Assembly: GCA_963514005.1 (NCBI GenBank)
Contig: OY740803.1
Location: 4,650,001 to 4,714,000 of the forward strand
Direction of reading: 5' to 3'
Source of the DNA: Raja brachyura
Lineage: Eukaryota
DNA: 64,000 nucleotides
Part shown: piece by piece, positions 1 through 64,000 of the stretch
Layout: every line of letters starts with the position of its first letter
How positions within the stretch are numbered: position 1 is the stretch's first letter
The notes under the pieces: model-generated
Told to the model about the DNA's origin: nothing
The model's database searches: none
The model's input: the letters and a program-made list of their open reading frames with translations, nothing else
Made by a program: the position numbers and the translations under genes

Positions 1-186
1 TCTCCTTGTTCTCTCTTCCAAGTGGAACAAACCCTTTAGTTGTAACCAGAGACAAACTAAATATCCAGAGATCACAGAGTTTGGGCCAATAGCAAAAGTA
101 AACGAGAATTTAAATGTCATTTCTTGAGATCTAGAATCAGCTCAGTGAATGAATGAACAATACTACACTATCACAGGTACCTATGG

Positions 187-370
187 GTAGGAAGGAACTG
201 CAGATGCTGGTTTAAACAGGATAGACACAAAATGCAGGAGTAACTCAGCGGGCAGGCAGCATCTCTGGATGGAAGGAATGGGTGACGTTTTGGGTTGAAA
301 TCCTTCTGAAGAAGGGTCTAAGCAGAAATGCTGCCTGTCCCGCTGAGTTATTTCAGCATTCTGTGTCTCC
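187..370. mobile_element. Penelope-like element terminal fragment (inverted/palindromic arrangement)
   Basis: ggaactgcagatgctgg...aactcagcggg...gcagcatctctgg...ctgaagaaggg...gctgcctgtcccgctgagtt; the same terminal sequence adjoins the GIY-YIG remnant at 44490-45010. Confidence 0.7.
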
Positions 371-616
371 CTATGGTACCTCGGTACAATAGTAAGTAAT
401 TAGTAGTAAGTAATTTGTATTTATACAGCACTTTTAAATCAAATCATCTTGAAGCCAAAGTGCTTTACAGAGAAAAAACAAAAGATTACCATACACCCAT
501 ATAAAATAAAAAAGAAGGGGAAAAAAACACAATACACTATAGGATTCAACATGAACGTCCCCCCAACAGCAGAATCAACATTTTCCACTGTGAGGGTAGG
601 CACCAAAAAGTCCAGT

Positions 617-652
617 CCTCCTCCTCCTCCTCCTCCTCCTCCTCCTCCTCCT
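617..652. repeat. (CCT)n microsatellite
   Basis: Run of cct units; explains the poly-Pro and poly-Gly ORFs. Confidence 0.95.
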
Positions 653-888
653 ATACCACCCGAGTTTGGGACCTGTTTGAAATGCGTTGTTTTGCATACA
701 GCCTGGGCAGTACACAAGTGTTGCCATGTGTTGACGCTGACAAAGTTACAAAAGTACCAAAGAGTCCTACATAACTCTGCACATAACTGAATTGCCACAA
801 GGTGGTGAAACTCTGCACCCTCTCAGGCTTTGGAATTGTGCCCAATATTGATACTTTTAACCAGCTCTGTCCAACAGAAACCCACACT

Positions 889-1340
889 CAATAGACAATA
901 GGTGCAGGAGTAGGCCATTCGGCCCTTTGAGCCAGCACCGCCATTCAATGTGATCATGGCTGATCATCCCCAATCAGTACCCCGTTCCTGCCTTCTCCCC
1001 ATATCCCCTGACCGCTATCATTAAGAGCTCTATCTAGCTCTCTCTTAAAAGCATCCAGAGAACCTGCCTCCACCGCCCTCTGAGGCAGAGAATTCCACAG
1101 ACTCGCCACTCTCTGTGAGAAAAAGTGTTTCCTCATCCCCGTTCTAAATGGCTTACTCCTTATTCTTAAACTGCGGCCCCTGATTCTGGACTCCCCCAAC
1201 ATCGGGAACATGTTTCCTGCCTCTAGTGTGTCTTAACCCTTAACAATCTTATATGTTTCAATGAGATCCCCTCTCATTCTTCTAAACTCCAGTGTACTAG
1301 CCCAGCTGCTCCATTCTCTCAGCATATGACAGTCCCGCCA
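889..1340 (-). mobile_element. CR1 (HER1-like) LINE 3' fragment
   Basis: Encodes the CR1 ORF2 C-terminus (..RGRSLRI..FFSQRVASLWNSLP..FKRELD) and ends in a (tctattg)n tail. Confidence 0.9.
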
Positions 1341-1587
1341 GTCCCGCCCAGCATGTCCAAGCCCTTAACAATCTTATGTGTTTCAATCTCAGACAACAAT
1401 TCTCATTCTCAGTCCTTATTCTGCATCTGACCACCCAGCTCCAGCTGTTGCACCGGTTGCTGAAGGTCGGCTAGCGCGAGTCAGCTTTGTCTGTTTGCTA
1501 TCTGATCGCCATTCACACAAGTCAGTGAGGCTGGTTGGTTTGCGATAAGGATGTAAAGCAGTGTTTGAGATCCATCGGTTCATCTGA

Positions 1588-1725
<138 letters not shown>

Positions 1726-2577
1726 TAAGAGTATTCTATTGCATCATTGAATAATTGCAGTTATGTTGCTTTCAGGTCAGCTGTTAAAACGTGATTAACT
1801 AAGCGGATATTACTCTGACTCGTCAGGGTCAGTTGGCAGTTGAATTCATTTGTGAGATGCCTGGGGAGCAGCCAAGGCCCTCATTGATTTCCCAACCTCA
1901 TTGCCCCCCCCTACTGTTGGATTCCAGCATTTAGGAACAATGATATATTTCCAAGTTGGGATGGGGTGAGACAAAGAGCTGCAGCTGCTGGAATCCCAAG
2001 TAAAACCCAAGTGCTGGAGGAACTCAGTGGAGCATGCAGCATCTGAGGAGTGGATGGCATTTCCTCCACAGATGCTGCCTGTCCTGTTGAGTTCTTCCGC
2101 AACTTTATCTTTTAAATTGAAGGGGAACCTCCCTCGGTGGTCGTTTGAGATACTGCCAGAATAGCTTGGGGCGTGGAACAGTGAATGTTGCAGGTATTCC
2201 ATCATGCAGCTGCAGTTTGGTGTGGTGAAGAGCACCTCCACAAAGCACCTGCAGCATTGGAGTGGTTGCAGGTGAGAGAGATGTCCTTCATAGAGGAACC
2301 ACTATCCAAAAATAAATGACCATGTCCTTAAACTATGGTGTTCACATTCCACTAATTGTAATAGCAGCATCGTGAGCATGTGTGGAACCTTCTTTACAGC
2401 AAATAGAATCACAAGTGCTAACAGACTGGGTGTTGGCCCTGATCAATAATGAGTGTTGGGATAGTGACCAACCGTGTCTCCAAACAGAAGCTTTGTTAAC
2501 GCTGTTGACAAAAGCATTACCTGAGGTCGCGCATGATATTGTAACGGTTGTTTGTAATGCATAGCCCAGTTGTTTAA

Positions 2578-2876
2578 AAGCCCTGTCCCACGGAACGAGT
2601 TCATTCCAAGAGCTCTCCTGAGTTTGCCCTGATTCGAACTCGGAGATTTACGGTAATGGCCACTCGTCGGTACTTGGGGCTCTCGTGGACATTTTTCAAC
2701 GTGTTGAAAAATCTTCACGAGTCTTCCCGTGCTTACCTGCCATTAGCGAGTCTTCCCGAGTACCTGCCGTTAGCGCTAAGAGACGTCCCCGAGCTCCGAT
2801 GTACCCGCTACGCTCATTCTCCGTGCTTACCACGAGTTTGATTTTTTGGAATGAACTCGTAACGTGGGACAGGGCT
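2578..2876. mobile_element. ~300-bp MITE (Harbinger- or Kolobok/T2-like)
   Basis: TIRs agccctgtcccacg...cgtgggacagggct flanked by ttaa; an inverted copy lies at 6305-6588. Confidence 0.8.
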
Positions 2877-3669
2877 TTAAGTGCGGGTGAAGTAAGGATA
2901 TGTATTAGAGTCATAGAATTATACAGCATGGACACAGGTCCTTTAGCCCAACTCGTCCTAGCTGGCCAAGATGCCCTAGCCAGGCTGGTCCCATTAACCT
3001 GAGCCTGACCATATCCCACTGAACCATTCCGATGTGTACCTGTCCCAAGATCTTTTGCATGTTGTTTTTGCCTCCTACTACTTCATCTTTAAGCTTGTTC
3101 CATCCAAGTAGCTCGTTGGGGCAGGGACAGACAGCAGCACTCCTGTAAATGTGGAATAGAATGAGTTGTATCTTGGCATGTTCACTGCAAGAAAATAAGG
3201 GAACCTGGAGCAAAATGCTTAAAATCTTCTGTGACCAGCAAAATTGAATGGAACGTAATCATTTTTATTCGATGCGTTCAGTGATGTGTGTTTGTCATTC
3301 ACCATGTAGACAGCAGCTGCTGTGGGATGGGAAGGGCTGGGTTTTGTTGTTAATGGTGTTGAGGCTGACATATCTGTTTGAGGTTTGGGAAACAAACATG
3401 CCAGGAGTCTGGGGGGTAACTTTTTCACACAAAGGGTGGTGGGTGTAAGGAACGAGCCGCCAGAGGAGGTAGTTGAGGCCGGGACTATCCCAACATTCGA
3501 GAAACCGTTAGACAGGTAAATGGATAGGACTGGTTTGGAGGGATGTGGACCAAACGCGGGCAGGTGGGACTAGTGTGGCAGGGACATGTTGGGCCGAAGG
3601 GCCTTTTCCCACACAGTATCACTCTATGACTGTCCGTGTAAGGGAAGTGTCTGTTTTCCTGTGTACTAA

Positions 3670-3918
<249 letters not shown>

Positions 3919-6304
3919 ACCAAGGAAGGGATAGAAGGTTGAAAGGGAAATGTTTCCGTTTGTAAATGCATTCCAGCCGCGGGGCCTTCAAAGGGCAACG
4001 TGGCAAGTGTGAAGAGACTACTCTTGGCGGTCTGACACTTACAAAATAGAGGTGTCGACAAGCCAAACCTCAAAGTGCCTATTAAAGCTGCAGGATAATC
4101 TGAGGCAGCAGCTCTCCAGTTAATGGAGCTGCAGTTTGACTGCCTCTACATCTTTAATACAAGTAAATATTTTCCTCACAGGAAGAACATTTTTTTTTAA
4201 TGAAGTAAAACAAAAGTCCTGGTGACAAATGCCACCAGTTCTAGGCTGTGACGTGTTTTATTGTTTCGGTGGAGAAGGAGGATATCGGCCAAGTTATAAT
4301 CCTGAAGTATAAATGTGTTTGTAAACGACAGCTGGTTTTCTTGGTTACGGCTGCTCCTAGGATTAGAGCAGGTCCGACAACATTGTGGATCAATTTACCT
4401 GAATCGATAGGGCAGATCAGCACGGTATCGTGTGAACCACAACATTTCTCAGTCCATTGATCATTTCCCATGAACAGGATGACGAACGACTAAATCAGCA
4501 GGAGATTGGTTATCCAGACAAAACAATGAGCCCATTGAAAGCTGTGCTTTCAGACCTCCTTGAGTAGAGGTTTGTACTGGGGCACTGTCCTTATTTAAAG
4601 TCTCAAATTTATAGCTTTATATATGTCTGCACTGTTTGTAATTATTTTTCAAGTCCAAATACAGGTGATCATTCCCTAGGTTTACACTCGAGTTGAATGA
4701 CAGTGTTTTTCACACTCTTATCCATGTAGCCAAAGCCGTCCATATGCACTGTTTAAATGGGGACAAAATGTACCAAAGGCTGGTTTAGACAATAAACAAT
4801 AGGTGCAGGAGTAGGCCCTTCGAGTCAGCACCGCCATTCAATGTGATCATGGCCGATCATCCACAATCAGTACCCCGTTCCTGCCTTCTCCCCATATCCC
4901 CTAACTCCGCTATCTTTAAGAGCCCTATCTTGCTCTTTCTTGAAAGTATCCAGAGAACTGTCCTCCACTGCCCTATGAGGCAGAGAATTCCACAGACTCA
5001 CAACTCTGCGATCCTAAATCGTTTCTCTTCCCTCTTTGTATCCTTCCCCAAGCGCCCGTGCACGGTTTCTGATCTGAGGCGGCACAAAATCCAGGTCTAG
5101 TGTCCATCGGGACAGGACAGTGCGGCTACACAGCAACCGTATCCTATCCTTTGTGTAGTATTGTCATTGTGTACTACCTGGTCTCTGCTCGAATACCCTC
5201 TGACAGAAGGGCCATGATCACCACCTCACACGGAACAGAAATCCCACTGCTCTTCCCAGTGGCAGCTGTCATAAACAAAAGGTAAGCACAAAAGGCTGGA
5301 GAAACTCAGCAGGTGAGGCAGCATCTATGGAGAGACGTTTCATCTGCCTATTCCTTCTCTCCATAGATGCTGCCTCACCCGCTGAGTTTCTCCAGCATTT
5401 TTTGCCTACCTTTGATTTTCCCAACATCAGCAGTTATTTCTTAAACAAGTTGTAGTAAACAATCTGTTTGGGACTTACAGTGAGAAATTGTTATTCACAA
5501 CACAGTGCAGTCTATGTTTTAATTATCTGCATAATCTTTTTATTGTGCTGATAATTAAAAGGAGTAACTTATTTATTTATTGGGGGGGTTATCTTTATAT
5601 CTGGTGAGTAATAGAATTGACTTTATAATGTTTAATGTATGTTCAGAGCTGATTTTTAAAGTACACGTTTTCTGCTTAGTTTCAAATTTATTTGTTTGCA
5701 ATGTAAGATGTTTCTGCCGAGTGTTAATATTCTGTTGGTTTGTTAGTTGTGAAAGATAATGTGAAAATAATGGGCATTGCCTTCACTCTAAGAGTATGTG
5801 TATAATGTGATCGGGCTTGGTTCCGTTATATTTTGGCAATTGCACTAACGATTTAATCTGTCTTTAGCTTTAATGGTTCATATGAAGCAGTTCGGTGGAT
5901 ATGATTAATTTTGTTATACATGTCATGAATCTGAATTGCTGATAACTAACGATTTTCCATTCTGGGGTCAGTAGAATAGTGATTTAAGCACTCATAGAAA
6001 CATAGAAAAATAGGTGCAGGAGTACGCCATTCGGCCCTTCGAGCCTGCACCGCCATTCAATGTGATCATGGCTGAATCGTTTCTCTTCCCTCTTCTCTTC
6101 CCACTCAAAGTGCATTTGCACAACCCGTTTCTCCCTCCAGTGAAAAACATTGCCGTCACCAACATCGTTTCACCTGTTCAAACACACTTGCATTTTTGAA
6201 AACATTTAAGTCTGACGCAACAGCTTTTGTCAAGTTTATGGACCTTGGATGTGAGCAGCCATGATGTGATTGGGGGGGGGTGGGGGGGGGGGTTGCAAGC
6301 CTAA

Positions 6305-6588
6305 TAGCCCTGTCCCACGGTGCAAGTTCATTCAAAGAGCTCTCCCGAGTTTAAAAAGCGGGTACGTCGGAGCTCGGGGACGTCTTTTAGCGCTAACGGC
6401 AGGTACTCGGGAAGACTCGCTAACAGCAGGTAAGCACGGGAAGACTCGTGAACGTTTTTCAACATGTTGAAAAATGTCCACGAGAGCCCCGAGTACCGAC
6501 AAGTGGCCATTACCGTAAATCTCCGAGTTCGAATCAGGGCAAACTCGGGAGAGCTCTTGGAATGAATTTGTACCGTGGGACAGGGCCT
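6305..6588. mobile_element. MITE, second copy (inverted relative to 2578-2876)
   Basis: TIRs gccctgtcccacgg...ccgtgggacagggc; internal sequence is the reverse complement of the first copy. Confidence 0.8.
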
Positions 6589-9500
6589 TTAAGGAGTAAA
6601 TGGTCCACGCCTGCCCAATGTGGGTGGCAAATGCCCATTGACCTGTTCAATCACATACAGCTGGATGTAAGCTGCAGTCTGCTCCTGGCATCACGAGCCA
6701 AGTGTTTTATTGTCGTGGGTGTTAGATAGGACAATGAAATTCTTACTTGTTGCAGCACAACAGAATATGTAAACATAGTACATAATGGGAGAAAAAAAAA
6801 TCAGTAAGTATCGTCAAATGTGCTAATTTCACTACCCTACACATACACACTAATCCTTACATGCTAAGCAATTAGTTAATGTCAAATAAAAACATTCTGT
6901 CTTAAAATGTAAAATTAATTGAAATTGCATCTTTTACTTTACTTCCACGATTTGATCTCCAGCAAGCTGTTAATTCCCAACAAGCTGAACTGTACTGCAG
7001 GGGCAATGTACTACTAGTGGAGTATTTCTCCATTTGTATGAGACTGGTATTAGCTGCCAGTTATCATCAGCTTTCCTGCTCAATATTGCAATACTTTGAC
7101 TGGTAGCCACTTCCTTTCCCAACAATATCCTGGCCACTCTGGTTTGAGGAACATGTGGACATGTTGCCAATCAGATTGAGACCATCCAGACAGCTGGTTG
7201 ACTCTGTCCCTTAGCCCACTGGCCAGATTTTCCCCCAAGTCCCTGTGCATTAGCCTCCTGCTCCTTTCAACCTATTGCCACTAACCTGCTGTACAGCGAC
7301 TTCTCTGCCTGACCTCAGAGACAGCTGATATTGGTAATGGTTCACTCTCTTCCATTCATTTGTCTTCTTTAAAGCTGATGTCACCTAAGTTGTTGGCATC
7401 CGACTACAGCCTCTCCTCCAAACCTCTTGGTTTAGTTTCAGTTCAGGTTATTGTCACGTGTACCGAGGTACAGTGAGAAGCTTTTGTCTCGTGCTAACCA
7501 GTCAGCGGAAAGACAATACATGAGTACAATTGATTTACAGTGTACAAATAAATGATAAGGGAATAATAACATTTAGTGCAAGGTGAAGCCAGCAAAGCCC
7601 GAAGGTCATCAAAGAGGTAGATAGTAGTTCAGCACTGCTACCCTGGTCCTGTGCTCTCACCTCCCAATCCATTGCATTGTTCCTGGAATTCTTTCATCCA
7701 AAAGCCCTCTGGCCCTGTCATTCACTGAATTGACTTTTTATTAAACTGATATTCATGTGCTGGGTATTGTGAGCTATCTTCCCCTTCATTCTCAAGCCAT
7801 CTGCAGCCTTTACATGGTTGGCCAAACCAATCTCCCGAAGGGACCCTCCATTCCTGTTCAGCTGGGTGACGTTCACAGCACACACAGAATTGGCTTCTCC
7901 TGCTTACTGAAGTGTCCATTCAAATTGTTTGTAACATTCTCAATCTTTTCACATTTTGCCAGAGTCTCACTATCTCTAATCCTCTCCAGCCCTCCAAGAC
8001 AACCATGCTCTTCCTGTTCTGAACTTCCGAGCATCCTCTATTTTAATTCTTTCTGAACCACATCTAGTCTTCATTCCTCATTCTCTCAAGTTTTTGTTTA
8101 TCATTCTTAATACTCTCTTGTGTTTATGTTGAATTATCATTGGCAATGACTCTGTAAAGTGCCCTTTGACATTTTACATGGTAAAAATAATGTTGTCAAT
8201 GGACATGTGCATTGATAGGACAGGTTTAGAGGGATGGCTATGGTGTGAGCAGATGGGACTGTTGGTTGGCACAGGACATTGGGCTGAAGGGCCTGTTTCT
8301 ATGCTGAATGACAAAAGGCAATAGACAATAGGTGCAGGAGTAGGCCATTCGGCTGTTTGAGCCATTCAGTGTGATCATGGCTGATCATCCCCAATCAGTA
8401 CCCCGTTCCTGCCTTCTCCCCATATCCCCTGACTCCGCTATTTTTAAGAGCCCTATCTAGCTCTCTCTTGAAAGTATCCAGAGAACCTGCCTCCACCGCC
8501 CTCTGAGGCAGAGAATTCCACAGACTTACCACTCTCTGTGAGAAAAAGTGTTTCCTCGTCTCTGTTCCAAACTCCCCCAACATCGGGAACATGTTTCTGC
8601 GTCTAGTCCAAACCCTTAATAATCTTATGAATGACTATGTCCTGGAGATGAAACATTCCGACATAAATGAGCTGGCTGCTAACAACATTAATTTGTCCTT
8701 GCCCAGTGTAATAGAATTACAGCAGCATGTACTGATCATGTAAAACAATTGATGCATAATTTGCCTAAATTAAAGCGCACAGTTATAATACACAAGGTTT
8801 CAGTTCCACATGGCAAGTGAATGTGCTTTTATTGGATGTACTAAGTCTGCAGAGTTTGTAGAAGAATGGGAGTGGTCCATTGATGCAACAATCTGCCATC
8901 AACGAGCTGTCTAGATGATTGGTGTCTACAGTAGGTAAACGTTTAATTCTAGTTGACTTGTCCTCAAATAATCTGACAACAGTGCCTTTATGTGGCTGCG
9001 ATTAGAGTGATGTGTCTGTTCAGGAAAAACAGCAAACGGCTGAAAAGACAGCAGTCAGACAACTCTGTGGCCTGCCGACAACGGAGACGAGAAGCTCATT
9101 ACCTGCTCAACCATAGAGATGTGGCATCTAAGCAGTTAAATCCTTCTGGAGCAATGAGCTGTACTGAACTCATGAATTTGTCATGTGAAGTTTACCGATA
9201 ATATGCAATGTTTATAAAAAATAGGGTCGGCTGCGGTGAAAGGAAGATGCAGCAATTCTAATTACATTATCGTGTGTGTACAGTCATAATGTACAAGTCT
9301 GATCCAATGAAAAGATATGTAACCTATACATGTTTTGGTATGAATTGTGAAAAGCATGAATCATTTTGGATGTGCCCAAGAAACTGCTGAATGGAACTTT
9401 TTTTTACTGGATTTCTGAATTATTTATGAATTGTCTTAGACTTGCACAATTGCAATGGTAAATCATGCTTTAAAATACTGGGAATGTAATTTTTTTTAAA

Positions 9501-10338
9501 TCTGTTGCTCTGGGTTAATGCAATAAAATATTGGACTATATTCTTCATTAGTGTAACTGAAGTGCATATGGCCAATTGTTTAAAGCTAAGAGCTCTCCAA
9601 TGGAGTTCATTTCAAGAATATCGGAGCTGATGGTACCCCCGTGGGCATTTATTTGCTCAGGACCACAGTGCATTTAGTACAGCACAGGAACAGGCCCTTC
9701 AGCGCCGCACTTGTCCATGCCTAACAAGATGCTAAGACCAATTTGACTTGGGTGCTAAGCATAATCTTAAAATCAGGAAAAGACACACAGTTTTGAAGTA
9801 ACTTAGCAGGTCAGGCAATATCTCTGAAAGACATGGATCAGTGACGTCACTGAGCTGCTGAGTTACTCCAGCACTTTGTGTCTTTTTTTGTAAGCCAGCT
9901 CCTTGTTTCCACGTCTTAAAATCAGAGCCTGTCAACTCTAATGACATTTTTACCTCTGGCTATTCTTTCGTTTGAAAGTTAATGGAGACTGAGTGTTAAG
10001 TGAACCTTTTGTAGGATAAGAAACACACACCAAAATAGCCGGCCTGAATCTCTACCCTGGTTCCTGATGGTTGTGGCCCCAATCAATCTCCAGAGCTGCA
10101 CTAGGCTTTCTGGGTGGATGGAAACCAGCCTTGTTGGCCAAAATCATCGCAGCATCCAGCAGTGATGCAAGCATTGCAAGACTTCCAGTGGAGCAGAGGG
10201 AACCACCTCTGAAACCATCCCAAAGGTTAACCAGCTCTCGACCCGAAACATCACCCATTACTTCTCTCCAGAGATGCTGCTTGTCCCGCTGAGTTACTCC
10301 AGCTTTTTTATGTCTACCGTTTAAAGCAGCATCTGCAG

Positions 10339-11397
10339 TTCCTTCTTATACCAAAGAATAGCAATGTTACAAAATTTTGAGATTTAAAAAATCAAGTCTG
10401 CAATTTATCCCATCAGATAAAGCATAAAGAGAAGTTTAATTTGACATGTAATTCACTTTCATATCTTCAGTATTAAGAAAGTTATGACCATTTTCATACT
10501 CGGAAATTAGCATCTTGTTCCCCATTGCCTTTCAATTGACCTAACTCAAAAGCTGTGATCTGGAATCGTTAAATGCCCCATAACTTTGTTAAAAATTAAG
10601 AGAACTCAATGAAATTTCCAGTTATTATAGATTGAAGCATTCTGAAACAAATATGAAACAATCTTACTTGGATGACCTGAAATTAAAGCATATAATTAGT
10701 TAGTTAGTTATCTAATTGTAGCTAATTACAAAATTCAATGAGTAGATCTAAACATCTATCCATTTCTTAAGAAACGATAAACTTTTTTTTTATTTGCCTG
10801 TGTCCAAATAACATTCACACAATAATCAACAATATAACATAATTTTTAAATCTCATTTTCTTGAATTTCTGGGCCAAATGGAAGGAATTTAGTGTTTAAT
10901 GCCTGTAAATTAATGGCCATTTAAATCAACTAGCGAGTGGGTTTTAGTGGAATGCGGTGGATTGGAACGTTGCGGTTTGCAGTGAAGTTGGTATAAAAAA
11001 TACAGCTGGTTCATACATTTTTTTTGGACCCCATTTCGCAACGTGAAAATATTATTAAAGCCTCCATAAAAACCAACTTTTAATATAAAAATAAACTATT
11101 TACCTTTTTTTCTCCCCTACACAAAATCCTTCCCGTTATCGGTGCTCACGGCTTTTGAAGGTGATTTTTAAATTACTCTAAATAATAAATAATCTAGCGT
11201 AATTGAAAAATACCTTAATTAATGAAATGTGGGAGCGATTTTTCTTCCGCAACGAAATCACCCAACATGGATCGACTTGCCCAGTCTGAAGAAAAACGGC
11301 ACTTTAAGCCCGCTCCCCTCTGAAAAGCGCCAAAGTCGTGCACACGGGGAGCGGCAGAGCTGCAGCGCTGCTCAAGGTAAGTTTTGTAACATACCTA
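10339..11397 (+). mobile_element. Non-autonomous DNA transposon, 1059 bp, TAG...CTA termini, 7-bp TSD (hAT-like)
   Basis: Imperfect TIR tagcaatgttacaaaa / ttttgtaacataccta; flanks caaagaa / caaagga; homologous inverted copy at 39839-40896. Confidence 0.85.
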
Positions 11398-11582
11398 CAA
11401 AGGATTATCAGCTGGCAAATCCCAGCAACCAGCAAGGGGATAAATGCTAAAATGTTTGCCATTCAGAGATATTTTTTAAGTCTTGGAATTGATTCGAGTG
11501 ATTTAAAAATAGTTAATGGACACCTGAAACAACAAGTAAGAAAAAATGCGGGACAGGCAGCATCTCCGGAGAGAGCATCAGT

Positions 11583-11610
11583 CTGAAGAAGGGTCTCGAC
11601 CCGAAACGTC
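11583..11610 (+). ncRNA. Minimal type-I hammerhead ribozyme motif in a Penelope terminal repeat
   Basis: CTGAAGA-A-gggtc-tc-gaccc-GAAAC-GTC: hammerhead core boxes, stem II hairpin and palindromic ACGT stem III. Confidence 0.65.
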
Positions 11611-12713
11611 ACCCATTCCTTCTCCAGAGATGCTGCCTGTCTCGCTGAGTCACTGCCGCATTTTGTGTCTTCCTTCGATTTAAACCAGCATCTGCAGTAT
11701 TTTCCTACACAAGTAAGGAAGCTTGTTTGCCTTACATCTAAGCTGATGCAGGATCTGAAGAGTGCTTTCCCCAGGGTAACATTAGGTCCCACCCTAACAA
11801 TAACAGAGCGGACTGCTAGTTTTGGCCTTTAAGTGGGACATCAAGTCTGCATTTAGTGCTGTTGAAATAGCCGAACTCAGCCTGCAAGATCTGAAGGACA
11901 AGCATGGACACACAGGCAATGTGGCTAAATTTAAGTAAGTTTATTGGCCAAGTATTCACATACAAGGAATTTGCCTTGGTGCTCCACCCACAAGTAACAA
12001 CATGACATACAGTGATAGTTACGACTGACTCGGAAAACACTAAATATTAATAATAATAAAACATTAATGATAAAACACCATTGATCAAGCATGTGAACCA
12101 ACTTGGGATTGAATTTGCCCCATTTCAGGATATCAGATATTTTGCACTAAAGGGAATAAATGGACTGACATGATCGGGCTGGGGTGGCTGTATAGCTCCC
12201 TGATCCCAGGAATAATCCAACAATATCAATGTCTGGTGGTTTCATGTCCCTGAATATGTTCCAGTTTCAATTCTCTCTGGGCAGAAGCTGCATCGGCCGT
12301 GAAGCAAGGCCAAAATGGCAAAATTAAATTGAAAATGTGCTTTCCGACACTTTTAATTTTGATCATCAGGTGCTCATTCTTCATCTCTTGAGGAACTAAA
12401 ATTGGAAATTTAACCGTCGGAAAGCACTTTTTCAATGTAATTTGTCATATTAAATGCACCTTTGAGTCAATGGGCAGAAGTTACCAATGTCTGTTTGCTT
12501 CTATGACCCCAGAAACAAATTAAAACCATTTTGACATCTTACCTGTCATGGCCTGACATGATATTGCACATTTTGAGAAGATCACCTCACATTCCTAACT
12601 CAACGCTACAGGCAACATGTCACTGGAGTGAAGAAATTTGATTCCTACCGAGGAATGTTGCAACCTCCGCCCATTAATGGCCTGATTTTTTTTAAATTGT
12701 CAATACTCCTCTT

Positions 12714-12731
12714 AGTTTCAGTTTCATTTCC
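12714..12731 (+). promoter_or_regulatory. Tandem ISRE/IRF element, putative promoter of the SAMD9-like gene
   Basis: AGTTTCAGTTTCATTTCC matches AGTTTCNNTTTCNY; GC box ctccgccc at ~12665; strong donor 83 bp downstream. Confidence 0.55.
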
Positions 12732-12733
12732 AG

Positions 12734-12814
12734 AAACTAAACCTCTACCCGAAGATGGCTGGTGCTTAATCTCCATCCCGAAAGGTACTGGAATTAGCAT
12801 AATATTAGTGTCAG
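12734..12814 (+). other. Predicted first (or upstream) exon of the SAMD9-like gene; 5' boundary uncertain
   Basis: Ends at tcag|gtaaga; directly follows the ISRE; open in the frame that splices through to the large exon. Confidence 0.45.
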
Positions 12815-13098
12815 GTAAGAACATTGCTATTTGAAATGTATGGACAATCATGTTCCAAACTGGTGCAATCTGCAAAGGTTCATTAAAAGCTGACAATGTC
12901 TCACCTTGTTCTGTAAATGCTGTAGCATTTTATCTCATTCAGTGAAAATCAGCAGGATTTTGATTTAAGACTTTACTCTAGGAATATTTTTATGAAACAG
13001 AATGAACTAGGATGCAATGCTGGGATGTGTGTGTGTGGTTACTAGTGACCTCGCGTCTGGGAGTTTTGTTAAAAGATGCTGGTTTTGTTTAAACTTCA

Positions 13099-13688
13099 GT
13101 AGTTCTGCAGTTGTATAGGGCTCTGGTGAGACCACATCTGGAATATTGTGTACAGTTTTGGTCTCCTAATTTGAGGAACGACATCCTTGTGATTGAGGCA
13201 GTGCAGCGTAGGTTCACGAGATTGATTCCTGGGATGGCGGGACTGTCATATGAGGAAAGATTGAAAAGACTAGGCTTGTATTCACTGGAGTTTAGAAGGA
13301 TGAGGGGGATCTTATAGAAACATATAAAATTATAAAAGGACTGGACAAGCTAGATGCAGGAAAAATGTTCCCTATGTTGGGTGAGTCCAGAACCAGGGGC
13401 CACAGTCTTAGAATAAAGGGGAGGTCATTTAAGACTGAGGTGAGATAAAACGTTTTCACTCAGAGAGTTGTGAATTTGTGGAATTCCCTGCCACAGAGGC
13501 CAAGTCACTGGATGGATTTAAGAGACAGTTAGATAGAGCTCTAGGGGCTAGCGGAGTCAAGGGATATGGGGAGAAGGCAGGCACGGGTTATTGATAGGGG
13601 ACGATCAGCCATGATCACAATGAATGGCGGTGCTGGCTCGAAGGGCCGAATGGCCTCCTCCTGCACCTATTTTCTATGTTTCTATGTT
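13099..13688 (+). mobile_element. CR1 LINE 3' fragment
   Basis: [19 protein letters not shown]...; (ttctatgt)n tail. Confidence 0.92.
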
Positions 13689-14011
13689 CAGTCAGCAGCA
13701 GCTGAAGGGAGGGATGGACCCGGCAGGGGATCAATGAATAAGAAGTACCGGGAAGAATGGATAGTGTGAAACTAAGAGAGGAGAGGTGGACGTTGTGGTC
13801 TGTGCTGTTTTTGGCCTTGAGGATGGGGTGAGAAGACTGGAGATGGAAAGAAGGAAATGAATCAAACAGTCAGACCCGAAACGTCACCTAATTCCTTTTT
13901 CCAGAGATGATCTCATGTCCACTGAGTTACTCCAGCTTTTTGTGTCTATCTTGCTTCATACCTGTTTGAGGGAACTCCACCCTGTTTTTGCATTTTTTCC
14001 TTTGAATTTAG

Positions 14012-14085
14012 ATTTTGGTTTCAATTCTCTTTCATCGAAATCTGCAGCAGAAGTCGGGTGTGCCGCTAAATGCCCATCACAAAAG
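14012..14085 (+). other. Predicted small upstream exon of the SAMD9-like gene
   Basis: Pyrimidine-rich tttttgcattttttcctttgaatttag| acceptor and aaag|gtaaca donor; contains ATG at 14070 (MPITK-G, phase 1). Confidence 0.5.
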
Positions 14086-15011
14086 GTAACAAAATCAGAA
14101 AATTAATATTGTGAGATGGTAGATTATTATTGAAACTTTCTGTAAAATAATGTTAAGTCTTGGATCAATCATGGAAAATTGGTTTTAAAAACTGCCAGTG
14201 TTTTACATTGAAGATAAACTCAGTGGGGCAGGCAGCATCTCTGGAGCAAAGCAATGGGTGATGTTTTGGGTTCAAGACCCTTCTTCAGACGAGAGAGATA
14301 GACGGTGATGTGGAGAGATAAAGAACAACAAATGAAAGATATGCAAAAAAAGTAACAATGATAAAGGAAACAGGCTGTTTGTGGGGGGCTTCTCCATTTA
14401 ATAGGAATCGGAGAGGTAACTATTTTCACGTAGAGGGTGATGGGTGTATGGAACGAGCTGCCAGAGATGGTAGTTGAGGCTGGGACTATCTCAAAGTTTA
14501 AGAAACAGTGAGGCAGGTACATGGATAGGAAAAGGTTTGGAGGGATATGGACCAATCTCAGGCAGGTGGGACTAGTGTAGCTGGGACATGTTGGCCAGTA
14601 TGCGCAGGTTGGGCCGAAGGGCCTGTTTCCACACTGTACCTCTGGGAGCTCTCTGTGTGTTGGTTGCACTTTCTACCTATAACCCCTTGAATGATATTCA
14701 GGTGCTCCTGTCATCCCCTAAAACTATAAAAGTGGTTTCGTAAAAACCTATGGGTTTGTAGTTTAATTGACCTCGGCAAATTGTTGCTCCGTGTGCAGAT
14801 AAGTAGTAATTTGCAGAAGTTAATTTAAATAAGGCGGCATAAAAATAGGATGAATAATTGGGTGCTTAAATAGTTGGCACCGAGATGGGGAATGCTCCTT
14901 ATTTAGGTCGTTGCTTTCTTCCTTCCCTATGTGGAAGTTACACTGGCCTTCATTTTGTTGATCTGTTTGTTGCATCCACTTTTTGCAAGGAGGGCATCTG
15001 TGAGCTGGATC

Positions 15012-15922
15012 AGAAACATAGACAACAGGTGCAGCAGGAGGCCATTCAGCCCTTCAAGCTAGCATCGCCATTCAATGTGATCATGGCATATCATCCAAAA
15101 TCAGTACCCCGTTCCTGCTTTCTCCCCATATCCCTTGATTCTGTTAGCCCCAAGAACTATATCTAATACTCCCTTGAATCCATCCAGTGAATTGGCCTCC
15201 ACTGTCTTCTGTGGCAGAGAATTCCACAGATTCACAACTCTCTGGGTGAAAAAGTTTTTCATCATCTCAGTCCTAAATGGCCTAACCCTTATTCTTAAAC
15301 TGTGACCTCTGGTTCTGGACTCCCCCAACATCGGGAACATTTTTCCTGCATCTAACCTGTCCAATCCTTTTATGTTTCTGTAAGATCCCCACGTCCTCCT
15401 AAATTTCCCTGAATATAAACCCAGTCGACCCATTCCTTTACTGGATGGATCCTGCTTGGATTCACTGAGAGGACAGGCGGGTCCGACAGGTTCACGGTTA
15501 TCTCTGAACTAGGGGGGAGAACTGCTCACTTCTTGTGACCAGTATCACTGATCCATGTTAGACAATAGACAATAGATGCAGGAGTAGGCCCTTCGGTCCT
15601 TCGAGCCAGCACCGCCATTCAATGTGATCATGGCTGATCATCCCCAATCCCCAATCCCCGTTCCTGCCTACTCCCCATATCCCCTGACTCTACTATTTTT
15701 AAGAGCCCTGTCTAGCTCTCTCTTGAAAGCATCCAGAGAACCTGCCTCCACCGCCCTCTGAGACTCCACAGACTCACCACTTTCTGTGAGAAAACGTGTT
15801 TCCTCGTCTCCGTTCTAAATGGCTTACTCCTTATTCTTAAACTGTGGCCCCTGGTTCTGGACTTCCCCCAACATCGGGAACATGTTTCCTGCCTCTAGTG
15901 TGTCCAAGCCCTTAACAATCTT
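15012..15922 (-). mobile_element. Two CR1 LINE 3' fragments (15012-15437 and 15560-15922)
   Basis: CR1 ORF2 C-terminal peptides and conserved 3' UTR on the minus strand. Confidence 0.88.
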
Positions 15923-17364
15923 GTTGAGGCAAAACATTCTAACAATCAGTACTGTTCCTGTTGTTAAGTCCTGCTTTAACCTACATACTTTGTTGATCAA
16001 AAACCCGCTCCCCTCCTGCCCTCGAGGCAAGAGATTTGAAACTTGGTGAAATATGAAATCTCCATCGACATATGGAGGTATCTGATGATGATTCATTTAA
16101 TGATCTGCCTTCGCGTATGTGCATATCTCTAAATATGTTTCAGTTTCAATTCTCCTTGGATAGAAACTGCACCCACCTGAAGTAAAGTCTGAAAATCCTT
16201 TCTAAAATCTGACTCCTTTCTGACTCCTTTATTGTCATTCAAACTTATTAGTTTGAACGCAATTGGGTACCTTGCAGTCATGGCAGAAAATCAAGTAACA
16301 GGACACACAATTTAGCACAAACATTCATCACAGTGAATCTCCAGGCACCTCCTCACTGTGATGGAAGGCAAAAAGTCTGAAAGTCTCATCTCTTCCTTGC
16401 TTGTTCTTCCTCTGTGTTGAGGCGATCCAGGCTTTCGATGTTGGGCCTCATTCAGCGTGACTTGCAGTTACTGGTAGCTCTTGTAGTTTTCATTCAAAAA
16501 TTTTCAAATCACAAAATAATATGACTGTGCCCAGAGCTGAGCCACTGGGAGGTGTGGGCGTTGTGGCGACATGTCAATATGATATTATAAGGTCATAAGT
16601 GATGGGATAGAATTAGGCCATTTGGCCCATCATGTCTACTCCACCTTTCAATCATGCCTGATCTATCTCTCCCTCCTAATCCCTTATGTCTTTTCCACAT
16701 AACCTCTGACACCTGTATTAATCCACCATAACCGCTGACACCTGCACTAATCAATAGTCCAATAGATATCAATAGTTATCTTCAAATCTCAGACAATCCA
16801 ATTCTGGGCAGGTGGGTAAATAGGGAGAGTGGCCCGTGTGGAAAGGCTGGATTTTTGTTTCCGTTAGCTATAAGTTGGTGGCTTCCGAGTTAGCAGGGTG
16901 TGACTTCATGCAGTACATGTGAGTGTAACTTTGGCTGGTATTTCTAGATTTGTACTGAAGGGTGCTATCAAATGTAGCCTTGCCCACCCTCTCATTTGTA
17001 CACAAATAAAATCCCTTAGCACCACTGAAATATCTATGTTCTAAAATATTTTACAGGTGTAATAAACTTATATGGGGAAGGGGGTCATAAGACGTAGGAA
17101 AGAATGAGGCCATTTGGCCCATCAAGTCTACTCTGCCATTCGATCATGGCTGATCTATTTCTCCCTCTCAACACCATTCTCCTGCCGTCAACCTTTAACA
17201 CCCTTACTAATCAAGAACCTGTCAATTTCCACGTTACAAATACCCAATTACTTGGCCTAGAGGTTGACTGCACAGTCATAGAAACATAGAAACATAGAAA
17301 ATAGGTGCAGGAGAAGGCCATTCGGCCCTTCGAGCCAGCACCGCCATTCATTGTGATCATGGCT

Positions 17365-20300
17365 TTCTTTCTTTCTTTCTTTTAAAATCTTTTTATTGTT
17401 TTTTTTGTTGTGTCACACACAAATGAAAAAGAAAAAAGAAAAAAACAAAACCCCCCTAAACTAAAAAAAATATAACATTAAAAAATTAATAATGATAAAA
17501 TAAAACGAAAAATAAAATAAATAAATAAAAACTAAACAAAGCAAAACAAAATCTGAACAAACAAAAGTTTCAACAATTTAAGTCCGTATGACGTCAAGTC
17601 CGTTCCACCACATAGAAGTGAAATAGATTTTTATAACGGGTAAAGAGGGAGCAATTTATATTGCATGAGAGTGTTCAATAAATTTTCCCCAAGTCCTATC
17701 AAATTTAACCAAGGGTTCAACAATGTCACTCCTAAATTTTTCTAAATTTAAACATGATGTTGTTTCAGAATACCACTGGAGTTTTGTCGGAGGCTTGGAG
17801 TCTTTCCATTTAAATAAAATAGATCTTCTGGCGATTAATGTGGTGAAAGCAACAACCGATGGGCGGAGCGGGACAAATGAATAGAATCTAACATTGGTGG
17901 CCCAAAAATTGCAGTAATAGGATGAGGTTGTAAATCAATACTTAAGACTACGGAAATAGTATCAAAAATGTCTTCCTAATATTTTTCCAAAAGTGGGCAG
18001 GACCAAAACATATGGGTCAGTGAGGCCACTTCTAGTTACATCTGTCACAGGTAGGGTTTATATGACCATAAAAACGAGCCAACTTACCCTTTGACATATG
18101 AGCTCTGTGAACCACCTTGAATTGTATCAAAGCGTGTCTTGACTAATTGAAGAATCCTCTCCCATTTCTCTATAGACAAAGAAGTTTGGAGTTCTCTTAC
18201 CCTGTCATTCTTAATTTTATCAAATGTATCTATTTGTAATTTCAAAATCAACTCATAAATAGTGGTTATTAATCCTTTCTGATACGGGTTCAACTGTAAA
18301 ACATTTTCCAAAATTTTGGTTTGATGTGGTAGCAGAAAAAGGGGTAGAGTAGCCTTCAAGAAGTGTCTAATTTGTAAATATCTAAAAAAGTGTGAATTAG
18401 GTAAGTTATATTTATTGGAGAGTTGTTTGAAAGACATAAGACAACCCTGCAAGAACAAATCACGACAAACTACTAAACCCTTCCTCTTCCATAACAAAAA
18501 GAATTGATCAGTACTAGATGGTTGGAAGAGAAAATTGGATAAAATAGGACTCGATAAGATAAAATCATTTAGTCCAAAAAACGTACGAAATTGAAACCAT
18601 ATTTGGAGCGTGTGTCTTATTATTGGTTTAGTCGTATATTTATTTAATCCCGTCATTGTGAAAGGTAACGTGGCCCCTAAAATAGAGGCCAATGATAGCC
18701 CTTGTAAGGAATCACATTCAAGGTTTATCCATCCTTTGCATTGGGTATCTTCTAAATCTTTTGTCCAAAATGTTAAATAACGAACATTGACTGCCCAATA
18801 GTAAAATCTGAGGTTCGGCAGTGCCAAACCGCCATATATTTTTTTTCTGTAAATGTTTTTTACATAGTCTGGGATTTTTATTCTGCCATATATATGAAGA
18901 AATTTTGGAGTCTATAATGTCAAAGAAAGATTTGGCAATAAAAATTGGTATCGTCTGAAATATATACAGAAATTTAAGTAAAATGAACATTTTTATAGCA
19001 ATGATTCGGCCAATAAGGGATAAGGACATTGGTGACCATTTAGTAAACTGATGTTTAATATGGTCAATTATAGGCATAAAATTGGCTTTAAATAAATCCT
19101 TGTGTTTCTTGGTGATCTTAATACCTAAATAAGTAAAATGTTTTCGGTAGTCAATCTAAATGGAAACTGACCATAATTCAAAACAAGATTATTTAATGGA
19201 AAAAGCTCACTCTTAGTTTTAGTTTATAACCAGAAAAACGACTAAATTGATTAAGTAATGCTACTATTGCCGGAATAGATTTCTCAGGGTTAGAAATAAA
19301 TAATAACAGATCATCTGCGTAAAGAGATAGCTTATGTGTCTTATTGCCACGGACAATACCAAAAATATTAGGAGATTCCCTAATAGCGGTGGCTGAAGGT
19401 TCCAAAGCAATATCAAATAGTAAAAGACTTAAGGGACAGCCCTGTCTAGTACCTCAAAAGAGCCTGAAAAAAGGGGATCCTTGATTATTAGTAAATACAG
19501 AAGCCAGAGGTATATGATATATCAGTTTGATCCAATAAATAAATTTTGGACCAATCTTAAATTTTTCAACTTTATTGAATAAATAATCCCATTCTACTCT
19601 ATCAAACGCTTTTTTGACCAAGTGAGATGACACATTCTGGGGTTTTATTAGACACTGTATATACAATATTCATTAATCTCCTAACGTTAAAGTATGAGTA
19701 ACGATTTTTAATAAAACGGGTCTGATCTTCAGAGATAATTTGCGGTAAAATCTTTTCCAATCTCATAGCTAATATTTTGGAAAGAATTTTGAAATCTATA
19801 TTTAACATTGACATAGGTCTATATGATGACATTTCAGTAGGGTCTTTATCTTTTTTAAGAATGAAAGAAATAGAAGCTTAATAAAAAGATTGTGATAATC
19901 TATTCCTTAAAAGGGCTTCTTTAAATACCTTACGTAGCCATGGAGACAATAAATTTGAAAAATATTTTTAAAATTCTGCTGTAAACCCATCCAAACCGGG
20001 AGCTTTACCAGAATTCATTGAAAAGATTGCTTTCTGTATTTCTTCTTCCGTGATGGGTTCATCTAACAACAGAGACTGGTATGGTAAATATGGTAAATTT
20101 GGTAAGTTCACTTTCTTTAAAACCTCATGTATTATATTGGAATCAGTAGGAAGATCTGATTGGTATAGGTAGGTATAAAATTCTTGAAAGGATTTATTAA
20201 TTTCATCATGGTCTACAGTTAATGTACCATCCCGTTTTCTCACTTTAGTAATCTGACGCTTGGCTGACACCGCTTTCAATTGATTAGCAAGTAATTTACA

Positions 20301-23012
20301 AGATTTTTCGCCATGTATATAAAATTAATTTGGTTTTAAGTAACTGGTTCTCAATCGGTGATACTAATAACAAATCATGTCTCAATTGAAGTTCAACTCT
20401 ATTCTTGTAGAGCTCTAAACTAGGAGCTTTTGAATATTTTTTCTCAATTTCTTTAAATTCGTCAGCCAATATACGTATTTCTTTTTGATTTTGAGTATGA
20501 AATAATTTGTCCACAAATATATGCCTTAAAAGCAACCCAGACTACACCATTGGATATTTCTTCAGTAGAGTTTGTCAAAAAGTAAAAAGCAATCTGATCT
20601 TTCATAAAATTAATAACATTTAAGCCTTGAAGCAAACGCCATTGTTTAGCACTAAACGTGGAATCGGGTAGATTGATTCATAGTTTCAAAGGTGTGTGAT
20701 CAGAGATAACGATTGCGTCATACTCACATGCAGTGACCGATGGAACTAGCCGAGAATCTAGTATAAAATAATCAATCCTAGAATAACTGTGATATACATG
20801 AGAGAAAAAAGAAAATTCTTTGTCATTTGGGTGCAAAAATCTCCAAACTTCTAACATTCCAGAGTCAAGTAAAAAATAATTAATCAAATTATTTGATTTA
20901 TTTGGAAGCACATGATCAGATGTAGACCTGCCAAACGCGGGGTTCAAACAACAGTTGAAATCTCCACCTATTATTAAAAAGTGTTCATTTAAATTAGGAA
21001 AGGATGCAATTAACTGTTTAAAAAACTCAGGGTGATCAATATTTGGTGCGTTAACATTCACCATAGCAACGTTTTGCATTTAAAAAACACCGGTAATAAC
21101 CAGAAATCTGCCATATGGATCAGAAATTGCTTCATTGTGAACAAACGGAATTGAGGGGTCGATAAAAATAGAGACTCCTTTCACCTTCGCCTGTGAGTTT
21201 GAGTGAAACTGCTGTCTTCTCCAAAACTTAAAAAGTCGTAAATTGTCATCTTGCCTTACGTGAGTTTCTTGAGCAAAGATAATCTGAGCATTTACTCTGT
21301 GAAGAACTTTAAAAAAAAATTCCTCTTAATGGGATGGTTCAAGCCATTCACGTTACATGAAAGAAAATTAATAACTTTATCCATATTGCTTGTAAAAATC
21401 ATGTGGGATGTAATGGGTTAATTTCTTGTAGCCTAAAAGTTCAAGATATTGGAAGAAGAAAAGCCTAGGGCGGAGCCCGAAGTGACGACATTTCAGACGT
21501 TTTTGTAGTTCAAACTTTGCACAAATTGAAAACACTAAATAGGAAACCAAGGACCCCTCCCCCCACCCCCTCCCACCCCTGTAAAGCCCAAAGTGACCAA
21601 TAGACAGTCAGCAAGCTACCTAATCCCATCCCCGAACCCATCTCCCTAGTAACAGTGCTGGCATAGAGATAATAATAATTTGCCACTCCTAGTCAAAACA
21701 CATTCCCCATTATCTCTTTGAGAGAGAAGAATACAGACTGACATGAAATTAACAAGCGAAAGCTACACATTATTATCCAAGGTCAGGATATGAAAAACAA
21801 GAACTGCGTTCTCTTAGTTTGTCTAATGGCAGGGGAACACAAAATTAACAAATAAATTCTTAAAAGAACATATATAAACGAGAAACAACTCATCCATTTA
21901 AATTCTTAATCATTACCAAATGAAATAATGTCAAAATAGAAACAGTAAATCTCCAGTTATAACTTAATCAGCTATCGATTGGTCCCCTTCCTCCTCATAG
22001 CTCTCCAGAAAGCTAGAGGCGTCTTGACGATTGTTAAAAATGTGAAAATTACCGTTGAAAAGTCGAATACACAATCTAGCTGGGTATAATAAAACTAGCC
22101 GTAGCTTTTTATTATACAAATCAGACATTACATTATAAAAGGACTTTCTTATTTCCAAAAGCTCATGAGTATAATCAGGGACACACCGAAACTTGCCTCC
22201 TTCATATTCAACCACAACCAACTTTTTTGCTGCCTGGAGAATATTCTCCTTCATTTGCCAAAAATGAAACCAAATAATCAAATGTCTCGGTTTATTACCG
22301 GATTTCTTCCCAATCCTGTGAGCGTTATCCAAAAATGGAAGGTTTTCATTGTGCTCAATGTTAAGTGTTTCCTTTGTCATTTTAGAAACATATTTTATAA
22401 CGTTATCTCCTTCTTGACCTTCCGGCAAGCCAACAATTCACAAATTCAATCAACGGCTTCTTTTTTCTAGGTCCGTATTTTTAGTCTTGTAATGCTGAAG
22501 TGCTCGAGTGTTTTCATTCATTCTCCAATCCAGTTTTTCAATCTTCAAATCTCTCTCCTGTTCCAGGGTTCGCAAGATATCAATTTCATCCTTTTGTTCA
22601 CGAAGTTCATCTTGTAACAAAGACAGTCTTCCTTGGACTTCCTTCAGTTTGGTCGAAACACCTTTCACCATTTCTTCCAAACTGCCAAATCTTATTTTCA
22701 TTTCATTTTTCAGTTCATTTTTCAATTCATCGTTCATTTTCAATATTGCTTCTATGATACTGGAATCAGAAGCTGCAGCTGTGGTTGTGGCTTTTCCCTG
22801 TTCCTTCCTTGGGGAGCCTCCCTTTCTTCTTGTCTCCATCCTTTTCACGATTAAGGCGTGTAAAAGTGTTATCAACACTTTATGAAAAGTTAGACGGTGT
22901 CTTGGAATCAAATAGTCACGAGTAACATTGAAAGAGTGGTGAATGGAAGTTAAAACTTAAGGGAAGCAAATGAATTTCCAACCTTTACAGCATGCTGCCA
23001 CTAGGAGAGTCC
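17365..23012 (-). mobile_element. Full-length decayed L1 LINE (ORF1 + APE/RT ORF2) nested in a CR1
   Basis: ORF1 coiled coil and ..LYPARL.. (21964-22911); APE motifs GGDFN, SRIDY, SDH; RT motifs KAFDRV, YADD; A-rich tail at 17365; 11-bp TSD tgatcatg(g/a)ct at 17354-17364 and 23013-23023. Confidence 0.93.
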
Positions 23013-23585
23013 TGATCATGACTGATCATCCCCTATCAATAACCCGTGCCTGCCTTCTCCCCATATCCCTTGATTCCACTAGCCCCTAGAGCTCTATCTA
23101 ACTCTCTCTTAAAACCATTCAGTGACTTGGCCTCCACTGCCCTCTGTGGCAGGGAATTCCATAAATTCACAACTCTCTGAGTGAAAAAGTTTTTTCTCAT
23201 CTCAGTCTTAAATGACCTCCCCTTTATTCTAAGACTGTGGACCCTGGTTCTGGACTCACCCAACATTGGCAACATTTTTCCTGCATCTAGCTTGTCCAGT
23301 CCTTTTATAATTTTATATGTTTCTATAAGATCCCCCCTCATCCTTCTAAACTCCAGTGAATACAAGCCTAGTCTTTTCAACCTTTCCTCATATGACAGTC
23401 GCGCCATCCCAGGGATCAATCTTGTGAACCTACGCTGCACTGCCAATCACAAGGATGTCCTTCCTCAAATTAGGAGATAAAAACTGTACACAATACTCCA
23501 GATGTGGTCTCACCAGAGCCCTATACAACTACAGAAGAACCTCTTTACCCCTGTTGTGATGAAGGCCAACATTCCATTAGCTTTC
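23013..23585 (-). mobile_element. CR1 LINE 3' fragment (its tail lies at 17277-17364, split by the L1)
   Basis: 136-aa CR1 ORF2 C-terminus; the 3' UTR continues on the other side of the L1. Confidence 0.9.
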
Positions 23586-23946
23586 GATTCCCTGGAAGAG
23601 AATCAGGAACTTGATACAATAGATTTAAGAAGGTAAAGATTTAATAGGTTCCTTTTACACACACAGGGTGGTGGGGACATGGAATGAGCTGCCAGTGGCA
23701 GTAGTGGAGGCAGGTACAATAATATTTTAAAAGACATCTGGACATGCACATGGATTGGAAATGTTTCGATGAATTATGGGCTAAACACAGGGGAATGGGA
23801 TTTGCTGAGATGGGGCATTTTGGGTGTCAGAGGTTATGGGGGGAAGGCAGGAGAATGGGGTTAGGGGGGGAAGAGATATATCAGCCACGATTGAATGACG
23901 GAGTGGGCTTGATGGGCCAAATGGCCTAATACTGCTCCAATCCGTC

Positions 23947-24458
23947 TTTGGTCCCTAATTTGAGGAAGGACATTCTTGCTATTGAGGGAGTGCAGCGTAG
24001 TTTACAAGGTTGATTCCCGGGATGGCGGGACTGTCATATGCTGAGAGAATGGAGCAGCTGGGCTTGTACACTCTGAGTTTCTCATTGCAACATATAGGAT
24101 TGTTAAGGGTTTGGACACGCTAGAGGCAGGAAACATGTTCCCGATGTTGGGGGAGTCCTGAACCAGGGGCCACAGTTTGGGAGTGGAGAGTGGGCCATTT
24201 GGAACGGAGACGAGGAAACACTTTTTCTCACAGAGAGTGGTGAGTCTGTGGAATTCTCTGCCTCAGAGGGCGGTGGAGGCAGGTTCTCTGGGATGCTTTC
24301 AAGAGAGAATTAGATAGGGCTCTTAAAAATAGCGGAGTCAGGGGATATGGGGAGAAGGCAGGAACGGGGTACTGATTGGAGATGATCAGCCATAATCACA
24401 TTGTATGGCGGTGCTGGCTCGAAGGGCCGAATGGCCTACTTCTGTGTCTATTGTCTAT
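23947..24458 (+). mobile_element. CR1 LINE 3' fragment
   Basis: FWSLNLRKDILAIEGVQR-like sequence, conserved 3' UTR and tctattg tail. Confidence 0.88.
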
Positions 24459-24578
24459 TATCCCTTATGATATTAAGGTCATTTGTACAAATTGGGCAAA
24501 GGACCTGTTTCCACGTTGTATGACTCCATGTTGTTATGCAAAAATGCTAACGTTTTACTGTTTGTGTTCTCCTGCCAG

Positions 24579-24630
24579 CATTTATCTATAAATGTCCTGC
24601 AAGGTTGTCCATTGGAACAACGGGAAATGG
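24579..24630 (+). CDS. Predicted exon carrying the likely start codon (ATG 24627) of the SAMD9-like gene
   Basis: Branch-like gctaac plus tttgtgttctcctgccag| acceptor; gaaATGG|gtacgt donor with strong Kozak context; phase 1 matches the acceptor at 25321. Confidence 0.6.
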
Positions 24631-25320
24631 GTACGTATTCATTTTAGAAGCTTATAAACATTGCCTTGGATTCTCAGATGATCAGAGTGTTTCTGATCTT
24701 GGCCAGGGTTGCCCTTGGGGTTGGGATGTCTGCTGCTGACTATGGCTGCATGTGGCTAAAAGGACTTCTATGCATTTTGACCGGTGCACAATGAACAGAA
24801 GCCAGGCCTAATGGATTGGGCATTGTGCTGGAGCCAGCCTCCGTCGTAGTTGAACAGTAGTTGCAGCTCAAGGAAGGGGAGGGAATGGGAGACGGGAAGC
24901 AAATCACTAGGCACAGCTGGAAAAAGAATAAAGCGTATCTTCATAGGTAGACAAAAATGCTGGAGATACTCAGCGGGTGAGGCAGCATCTATGGAGTAAA
25001 GGAACAGGTGACATTTCGGGTCGAGACCCTTCTTCAGACTGATGTGGAGGTTGGGGGGGGGGGGAATGAAGAAAGGAAGAGGCGGAGACGGTAGGCTGTT
25101 GGAGAGCTGGGAAAGGGAAAGAGGGAGAAAGCAAGGACTACCTGAAATTGGAGAAGTCAATGTTCAGCTAGTTCTTGCTTTCTCCCTCCTTCTCCTCCCC
25201 TCCCCTCCCCTCCCCTCCCCTCCCCTCCCCTCCCCAGCTCTCCTGTCTCCGCCTCTTCCTTCATGTAAATTGTTAATCATTTTATTTTATATTTTAATAC
25301 CAAAAATCCTTTACTTTTAG

Positions 25321-28300
25321 GGACTTCTCCTGAAAATATACCTCCTTTTGTTGATAGTGGAACAAGGTCTGGTTCCCCAGGGGTGCAGCCAGCAGGTTAC
25401 ACTCAGTGCAACCCCCATCCTTTCGACAAAGAAGATGCAGAATTTAAATATGTGGTAGGACATGTACTTCCAGTAGAATCAGGCAGCAAAAACCTAATTA
25501 TTCCATGTCACGAATTTAAATCGTTCCGACTTGCTGCCCAGAGAAACGAGTTTGAACAGGAAGTAAAATTTGCAAGGGAAGTTATAAGGTTTGCTGCAGC
25601 CTGCATGAATGGTAGAACCAATGGGACAATTCACTTTGGTGTAGAGGATGGTGAAAACTACATACACGGTGAGATATTGGGTGTTCCTGTGCCCAAACGA
25701 GAACTTTTTGTGAAGGCACGCGACAAGTATATCAAGAAATGCTTTTTCAAAAAGCATCACTCCCATGCTGAGCATTCCATTCGCCCTCCGAGATTTGTTG
25801 AGGTTTCTGATGGTTGTGAAGAGAAGCACTTTGTTATTGAAGTTGACATCGTCCCGTCGTCGTCAGTGGTAAAGGGTACGTATTTCCCAGTCTGGATTCC
25901 ACACTTGGGCCACATGGGAGAAAATCCCCGTCGGTCGTGCTACATAAGAGATGGAGCAGCTTCTGCTCAAATTCATATCATGCCAGAATATATACGTGAC
26001 CGAGATTTTGACAGAGAGAAGGCAGAACGCGATGAAGAGCTCTCCAGAGATGGCGTGTACCAGAAGCTGTCCGAACTGTTCACAAGCATGAAGAAACACA
26101 TGAACAGCGAATTAAAATACATTCTAGTCATTGACAATTGTGAGAAAGATTTAGAAAATCTTGGCTTTTTGTTGCGAATGAAGTTTTTTTGTGTTTTAGA
26201 TTTTGATCCTAATTCCAGCACACAAGGCTTGTTCAATTTGTATTCCAAGGCCAAGCCCTATTTCTTGGAAGATTGTATCACTGAAAGAGGTTTATTGTGT
26301 GATGAAATAAAGAAGAATTCCTTTCATCAAACCAGCTGGATATTTTGCAACGGGCAAAACAGCAGTGAGCAGCATCGACCTTACAATGCAAAGACCTGGA
26401 TGGAAACGAGAAGGGGACATCTAGCAGATGTTATCTTACAAATCTGCAATGCGCTGCTCCCTCCGGGATCGTTTGAGGTGCTTTTCCTCCTGCTGTCACA
26501 AGCTAATGAGTCACTCGCAGAGGCATTTCGTGGATTCTATGCTGGGATGAATGGCAGAAATATAAAATGCATTGTGGAAGGCAGGGAGAGTTATAATTGG
26601 AGGAGAAGGGTTTTGGAGACTCCAAATAACCAAGAGGTTCTTAACAACATGACTATAGTAGGGACAAGGATGAGCCATTTGGACAATATGATTCAGATCA
26701 TTCAGTCTTCCTGGCCAACAGTCAAGCAGTTACTTGATGATGAATCTAAATATGAAGAGCTACTGCCTTTACTTGAAGTGCTGACTTCAAACGACACCAG
26801 CTACATGGACATTGACCCAAAGGATGAAGAATGGCAGAAAGAAGTCCGAGACAAGGAAATACGCTTTTACAGAGGTGGCAAGGTCAGCTGGATGAATTTC
26901 TGGCTTGCTGATAATAATCACTGCAGGGGAATCATAAAAAGAGATGCGTATGATAAAGTGGCGGAACATCTGAACTCATTGCTCAAGGGAAAAGGGTCGG
27001 AGCCAGTGACCACTGTGACTATAAAACATATGCCTGGCAGTGGAGGAAGTACACTGGCTCGTCATATCCTCTGGGACTTCAGGAAGAGAGTTAGGTGTGC
27101 AACGATCAACGTAACACAGCCGGCAAAATCTGTCTGTGAACATGCTGTGAAATTACAGGAGATTGGTTCAGGCCAAGCAATCCTTCTACTTGCCGAAGAC
27201 TGCGATGCCAAGTATATTGAAGAATTGAAACTCTATTTGACCAGTTCAGTTGCTCATTATTCTCCAAAGCCAACTTTCATTCTGCTGCACTGCAAGAGGT
27301 CCAAATTTCCAGGAGGATCAAGCAATGAACATATGACAGTGGAGGTTAATTACAGGTTATCGGAGAGGGAGAAAGGAGTGTTCAGAAAAAAACTGGATGA
27401 ACTCAAAGTTCTGTACAGACCAAACACAATTCTCACATTTGTCCTAATGACCCACGAATATAATCCAGAATATCTTACAAAATGTGTCAAAGAACTGTTG
27501 GAAGGTATTGATTGGGCATCCAATGTCCTCGACTTAATCCGGTGCATTGCATTACTGAATCACTATGTGGGGGGATCGTACATAACTGTGGCTCAGTGTG
27601 AGGAGTTCATAAACAGAGATGTTCAAGGTGAAAGTCTGCAGCGTGTGCGTTTTGAGAGCTTGTTAGAAGAATCGGCGGGAGGTCTGCTCTCCCTCCTGTC
27701 CGAACCTGGAACGGAATTCTGGAGCGTTCGAATAGTACACTGTAAAGTCACAGAAGAAATACTGAGTCAGGTGGCCTCACAAGGTCAGAGTAAGGCTGCC
27801 TCCCTCCTCCTTGAGGAGAGTGTTTTCTCCAAACACCACGCTGCCACACAAGTGGTGAAATTCATCAGGCAATTGTTTGTTCAAAGAAAGGACCACTCAG
27901 GTACATCAAAACGTTCTTTCCCTTCCCTTATTGAACGTGTATCAAGGGACGAGAGCGAATCTGACGCCGTAGATCTTCTGGAGAAAGCCAGTGAATGTTT
28001 TGCCACGGATCCATTTGTGATTCAGCAACTTGTTAGGTTCTTGTGCCGAAATAAAAAGTTTGAAAAAGCTGAGGAATGGATAAAAAAGGCCAGGGAATTG
28101 ATGCCGTCCAATTCATACCTTTTGCACACTGAAGGCCAACTTTACCACAACTGGCTTATTTCAGACTTCAGTCTGCAATATCTAATTGGTCACTGGCATT
28201 CTCCACCCATATTTGCAAAAGCAATAGATATGGCACTCAAGGCAATTGATGCTTTTCAGAAATCCCAAGAAGCATCCATGATGGAGGCTGACTGGAATAA

Positions 28301-29405
28301 TGCTGGCTGCTTTGGTGAGATTGAGGTTGGGTGTTACGTGGTGAATTTTATGTCTGAGCTGGACATCTTCAAATACAAGGACAGCTGCTACATGAACCTG
28401 GTCAGGTATTTACTGACGGAATGGATCCCGGAAGAAATTGACATAACGTGGCAAAGGCTTCATGGAAAAATAAAGGTGATACATGATAACATGTGGAAAT
28501 CACTGGAATCAATTTATGAATACATAGATTACTTTAGGGCCGACCAAACAACTGAGGGATCTCTTGAGGAGAAATATTTTGAGAAATTAAGCAAGACTGA
28601 GAAGCAATTCTTGTCTTTCTTCAGAATACCCAATGACCAGTTGTTGAGGTCACGAGAAATGCAACCTCTGATCCCCAAATTAAAAAAACACACGTGTCTC
28701 TTGGGTGGTGGGAGACTCACAAACATTTTTTCATTAAAATATGAAAATTTAAAGAAAATCGTAGAATTGTGCACTAATCAGCATGAAGATTACAACAAAA
28801 GTGATTTAGAAAACTATATTTTAGCACAAATGGCACTAGCTATCAATCGCTTACCCAGTTATCCTGGAGAGATTTCCAAAGCTGAACTTTGTGTGCATGC
28901 CTCCAGACTGTGTAAAATGTGCACTTCCGATGAATCCCCTGTCCCATATTTCATACAAGTGTTACTCTTCTGGCCAGAAGCCACAGCCGAGAGGACAGCA
29001 GAAGATGACGAGTGTTTGATTGAAGCGTTAGACATGATGAACAATCTGTACAAGAACAAAATAAATAATTTCCCAACAAGGAAAAAGCCGACTTACCCTC
29101 ACGTTTTCCTCGGATATGGAACTGGCTTGCAGCAGTTTATCTGCCACAACCACAAGGAACGTCGCAATGGAATGTACGGGTGGGAAGAGCTTCATGGCAA
29201 ACTACAGCGCATCGAGGGCTGGATCGAACATAACAAGATTTATATTCAAGGCCATTGCAGTGAAAGTAAGATTCCTGTTCATCGTGGACCCAAATGTTTG
29301 ATACTATCCAGGAGAAGTAGAGTTTCATTTTATTTAGGATTTACTTTGCGGGGCTGTGTGGCCTACAATGTTCAGGAGGTGTCTGAGGACGGTCCTTCTG
29401 AGTAA
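25321..29405 (+). CDS. SAMD9/SAMD9L-family protein, large terminal exon (AlbA_2/Schlafen-like nuclease, SIR2-like, P-loop NTPase, TPR, OB fold)
   Basis: Uninterrupted 1360-codon frame after ttacttttag|; motifs [106 protein letters not shown]. SAMD9 versus SAMD9L orthology cannot be assigned. Confidence 0.96.
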
Positions 29406-29705
29406 GTGCATTTGTGATCACTGGGCTGCAGTAGTTTACTCCACTGAATCACATTGGGTTCATTTTGTGCAGGCAACATTCATGTTCATCAGTTCCAGGA
29501 GAAGAATTAGACCATTCGGCCCATCAAGTCTACTCCGCCATTCAAGTCGAGAGTCAAGAGTGTTTTACTGTCATGTGTCCCAGATAGAACAATGAAATTC
29601 TTACTTGCTGCAGCACAACAGAATATGTTATCATGATAAATAATATAACTAAACTAAAAAAAAACAAACAATAACAGTGCAATAATAATAGTGTCATTAA
29701 TAATT

Positions 29706-32700
29706 GGGGACTTCCGGTGGCGCTATGGAGGCATAGAGACCAGCGCCAGCTAGCTCCACGTGAAAGTCGCAGAAAACGGGGAGAAAGAACAGGACTTACC
29801 TTCTGCTATCGCACCGGCTGCCTTCAACGAGTGAGTGACGTCATCAGACGCGCGACTCTAGTCTATGCAACGTACCCCCTCAACTCAAAAAAGACCGGTA
29901 GGCTTAGGCAACCGGCAGAAGAAGTAGGCCCAACTGAAGCCTTGGCTCAGTTTCAACGATGTCCCAGGAAGATGAATCAAAGAAAACAAAGCCAAAAAAA
30001 ACAGAATTGGAAGAACTTCGAAATGTCCTCTCTCTAGAAATTAAAAATATAATGGAGCAACTGAAAAGTTTTAATGAAAAACTGAATTTTAAGGAAGAAT
30101 TTAAAGAGGAATTCCGCTCTTTTAAAGAAGAATTTAAAGAAGAAATCACCTCCACTGTTCACGAAATATTGGAAGCCTGGAAGCTGACAATGGAAGAAAG
30201 TTTCAATAAACAAAATTGAAGAGGTAAATGTTAAAATTAATTTGATGGAAACCAGCTTTAATGTTGGATCCTATTAATGAGACAATGGATCAACAAAATA
30301 CAGCAATAACTGAACTAGAGGAAATTGCTATGACAAGTGCTGAAACCACAAAAAATTTCCTCCTCGAGAATCAACGTTTATCAGAATTACTGAGTAAAAT
30401 AACTGAAAAATGCATTGATTTGGAGGGGCGTCAGAGATGCCAGAACCTAAGAATTGTAGGTGTCAGAGAAGGAAGAGAGGGGGGACCGAGACCGAGAATT
30501 ATTGCAAAAAGTCTTAAATCTGGATCAAAAGCCTTTACTAAGTTGAGCACATAGAGCGCTGAGACGCCGACCACAGGGCGATGCCCCGCCAAGACAACTG
30601 ATAGTAAAGGTACAATACGATCATGAATTGGATGACATGATGAAGAAAATTGTCCGTAACAGAGGGCTCACTTTTTAAGGAGAGAGGATCAGCATCTTTC
30701 GAGACTATCCCGTGGACGTCTCTAAGAAGAGAGCGCTGTTTACAGAGACAAGAAGAATACTTAAGAACATACCAGATTTGTGATATGGCCTGATGTACCC
30801 CGCAACACTGAGAGTCACCTACAAGAAGAAGGAACATTTCTTCACAGACCATAAACAAGCACTTGAATTTGCCCAGAACATCGACAATATGACCGAAGAC
30901 TGAACAACATACATCATTTTCCTGACGTCAAGGAGCAGCGTGACCTCGTAGAGTACTAATGGAACTTTAAATTGTTATACTTAAGGACTAATGAAAATTG
31001 ATAAGGATAGCGGAGCAAGTTTCCTCCTATTGATATTGATATAATATATTTATATCTTAGTCTTATTGTTATTTGTTATTAACTACTGATTATTACTAAT
31101 TACATAACTGATATATTACATTTATATCTTAGTAATGTTGTTAATTATTATTAATTACTGATTACTACTAATTACAAACGAATCACAAACATTTGGCGTT
31201 ACTAATTACTATTATGAATTATTAATAATTACCATTAATTGGTTTACTTAGAAATAGTTAAAATTTGATTATAAGTAAGGCTTAATTTAGGCACATTTTT
31301 AACAAGGGTTTGGGGTTTTCCACTTTATTTTCGATTTTAAAAATATATATATATGAGATTAATATGGTAACAAGAATAATAACTTTTTTATTAACGGATT
31401 ATAAATTCTTTGGTTTAAAAATGTTTTTTTAATCCCCTAGAAACTGTTTTATTGAAAAAAAAATGTATGGAGAGCATGGAGCTAGTAATTTTTTTGTCAA
31501 AGGCTATGGAAGTCTTTAGAATGCAGGCCATGCTAGTGTGGCTAACACTAACTACACTAATTATAGATGTTGTTTTTTTTCTTTCTTTTGCACCGTACTA
31601 ATCATCTATTCTGTTACTTTTCTTACCTTATGCTTTATTATGATTGTAAGTTTGAATGGAATTATAAGTTTTATCCAAGGAGATATGCACGGAAGAACGA
31701 CCTACGAGATTTAAAATTAATCTATCTGATGTTCGGGTGTAATGTCAGGTTTAGTGTGTTGAGCCATCTGCTCTTTTACAGTCCACCCTAAACATAAGAT
31801 GAAAGATGTTAATATGACAATTGGGGGTGAAGGAATTACATTTTGTAGTTGGAATGTTAAGGGAATTAATAAACCAATTAAGAGAGGTAAAGTATTACCA
31901 CATTTAAAATTGCTTAAGACAGACATAATATTCCTTCAGGAAATCCACCTTAAAAAGGAAGCATAGTGTAGACTGAAAGCAAAATGGATTGCTGAAATGT
32001 ATCATTCCTCGTTCTCACATAAATCCAGAAGTATAGCATTATTAATCCGAAAAGGGATACCTTTTAAACATACATCAACTGTAGCGGACAATGATGGTAG
32101 ATATATTGTATTAGTAGGTGAGCTAAACGCAAAAAAAAAGTGATTCTTCTTAATGTTTATGGACCTAATTTTGATAGTCCCTTGTTTTTCAAGAAAACAT
32201 TCAATACAATCCCGGAACTTACACAATCCAAATTAATAAATGGAGGAGACTTAAATTGTACACCAGACCCTTATTTAGACAGATCGTCCAGACAAAGAAA
32301 AGTACAATCTCAGTCAAGTGAATTTCTAAATTCATATATTATGGATATATATCATCAAGGACGTCTGGAGAATCGAAAGCTCAACCGGATGAGAATATTC
32401 ATTTTACTCACCGGTACATAAAACCTATTCAAGAACAGACTATTTTTTCATAGACTCTATGCCCATCCCATTTACATACAACTCGAAATATCATAATATT
32501 ATAATCTCGGACCACGCACCTTTAACATTTATGATTAAACTAAATGGAATGGCTGAGAAACAAACACAGTGGAGACTCAATCCCCAAATTTTAAATGAAA
32601 AAGCATGTGAGGAATATCTTATTAAACAGATTACTATGTTTTTGAGACTAATGACCACCCTGGAAAACCTGCCTCTCTTCTTTGGGAAACGTTTAAAGCA

Positions 32701-35013
32701 TTCGCTCAAGGAGTATTAATTTCCTCCCAAGCATTTTATAATAAAGAGAACCGGGTTAAGCAACAGATACTGGAAAAGGAAATATAGCCATTAGACATAG
32801 GAAATGCAGCTGCACCAACTATAATAAAACACAATAAAATCGCTGTATTGAAATATAAATTAAATAAAATATATTCAGATCAAGTAATAAAACTCTATCA
32901 GCAGATTAAACAATTACATTTCGAATTCGGTGATAAACCACAAAAACTCTTAGCACATCAGCTTCGAGAATTGGACGGGGAAAAAACAATCCACAAACTT
33001 ATATCGGACACGGGAGAATTATTAACACTGCCCAAGGATATCAATGAGAGATTTCTGCAATATTATCAAAAATAGTAGCATTCTTACAGAAATGCAATCT
33101 AAAAAGTTTAGACTAAAGACAGAGAATTACTAGAAGCTAAAATAACGGTAAAAGATATTGAAGAGTCTATTAGATCTTTAAAAAAAACGGTAAGGCTGCC
33201 GGCCCAGATGGTATATGTTCTGAATTTTATTAAAACAATTATGATCTGGCCACTTGCTGAAAGTGTTCGGGTCCATCCAGAAATATACGGGTATAATACT
33301 AAAGACACTGTGAATAACATACCTTTATATGCAGATGATGTATTAATTTACATTACAAACTCATAAATTAGTATCCCAAGCTTATTAAATCTAATAACAC
33401 AATTTGGTTTGTTTTCCGGATACAGAATTAATTGGAATAAAAGTGAAATCATGCCAATGATTTTGGTGAAATCATTTCCAATACTGAAAATTCTTGATGA
33501 ATGTTTGAATAAACATCCTAATAGATAGTGAGATACCACCGACGGATTTATACAGGCAAACATGGGAAAATGAACTAAGCCAACAAATAACGAAAGATAT
33601 TTGGGACAAAAGTTTACAACATATACGTCAATGTTCACTAAATGCCAGACATTCTTTAATACAATTTAAAGTACTACATAGATTAACCATATAACCATAT
33701 AACAATTACAGCACGGAAACAGGCCTTCTCGGCCCTTCCAATCCGTGCCGACCATTTATTTTCCCCTAGTCCCATCTACCTGCACTCAGACCATACCCCT
33801 CCATTCCCTTCCCGTCCATATACCTATCCACTTTACTTTTAAATGTTAAAATCGATCCTGCCTCCACCACTTCTGCAGGAAGATCATTCCACACAGCCAC
33901 CACTCTCTGAGTAAAGAAGTTCCCCCTCATGTTACCCCTAAACTTCTGTCCCTTAATTCTCATGTCATGCCCTCTTGTTTGAATCTTTCCTACCCTCAAT
34001 GGGAAAAGCTTATCCACGTCAACTCTGTCTATCCCTTTCATCATTTTAAAGACCTCAATCAAGTCCCTCCTTAACCTTCTGCACTCCAAAGAATAAAGAC
34101 CTAACTTGTTCAACCTTTCTCTGTAACTTAGTTGTTGGAACCCAGGCAACATTCTAGTAAATCTCCTCTGTACTCTCTCTATTTTGTTGACATCCTTCCT
34201 ATAATTAGGCGACCAAAATTGTACACCATACTCCAGAATTGGTCTTACCAATGCCTTGTACAATTTTAACATTACTTCCCTACTCCTATATTCAATGCAT
34301 ATTACTCTAAAACAAAAATAGAATCTTCCCACATGTCTCCCCTATCTGTGATAAATGTCAACATTTAGAGGCTAACCTAACTCATACATTCGCAAATTGT
34401 ATAAAAATCAAAAACGTCAGGGCGGATATTTTTAGAATAATATCTGAAGTGGATCCCGATTCAAAACCAATAACACTAGGACTATCACAACAAAGCCTAA
34501 CACTTACAACAACCCAAAGAAACTTTATCGACTATAGTATAATAACTGGGAAAAAATTAATATTAACATTTTGGAAAGGTCCTAGAACCCCCACAATTAA
34601 AATGTGGATTATGGAAATGTCGGAGACCTTACAATTGGAAAGAACTAGACTTGTCTTAATGGACAAACAAGAACTTTTTTTATCAGAATATGGTCACCAT
34701 TTATTGACTATTTGAAGGGGCAAACTGGTTCAGCACGAGAACCTGACTGAAGCTTAAATCAAGGATTAGATGAAAAGTTATACTTTCTAACTTACGAACC
34801 TATCTCCAATGTTGTATTTTTAGTAAATTATTCCATTCTTCTTTATTATGCTTTTTCCTCTTTTTATTCCTTTCTTATTTTCTATCTATATTAAAAAAAA
34901 TGCTAGAAGCAGAGTTAATGTCAATCAATAATATTAGTAATGTAGGAATGATATACATGAAATATTTTCAATATGATATGTACCTGCCTCTAATAAAAAT
35001 ATTATAAAAATAA
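29706..35013 (+). mobile_element. Full-length decayed L1 LINE
   Basis: 5' ggggacttccggtggcg; ORF1 coiled coil (EEFK repeats, LEGRQR..NLRIVG, MYPATL); ORF2 SWNVKG, GGDLN, SDHAPL, YADD; aataaa plus A-rich tail; many stops and an internal deletion. Confidence 0.92.
33685..34300 (-). mobile_element. CR1 3' fragment inserted in the L1
   Basis: LYKALVRPILEYGVQFWSP..; (atatggtt)n tail; interrupts L1 ORF2. Confidence 0.9.
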
Positions 35014-35350
35014 AATAGTCTATTGTAGTTCTGAACTTATGATCTTGTAGTGTTTAATAGCCTGATGGCTGTAGGGAAGAAGCTGTTCCTGAACCTGGAT
35101 GTTACAGTTTTCAGGCTCCTGTACCTTCTTCCCGATGGCAGTGGTGAGATGAGTGTGTGGGTTTCTGATGATGCTGGCTGCCTTTTTGAGACAGCGACTC
35201 CGATAAATCCCTTCGATGGTGGGGAGGTCAGAGCTGGTGATGGACTGGGCAGTGGTCACAACTTTTAGCTGTCTTTTCCACCCCTGGACATTCAAGTTGT
35301 CGAACCAGGCCACGATGCAACCAGTCAGCATGCTCTCTACTATACACCTG
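35014..35350 (-). mobile_element. Rex/L2-type LINE 3' fragment (tail at ~29542-29700, split by the L1)
   Basis: SMLTGCIVAWF..KVVTTAQSIT..LPTIE peptide; same family at 60295-60585 and 60700-60840. Confidence 0.7.
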
Positions 35351-35497
35351 GATCATCATGGCTGATCTATCTCTCCATCTCCACCCCATTCTCCTGTCGT
35401 CTCCCCATAATCCCTGACACTCTTACTAAACGGTTCTAGCCGACTGTACTGAAAATATAAATATTAATGAAATATTTTCATATCTGAAGGAAATGTT

Positions 35498-38400
35498 ACA
35501 TAGAAACATAGAAAAATAGGTGCAGGAGTAGGCCATTCGGCCCTTCGAGCCTGCACCGCCATTCAATGTGATCATGGCTGATCATCCAACTCAGTATCCC
35601 GTACCTGCCTTCTCTCCATACCCCCTGATCCCTTTAGCCACAAGTGCCACATCTAACGCCCTCTTAAATATAGCCAATGAACTGGCCTCAACTACCTTCT
35701 GTGGCAGAGAATTCCAGAGACTCACCACTCTCTGTGTAAAGAATGTTTTCCTCATCTCGGTCCTAAAGGAATTCCTCCTTATCCATAGACTGTGACCCCT
35801 TGTTCTGGACTCCCCCAACATCGGGAACAATCTTCCAGCATCTAGCTTGTCCAACCCCTTAAGAATTTTGTAAATTTCTATAAGATCCCCCCTCAATCTT
35901 CTAAATTCCAGCGAGTACAAGCCGAGTCTATCCAATCTTTCCTCATATGAAAGTCCTGACATCTCAGGAATCAGTCTGGTGAATCTTCTCTGTACCCCCT
36001 CTATGGCAAGGATGTCTTTCCTCAGATTTGGAGACCAAAACTGTACGCAATACTCCAGGTGTGGCCTCACCAAAACCCTGTACAACTGCAGTAGAACCTC
36101 CCTGCTCCTATACTCAAATCCTTTTGCTATGAATGCTAACATACCATTTGTTTTCTTCACTGCCTGCTGCACCTGCATGCCTACTTTCAATGACTGGTGT
36201 ACCATGACACCCAGGTCTCATTGCATCTCCCCTTTTCCTAATCTGCCACCATTCAGATAATAGTCTACCCTCATATTTTTGCCACCAAATTCGATAACCT
36301 CACATTTATCCACATTATACTGCATCTGCCATGCATCTGCCCATTCACTCAGCCTATCCAAATCACCCTGCAGCCTCCAAGCATCCTCCTCACACCTAAC
36401 TATACCCCCCAGCTTGGTGTCATCTGCAAATTTGGAGATGTTGCATTGAATTCCCTCGTCCAAATCATTAATATATATTGTAAATAGCTGGGGTCCCAGC
36501 ACTGAGCCTTGCGGTACCCCACTAGTCACTGCCTGCCATTCTGAAAAGGACCCGTTTACTCCTACCCTTTGCCTCCTGTCTGCTAGCCAGTTCTCTATCC
36601 ACATCAATACTGAACCCCCAATACCGTGTGCTTTAAGTTTGTATGCTAATCTCTTATGCGGGATCTTGTCGAAAGCCTTCTGAAAGTCTAGATATAACAC
36701 ATCCACTGGTTCTCCCTTATCCACTCTACTAGTCACATCCTCGAAAAATTCTATCAGATTTGTCAGACATGATTTACCTTTCGTAAATCCATGCGGACTT
36801 TGTCCAATGATTTCACCACTTTCCAAATGCGCTGCTATCCCATCTTTAATAACTGACTCTAGCAGTTTCCCCACTACCGATGTTAGACTAACTGGTCTGT
36901 AATTCCCCGCTTTCTCTCTCCCTCCTTTTTTAAAAAGTGGGATTACATTAGCTACCCTCCAATCCTCAGGAACTACTCCAGAATCTAAGGAATTTTGAAA
37001 AATTATCACTAATGCATCCACTATTTCTGTGGCTACCTCCTTGAGTACTCTGGGATGCAGACTATCTGGCCCTGGGGATTTATCGGCCTTCAATCTGTTC
37101 AATTTACCCAACACCACCTCCCGGCTAACTTGGATTTCACTCAGTTCCTCCATCTTATTTGACACCCGTTCCACTGCTATTTCCGGCAGATTATTTATGT
37201 CTTCCTTAGTGAAGACAGAACCAAAGTAGTTATTCAATTGGTCTGCCATGTCCTTGTTCCCCATGATCAATTCACCTGTTTCTGACTGCAAGGGATCAAC
37301 ATTTGTTTTAACTAGTCTCTTTCTCTTCACATATCTATAAAAACTTTTGCAGTCAGTTTTTATGTTCCCTGCCAATTTCCTTTCATAGTCTATTTTCCCT
37401 TTCCTAATTAAGCCCTTTGTCCTCCTCTGCTGGATTCTGAATTTCTCCCAGTCCTCCGGTAGGCTGCTTTTTCTGGCAAATTTGTATGCCTCATCTTTTG
37501 TTTTTATACTATCCCTGATTTCCCTTGTTATCCATGGATGCACCACCTTCCCTGATTTATTCTTTTGCCAAACTGGTATGAACAATTTTTGTACTTCATC
37601 CATGCATTTTTTAAATACCTCCCATTGCACATCCACTGTCAACCCTTTAAGAATCACCTGCCAGTCTATCTTGGCCAATTCACATCTCATACCATCAAAG
37701 TTACCTTTGTTCAAGTTCAGAACCCTTGTTTCTGACTTAATTTTGTCACTCTCCATCCTAATGAAGAACTCAACCATATTATGGTCACTCTTGCCCAAGG
37801 GGCCACGCACAACAAGACTGCTAACTAACCCTTCCTCATTACTCAATACCCAGTCTAGAATAGCCTGCTCTCTCGTTGGTTGAGAAAACTATCCCGCATA
37901 CATTCCAAGAAATCCTCTTCCTCAGCACCCCTGCCAATTTGATTCACCCAATCTACATGCAGATTGAAGTCACCCATTATAACCGTGTTACCCTTGTTGC
38001 ACGGATTTCTAATTTCCTGTTTGATGCCATCCCCAACTCCAATACTACTGTTAGGTGGCCTGTACACAGCTCCCACTAGCGTTTTCTGCCCCTTAGAGTT
38101 TCGCAGCTCTACCCATATCGATTCCACATCCTCCACGCTAATGTCCTTCCTTTCTATTGCATTAATCTCCTCTCTCACCAGCAATGCTACCCCACCTCCT
38201 TTTCCTTTTCGTCTATCCCTCCTGAATATTGAATATCCCTGGATGTTCAGCTCCCAGCCTTGGTCACCCTGGAGCCATGTCTCCGTGATCCCAACTATAG
38301 CATAGTCATTAATCGCTATCTGCACCTTCAACTCATCCACCTAATTATGAATGCTCCTCGCATTGAGACACAAAGCCTTCATGCTTGTTTTTACAACACT

Positions 38401-39165
38401 CTTACTCCTTATACAATTATGTTGACCAGTGGCCCCTTTCACATCGATCCCTATTACACTTGGCCATACTCTCCTATCCCTTTGTGAGCTTTCTTTCCCG
38501 TTAATTCTGGGGTCATTAACCATCCCTTAACTCTCTTTCCCTTAACCCCACCCCCCTTATTCAATTTAAAACCATCCGTGTAGCAGTGGCAAACCTGCCG
38601 GCCAGAATGCTGGTCCCCCACCTGTTAAGATGCAATCCGTCCCTTTTGTACAGTTCCCCCTTACTCCAAAACAGATCCCAGTGATCTAAGAATCTAAACC
38701 CCTGCCCCCTGCACCAGTTCCTCAGACACACATTCAGGTCCCGTATCTCCCTGTTCCTGCTCTCGCCAGCACGAGGAACTGGAAGCAAACCGGAGATAAC
38801 AACCCTGGAAGTCCTGCTTTTCAGCATTTTTCCGAGCTCTCTGAAGTCCCGCTGCAGAATATTCATCCCCTTCTTTCCAACATCATTTGTGCCAACATGC
38901 ACGACCACTTCTGGCTGTTCATCTTCGCCCTTGAGGATTGTCTGCACTCTGTCCCTGACATCCTGGATCCTGGCACCAGGAAGGCAGCACACCATCCTCG
39001 AATCCCGTCTGTTGCCGCAGAAACCCCTGTCCGTACCTCTCACAATGGAGTCTCCAACTACAATGGCATTGCCGACTTTGGCCTCTTTGGTTTTGGCTCA
39101 ACAGCCCTTTTTATTTTGCAGGCCAGTCCGCCGCTCAGTGAGATACCGTCTTCTGTCCCGGCAGC
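35498..39165 (-). mobile_element. Near-intact CR1 LINE: SGNH-esterase ORF1 C-terminus plus APE-RT ORF2
   Basis: ORF1 AIVVGDS..CLPGA..HVGTND..DGLHL; ORF2 LNARS, ITETW, YRPP, MGDFN, SDHN, DFQKAFD, GVPQGSVLGP, FADD; about two stops and one frameshift; (ttctatgt)n tail. Confidence 0.95.
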
Positions 39166-39838
39166 TTTTAATTAAAATAGTTGTGGGATCCCTAAATAAG
39201 AGGCCATCTGTAAGAGATTAAATAATAGAAAGAGAATCTGTCACTCAAATGCTAAGTACAACCATGTGCTGTGGTTTAATAACAAAAACGACATTAAGGT
39301 GGATCTCGACCTGAAACGCCACCTATTCCTTCACTCCATAGATGCTGCCTCACCCGCTGAGTTTCTCCACCATTTCTGTCTACCTTAAGGCTAGATTAGA
39401 TATGTGGTTGAAGGGAATAGAAACAAGGTGGGTAAACACAATTATGCAGTAGGGTGGTACTTAAATGACTAGAACAGCACTCAGTTCATGACCATGGCAG
39501 GTAGGAATTTAGTTTCAAGTAAAGGTATAATGTTAAAACAAAGTGTGACAGTAACTGTGAAATTATCTGAAACTCAACCAGCTGACTACATTGTGTAGGG
39601 AAGGAACTGCAGATGCTGGTTTAAACCAAAGCTAGACACAGCTGTCCCGCTGGAATAACTCAGCGGGACAGTCAGCATCTCTGGAGAAAAGGAATGGGTG
39701 ACGTTTTGGGTTGAGACCCTTCTTCAAACTGAAGATTACATTCCTGCATGTAAGGGAGACCTGGCGACCTTAACTCCTCTGGGTTCTATGTGATTGCAGA
39801 TCAACCAAAGTAGTGACCCTTAGCTGGAAAACAAATAC

Positions 39839-40896
39839 TAGGTATGTTACAAAACTTACCTTTAGCGGTGCTGCAGTTCTGTCACTGGCCGTGTGCGCGA
39901 CTTTGGCGCCTTTGGGGGGGGGGGGGCGGGTTAAAGTGTGGTTTTTCCTTGCCATCCAGAGCTTTATTTTCTCGGAGTGCGAGATTTTTCTAAAGATTCG
40001 TTCTGACTGCCTGTAAGTTAAATTTTTTCTTAAAATCGCCCGACTAATTCATCGCTGCAGTAAAATAAAAATTAGCTCCTAATGCCGTGAACGCTGACAA
40101 CGGGGACGGATTTTACGTAGGGGACAGGTAAGTGAAAGCTGTTTATTTTTTCATATAAACCTGCTTTTTTTTAGATGACCTAATCAAACTTTAACGTTGC
40201 GAAAGGGTGATTTATTCCCCATACAAACCGGCAGAATTTTTCCTGCCGATATGGGGTTTAAATTCACCGCAACCGCAACGTTCCAATCCATCGCGTTCCA
40301 AAAAATCCCACTCGCAAGCTGATTTAAATGCCCATTAATTTACAGGCATTAAACACTAAATCCCTTCAATTTGGCCTATAAATTAATGACAATTAGATTT
40401 AAAAATCATGTTATATTGTGAATTCTTGTGTGACTGTTATTTGGACACTTAGGCTTAAAAACAATGTTATTTTTTTCTTAGGAAATGGATAGATGTTCAG
40501 ATCTAGTAATTGAATTTTGTAATTAGCTACAATTGGGTAACTAACTAATTATATGCTTTAATTTCAGGTCATCCAAGTAAGATTGTTTCATATTTGTTTC
40601 AGAATGCTTCAATCTATAATAACTGAACAGTTCTTTCAGTTCTCTTAATTTTTAAGAAAGTTATGGGCTTTTGACTGTCCTAGATCACAGCTTTTGAGTT
40701 AAGTCAATGGAAAAGCAATGGGGAACAAGATGCTTATTTCCGAGTATGAAAATGGCCATAGCTTTTTTAATACTGAAGATATGAAAATGAATTAGGTGTC
40801 AAATTAAACTTCTTTTTATGCTTTATCTGATGGGATGAATGGCAGACTTAATTGCAGACTTGTTTGTTAAAATCTCTAAATTTTGTAACATTGCTA
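39839..40896 (-). mobile_element. Second copy of the ~1.06-kb hAT-like non-autonomous DNA transposon
   Basis: taggtatgttacaaaa...ttttgtaacattgcta with perfect 7-bp TSD caaatac at 39832-39838 and 40897-40903. Confidence 0.87.
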
Positions 40897-43800
40897 CAAA
40901 TACCGCCATTGGCAGTGGCTTCCACTTCTTGCTATTAAATAAAGTGAAATATTGTTGAGTTTTGTGGAGAATTAATTCTGACATGGATGAATTTGGTCAA
41001 ATACTGTAACATTATGTATTTCTATACGTCACAAAGGCAATCAGGAAAGGTCTCCATTGATATTACTGTCAGCCAACCACAGGGCCTGACACGTGATCCC
41101 TCTGGAGTTAGATAATAATTCTAGGAGAATCTTCACCATGGATATGACAGCGGGATTTAAAATTAAAGATGGACATTCTCTCGTGTTTTAACACAATAAA
41201 TATACAGTACCTGCTACTGGCAAGTAAATGCAGATGCAAAATAAAAGAACAAAGTGTTGGAGTAACAGCGGGCCAGGCGGCATCTCTGGAAGACAGTGAC
41301 GTTTCAGGTCGGGACCCTTCTTCAGACTGGCACCAGTCTGCACTGACGTAGATGTGGATGAGGGGTGTAGTAAATATAATCACGTTATCTATCCAAATGT
41401 AACGTAGATAAAAACAAAGATCAATAACTGAATCTCAGCTCTAAAATCCTCAATATCGACTGGTGATTCCTAAAATGTGATTGCTGATACAGCATTTCTT
41501 CAAAACATGTTTTATGGATATTTTTGTCATTGTGTGGTTATTTTTTAATAGATTTTCAAATTAATTTACCAATTAAGAGTATAATTTCTTATTTTCATGC
41601 TCCTTTAATCAATCAGAAATATAATATGCCAATGTGTAATAAAATGTTTATTTTAAAAAATCAGGTACATTTTTATACATCTATATTTCAATAATAATCT
41701 AAATTTTAAAAATGGAATTTAATTTTCTTTTTATAGTGTGTGTCTTTGTTTACACTGGCACCAGTCTGCTGTAACCTATTTGTATACTGCTACGACTTTC
41801 AATTTTTTTAGAAATAATATGAATGAAGGCAACTCGGGATAATTAAGAGTAAACTTGTATTAATTTAGAAATTAAAGAATGCTTTGTTTATCATTTACAA
41901 TTGCTCCAACTGGAAACTGATCATGTGTACATTCTGTCCATAGTTTAGTTTAGCGATACAGCACAGAAACAGGCCCTTCAGCCCACCGAGTCCGCGCCGA
42001 CCAGCGATCCCCGCACACTAACACTATCCTACACACACTAGGGACAATTTTACATTTACACCAAGCCAATTGGCCTGCAAACCTGCAAACCCACGCAGGT
42101 CAAGGGGAGAACGTACAAACGTTCTTGCGGCTGGCATGTAATATACGGCATCGTGTAACCACTATCGTTAGAATCGGCCAAGGAATCGTGTCTGTTGAAG
42201 TTTGCAAGAGGAGCTGAGAATATATAGAACTATACACGAGAGCTGCAACACACAAACAGAAGCAGTGGAATGGGTCTCATCACCACCACATCAGCACTGG
42301 TTGTTAGCGCTACAGGCTTGATCCACCTCGATGTGAATGGAGTTAGACTTTTACACAACATTCAGGAGAAGGTGGCTTCAACACGGGATTCTCCAATTGC
42401 AAATTCTAAAGACAATGGACGATAGACAATTGGTGCAGGAGTAGGCCATTCCGCCCTTCGAGCCAGCACCGCCATTCAATGTGATCATGGCTGATCATCA
42501 CACCATCCCTGCCTTTTCCCTATATCCCCTGACTCCACTATCTTTAAGAGCCCTATCTAGCTCTCTCTTGAAAGTATCTAGAAAAATGCCCCCTGAGGCA
42601 GAGAATTCCACAGACTGAGTAGATAATGCAGCGCGACTTCCCCATGAGATCCCCATCACTCACAGAAACCAGTCACTGCAAGGCCAGTGTGCATTTCCCA
42701 TCCGTAATTTCTTGTGAGCTGTTGGTGGAACCTTGTTCTTCTGAGGAAGGTGCTCCCACTGTGTTAGTGGGAGACATATCAGGATTTAGGCACAGCAATG
42801 ATGAAGGACGTGGACAATCCTTTCCCGAGTTAGCGTGGTGGAGCCGTGTTCCCAGGCATCTGTTGCCCTTGTCCTTGCCGGTGGGAGAGATCATGGGTTT
42901 GGAGGTGCTGAGGCTGGTGACTGCAATTGTAGATTGGACACGCTGCAATCCTGTACAGTTCTGCTGCTGGAGGTGATTTACTGGAACAGCTAGGCTTTAG
43001 CCGCAGTTAGTTCCGAAGCACAAACCCCATAAGAATCACCCGGTATTTGGATCTTCTCTTCCGCGTCAATCTAATGCTCCCCTTTTCTGCATTGATGCAC
43101 CAAATAAGTATCGTTATTGCCGCGTGTGAATGTGGCATTTCATAGCTTTCAAACAAAAGATATTTAGTAAAAACAGAACCATTCGATTCCAAAATTACAT
43201 AACAAAGTCACCTCCCAAAATGCATCAGACACAAACATGTTTACGCTAATATTTGTAAGATTAGGTTTATTGATTATTTTTGTACATGGTTTCAAAAATT
43301 ACCAAGATATCCCACAGCAAGTTCAAACATTTAATTCAGAACACAAAATTGAAACTAGATTGTAAATGGCGTAATCATATTAAAATCGACCTTCAAATTC
43401 CCCATAAGGTCTAGTCTGGCTACAAGTCCAACATTATTTGAAACAACATCAGCAAATATAACCATATAACCATATAACAATTACAGCACGGAAACAGGCC
43501 TTCTCGGCCCTTCCAGTCCGTGCCGACCATTTATTTTCCCCTAGTCCCATCTACCTGCACTCAGACCATACCCCTCCATTCCCTTCCCGTCCATATACCT
43601 ATCCACTTTACTTTTGAGTATAGGAGTTCCCCCTCATGTTACCCCTAAACTTCTGTCTCCAAATATTGCACTAAAGTGCACCTTAGAATTTAAAAAGTGC
43701 CAAATTTCCAAATTTTAACTGGGGAATCTTGGATTAACTGGGTGAAAGATTGACATGAAGTTTGGTGAATTAGATGAGATATGTAGAGATATTACACAGA

Positions 43801-44489
43801 CATCATCAGCTATTTAACTGTCAACATTATACAACAAATTCCAGAATTTGTGTTCTAGAGATTATATTTGATGAAATCAGGTACAATCATCTACTCAACC
43901 ACATTCCTTGTACGTTGGGTTACTTTACCAGCGGCAGCAATATTTACTGGATTCCCCTTGTATTGAAAACACAAGGAAAGGTATGCAGGGATTCAATCAT
44001 ATTACTGAATTAGAATTATTGTTTTTCTCCACCAGAATCTAAAAGTCATATCCTAATTCTGGGATTAACTATTTCTCAATTTTATTTTTAATTCTGCCCT
44101 GTACCGGCAAGGTTAAATCTGTTATGGTTTCAGTATTTGCCATGACATTATTCCCCTCGAAAACTACACCAATCATAAGAATCCGTTGCAATAACATTCA
44201 TTTTAGAAATCGCACCACAGAGGAAATAGGTTAATAGAAATGATCTTTCTAATAATCAAATTAGTTGTTAATGAAAGGACACCAATGGTAAAGATTTCAA
44301 ATGCAGGGATAAGTCAATGTCAGGATTGAACAGTGGAACTCAACATATACAAGTACACTACCTCTCATCATCAGCAATTACACTATTGAATCACTCCATT
44401 TTTTTGTCAGCTTGAGATAACTTGAAGTCAGTTGTCTAGAAACACATTGCTAATACAGGCTAAAATCCTACAACATAAAATAGATAGCC

Positions 44490-45010
44490 ACAAACTCAAC
44501 GGGACAGGCAGCATCTCTGGAGAGAAGGAATGGGTGACGTTTCAGTACGAGACTCTTCTTCAGACTGGTTTGGGATAAGGGAAACGAGTGATATAGACGG
44601 TGATGTGGAGAGATAAAGAACAATGAATGAAAGATATGCAACAAAGTAACGATGATAAAGGAAACAGGCCATTGTTAGCTGAGTAGCTGGTGCGACTTGG
44701 GTGGGGGAGGGACAGAGAGAGAGGGAACGCCGGGGTTACTTGAAGTGAGAGGAATCAATATTCAAACCACTGGGCTGTAAGCTGCTCAAGCAAAATATGA
44801 GATGCTGTTCCTCCAAGTTGTGTTTAGCCTCACGCTGGCAATGGAAGAGGCTGAAGACAGAAAGGTCTGTGTGGGAATGAGAAGGAGAATTAATGTTTAG
44901 CAACCTGGAGATCAGGTGGGCTGAGCGAAGGTGTTCAGCGAAACGATCGCCCAGTCTACGTTTGGTCTCGTCGATGTATAAGAGGCCACATCATGAACGA
45001 TGGATACAGT
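44490..45010 (-). mobile_element. Penelope-like element 3' end (GIY-YIG remnant plus terminal repeat)
   Basis: Minus strand reads YCIHRS*CGLLYIDETKRRLGDRFAEHLRS and LEEQHLIFCL..LQPSGLNID, followed by the hammerhead-bearing repeat; a shorter copy lies at 46289-46565. Confidence 0.88.
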
Positions 45011-45518
45011 AATAGATAACTATTTTTTAATTCTGCTGTTATCATAAACAGTTTGTGGGTTCTACCATTTACTGTCATTGAAAACACAAACTTTTCAGTT
45101 TATAATTAATAGATTTTTATACCTGAAATAGGAACAATGCAATCAGTACTGGCAATTCACAGTGGGACATAAAACATAGACATTATACGAGAAAATGTCG
45201 TAGCTGGCCTTGCAACCACATAGTTACATTCTCATCACAAAGCCAACTTGACAACATATTTAATCCCATGGTAACTTATTTTCAACAATTTTAATGATTA
45301 TTTACTTCCTTTCCAATTCAATGAATAGATAGCCAGCGTCACCACAAACATCACATTTCATATGTTGCACCTTCATTGTGTTAGAACTTCTTTAGTCGCC
45401 AATGTTCAAGACTTTGATCCAATACTTATTTGGGCACCAGCGGCTGAACAGACTGTTCATTCTGTAAAAACTGAGATAAATGGACATTACCAAATATGTA
45501 TTTTCTCTAAACAATCTA

Positions 45519-45608
45519 TTAATGTGATTGGAACATGAAAACATGGAGATAGAGCAAGGGGCAGAGTGGTAGAAACGGAATCCAAACCACAAACTTTCCA
45601 GGGAAACC
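45519..45608 (-). CDS. Candidate final coding exon of the SLC5A gene
   Basis: cctgttgtttgtgcag| acceptor; phase 0 gives GFPGKFVVWIPFLPLCPLLYLHVFMFQSH*; no homology support. Confidence 0.35.
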   Translation of the reverse strand, partial: GFPGKFVVWIPFLPLCPLLYLHVFMFQSH

Positions 45609-45980
45609 CTGCACAAACAACAGGAAATATTCTTAAAATAGCAAATACAATTATTCAGGATTCGAGGTGCGACATTTTCATAAAGGGGTGAATCAGAATT
45701 CTTCAACTTCAGAAATTGACATTAAACACCCTTACAACATAATGACACATCCATTTATTCCCTAATCACTGCTTACACACAATCACAGCTATTTACACGG
45801 GGTAAAAGATTGCAACCTTCACGTGGTCCGCCCTGTTTCGACTAATGTAATCAACTCGATGTGCACAAAACGGAAGATTAAATAGAACAAGTTGTCGTGC
45901 AACTTTAGACTGTGCACGCCACGCGAAAGAAGAAGAAGAAGAAGCTATCTGCATGTGCCACAACAGTTATGTGATTTTAC

Positions 45981-46049
45981 CTGAGTATTAGAAGCATGGT
46001 GACCTGTAGTGAAGATTTTTTCAGGAGCGGTTTCCAACAGTTCTATGGC
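45981..46049 (-). CDS. SLC5A-family gene, C-terminal tail exon
   Basis: Long T-tract cacag| acceptor and cag|gtaaaa donor; AIELLETAPEKIFTTGHHASNTQ; phase 0 matches. It could instead read through to a stop at ~45945. Confidence 0.65.
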
Positions 46050-47796
46050 CTGTGAAAAAAAAACAATTAGTATCACTCAAACTTATTTTTATCCCTTCTA
46101 TGACATTCAGAACTATGAACAGTTATGAATGGAGGTTTGGAAAGCTGAATAATTAATATTTAGAGTTTACATACAGTTGGTGTTAAAAATGGAAAATAAT
46201 TTAAAAAAAATTGGAGGATAAAGAATGTTTGCAAAGCAGACAAATACAAGTTTCAATTGCGTTTAGGGAGTATTCTAAATAAAACGAGAGGTAGACAAAA
46301 GTGCTGGAGAAACTCAGCGGGTGCAGCAGCACCAGAGAAAAGGAATACGCGACGTTTTGGGTCGAGACCCTTCTTCAGACTGATGTCGGGGGGGAGCAGG
46401 AAAAAGAAAGGAAGAGGCGGAGACAGTGGGCTGTGGGAGAGCTGGGGAGGGGAGGGGAAGGAGGGAGAAAGCAAAGACTACATGAAATTGGAGAAGTCAA
46501 TGTTCATACCGCTGGGATGTCGACTGCCCAAGCGGAATATGAGGTGCTGCTCCTCCAATTTACGCTTGTCCGCACAACTTACCCGCTTTTTTAAGTAGCA
46601 GTCAAATACGGGACAGGGGCGGTCCCGTACGGGACACACCAATTTTGTCCAATAGGCGGTATGTCCCGGCTAATACGGGACAGTTGGCAACCCTAGTGGC
46701 ATTCAGATCTTGTGAAAGGTCCTGAATAATACAACAATCACCTCAAATTACATGGATTACAAATTTAAATTTAAATGCTGAATTTGTATTAAGGATCTTG
46801 TGACTCAAAGTCAAGGGTGCTGAAAGTCAAGGTGCTCAAAGCCAAGGGGACTACCTGAAATCTAAGATACTAAGCTAAAGTTCATTTCAGAGAACGTGAC
46901 AAAATTGAGTCCGTTTGGTTAATTAATGTCAATGGGTTTGCTCTTTTCTGTTGTGTGAGCTTTAGCTTCTTCTTCTTTCATGTGGCGTGCACAGCCTAAA
47001 GTTGTTGGACAACTTGTTCTATTTGATCTGCTGTTTGTGCACGTTGAGTTGATTACATTAGTCGAAACGGGGCGGACCACGTGAAGGGTTGCAATCTTCC
47101 ACCCCGTATCTTTAGCTTTGACATCTGGATTCCCCAAGGAACACATTGCTGTTCACCAAAGTTTCACAATTTAATAACATTGAGATTTACAGTGTGGAAA
47201 CAGGCCCTTCAGCCCAACTTGCTCATACCGGCCAACAATGTCCCATCTACCGAATCCCACCTGCCTGCATTTGGTCCATATCTCTCCAAACGTGTCCTAG
47301 CCATGTACGTTTCTTAAACGTTGCGATGGTCCCTTCCTCACTTCCTCATCTGGCAGCCCATTCCATACACCCACCACCCTTTGTGTGAATGTCACGTGTC
47401 CATTCCTTCCACAAATGCTGTCTGAACCACTGAGTTCCTCCAGCGTTTTAGGTTTTACACAAGACTCCAGTATCTGCAGTTCTTGTGTAGGAAGGAACTG
47501 CAGATGCTGGTTTAAACTGAACATAGACACAAAATGCTGGAGTAACTCAGCGGGACAGGCAGCATCTCTGAAGAAGGGTCTTGACCCGAAACATCACCCA
47601 TTCCTTATATCCAGAGATGCTGCCTGTTACTCCAGCATTTAATAATTTGGCCATTTAAACATATTAATATTATTAAGACACATGTGTCTATCTGCAGTTC
47701 TTTGTGTCTTAATAATATTAATATGTTTAAATTGCCAATTTATTACATTCAAATCTAATGATTAATGAAAGCTTGATTGAATGATAATGATCTTAC

Positions 47797-47897
47797 TGTC
47801 TCAGGCAATGGTGCAGCCGGCTTCTTTCTGAACAGAATCTCGTGAATGGTGTGATATAGAGGAGCAATGAGTTCTTGATCCACATTTTTGCTGCCTC
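47797..47897 (-). CDS. SLC5A-family gene exon (SLC5A8 exon 14 equivalent)
   Basis: GGSKNVDQELIAPLYHTIHEILFRKKPAAPLPET; cag| acceptor, |gtaaga donor; phases consistent. Confidence 0.85.
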
Positions 47898-48569
47898 CTG
47901 AGGTGGGGACAACAGGGTTAGTTATGACGGCAGCAACAATGAACCGACCGCATTCAGACTGAAGTTTCTAACTTTTGGGTAAAATGCTATTTTGAAATTG
48001 TCCAACAGTGAAGATTAAGCTTTTATGGAGAACAGAAACATTATAAATCAGTAGAGGAGACTAGCATTCACAGTGCCGTATTAACATGCTTGAAGAAATT
48101 TATACAGGAAGAAATTTAAACTATGGAAATTTCTCAGAAGGTATCATGTTGCTAATGTGTTTAAGAAGGAACTGCAGATGCTGGAAAAATCAAAGGTAGA
48201 CAAAAATGCTGGAGAAACTCAGCGGGTGAGACAGCATCTATGGAGCAAAGGGATAGGTGACGTTTCGGGTCGAAACCCTTTGACGTCGCTTATTTCCTTC
48301 GCTCCATAGATGCTGCCTCACCCGCTGAGTTTCTCCAGCATTTTTGTCTACCTTCAGTATACATATTGATCTATATTATACAGTTCATCTACATTTAACT
48401 GGTAAGCAACTAATGTTGTGTATCACACCCATCGGAATGGAAGTAAGCGACATCATTGATTTTGCATTGCTTCCTAGGATTCTTCACCGCACTAATCCAC
48501 ATCATCCCATTAATCCAGTCTCCTAGAGAAAAAAATGTGAAAACTACAAATTGTTTAATAAAAAGGGGT

Positions 48570-48869
48570 GGCACGGTGGTGCAGCGATAGAGTTGCTGCT
48601 TCACAAAATCAGAGACCCCGGTTCGATCCTGACTACGGGCGCTGTCTGTACAGAGTTTGAATGTCCTCCCCTTGACCTGCGTGGGTTTTCTCCGGGTTCT
48701 CCAGTTTCCTCCCACACTCCAAAGACGTACAAGTTTGCCGGTTAATTGGCCTTGGCATAAATGTAAATTATCCACAGTGTGTGTAGGATAGTGTCAGTTG
48801 GATCGATGGTCAGCACGGACTCGGTGGGCCGAAGGGCCTGTTTCACCGCTGTATCTCTGAACTAAACTA
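48570..48869 (+). mobile_element. tRNA-derived V-SINE (HE1-like)
   Basis: A box tggtgcagcg, B box ggttcgatcc, V-domain tgcgtgggttttctccggg..tttcctcccacac, CR1-like 3' end; partial copies at 41942-42120, 50514-50675, 56250-56312 and 59082-59188. Confidence 0.85.
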
Positions 48870-49027
48870 CAAAAAAAGATTTAATGTGGAGCACCAGAGA
48901 TATCTCATATGATATGAGATAAGAGATCCTCTCGGAGTGGAATGAATAATGCGATCTTTTGATCAAGGTCAATGCCAACTAACAAGACTCCAGCTTCTAA
49001 ACTATAATATAATTTCAGTTTACTTAC

Positions 49028-49131
49028 CGGTAACCATACTAACCAGCAAACCGAATATAATTGTAAGCAGACAGCCAACAGGGGTATAATATCCATAGGA
49101 TAGTGAGCAGACGTTTTCTATCACGCTCGCT
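49028..49131 (-). CDS. SLC5A-family gene exon (last TM helix)
   Basis: 104 bp; ASVIENVCSLSYGYYTPVGCLLTIIFGLLVSMVTG matches the SLC5A8/12 YSLSYLY..VG..G..VSL.TG pattern. Confidence 0.92.
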
Positions 49132-50172
49132 CTAAAAAAGATTCAAGATATTTATGATAACAGAGATTTTATATGAGATAGATCATCTGTGAATCTTTGA
49201 AATCAGGCTCTTTAGGTAGGAACTGGAGTCATTATCACAATATTACATTTAACTGTTCCTCATGATTGCACTAAAACAGGAGAAATGCTCGCAGTTGTAG
49301 ATCGCCGCTCAATCTGTAACACCATAGGAGTAGAATTAGGCCACTCAGCCCATCATGTCTACACTGCCTTTCGATCATGGCTGATCTATCTCTCCCTCCT
49401 AACCACATCCTCCTGCCTTCTCCCCATAACCCCTGACACCCGTACTAATCAAGGATCTATCTATCTCTGCCTTAAAAATATCCACTGACTTGGCCTCCAC
49501 ATCCGTCAAACAGTGATCGTAGGTTAATCCATTCATTCCAGAGATCATTCTCCTAAACCTCCTCTGGACCCTCTGGAGCCAGCACATCCTTCCTCAGATG
49601 TGGTGCCCAAAACTACTCACAATATTCCAAATGCGGTCTGACCAGCGCCTTATAGAGCTTCAACATTACATCCCTGTTTTTGTATACAAGCTCTTGTGAA
49701 ATAAATGCTAGCAGTGAGTTCAAGAAAGAACTGCAGATAATGGACAAATCGAAGGTAGACAAAAATGGTGGTGAAACTCAGTGGGTGAAGCAGTATCACT
49801 GGAGCGAAGGAAAGGGTGACACTTCGGGTCGAGACCCAAAACGTCACTTATTCCTTCGCTCCATAGATGCTGCCTCACCCGTTGGGTTTCTCCAGCATTT
49901 TTGTCTACCTAGCATTGAGTTTGCTTTCTTTTGGTCAAGAACCTTCTTCAGACTTGAAACGTCACCCATTCCTTCTCTCCACAGATGCTGCCTCACCCGC
50001 TGAGTTACTCCAGCATTTAGTGTCTAGTTTCGATTTAAACCAGCATCTGCAGTTCTTTCTTACACATCTGCAGTTTCTCCCGGTGCTGCACCTCCCGTTG
50101 TTGTAGATCTATACGTGCAGTGAACAAACAAAATAGAAAATAAAATGATTCCGTGTTAACTGACTGACTTAC

Positions 50173-50369
50173 GTTTTATCCGGTGTCACCATGGTGGTGA
50201 AGAAGGATGATCCATTCATGGGGCTGGAGGTGGTGGTATTAGACATGTAACAGCCTGCTATTGATGTTTGGAGTTTCCTTGTGAACTTTGCAGCAGGTGG
50301 ATACATTTGAGAACAGATTCCCAAAAAAAGTGAACAGCCACAAGAGATAAACATACCCACAAATGCACC
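50173..50369 (-). CDS. SLC5A-family gene exon
   Basis: GAFVGMFISCGCSLFLGICSQMYPP..GC..NTT..; canonical splice sites; phase 0 to 2. Confidence 0.92.
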
Positions 50370-50940
50370 CTGTGAGAATCAAAGTGAGGACAATATTACT
50401 TCAGGGTGTAATGGAGAAGTACAGCTCCACAAATCATTCTGTCTTTCCAGTGGTGAGCGTCAGTTAACAATGGTCTAACCGTTGCAAATAGAATAGCTGC
50501 AGGAAAAGCGTGCGGCGCTGTGGTGCAGCGGTAGAGTTGCTGCCTTACAGCCCTTGCAGCGCCAGAGACCCGGGTTCGATCCCGACTACGGGTGCTGCCT
50601 GTACAAAGTTTGTACTTTCTCCCCGTCGTGACCTGCGTGAGTTTTCTCCGAGATCTTCGGTTTCCTCCCACATTCCTGAATATTTGCTTATTAATGCAAA
50701 CGAATGGCTTCGTGAAGGTAGCATTTTTACATCTTTGAATTAAACATTAACGTTGTAATGAGAATTGCCTTACTTCCAGTTTGCTACTTCTCAAGCTGGT
50801 GATCTGCTTTTTCACGTTGACTTAGCGTGGCCATTAACTTAACGCTGCACCAATAATTTTGTTTTAACACAAGTTTGAGATCTTGAAATGTTTGGAAATG
50901 TAAAACTAGTCCCAAATCTATTTTTAATACAAGGTCTTAC

Positions 50941-51027
50941 CGTCCCATTACTCTTTGGAAACAATGCTGCCAGTGTGAAAACGCCCAGTACAGGTCCAAG
51001 AATCAAGCCATCAACACTTCGAGCTAG
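50941..51027 (-). CDS. SLC5A-family gene exon (87 bp)
   Basis: LARSVDGLILGPVLGVFTLAALFPKSNGT (GP.LG.F.L...P..N motif); ctaatcag| acceptor, |gtaaga donor. Confidence 0.92.
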
Positions 51028-51391
51028 CTGATTAGAAAAATGACAGGAACATTCTTATGCCAACAGGGAGAACAATATTGATGCCAAGAAAATGTGTTAA
51101 AAGTTAAATTACAACTTTAAAAAAAAAGTTTAAGAAAGAACTGCAGATGCTGGAATAATCGAAGATAGACAAAAATGCTGGCGAAACTCAGCGGATGAGG
51201 CAGCATCTATGGAGCGAAGGAATAGGTGACTTCACTCCATAGACTTCTTCTGAAAAAGGGTCTCGACCCAAAACATCACCTATTCCTTCGCTCCATAGAT
51301 GCTGCCTCATCCGCTGAGTTTCTCCAGCATTTTTGTCCACTTTAACTTAATTTTCAAATTAATTTTTCATTTACCTGCATGACATTTTCTT

Positions 51392-54300
51392 TTTTTTTGT
51401 TTTTTGTTTTTTTTTTGTTGAATATTTTTTATTAGAAGTATAAGTACAGGTGTAAGTACAAGTATAAGTGCATATAAAAACAACGTTCTTGATAAAGAGA
51501 TAGGTAATAATTACCATGTTTTCTTATATATACTTCTAAACATTTTATTGTAGTTTTTTTAAGTGAAAAGTAGGAAAGTGTGAAAAATGATTAACATAAA
51601 AATAGTTGTAAAATAACCAGAAGAGAAAAGTAAATAAAATAACAGTGGTATATTATACAAACAGTATTTATATAATAATATATCCGTGATCAATAATGTA
51701 TTATTCTTCGTCTAATCCTTCGTTCAGGTCTCGATCAGGTCCACAAACCGAGTCATATTGATCCCTTAAGATATTCAAGGAATGGAGACCAAATCAGATT
51801 AAATTGGTCTAACTTGCCTAAAAGTGCAAGTCTTATTCTTTCCAAGTGTAAAGTCTCAGCCATTCCTGAAATCCACAATTTGATTGTAGGGGGTATGGGG
51901 CCTTTCCAAAATTGTAAAATTAATTTTTTACCAATTATTAAACTATAATCTATGAAAGTTCTTTGTGCTGTCGTGAGTAATTGATCCCTTTCTAATATTC
52001 CCAATATTATTAATTTTGAGTCTGGAACTAGATTCTTATTTACAACATTCGAGATTACCTTAAATATTTCCAACCAAAAATTGGTAATTTTTATACAAGT
52101 TGTAAAAGAATGTGTTAAATTAGCTTCTGGGTATTGGCATTTGTCACATATAGGAGATACATTAGAAAACATTCTATGTAATTTAGATTTTGAAAAATGC
52201 AATCTAAGTAAAACTTTGAATTGTATCAGAGAGTGTCTAGAATTTAATGAACAATTATGTATATATCGTAAACTTTCATCCCAGATATCGGATTCAATTG
52301 TTTCACCTATTTAATTTTCCCATAGTTGTCTGTACTTTTCCGTATTGGGTATATCATTTTCTAATAAAATATTATAAATGTATGATATTAATTTTTCCGT
52401 GTTTGGGTGTTTATTTAAGCATTCATCTAGAATTCCCGTCTTTCTCTTTTTATATTCCTGTGCAGTTGTTTTAATGTAGTCAGTTATTTGTAGATATCTG
52501 AAGTAATGTTTAGAGTGTAGTCCATATATTTCCTGTATTTCTTTAAATGAAAGATACAGATTGTCCCTGTAAAGGTCACTGATCTTATTAATTCCTTGAT
52601 TTTTCCATTGTAAGAATCCTAAATTTTCCAGGGATGGTTTAAAACTTACATTATTAACAATGGGAAGAACTAATGGGATATCTTCTAGTTTTAACGTTCT
52701 TTTTAACTGTCTCCAAATATTAATTCCACTATTAATTATTGGGTTTTCTCGATAAATTTTCTTAAATATTTTAATTTTAGAAAATAATATGGAACTGATT
52801 TCATACGGTAAGCAGTCTTCCTTTTCCATAAGTAACCAGTTTGGATTTTCATCCAGTTCAACCCACCAAAAGTTCATATTCTTAATATTAACTGACCAGT
52901 AATAATATATAAAATTAGGTAATGTTAAACCTCCATTAATTTTCGATTTACATAAATATTTTTTATTTATTCTATGGCTTTTATAGTCCCAAACAAAATG
53001 AGTGACTATAGAGTCAACCTTTTAAAAAAAATTCTTAAAAAGATATATCGGGATCATTTGAAATAAATATAATAATTGTGGAAGAAAAATCATTTTTATC
53101 GCATTAATTCTACCTATCATTGAGATAGGTAGAGTTCTCCAATATAGAATATTCTTAGATAATTTATTTAGTATAGGTAAAAAATTATATTTAAATAAAG
53201 AATCATATTTTTTTGTAACGCGAATTCCTAAATACTTAATCTGTTCATTAACAATCTTAAAAGGAAATTGTTTTAATGTAGTTAAATTATCTTGTGTTAA
53301 TGGCATGTTCACTTTTATTCCAATTGATTCTATATCCAGAAAACGAGCCAAATTGAGTTATTAAATTTAATAAATTAGGTATGCTAATTTCAGGTTTTTA
53401 AATATATAATAATACGTCATCTGCATATAGAGAAATTTTATTTCTTGTTTCGTTAGTTTCATATCCAAAAATTTCGGGGTGTAATCTTACCCGAATGGCT
53501 AATGGTTCTATAGCCAACGCAAATAATAATGGTGATAGGGGACAACCTTGTCTGCATCCTCGAAATAAATTAAATTTGGTGGATATCATTTGGTTAGTTA
53601 AGATTTTAGCAGTTGGATTAGTATATAGTAATTTGATCCATTTTATAAACTTGTCTCCCAAATTTAACTTTTCCATAACCGCAAACAAATATGGCCATTC
53701 AACTTGGTCAAAGGCTTTCTCTGCATCTAACGATATTATTAGTAAGTCTTTATTATAACTCCTTTTCGAGTATATAATATTAAACAATCGTCTCAAGTTA
53801 TATGATGAGTATCGTTTAGGTATAAATCCTGTTTGATCCGGGTGTATTATTTTATTAATCACTACACTTAATCTTTTAGCTAATATCTTAGTTAATATCT
53901 TTTGATCCGTATTTAAGAGAGCAATAGCTCCATATGATCCCGGATCATCTAGGTCTTTATCCATTTTTGGTATGAGTGTTATAATGGATTCGTTTAGTGT
54001 TTCTGGTAAACTCTGTTGCGCATATATATATTCGTAAAGTGTCTTCAAATAAGGTGTTATCAGATCCTTGTATGATTTATAAAATTCCGAACCAATACCA
54101 TCTGGCCCAGGGGTTTTCCCTTTTTTTAATGATATAATAGAATCCTCAATTTCTTTAACTGTTATTTCAGCATTTAATAGTTTTGTATCATCTACATCCA
54201 GTCCTATTAGATTACAGTCGTTTAAAAATGTATTAATTCCTATCTGATTTTCAGTCATTTTGGATGAGTATAAATCTTTATAATATTGTAAAAATCTCTC

Positions 54301-55430
54301 ATTAATATCGTTATTTTGTGTTAAGAATTCACCATTTTCTGATTTAATCCGATGTATTATTTTTTCTCCCTGTATTTTTCGTAATTGGCGAGCCAGTAAT
54401 TTTTGTGGTTTGTCCCCAAATTCAAATTGTATTTGTTTTGTGTATTGATATAATTTAACCACTTGGTCAGTATATATCTTATTTAATTTATATTTTAATG
54501 CAGTAATTTTATTATGTGTTATCATTGTAGGGTTGAGAGCATTTTCTATATCTAATTGTTTTATCTCCATTTCCAGAATATTTTGTTCCTTCCGCTTTTC
54601 TTTGTTGTAAAATGCTTGTGAAGATATCATGATTCCACGAGTAAAAGCCTTAAAAGTTTCCCATAGTAGGGATGGAGATATTTCTGGTTTATCGTTTATT
54701 TCAAAAAAAGTCTTAATCTGCTTTATAATATATTCATTAGTTAATTTATCCTTCAAAATTTGTGGATTAAGGCTCCATTGTCCTCGCATTTTCATGTTAT
54801 CATTAAATTTAATATTAAATGTTAATGGAGCGTGATCTGAAATAATGATACTGTGGTATTTAGAGTTATAGATGTATGGAATAAGCTTTATATCTACAAG
54901 GAAATAGTCAATTCTAGAATATGTTTTATGTACCGAGGAGTAAAATGAATAATCTCGTCCTGTTGGGTGTTCCATTCTCCAAACATCTCTAACTTTACTA
55001 GTATCAATGTATGCATTTATTAAATCACTGGAGTGTGATTTAAATTTCCTCTGTCCTGACGATCTATCTAAATAAGGATCTAAAGTACAATTTAAATCTC
55101 CTCCAATTATTAAATTGTGTTGTGCATGATCAGGAATTGTATTAAATATTTTCTTTAAAAAAATTGGGCTGTCAAAATTTGGGCCATATATATTGGCTAA
55201 TATTACTTTTTGGGCATATAATTCTCCCGTTACAATAATACATCTTCCATCTTTATCAATTATAGTTGATGTATGCTTAAATAAAGTACCTTTACGTATC
55301 AGTATTGCTACACCTCTAGATTTATGAGTAAAAGAGGAATGATATATTTTGTCAATCCATTTAGCCTTTAATCTATGCTCGGCATCTTGTTTTAGATGTG
55401 TTTCTTGAAGAAACGCAACATCAATTTTAA
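51392..55430 (-). mobile_element. 5'-truncated L1 LINE (ORF2 only) with a 178-bp target-site duplication
   Basis: LQETH, GGDLN, SRIDY, SDHAP, DAEKAFD, RQGCPLSP, YADD and a C-terminal Cys motif; poly-A at 51392; flanks 51214-51391 and 55431-55608 are near-identical direct repeats. Confidence 0.95.
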
Positions 55431-55591
55431 GCGAAGGAATAGATGACTTCACTCCATAGACTTCTGAAGAAGAAGGGTCTCGACCCAAAACATCACCTAT
55501 TCCTTCGCTCCATAGATACTGCCTCATCCGCTGAGTTTCTCCAGCATTTTTGTACACTTTAACTTAATTTTCAACTTAATTTTTCATTTAC

Positions 55592-55662
55592 CTGCATGAC
55601 ATTTTCTTGAAAGAGGGATGTTAATGCTGCCAGTCCCATTGTTGCAATTCCAAATGTCATGG
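55592..55662 (-). CDS. SLC5A-family gene exon (71 bp)
   Basis: (A)MTFGIATMGLAALTSLFQENVMQ; tttag| acceptor, cag|gtaaat donor. Confidence 0.92.
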
Positions 55663-55828
55663 CTAAACGAAACAAAACAAAATTGGAAACATAGAAAATA
55701 GGTGCTGGAGAAGGCCATTCAGCCCTTAGAGCCAGCACTGCTATTCAATATGATCATGGCTGATCATCCAGAATCAGTACCCTGTTCCTGCTTTCTCTTC
55801 ATATCCCTTCATTCTGTTAGCCCTAAGA

Positions 55829-56045
55829 CAAAGTTTCCCAACGTTTTTCGTCCCGTTAACCCATGGAAACTTTAGTAGCACGTAACAATAAGATTTTACT
55901 TATTTATGAACAACTAATGATGAACAGATACCGGTTTACCAGAACCAAACACGGTCAGTGAATGAGAAAAAATATGTACAAATCCAGAATCAACAAATTT
56001 ACCCCCTGGGTAGGCAAAATGTACCCCCTGGGTTGGGAACGCTTG
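55829..56045. mobile_element. hAT-type MITE inserted in a CR1 fragment
   Basis: TIR caaagtttcccaac / gttgggaacgcttg; approximate 8-bp TSD ccctaaga / ccctagaa. Confidence 0.7.
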
Positions 56046-56914
56046 CCCTAGAAGCTATATCCAACTCACACTTGAAAACATCTATTGGTAGGAACATACA
56101 GTGTACTGATATTCGGAACACTTTATTTTACATTTCCCACGAGTCAATTTGCTCCTTCCATATGTCCAGACCTCCTTCCCTAACCCTCTCCGTCTCCCTT
56201 CCTCCGAGAATGACCCACCCGGTTGAAGCCGGTAGTTACCACCACAATACGGTGGCGCAGCGGTAGAGTTGCTGCTCTACAGCGCTTGCAGAGCCAGAGA
56301 CCCGGGTTCCATCCTCTCAATAATACAATACAATACACATTTATTGTCATTTAAACCTCAAAAGGAGTTCAAACGAAATTTGGTGTCTGCAGTCACACAA
56401 CAAGAAAAAAACCAAGTCACACAAACATCACAATTTACACAAATATCCATCACAGTGAATCCCCTCCTCACTGTGATGGAAGGCAAAGTCTTGTCTCTCC
56501 CCTGTGTTCCATTCTTCTCCCGATGTTAAAACCCCCGGTGGGCGATGGCAAGCCCCGTGCTGGGCAATGCAATGCCCCGCTCCGGGCCTTAATGCTGAAG
56601 CCCCCGGCCATTTAGATGGCTTTGAACGTTCTTCCTGTGGCCTGTGTGGGTTTTCTCCAAGAACTTCAGTTTCTTCCTACACTCCAGCGACATTCAGGTT
56701 TGTAGGTTAATTGGCTTGTTAGAAATGTTAAAAAAATTGTCCCCAATGTAGGATCATGGTAACGTGTGGGGAACGTTGGTAGACATTGGGGAATTGGGGA
56801 AAATGGAAGAAAAGTGACTTACATCATTCAACAGACTAGGGTGCTATAGGATCGCAGGGACCACATTATCCAACAGTCCAAGTTGGAAAAGCAATGCACC
56901 CACCCAGCTCGAGG

Positions 56915-58053
56915 ATGTGGCCAAGACGCGATGGTCTGAGCTACAGGGAGACGTTCAGTAGGTTGGGTCTCTATTCCTTGGAGCGCAGGAGGATGAGGGG
57001 TGATCTTACCGAGGTGTATAAAATCATGAGAGTCATAGATCGGGTAGACGCACAGAGTCTCTTGCCCAGAGTAGGGGAATCGAGGACCAGAGGACGTAGG
57101 TTCAAGGTGAAGAGAAAAACATTTAATAGGAATCTGACGGGTAACTTTTTCACACAAAGGGTGGAGGGTGTATGCAACAAGCTGCCAGAGGAGGTAGTTG
57201 AGGCAGGGACTCAGGAACTATCCCGAGGTTTAAGAATCAGTTAGACAGGTACAGGGATAGGACAGGTTTGTAGGGATATAGGCCAAACACAGGCATGTGG
57301 GACTAGTATAGCTGGGACATGTTGGCCGGTGTGGGCAAGTTGGGCCGAAGGGCCTGTTTCTTCACCGTATGAGTCTATGACTCTCGATGATCTCCTGACT
57401 TTGAGAACTTTAGATAAAAATACACCTTGGTCAAAAATCAAAGAATGATTGTAGAATCCACCATTTTATTTCTTGCTTTATATTTATCTATTTTTATCTA
57501 TAAACTAGGTTTGCTCATCATAAAAAAAAATGGTGTTTTATCCTAACAATCTCTAACATTCAATCTTGTTTAAAAAGATTGATAGAGTTTGTTCTTCACA
57601 CGTTTGTGGATCTAAAACCGTCCAATTTCACCCCGATATCATCAAACTGTGCGTTCTTTAATATCATTGAAACATATATTGAAACATATGAGATTATTAA
57701 GGGTTTGGACACGCTGGAGGCAGGAAACATGTTCCCGATGTTGGGGGAGTCCAGAACCAGGGGCCACAGTTTAAGAATAAGGGGTAAGCCATTTAGAACG
57801 GAGATGAGGAAACACTTTTTCACACAGAGGGTTGTGAGTCTGTGGAATTCTCTGCCTCAGAGGGCGGTGGAGGCCGGTTCTCTGGAAACTTTCAAGAGAG
57901 AGCTAGATAGGGCTCTTGAAGATAGCAGAGTCAGGGGATATGCGGAAAAGGCAGGAACGGGGTACTGATTGGAGATGATCAGCCATGATCACAGTGAATG
58001 GCGGTGCTGGCTTGAAGGGCCATATGGCCTACTCCTGCACCTATTGTCTATTG
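56915..58053 (+). mobile_element. Two CR1 3' fragments (56915-57380 and 57664-58053)
   Basis: LGLYSLERRRMRGDL..FFTQRV peptides and CR1 3' UTRs. Confidence 0.88.
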
Positions 58054-58147
58054 TATATATGTCACAGCCAATAATCTCGTCACTCTTTCTGTACTTTACT
58101 TTCTGTCCTGTGGGAGTTTCAGAAGCAGATGATATATAAAAGGAAAC

Positions 58148-58269
58148 CTAGAAGCTTTGAGATCCGCGTTCTCTTGCGTTCGGGAAAGTGCGCCCAAGAT
58201 TTGCAGTTTGGCTTTATAATATCTTCCACAAAGACGGCAGCAATAGAGTTGATGCCTGAAGAGATTGTG
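58148..58269 (-). CDS. SLC5A-family gene exon (Na2-site helix)
   Basis: (S)TISSGINSIAAVFVEDIIKP..RISKLL, the SSS-family ST.SS..N..AAV..ED.IKP motif. Confidence 0.94.
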
Positions 58270-58393
58270 CTGTGGACAAGAAAAATAAAGCAATGTTGAA
58301 ATAAGATACAGTATGAACATATGTAAGAACATACAACATACAGTAAGATGCATAAACATGTCAATATTGATCAGACTGAACACTAGTTCTGGT

Positions 58394-58421
58394 CTGAAGA
58401 AGGGTCTAGACCCGAAACGTC
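58394..58421 (+). ncRNA. Minimal hammerhead ribozyme motif (Penelope repeat)
   Basis: ggt-CTGAAGA-A-gggtc-ta-gaccc-GAAAC-GTC-acc; 3-bp stem I (ggt/acc). Confidence 0.65.
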
Positions 58422-59522
58422 ACCTATTTCCTTCGCTCCATAGATGATGCCTCGCCTGCTGAATTTCTCCGGCATTTTTATCTACCATCGATTTTCCGGC
58501 ATCTGCAGTTCTTTCTTAAACAACTAGTTCTGGTCACATCTTTTGTCCCCAATCACTTTTTATCTATCATTAAAATAAATATAACGTTTTGTCCTCTCCA
58601 CATTGGCAGTATACTTTGGGAAGAATTAGCACATTAAAAAAAGTGGAATTTTACATCTGTCCATTTCACACGTTAGCTCAACTCAATTCAGAATTGCCTC
58701 GGCTGCTTGGAAATAAAGTAAATGGACTGCTTGATTCTCCATGATCACATAGGAAGGATGTACCTACTGATAGTGGAGGAAAGAACTGCTGATGCTGGTT
58801 GAAACCAAAGATAGAAGGGTCTCGACCTGAAACGTCGCCCATTCCTTCTCCGCAGAGATGCTGCCTGTCCCGCTGAGTTACTCCAGCATTTTGTTTCTAC
58901 CTAATGATAGTTCTCAGAGACTCTGGTACTAGATTGCAGAATGTTAAGGAAAAGACTGGTTGCTACTTGCTCCCTCATTTCAGGAGTAAATATATTATGC
59001 AGCTAACATTTCAGAAGCTATAATCATATCTACTAACATACAGCTCCCCATTCATTGTTATTACCATCAATTTACACTAATGGCACGGTGGTGCAGCGGT
59101 AGAGTTGCTGCCTTACAGCACTTGCAACCTGGAGATCCAGGTTCCATCCCGACTACAGGTGCTGTCTGTACGGAGTTTGTACGTTCTACCTTGATTCCTT
59201 TAGCCCTAAGAGCTAATCTAACTCTATCTTGAAAACATCCAGTGAATTGGGCTCCACTGTTTTCTGTGGCGGAGAATTCCACAGATTCACAACTCGCTGG
59301 GTGAAAACATTTTCCTCATCTCCGTCCTAAATGTCCTACCCCTTATTCTTAATCTGTGACCCCTGGTTCTGGACTCCCCCAACATCGGGAACATTTTTTC
59401 CTGCATCTAGCCTGGCTAATCCCTTAAGAATTTTACACGTTTCTATAAGATTCCCTCTCATCCTTTTAAATTCCAGTGAATACAAGCCCAGTCGACCCAG
59501 TGTATAATATAACATGACCTAC

Positions 59523-59611
59523 CTCAGTGTGCCACTAAATGCACTTGCAATAAAAAGCCCCGAAGCTCCAGGCACATGAGACAAGATCTCCAAAACTAGT
59601 AACGGTATCAT
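59523..59611 (-). CDS. SLC5A-family gene exon (89 bp)
   Basis: MIPLLVLEILSHVPGASGLFIASAFSGTL(S), matching the PG..GLF.A...SGTLS signature. Confidence 0.94.
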
Positions 59612-59778
59612 CTTGCGAAAGATTTAAAAATAAAAAATAAGTTATTGGGCAACGATTCGCAATATCTGCTATACCATATTAAATAGTTCTTACAATTTGT
59701 CATGGTTCATAAAATGAATTAAGAGAAATGAATACAGTATCAAGTATGATCACTTTAAAAATGAGCTGAGGCTCAATA

Positions 59779-60270
59779 AGGTGCTGGTCTGGCCCATTCG
59801 GAGTACAGTGAGCAAATGTGGGCTCCATATCTGAGGAAGGATGTGCTGGCTCCGGAGAGGGTCCAGAGGAGGTTTACAAGAATGATTCCAGGAATGAGTG
59901 GGTTAGCATATGATGAGTGTTTGACAGCACGGGGCCTGTACTCACTGGAGTTTAGAAGGTTGAGGGGGGACCTCATTGAAACTTACAGAATAGTGAAAGG
60001 CCTGGAGAGAGTGGATGTGGAGAGGATGTTTCCACTGGTGGGAGTGTCTAGGTCTAGAGGTCACAGCCTCAGAATTAAAGGACGCGCTTTTAAAAAAGGA
60101 GGTGAGGAGGAACTCCTTTAGTCAGACGGCGGTGAATCTGTGGAACTCATTGCCACACAGGGCTGTGGAGGCCAAGTCAGCGGATATTTTTAAGGCAGAG
60201 ATAGACAAGTTCTTGATTAGGACGGGAGTCAAGGGTTATGGGGAGAAGGCGGGAAAATGGGATTGGGTGG
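59779..60270 (+). mobile_element. CR1 LINE 3' fragment
   Basis: [39 protein letters not shown]. Confidence 0.88.
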
Positions 60271-60838
60271 CAGAGATCAGCGGAGTGGACTCGATGCTGC
60301 CTGCCTTTTTGAGGCAGCGACTATGATAGATCCCCTCGATGGTAGGGAGGTCAGAGCCGATGATGGACTGGGCAGTGTTTATTACTTTTTATAGTATTTT
60401 CCACTTCTGGGCGCTCAAGTTGCCGAACCAAGCCAGGATGCAACCGGTCAGCAAGCTCTCTACTGTACACCTGTAGAAGTTAGAGAGAGTCCTCCTTGAC
60501 AGACCGACTCTCCGTAATCTTCTCAGGAAGTAGAGGCGCTGATGTGCTTTCTTTATAATTGCATCAGTGTTCTCGGACCAGGAGACCAAAGAGCTGGTGC
60601 CTTGTTGAGGAAATCACATCAACTGCCTGATACTATTCCCAGCTAAATCCCACAACCCCTCAGTCAGAGTATCGTTCTTCAGTGTAAAAGTCAAGAGAGT
60701 CGAGAGTCAAGTCAAGAGTGGTTTATTGTCGTGTGTCCCAGATAGAACGATGATATTCTTACTTGTAGCAGCACAACAGAATGTGTAAACATAGTATGCT
60801 GTGAACAATAGAACAAACAAGAGAGAAAAAAAAGTTCA

Positions 60839-60879
<41 letters not shown>

Positions 60880-61311
60880 CACGTACACATATATATAGAT
60901 CATACACATATATATAGATCATACATACATATGTACACACGCACACACGCACATATCTGTACATACAAAAAAAAACAATAATAGTGAAACACACAAAAAA
61001 ACACTCATGGTAATAGCGTGAACCTTACATTTTCTACACCAGCCATCCCACTGTGTTATACCGTCAAGTATTATTTAGAAAAAGCGGTGACCTATAGACC
61101 ATGCGTGAGGAACTGGGTTGAGATTGGCCAAACCCATGTATCGTAAGACACAGAGACACAGGTGAGGGATGTGCCTTTCATCCGCCTGCACTAATCTCAT
61201 CTCAAGACCAGAGGCTCAGGGGACCAGAGGGGGCTGTGCTAACCTGCAAGGCTGTCCAGATTCTCAAAGACTCCCAAGAAGCTTTGACTTGTTAAACGTG
61301 CATTCATGTAC

Positions 61312-61441
61312 CTGGTTGGTGTTGGTGATTCTGTTTGACTCCATTGGATCACAGTTTTCATAAACAGCATACATGACCAGGCCACACATACACGCAGCAA
61401 CTACCATCACAAGCATCCCGACCCAGTTCAAGAATATCGCC
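61312..61441 (-). CDS. SLC5A5/6/8/12-family sodium/solute symporter exon (most 5' exon found; the gene continues beyond it)
   Basis: 130 bp; AIFLNWVGMLVMVVAACMCGLVMYAVYENCDPMESNRITNTNQ with the GL..Y..Y..CDP motif; all downstream exon phases are consistent. Confidence 0.94.
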
Positions 61442-61493
61442 CTGTATAATAATAAGAAACGGCAGTCAGCGCAGAATTGTAACATTCATGAAA

Positions 61494-61845
61494 TGGACAC
61501 GCAAGAGACAGGAAACATGTTCCCGATGTTGGGGGAGTCCAGAACCAGGGGCCACAGTTTAAGAATAATGGGTAAGCCATTTAGAACGGAGATGTGGAAA
61601 AACTTTTTCTCACAGAGGGTTGTGAGTCTGTGGAATTCTCCCCCTCAGAAGGCGGTGGAGGCCGGTTCTCTGGATGCTTTCAAGAGAGCTAAACAGAGCT
61701 CTTAAAGATAGCGGAGTCAAGGGATATGGGGAGAAGTCAGGACTGGGGCACTGGTTGTGGATGATCAGCCATGATCACATTGAATGGCGGTGCTGGCTCG
61801 AGGGGCCAAATGGCCAACTCCTGCACCTGTTGTCTATTGTCTATT
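61494..61845 (+). mobile_element. CR1 LINE 3' fragment
   Basis: MFPMLGESRTRGHSLRI..FFSQRVVSLWNS; tctattg tail. Confidence 0.88.
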
Positions 61846-62636
61846 TTCATGCATTCCAGCATTGTGAACATGGAAACATTTGTGACTAAAATACTTTCTT
61901 CCAATGAGCCATTAACTTTAAAAGGTTTGGTACGAATCAGGATCCAACTCAGTGCACAAGCAATGAGGTTCTTCACATGGAATTCCAGAGTGTGGTTTTA
62001 AGATAAATACATCTATATCTGCCCTATTGTTGAAGAAAAACAATTCCACATGAGAGGCATAGATCGGGTAGATGCACAGAGTCTCTTGCCAAGAGTAGGG
62101 GAATCGAGGATCAGAGGACAGGTGCAAGGTGAAGGGGAAAAGATTTAATAGGAATCTAGGGGTAACCTTTTCACATAAAGGGTGGTGGGTGTATGGAACA
62201 AGCTGCCAGAGGAGGTAGTTGAGGCTGGGACTATCCCATCGGTTAAGAAACAGTTAAGGACTTGTACTACTGCGGGGACCTAATTTGCGAGTTTAGAAGA
62301 GTTTGCGGCATGGTTCATTTGAACTCGTAGTGCAGTGAAGTGGCGTCACTATGTAGTTATGGGCAGTCGAGGGCAGCCGTAGGCAATCTCCTTTGCTGAC
62401 CCGGCATTTGAATTGGCTCATTGGAGTTTTCAGAATCAAGGAAAACCGACTGGTAGGTAAAATGCCCGCTGAACTTTATTAAAAGTTGTCTGGCTTCTCA
62501 ATAGTGTCTCCAATCCTTCTCCCCCCCTTCTGCCCCCCCCCCCCCCCGCCCCCTCTAAACAACTTACCATACACTGTCCCAGCTGTCTTTTACCTTCCTG
62601 TTCATCACGGGTGTTAATTTCAGACAGCGCTCCCTC

Positions 62637-62817
62637 NNNNNNNNNNNNNNNNNNNNNNNNNNNNNNNNNNNNNNNNNNNNNNNNNNNNNNNNNNNNNNNN
62701 NNNNNNNNNNNNNNNNNNNNNNNNNNNNNNNNNNNNNNNNNNNNNNNNNNNNNNNNNNNNNNNNNNNNNNNNNNNNNNNNNNNNNNNNNNNNNNNNNNNN
62801 NNNNNNNNNNNNNNNNN
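62637..62817. other. Assembly gap (181 N) within a MITE-like element
   Basis: Run of N; a gtgggacaggcct TIR-like end lies at ~62886-62898. Confidence 0.95.
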
Positions 62818-63664
62818 CTCGTGTTTTTTCAGGCGAATGCCCTCGAGCTTGAAGGTCGAAGACAGTTGCTGAAAACTCACGTTAGTGGGACAGGCCTTTT
62901 AGACAGGTGCATGTTAGGACAGGTTTAGGATGGATAAGAACCAAACGCAGGCAGGTGAGACTAATGTAGCTGGGATATGTTGGCCGTTGTGGGCAAGTTG
63001 GGGCGAAGGGCCTGTTTCCACAATGTATCACTCTGTGACTCTAAGAAACTCCATTACACCTGAAAATTATTAATTTATGAATGGGGAGAATAATGAGAGA
63101 ATTTGGAAAGCAGAACAACAAAATAATGTGGGTCTGCTTATGTACCGGTACATATGAACTAGAAGCAGGAGCATCAATTGGCCCCTCATACCTCCTCTGC
63201 TATTAAATCAGATCTTCATAAATTATATCATATCATATATCATATCATATATCTTATCATATCATATTATCATATCTATCTATCTGGTCTGCACTTGGTC
63301 TAGTATACTTTAAAAACTCTGTGTGTTTGTGTGTTTATGTCTGACAGATTTTTGGCCTTGTCACATTTTTGGCCTTTGATTTCATGGTCCGCCAAAACCT
63401 CACGATCAAACTCCGAGATTTTTTCCATTTTGCTAGACATTACACTTTTACATTCACTATGCACTCCTCATCGTGTGATGTCACAATGCCCAATGCTCAC
63501 AGATGTCCAATCGGAATGGATCTCATTTACATATGCCTTTGCTCCAGCCCCAGCCCCGCCCCCCTCCCCCGCCTGATGTTGCAGCACGTTCCATTGTGTG
63601 ATGTCACAATGCCATCCCTCACAGATGGCCAATCCAAATGGATCTCATCTACATATGCCTTTGC

Positions 63665-64000
63665 ACCCACCCCTCTCCCCCTCCCTCCACACTCTTCCCC
63701 CTCCCTCCCCTACCAAATCTCCCCCCTCCCCTCCCTCCCCATCCCTCCCCCCTTCCCCCCCACACCTCTCTCCCCCTTCCCCCCCACACCTCTTTCCCCT
63801 TCCCATCCCTCTCTCCTCCCCATCCCTCTCTCCCCCCTCCATCTCCTTCTCCTCACCCCTCCTCCTCTCCTCCGCCTTCACCTCCCACCCCAATCCCTCT
63901 CCCCAACTCCCATCCCTCACTCCCCCACCCCTTTTCCTCTCCCCTACCCCCCTTCCCTCTCTCATCCCACCCCTTTCCCCCTCCACCTCCCCACTCTTCC
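63665..64000. repeat. C-rich polypyrimidine low-complexity tract
   Basis: Almost only C and T with many C runs (G runs on the minus strand). Confidence 0.9.

Follow-up and report, generated by a model that had tools for sequence, protein, structure and literature searches.

A probable over-long target-site duplication around a 5′-truncated L1 at a splice donor of an SLC5A8-like gene in Raja brachyura

The locus described here raises the question of how an L1 element whose insertion point appears to lie inside a coding exon came to reside in an intron, between two copies of the end of that exon and its splice donor. It was found in a 64,000-nt window (the whole stretch of DNA that was analysed) of Raja brachyura contig OY740803.1. 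It is considered probable that the two copies are an over-long target-site duplication (TSD) made by the L1 insertion itself, and that the upstream copy keeps the host transporter gene working.

The host is an SLC5A8-like (sodium-coupled monocarboxylate transporter 1-like) gene, whose last ten coding exons occupy 45426–61441 on the minus strand. Its open frame comprises 334 aa, of which 299 are identical to Leucoraja erinacea protein P0001; this comparison concerns the part that follows approximately the first 280 codons, which lie outside the window. All ten visible exons (10/10) have AG/GT boundaries and are free of internal stops. They are colinear with those of relatives, with no gap relative to P0001, and the L1 sits in a pre-existing intron. 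An identical protein model for the gene was absent both from 14 matches (58 candidates) and from 5 matches (10 candidates). The exon of interest, of 71 nt (55592–55662, minus strand), ends at the boundary CAG/GTAAAT, as the first-pass annotation had described, and its donor GTAAAT (55586–55591, minus strand) completes the open frame. The next coding exon, of 87 nt, lies at 50941–51027 on the same strand.

The direct repeats reported in that annotation were reproduced by an ungapped alignment of the flanks. In the left copy (51214–51391), downstream on the gene strand, the exon end and donor are decoys, and those of the right copy (55431–55608), upstream on the gene strand, complete the reading frame. 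Each is 178 nt long, with eight mismatches between them: four single substitutions (51226, 51301, 51337 and 51358) and a cluster of four at 51249–51255. The match extends one base leftward, giving 179 nt at 95.5% identity. The match is not due to chance: the whole window contains only three pairs of direct repeats of 100 nt or more with an identity of 90% or above. False duplication of haplotypes around the L1 during assembly, which a repeat-rich region might invite, is highly improbable: the copies disagree at 8 positions out of 178, several of these differences being polarisable as later mutations, both junctions bear biological marks (a poly-A that meets an endonuclease-type site, and microhomology), and the only run of N in the window (62637–62817) leaves the 7 kb around the locus free of gaps.

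The claim of a 178-bp repeat holds as a local duplication, with an addition that the annotation lacked, namely that about 124 of the 178 nt (51214–51337) belong to a high-copy palindromic repeat. This palindrome (51168–51337) has arms at 51168–51229 and 51276–51337, paired at 61 of 62 positions, and the left end of the duplication falls within its left arm. The family numbers about 20 copies in the window, which might suggest that a common repeat had inserted twice, independently. However, other family members align over at most 88 nt, and a unique spacer is present in both copies, as are 54 nt of unique intron/exon sequence (53/54 identical), found nowhere else in the window; the spacer and these 3′-most 54 nt have no other window match longer than 17 nt. 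Because this unique sequence is duplicated as well, the pair represents a true local duplication, and two independent insertions were rejected as barely credible.

Between the repeats, and exactly bracketed by them as the annotation had proposed, lies a 4039-bp insert (51392–55430, minus strand) in the same sense as the gene and without a 5′ inversion. It carries EN and RT Pfam domains (PF03372, then PF00078), over which human L1 ORF2p scores 407 bits, compared with at most 79 bits for R2, and named fish LINE-1 proteins are 42–43% identical to its ORF2. On this homology, the insert is assigned to the L1 clade of retrotransposons. It begins at about residue 40 of ORF2, the 5′ UTR and ORF1 having been removed by 5′ truncation, and its homology reaches the C-terminus. 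The ORF2 remnant, from about residue 40 to the natural stop (51753–55431, minus strand), contains three nonsense codons (53400, 53024 and 52313) and one frameshift (approximately 53312).

The junctions carry the marks of target-primed reverse transcription (TPRT). An interrupted poly-A tail, A10-C-A6-C-A7 (51392–51416, minus strand), meets the edge of the left repeat, in agreement with the earlier claim that the poly-A adjoins a repeat copy. It begins exactly at a pyrimidine/purine step 15–17 nt within the exon, a range that arises from two T's common to the nick site and the poly-A. The earlier placement of the first nick inside the exon thus stands, while the site is better read as TTCTT/GA (55604–55610, plus strand; its position is derived from TPRT polarity) than as ct/tg, and the proposed figure of about 17 duplicated exon nucleotides becomes 15–17. 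TTCTT/GA is a degenerate match to the TTTT/AA motif, as far as that motif is given in PMC11702581 and PMC4398972. For another L1 in the window, the cut fell at a comparable CT/GA step and the TSD measures 11 bp, and no long flanking repeat was found around the L1 at 29707–35014.

At the opposite end, protein relatives of the element have Leu at the junction in 102 of 115 scored matches. In 36 of 115 the residue just before it is Ser, which is also what the codon derived from the target encodes. The Leu codon of these relatives makes a microhomology of at least 2 nt (55430–55431) likely at the 5′ junction, and the TSD would accordingly measure about 175–179 bp. This lies outside the canonical L1 range of 5–30 bp and, with otherwise normal TPRT marks, places the locus among the long-TSD L1 insertions (above 100 bp). 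The repeat flanks the insert exactly, and the geometry, with poly-A at the nick and the duplicated block at the 5′ end of the L1, supports an origin by TPRT.

In the proposed course of events, ORF2p would have nicked the plus strand inside the exon, and cDNA would have been primed from the poly-A. Reverse transcription would have halted about 40 codons into ORF2, and a microhomology of 2–5 nt would have let the cDNA end join the opposite strand at a distance of about 178 nt, at a distant nick or by strand invasion. Fill-in would then have duplicated the stretch of about 178 nt. With the spliceosome choosing the upstream donor, an intron of 347 nt would have become one of 4564 nt holding the L1.

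The ages of the two components fit such a single event. The decay of the L1 (three stops in 1222 codons) gives d of 0.013–0.018 (95% limits 0.003–0.053), and the repeats have diverged by 0.014 per copy (0.005–0.033), values that agree, within wide intervals spanning more than tenfold. It is unlikely, instead, that two steps were involved, in which an L1 with a short TSD broke the exon and the null was reverted later, when a microhomology-mediated exchange or template switch that involved an empty allele or sister chromatid dropped the 5′ part of the L1 and imported the 178-bp block. That course would yield an identical final sequence, and it suits a junction with microhomology within a near-perfect 62-bp palindrome. 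Yet it requires two rare events and a disruptive allele that lasts between them, the ages agree, long TSDs in one step are already documented, and the asymmetry of polarised changes between the copies (3 versus 1) is not significant (p=0.63). A distant second nick, cDNA strand invasion and later exchange with an empty allele lead to the same outcome and are indistinguishable here. Very unlikely is a tandem duplication of 178 bp that pre-existed and was hit by the L1 at its exact junction, without a TSD of its own. The junction of such a tandem would likewise be T-rich on its left side, but the L1 would have to hit a single precise base and leave a TSD of zero length, and the idea is unnecessary for explaining the microhomology and the matching ages.

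The palindrome suggested further possibilities. Near-perfect palindromes are structures known as break-prone. The duplication junction falls in the middle of the stem, at about 16 bp from its loop and about 46 bp from its base, which gives no positional support to a hairpin-guided second nick. Pairing of the arm in the upstream copy with the inverted arm, looping out the L1, is energetically possible (−116 kcal/mol, compared with −121 kcal/mol for the local hairpin), and the local hairpin should form before any such pairing. Penelope-like elements are linked with hammerheads in the material of PMC6155905 that bears on them. In the whole window, Rfam gave no match at the gathering score, and the 17 weak matches in 44000–60000, mostly to microRNA-hairpin models and none to a hammerhead, are all below threshold. 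A minimal hammerhead core motif occurs six times in the window and in neither TSD copy. A hammerhead origin of the junction, by ribozyme cleavage of the host pre-mRNA and RNA ligation to L1 RNA, was rejected: the core is degenerate in both copies and on the opposite strand to the pre-mRNA, and some 14 nt separate the junction from the mirrored cut position (51228).

Returning to the over-long TSD, the open frame of the ten visible exons and the lack of rate acceleration make rescue of the SLC5A8-like gene by the upstream donor plausible. An ordinary TSD of at most 20 bp would cost the exon its donor, and the allele therefore likely survived through the length of the duplication; by inference, a TSD of about 23–25 bp would suffice, and 178 bp far exceeds the need. 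Since a gene dead since the insertion would be expected to have gathered just about 0.4 stops and 0.3 frameshifts, the intact frame is weak evidence of a live gene. Five relative-rate tests gave p values of 0.19–1.0, with no rate acceleration. At otherwise invariant columns, the window protein has 2 private changes in 144, Leucoraja 4 in 146 and Rhinoraja 9 in 151, and of the seven sequences compared, that of the window shows the smallest number of private changes where columns are conserved. Two changes against 4.4 expected correspond to P=0.18 without background, and P reaches 0.05–0.01 only under an assumed 2–4 background changes.

The downstream copy also retains a donor, and the decoy 5′ splice site noted earlier at about 51374 is present as GTAAAT (51369–51374, minus strand), identical to the upstream one. 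An L1 poly(A) signal, AATAAA (51428–51433, minus strand), lies 54 nt before it. Upstream of the decoy, the acceptor at 51487 is the most pyrimidine-rich of 189 L1 AG sites (0.78, compared with 0.71–0.82 for real acceptors), which delimits a candidate cryptic exon of 113 nt from the L1 3′ UTR to the decoy donor (51375–51487, minus strand). Judged by its reading frame, it may act as a frameshifting poison exon, with inclusion predicted to bring a stop at the start of the following exon; were the decoy used with this acceptor, a frameshifted transcript would result. Such signals could imply the same origin but an incomplete rescue, in which sense L1 poly(A) signals (12 sense AATAAA hexamers) and the decoy-closed exon leave a weak or null allele. 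This is unlikely, given ten open exons, no acceleration, the fewest private changes of the seven sequences, and a chance of about 22% of finding a good AG in that range under uniform placement. The decoy donor is probably silent for the most part. Its use for recursive splicing was rejected for want of a pyrimidine tract ahead of its AG. A product joining the exon in frame to L1 ORF2 was rejected as well: an open frame does run across the right repeat, but the exon's own frame stops a few codons into the intron.

Long-TSD L1 insertions in cultured cells were reportedly described by Gilbert (2002, 2005) and Symer (2002), as cited by Servant et al. According to the relevant passages of the latter work, the usual TSD range is 5–30 bp, and TSDs above 100 bp are a documented outcome that makes up at most 10% of events in HeLa cells and the majority in NER-deficient cells; a distant second nick is proposed, and such TSDs may duplicate exons or be lost by recombination (PMC5223499). 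In the corresponding parts of a second source, long TSDs are associated with 5′-truncated inserts, natural TSDs peak at 14–16 bp, and the genome survey of natural insertions considered only TSDs of 5–30 bp (PMC2912911). This peak implies a low prior for the long-TSD class. In open-licence PMC and bioRxiv texts, no earlier report of a long natural TSD rebuilding a donor was found; supplementary TSD tables may hold long cases of natural origin.

The locus is well supported as a natural instance of a known mechanism. Its TSD is about ten times the usual length, and what is known of TSDs above 100 bp comes mainly from cell lines with engineered L1s. An aged, inherited case of 178 bp indicates that the long-TSD outcome occurs in a non-mammalian germline and is able to persist, and it shows how a hit in an exon can be turned, by a simple route, into an intronic insertion, leaving a spare splice donor. 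As one locus with a known mechanism, it leaves the understanding of retrotransposition unchanged. A broader view, that long TSDs constitute, among natural L1 insertions in vertebrates, a class both hidden and selected, and that the spare donor is functional here (through U1 masking and a poison exon), is decidedly doubtful. If the former were true, surveys capping TSDs near 30 bp would miss the class, and its survivors would be those rebuilding splice signals. If the latter were true, U1 at the spare donor would mask the poly(A) signal that the L1 carries 54 nt upstream, and the donor would close the 113-nt poison exon, tuning transporter expression.

Several known systems resemble this locus in part. 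The L1s of cultured cells, as presented in PMC5223499, share a TSD above 100 bp around a poly-A-tailed element, but they are engineered and human, whereas the present one is a natural, inherited, 1–2% decayed fish-type L1 of a cartilaginous fish. Insertions in hippocampal neurons (PMC4398972) are natural and have over-long TSDs above 40 bp, one of 92 bp; unlike the present case, they are somatic, human and have shorter TSDs, with no splice-site effect stated in the passages concerned. The zebrafish ZfL2-2 element in DT40 cells offers a fish LINE with a long TSD, of 1228 bp, in 1 of 25 wild-type events, although it belongs to the L2 clade and a cell-culture assay (the parts of PMC2666801 describing these events).

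Other parallels concern splicing. In the canine merle SINE of PMEL, as described in the pertinent sections of PMC7349775, a retro-insertion at an exon boundary likewise places a TSD over a splice site with competing signals. That TSD has 15 bp, on the acceptor side of an antisense SINE with a visible phenotype, whereas here a TSD about twelve times longer lies on the donor side of a sense L1. Introner elements, in the account drawn from PMC11282704, are tolerated in exons via a TSD-derived splice site, as is proposed here, but they give rise to an additional intron, and most of them are DNA transposons whose TSDs are short, while in this gene an existing intron was enlarged and none was gained. 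In the HIV-1 5′ LTR, the poly(A) signal is followed 195 nt downstream by the donor, compared with 54 nt here, and U1-dependent occlusion of the poly(A) site has been shown experimentally (PMC3694450); the skate locus matches that system in layout alone.

The studied L1, an L1-clade insert at 51392-55430 on the minus strand and in the same sense as its host gene, is bracketed by a left copy (51214-51391) and a right copy (55431-55608) of one block, the right copy being the upstream one with respect to the minus-strand gene. The first-pass annotation had described these as 178-bp direct repeats with about 8 mismatches, and alignment of both blocks confirms the coordinates, with 178 nt in each copy and 8 ungapped differences; with one further identical base at the left, the match grows to 179 nt at 95.5%. 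The differences comprise four isolated substitutions and four clustered in a short GAA/TTC-rich stretch, the cluster being suggestive of slippage together with a single substitution. A repeat family with approximately 20 copies in the window accounts for about 124 nt of the block, so a chance match needed to be ruled out. Further copies of this family align with the block over no more than 88 nt, and the block spacer and terminal 54 nt, where the intron starts and the exon ends (53/54 identity), are confined to these two copies in the window. The 178-nt duplication is real and local. The sole N run of the window, at 62637-62817, is an assembly gap of 181 N within the intron that precedes the first of the visible exons.

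The bracketed insert is indeed a 5'-truncated L1, as had been proposed. It encodes an endonuclease and a reverse transcriptase. The match of its product to human L1 ORF2p reaches 407 bits, that to R2 proteins no more than 79 bits, and identity to named fish LINE-1 proteins is 42-43%. The ORF2, carrying three nonsense codons and one frameshift, extends from about residue 40 to the C-terminus and is followed by a 3' UTR, an AATAAA (51428-51433, minus) and an interrupted A-tail (51392-51416, minus). Three stops in 1222 codons correspond to 1.3-1.8% decay (limits 0.3-5.3%), and five substitutions between the block copies to 1.4% per copy (0.5-3.3%). The estimated ages of the L1 and of the duplication agree with a single event, and two close events would fit as well.

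The host gene encodes an SLC5A8-like transporter, whose best match of 14 is a Leucoraja erinacea protein, pointing to a skate as the likely source of the window. Ten exons from 61441 to 45426, all with AG/GT ends, give an uninterrupted frame of 334 codons when joined; roughly 280 codons at the start of the gene lie beyond the window. Identity is 299/334 to Leucoraja and 279/334 to Rhinoraja. The duplicated block takes in the final 15-17 nt of exon 55662-55592 (71 nt) together with 161 nt of intron, which upholds the overlap previously placed at about 17 nt and makes its extent 15-17 nt. The interrupted intron now measures 4564 nt, or 347 nt once the L1 and one copy are taken out.

Five relative-rate tests revealed no acceleration of the host gene (p 0.19-1.0). 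At columns invariant in six other proteins, the window protein has 2 changes in 144, the fewest of the seven sequences; neutral decay since insertion would predict 4.4 (P=0.18), and the observed 2 have P of 0.05-0.01 if a background of 2-4 further changes is assumed. The pattern favours, only moderately, a gene still functional since the insertion. One of these two private changes is a Thr, Lys in six relatives, at the codon that ends the exon downstream of the L1 (50941-50943, minus). Among the protein models compared (14 matches from 58 candidates, and 5 from 10), none is identical to the host gene, and splicing across the L1 is therefore a prediction from sequence.

The A-tail begins at a TTCTT/GA step on the plus strand. 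The first nick would keep its earlier position inside the exon, and reads better as TTCTT/GA than as the ct/tg step named before. The L1 opens with a Leu codon that shares bases with the repeat edge at the 5' junction. This Leu is present in 102 of the 115 relatives with the scored motif (from 120 listed matches), and Ser directly precedes it in 36/115, the target-derived codon also being Ser. From this pattern in relatives we infer a microhomology of 2 to about 5 nt; passages of two papers report 2 bp or more for the junctions of truncated 5' ends (PMC11702581; PMC4245944).

The most economical account is target-primed reverse transcription (TPRT) with an early stop, distant joining of the cDNA end and fill-in. 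TPRT would begin from the nick within the exon, cDNA synthesis would end early, and the cDNA end would join the other strand about 178 nt away, by a nick or by strand invasion (the sequence allows either), with fill-in afterwards. The upstream copy would give the exon back its end and its donor (GTAAAT, 55586-55591), so that the L1 would now be intronic. A target-site duplication (TSD) of about 23-25 bp would probably suffice for such a rescue, and an ordinary one of up to 20 bp would be too short. The main rival, a null insertion later reverted by exchange with an empty allele, yields the identical final sequence but requires two events. A long TSD with rescue in one step is considered the probable course, and the original account of an exonic hit turned intronic is supported in outline, its splicing step as a prediction.

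The left end of the duplication falls within a palindrome with 61/62 bases paired, and the junction sits mid-stem, which gives a hairpin-guided cut no positional support. Palindromic pairs of one repeat family occur at 5290-5402 (arms 51/55 identical), 48156-48354 (66/72), 49715-49908 (63/78) and 51168-51337 (61/62). Scanning with a core motif found hammerhead-like cores at six places in the window, which we take to suggest a Penelope-like origin of the family. Rfam gave no hammerhead match, and a hammerhead-based route to the junction was rejected. In the pre-mRNA, the upstream-copy arm 55493-55554 could pair with the inverted arm 51168-51229 beyond the L1, looping out the L1 and the spare donor (-116 vs -121 kcal/mol for the local hairpin).

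This spare donor, the second GTAAAT at 51369-51374 in the left copy, had been flagged as a decoy and is present with exactly the sequence of the upstream donor. On the L1 sense strand, the pyrimidine fraction reaches at least 0.72 at 5 of 189 AG sites, the highest being an AAG at 51487 (0.78), 113 nt before the decoy; real acceptors range over 0.71-0.82, and one is likewise an AAG. By chance, a site of this kind would fall within exon range about 22% of the time, so the 113-nt segment is a candidate cryptic exon, not a signal. Its inclusion would shift the frame, with a stop codon reached as soon as the following exon begins. The L1 AATAAA stands 54 nt upstream of the decoy. With such a layout in HIV-1, polyadenylation is suppressed by the downstream donor (PMC3694450), and the decoy might act likewise.

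Two further L1s are found in the window, both apparently full-length and decayed. That at ~17365-23012 (minus) sits inside another repeat and has an 11-bp TSD with 1 mismatch and a CT/GA nick. For the other, at ~29707-35014 (plus), a long flanking repeat was looked for and is absent, with no definite TSD; it has internal deletions, a nested repeat at ~33684-34300 and about 70% identity to the studied L1 across part of ORF2. One of the three L1s in the window has a long TSD. Direct repeats of 157 bp at 33684-33840 and 43459-43615 lie 9.8 kb from each other and share 99.4% identity; one copy is nested in an L1, and the pair probably reflects a young repeat family or recent conversion. A LINE at ~35594-39097 (minus) has a GDSL-esterase frame and, after it, endonuclease and reverse transcriptase frames, an arrangement presumably of CR1/L2 type. 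The 1378-codon open frame at 25269-29405 (plus), with no Pfam match and with SAMD9 structures matched at E 3e-122, is predicted to be an intact SAMD9-like large exon; an early Met is absent, so an upstream exon is probably needed.

According to passages of PMC5223499, L1 TSDs usually span 5-30 bp, those above 100 bp account for no more than 10% of HeLa events and for a majority in NER-deficient cells, and long TSDs are able to duplicate exons. Excerpts of other papers describe somatic insertions in neurons with TSDs above 40 bp, including a 92-bp one (PMC4398972), a 1228-bp TSD in 1 of 25 zebrafish L2 events (PMC2666801), and a peak at 14-16 bp for natural human and chimpanzee insertions, surveyed over 5-30 bp only (PMC2912911). 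In the open-licence papers searched, no inherited long-TSD L1 rebuilding a donor was found. TSDs covering or supplying a splice site are described for the merle SINE (PMC7349775) and for introners (PMC11282704). Beside these systems, the present locus appears to be a natural, aged and non-mammalian case of an L1 outcome that is known but rare, and a consequence for splicing is predicted.
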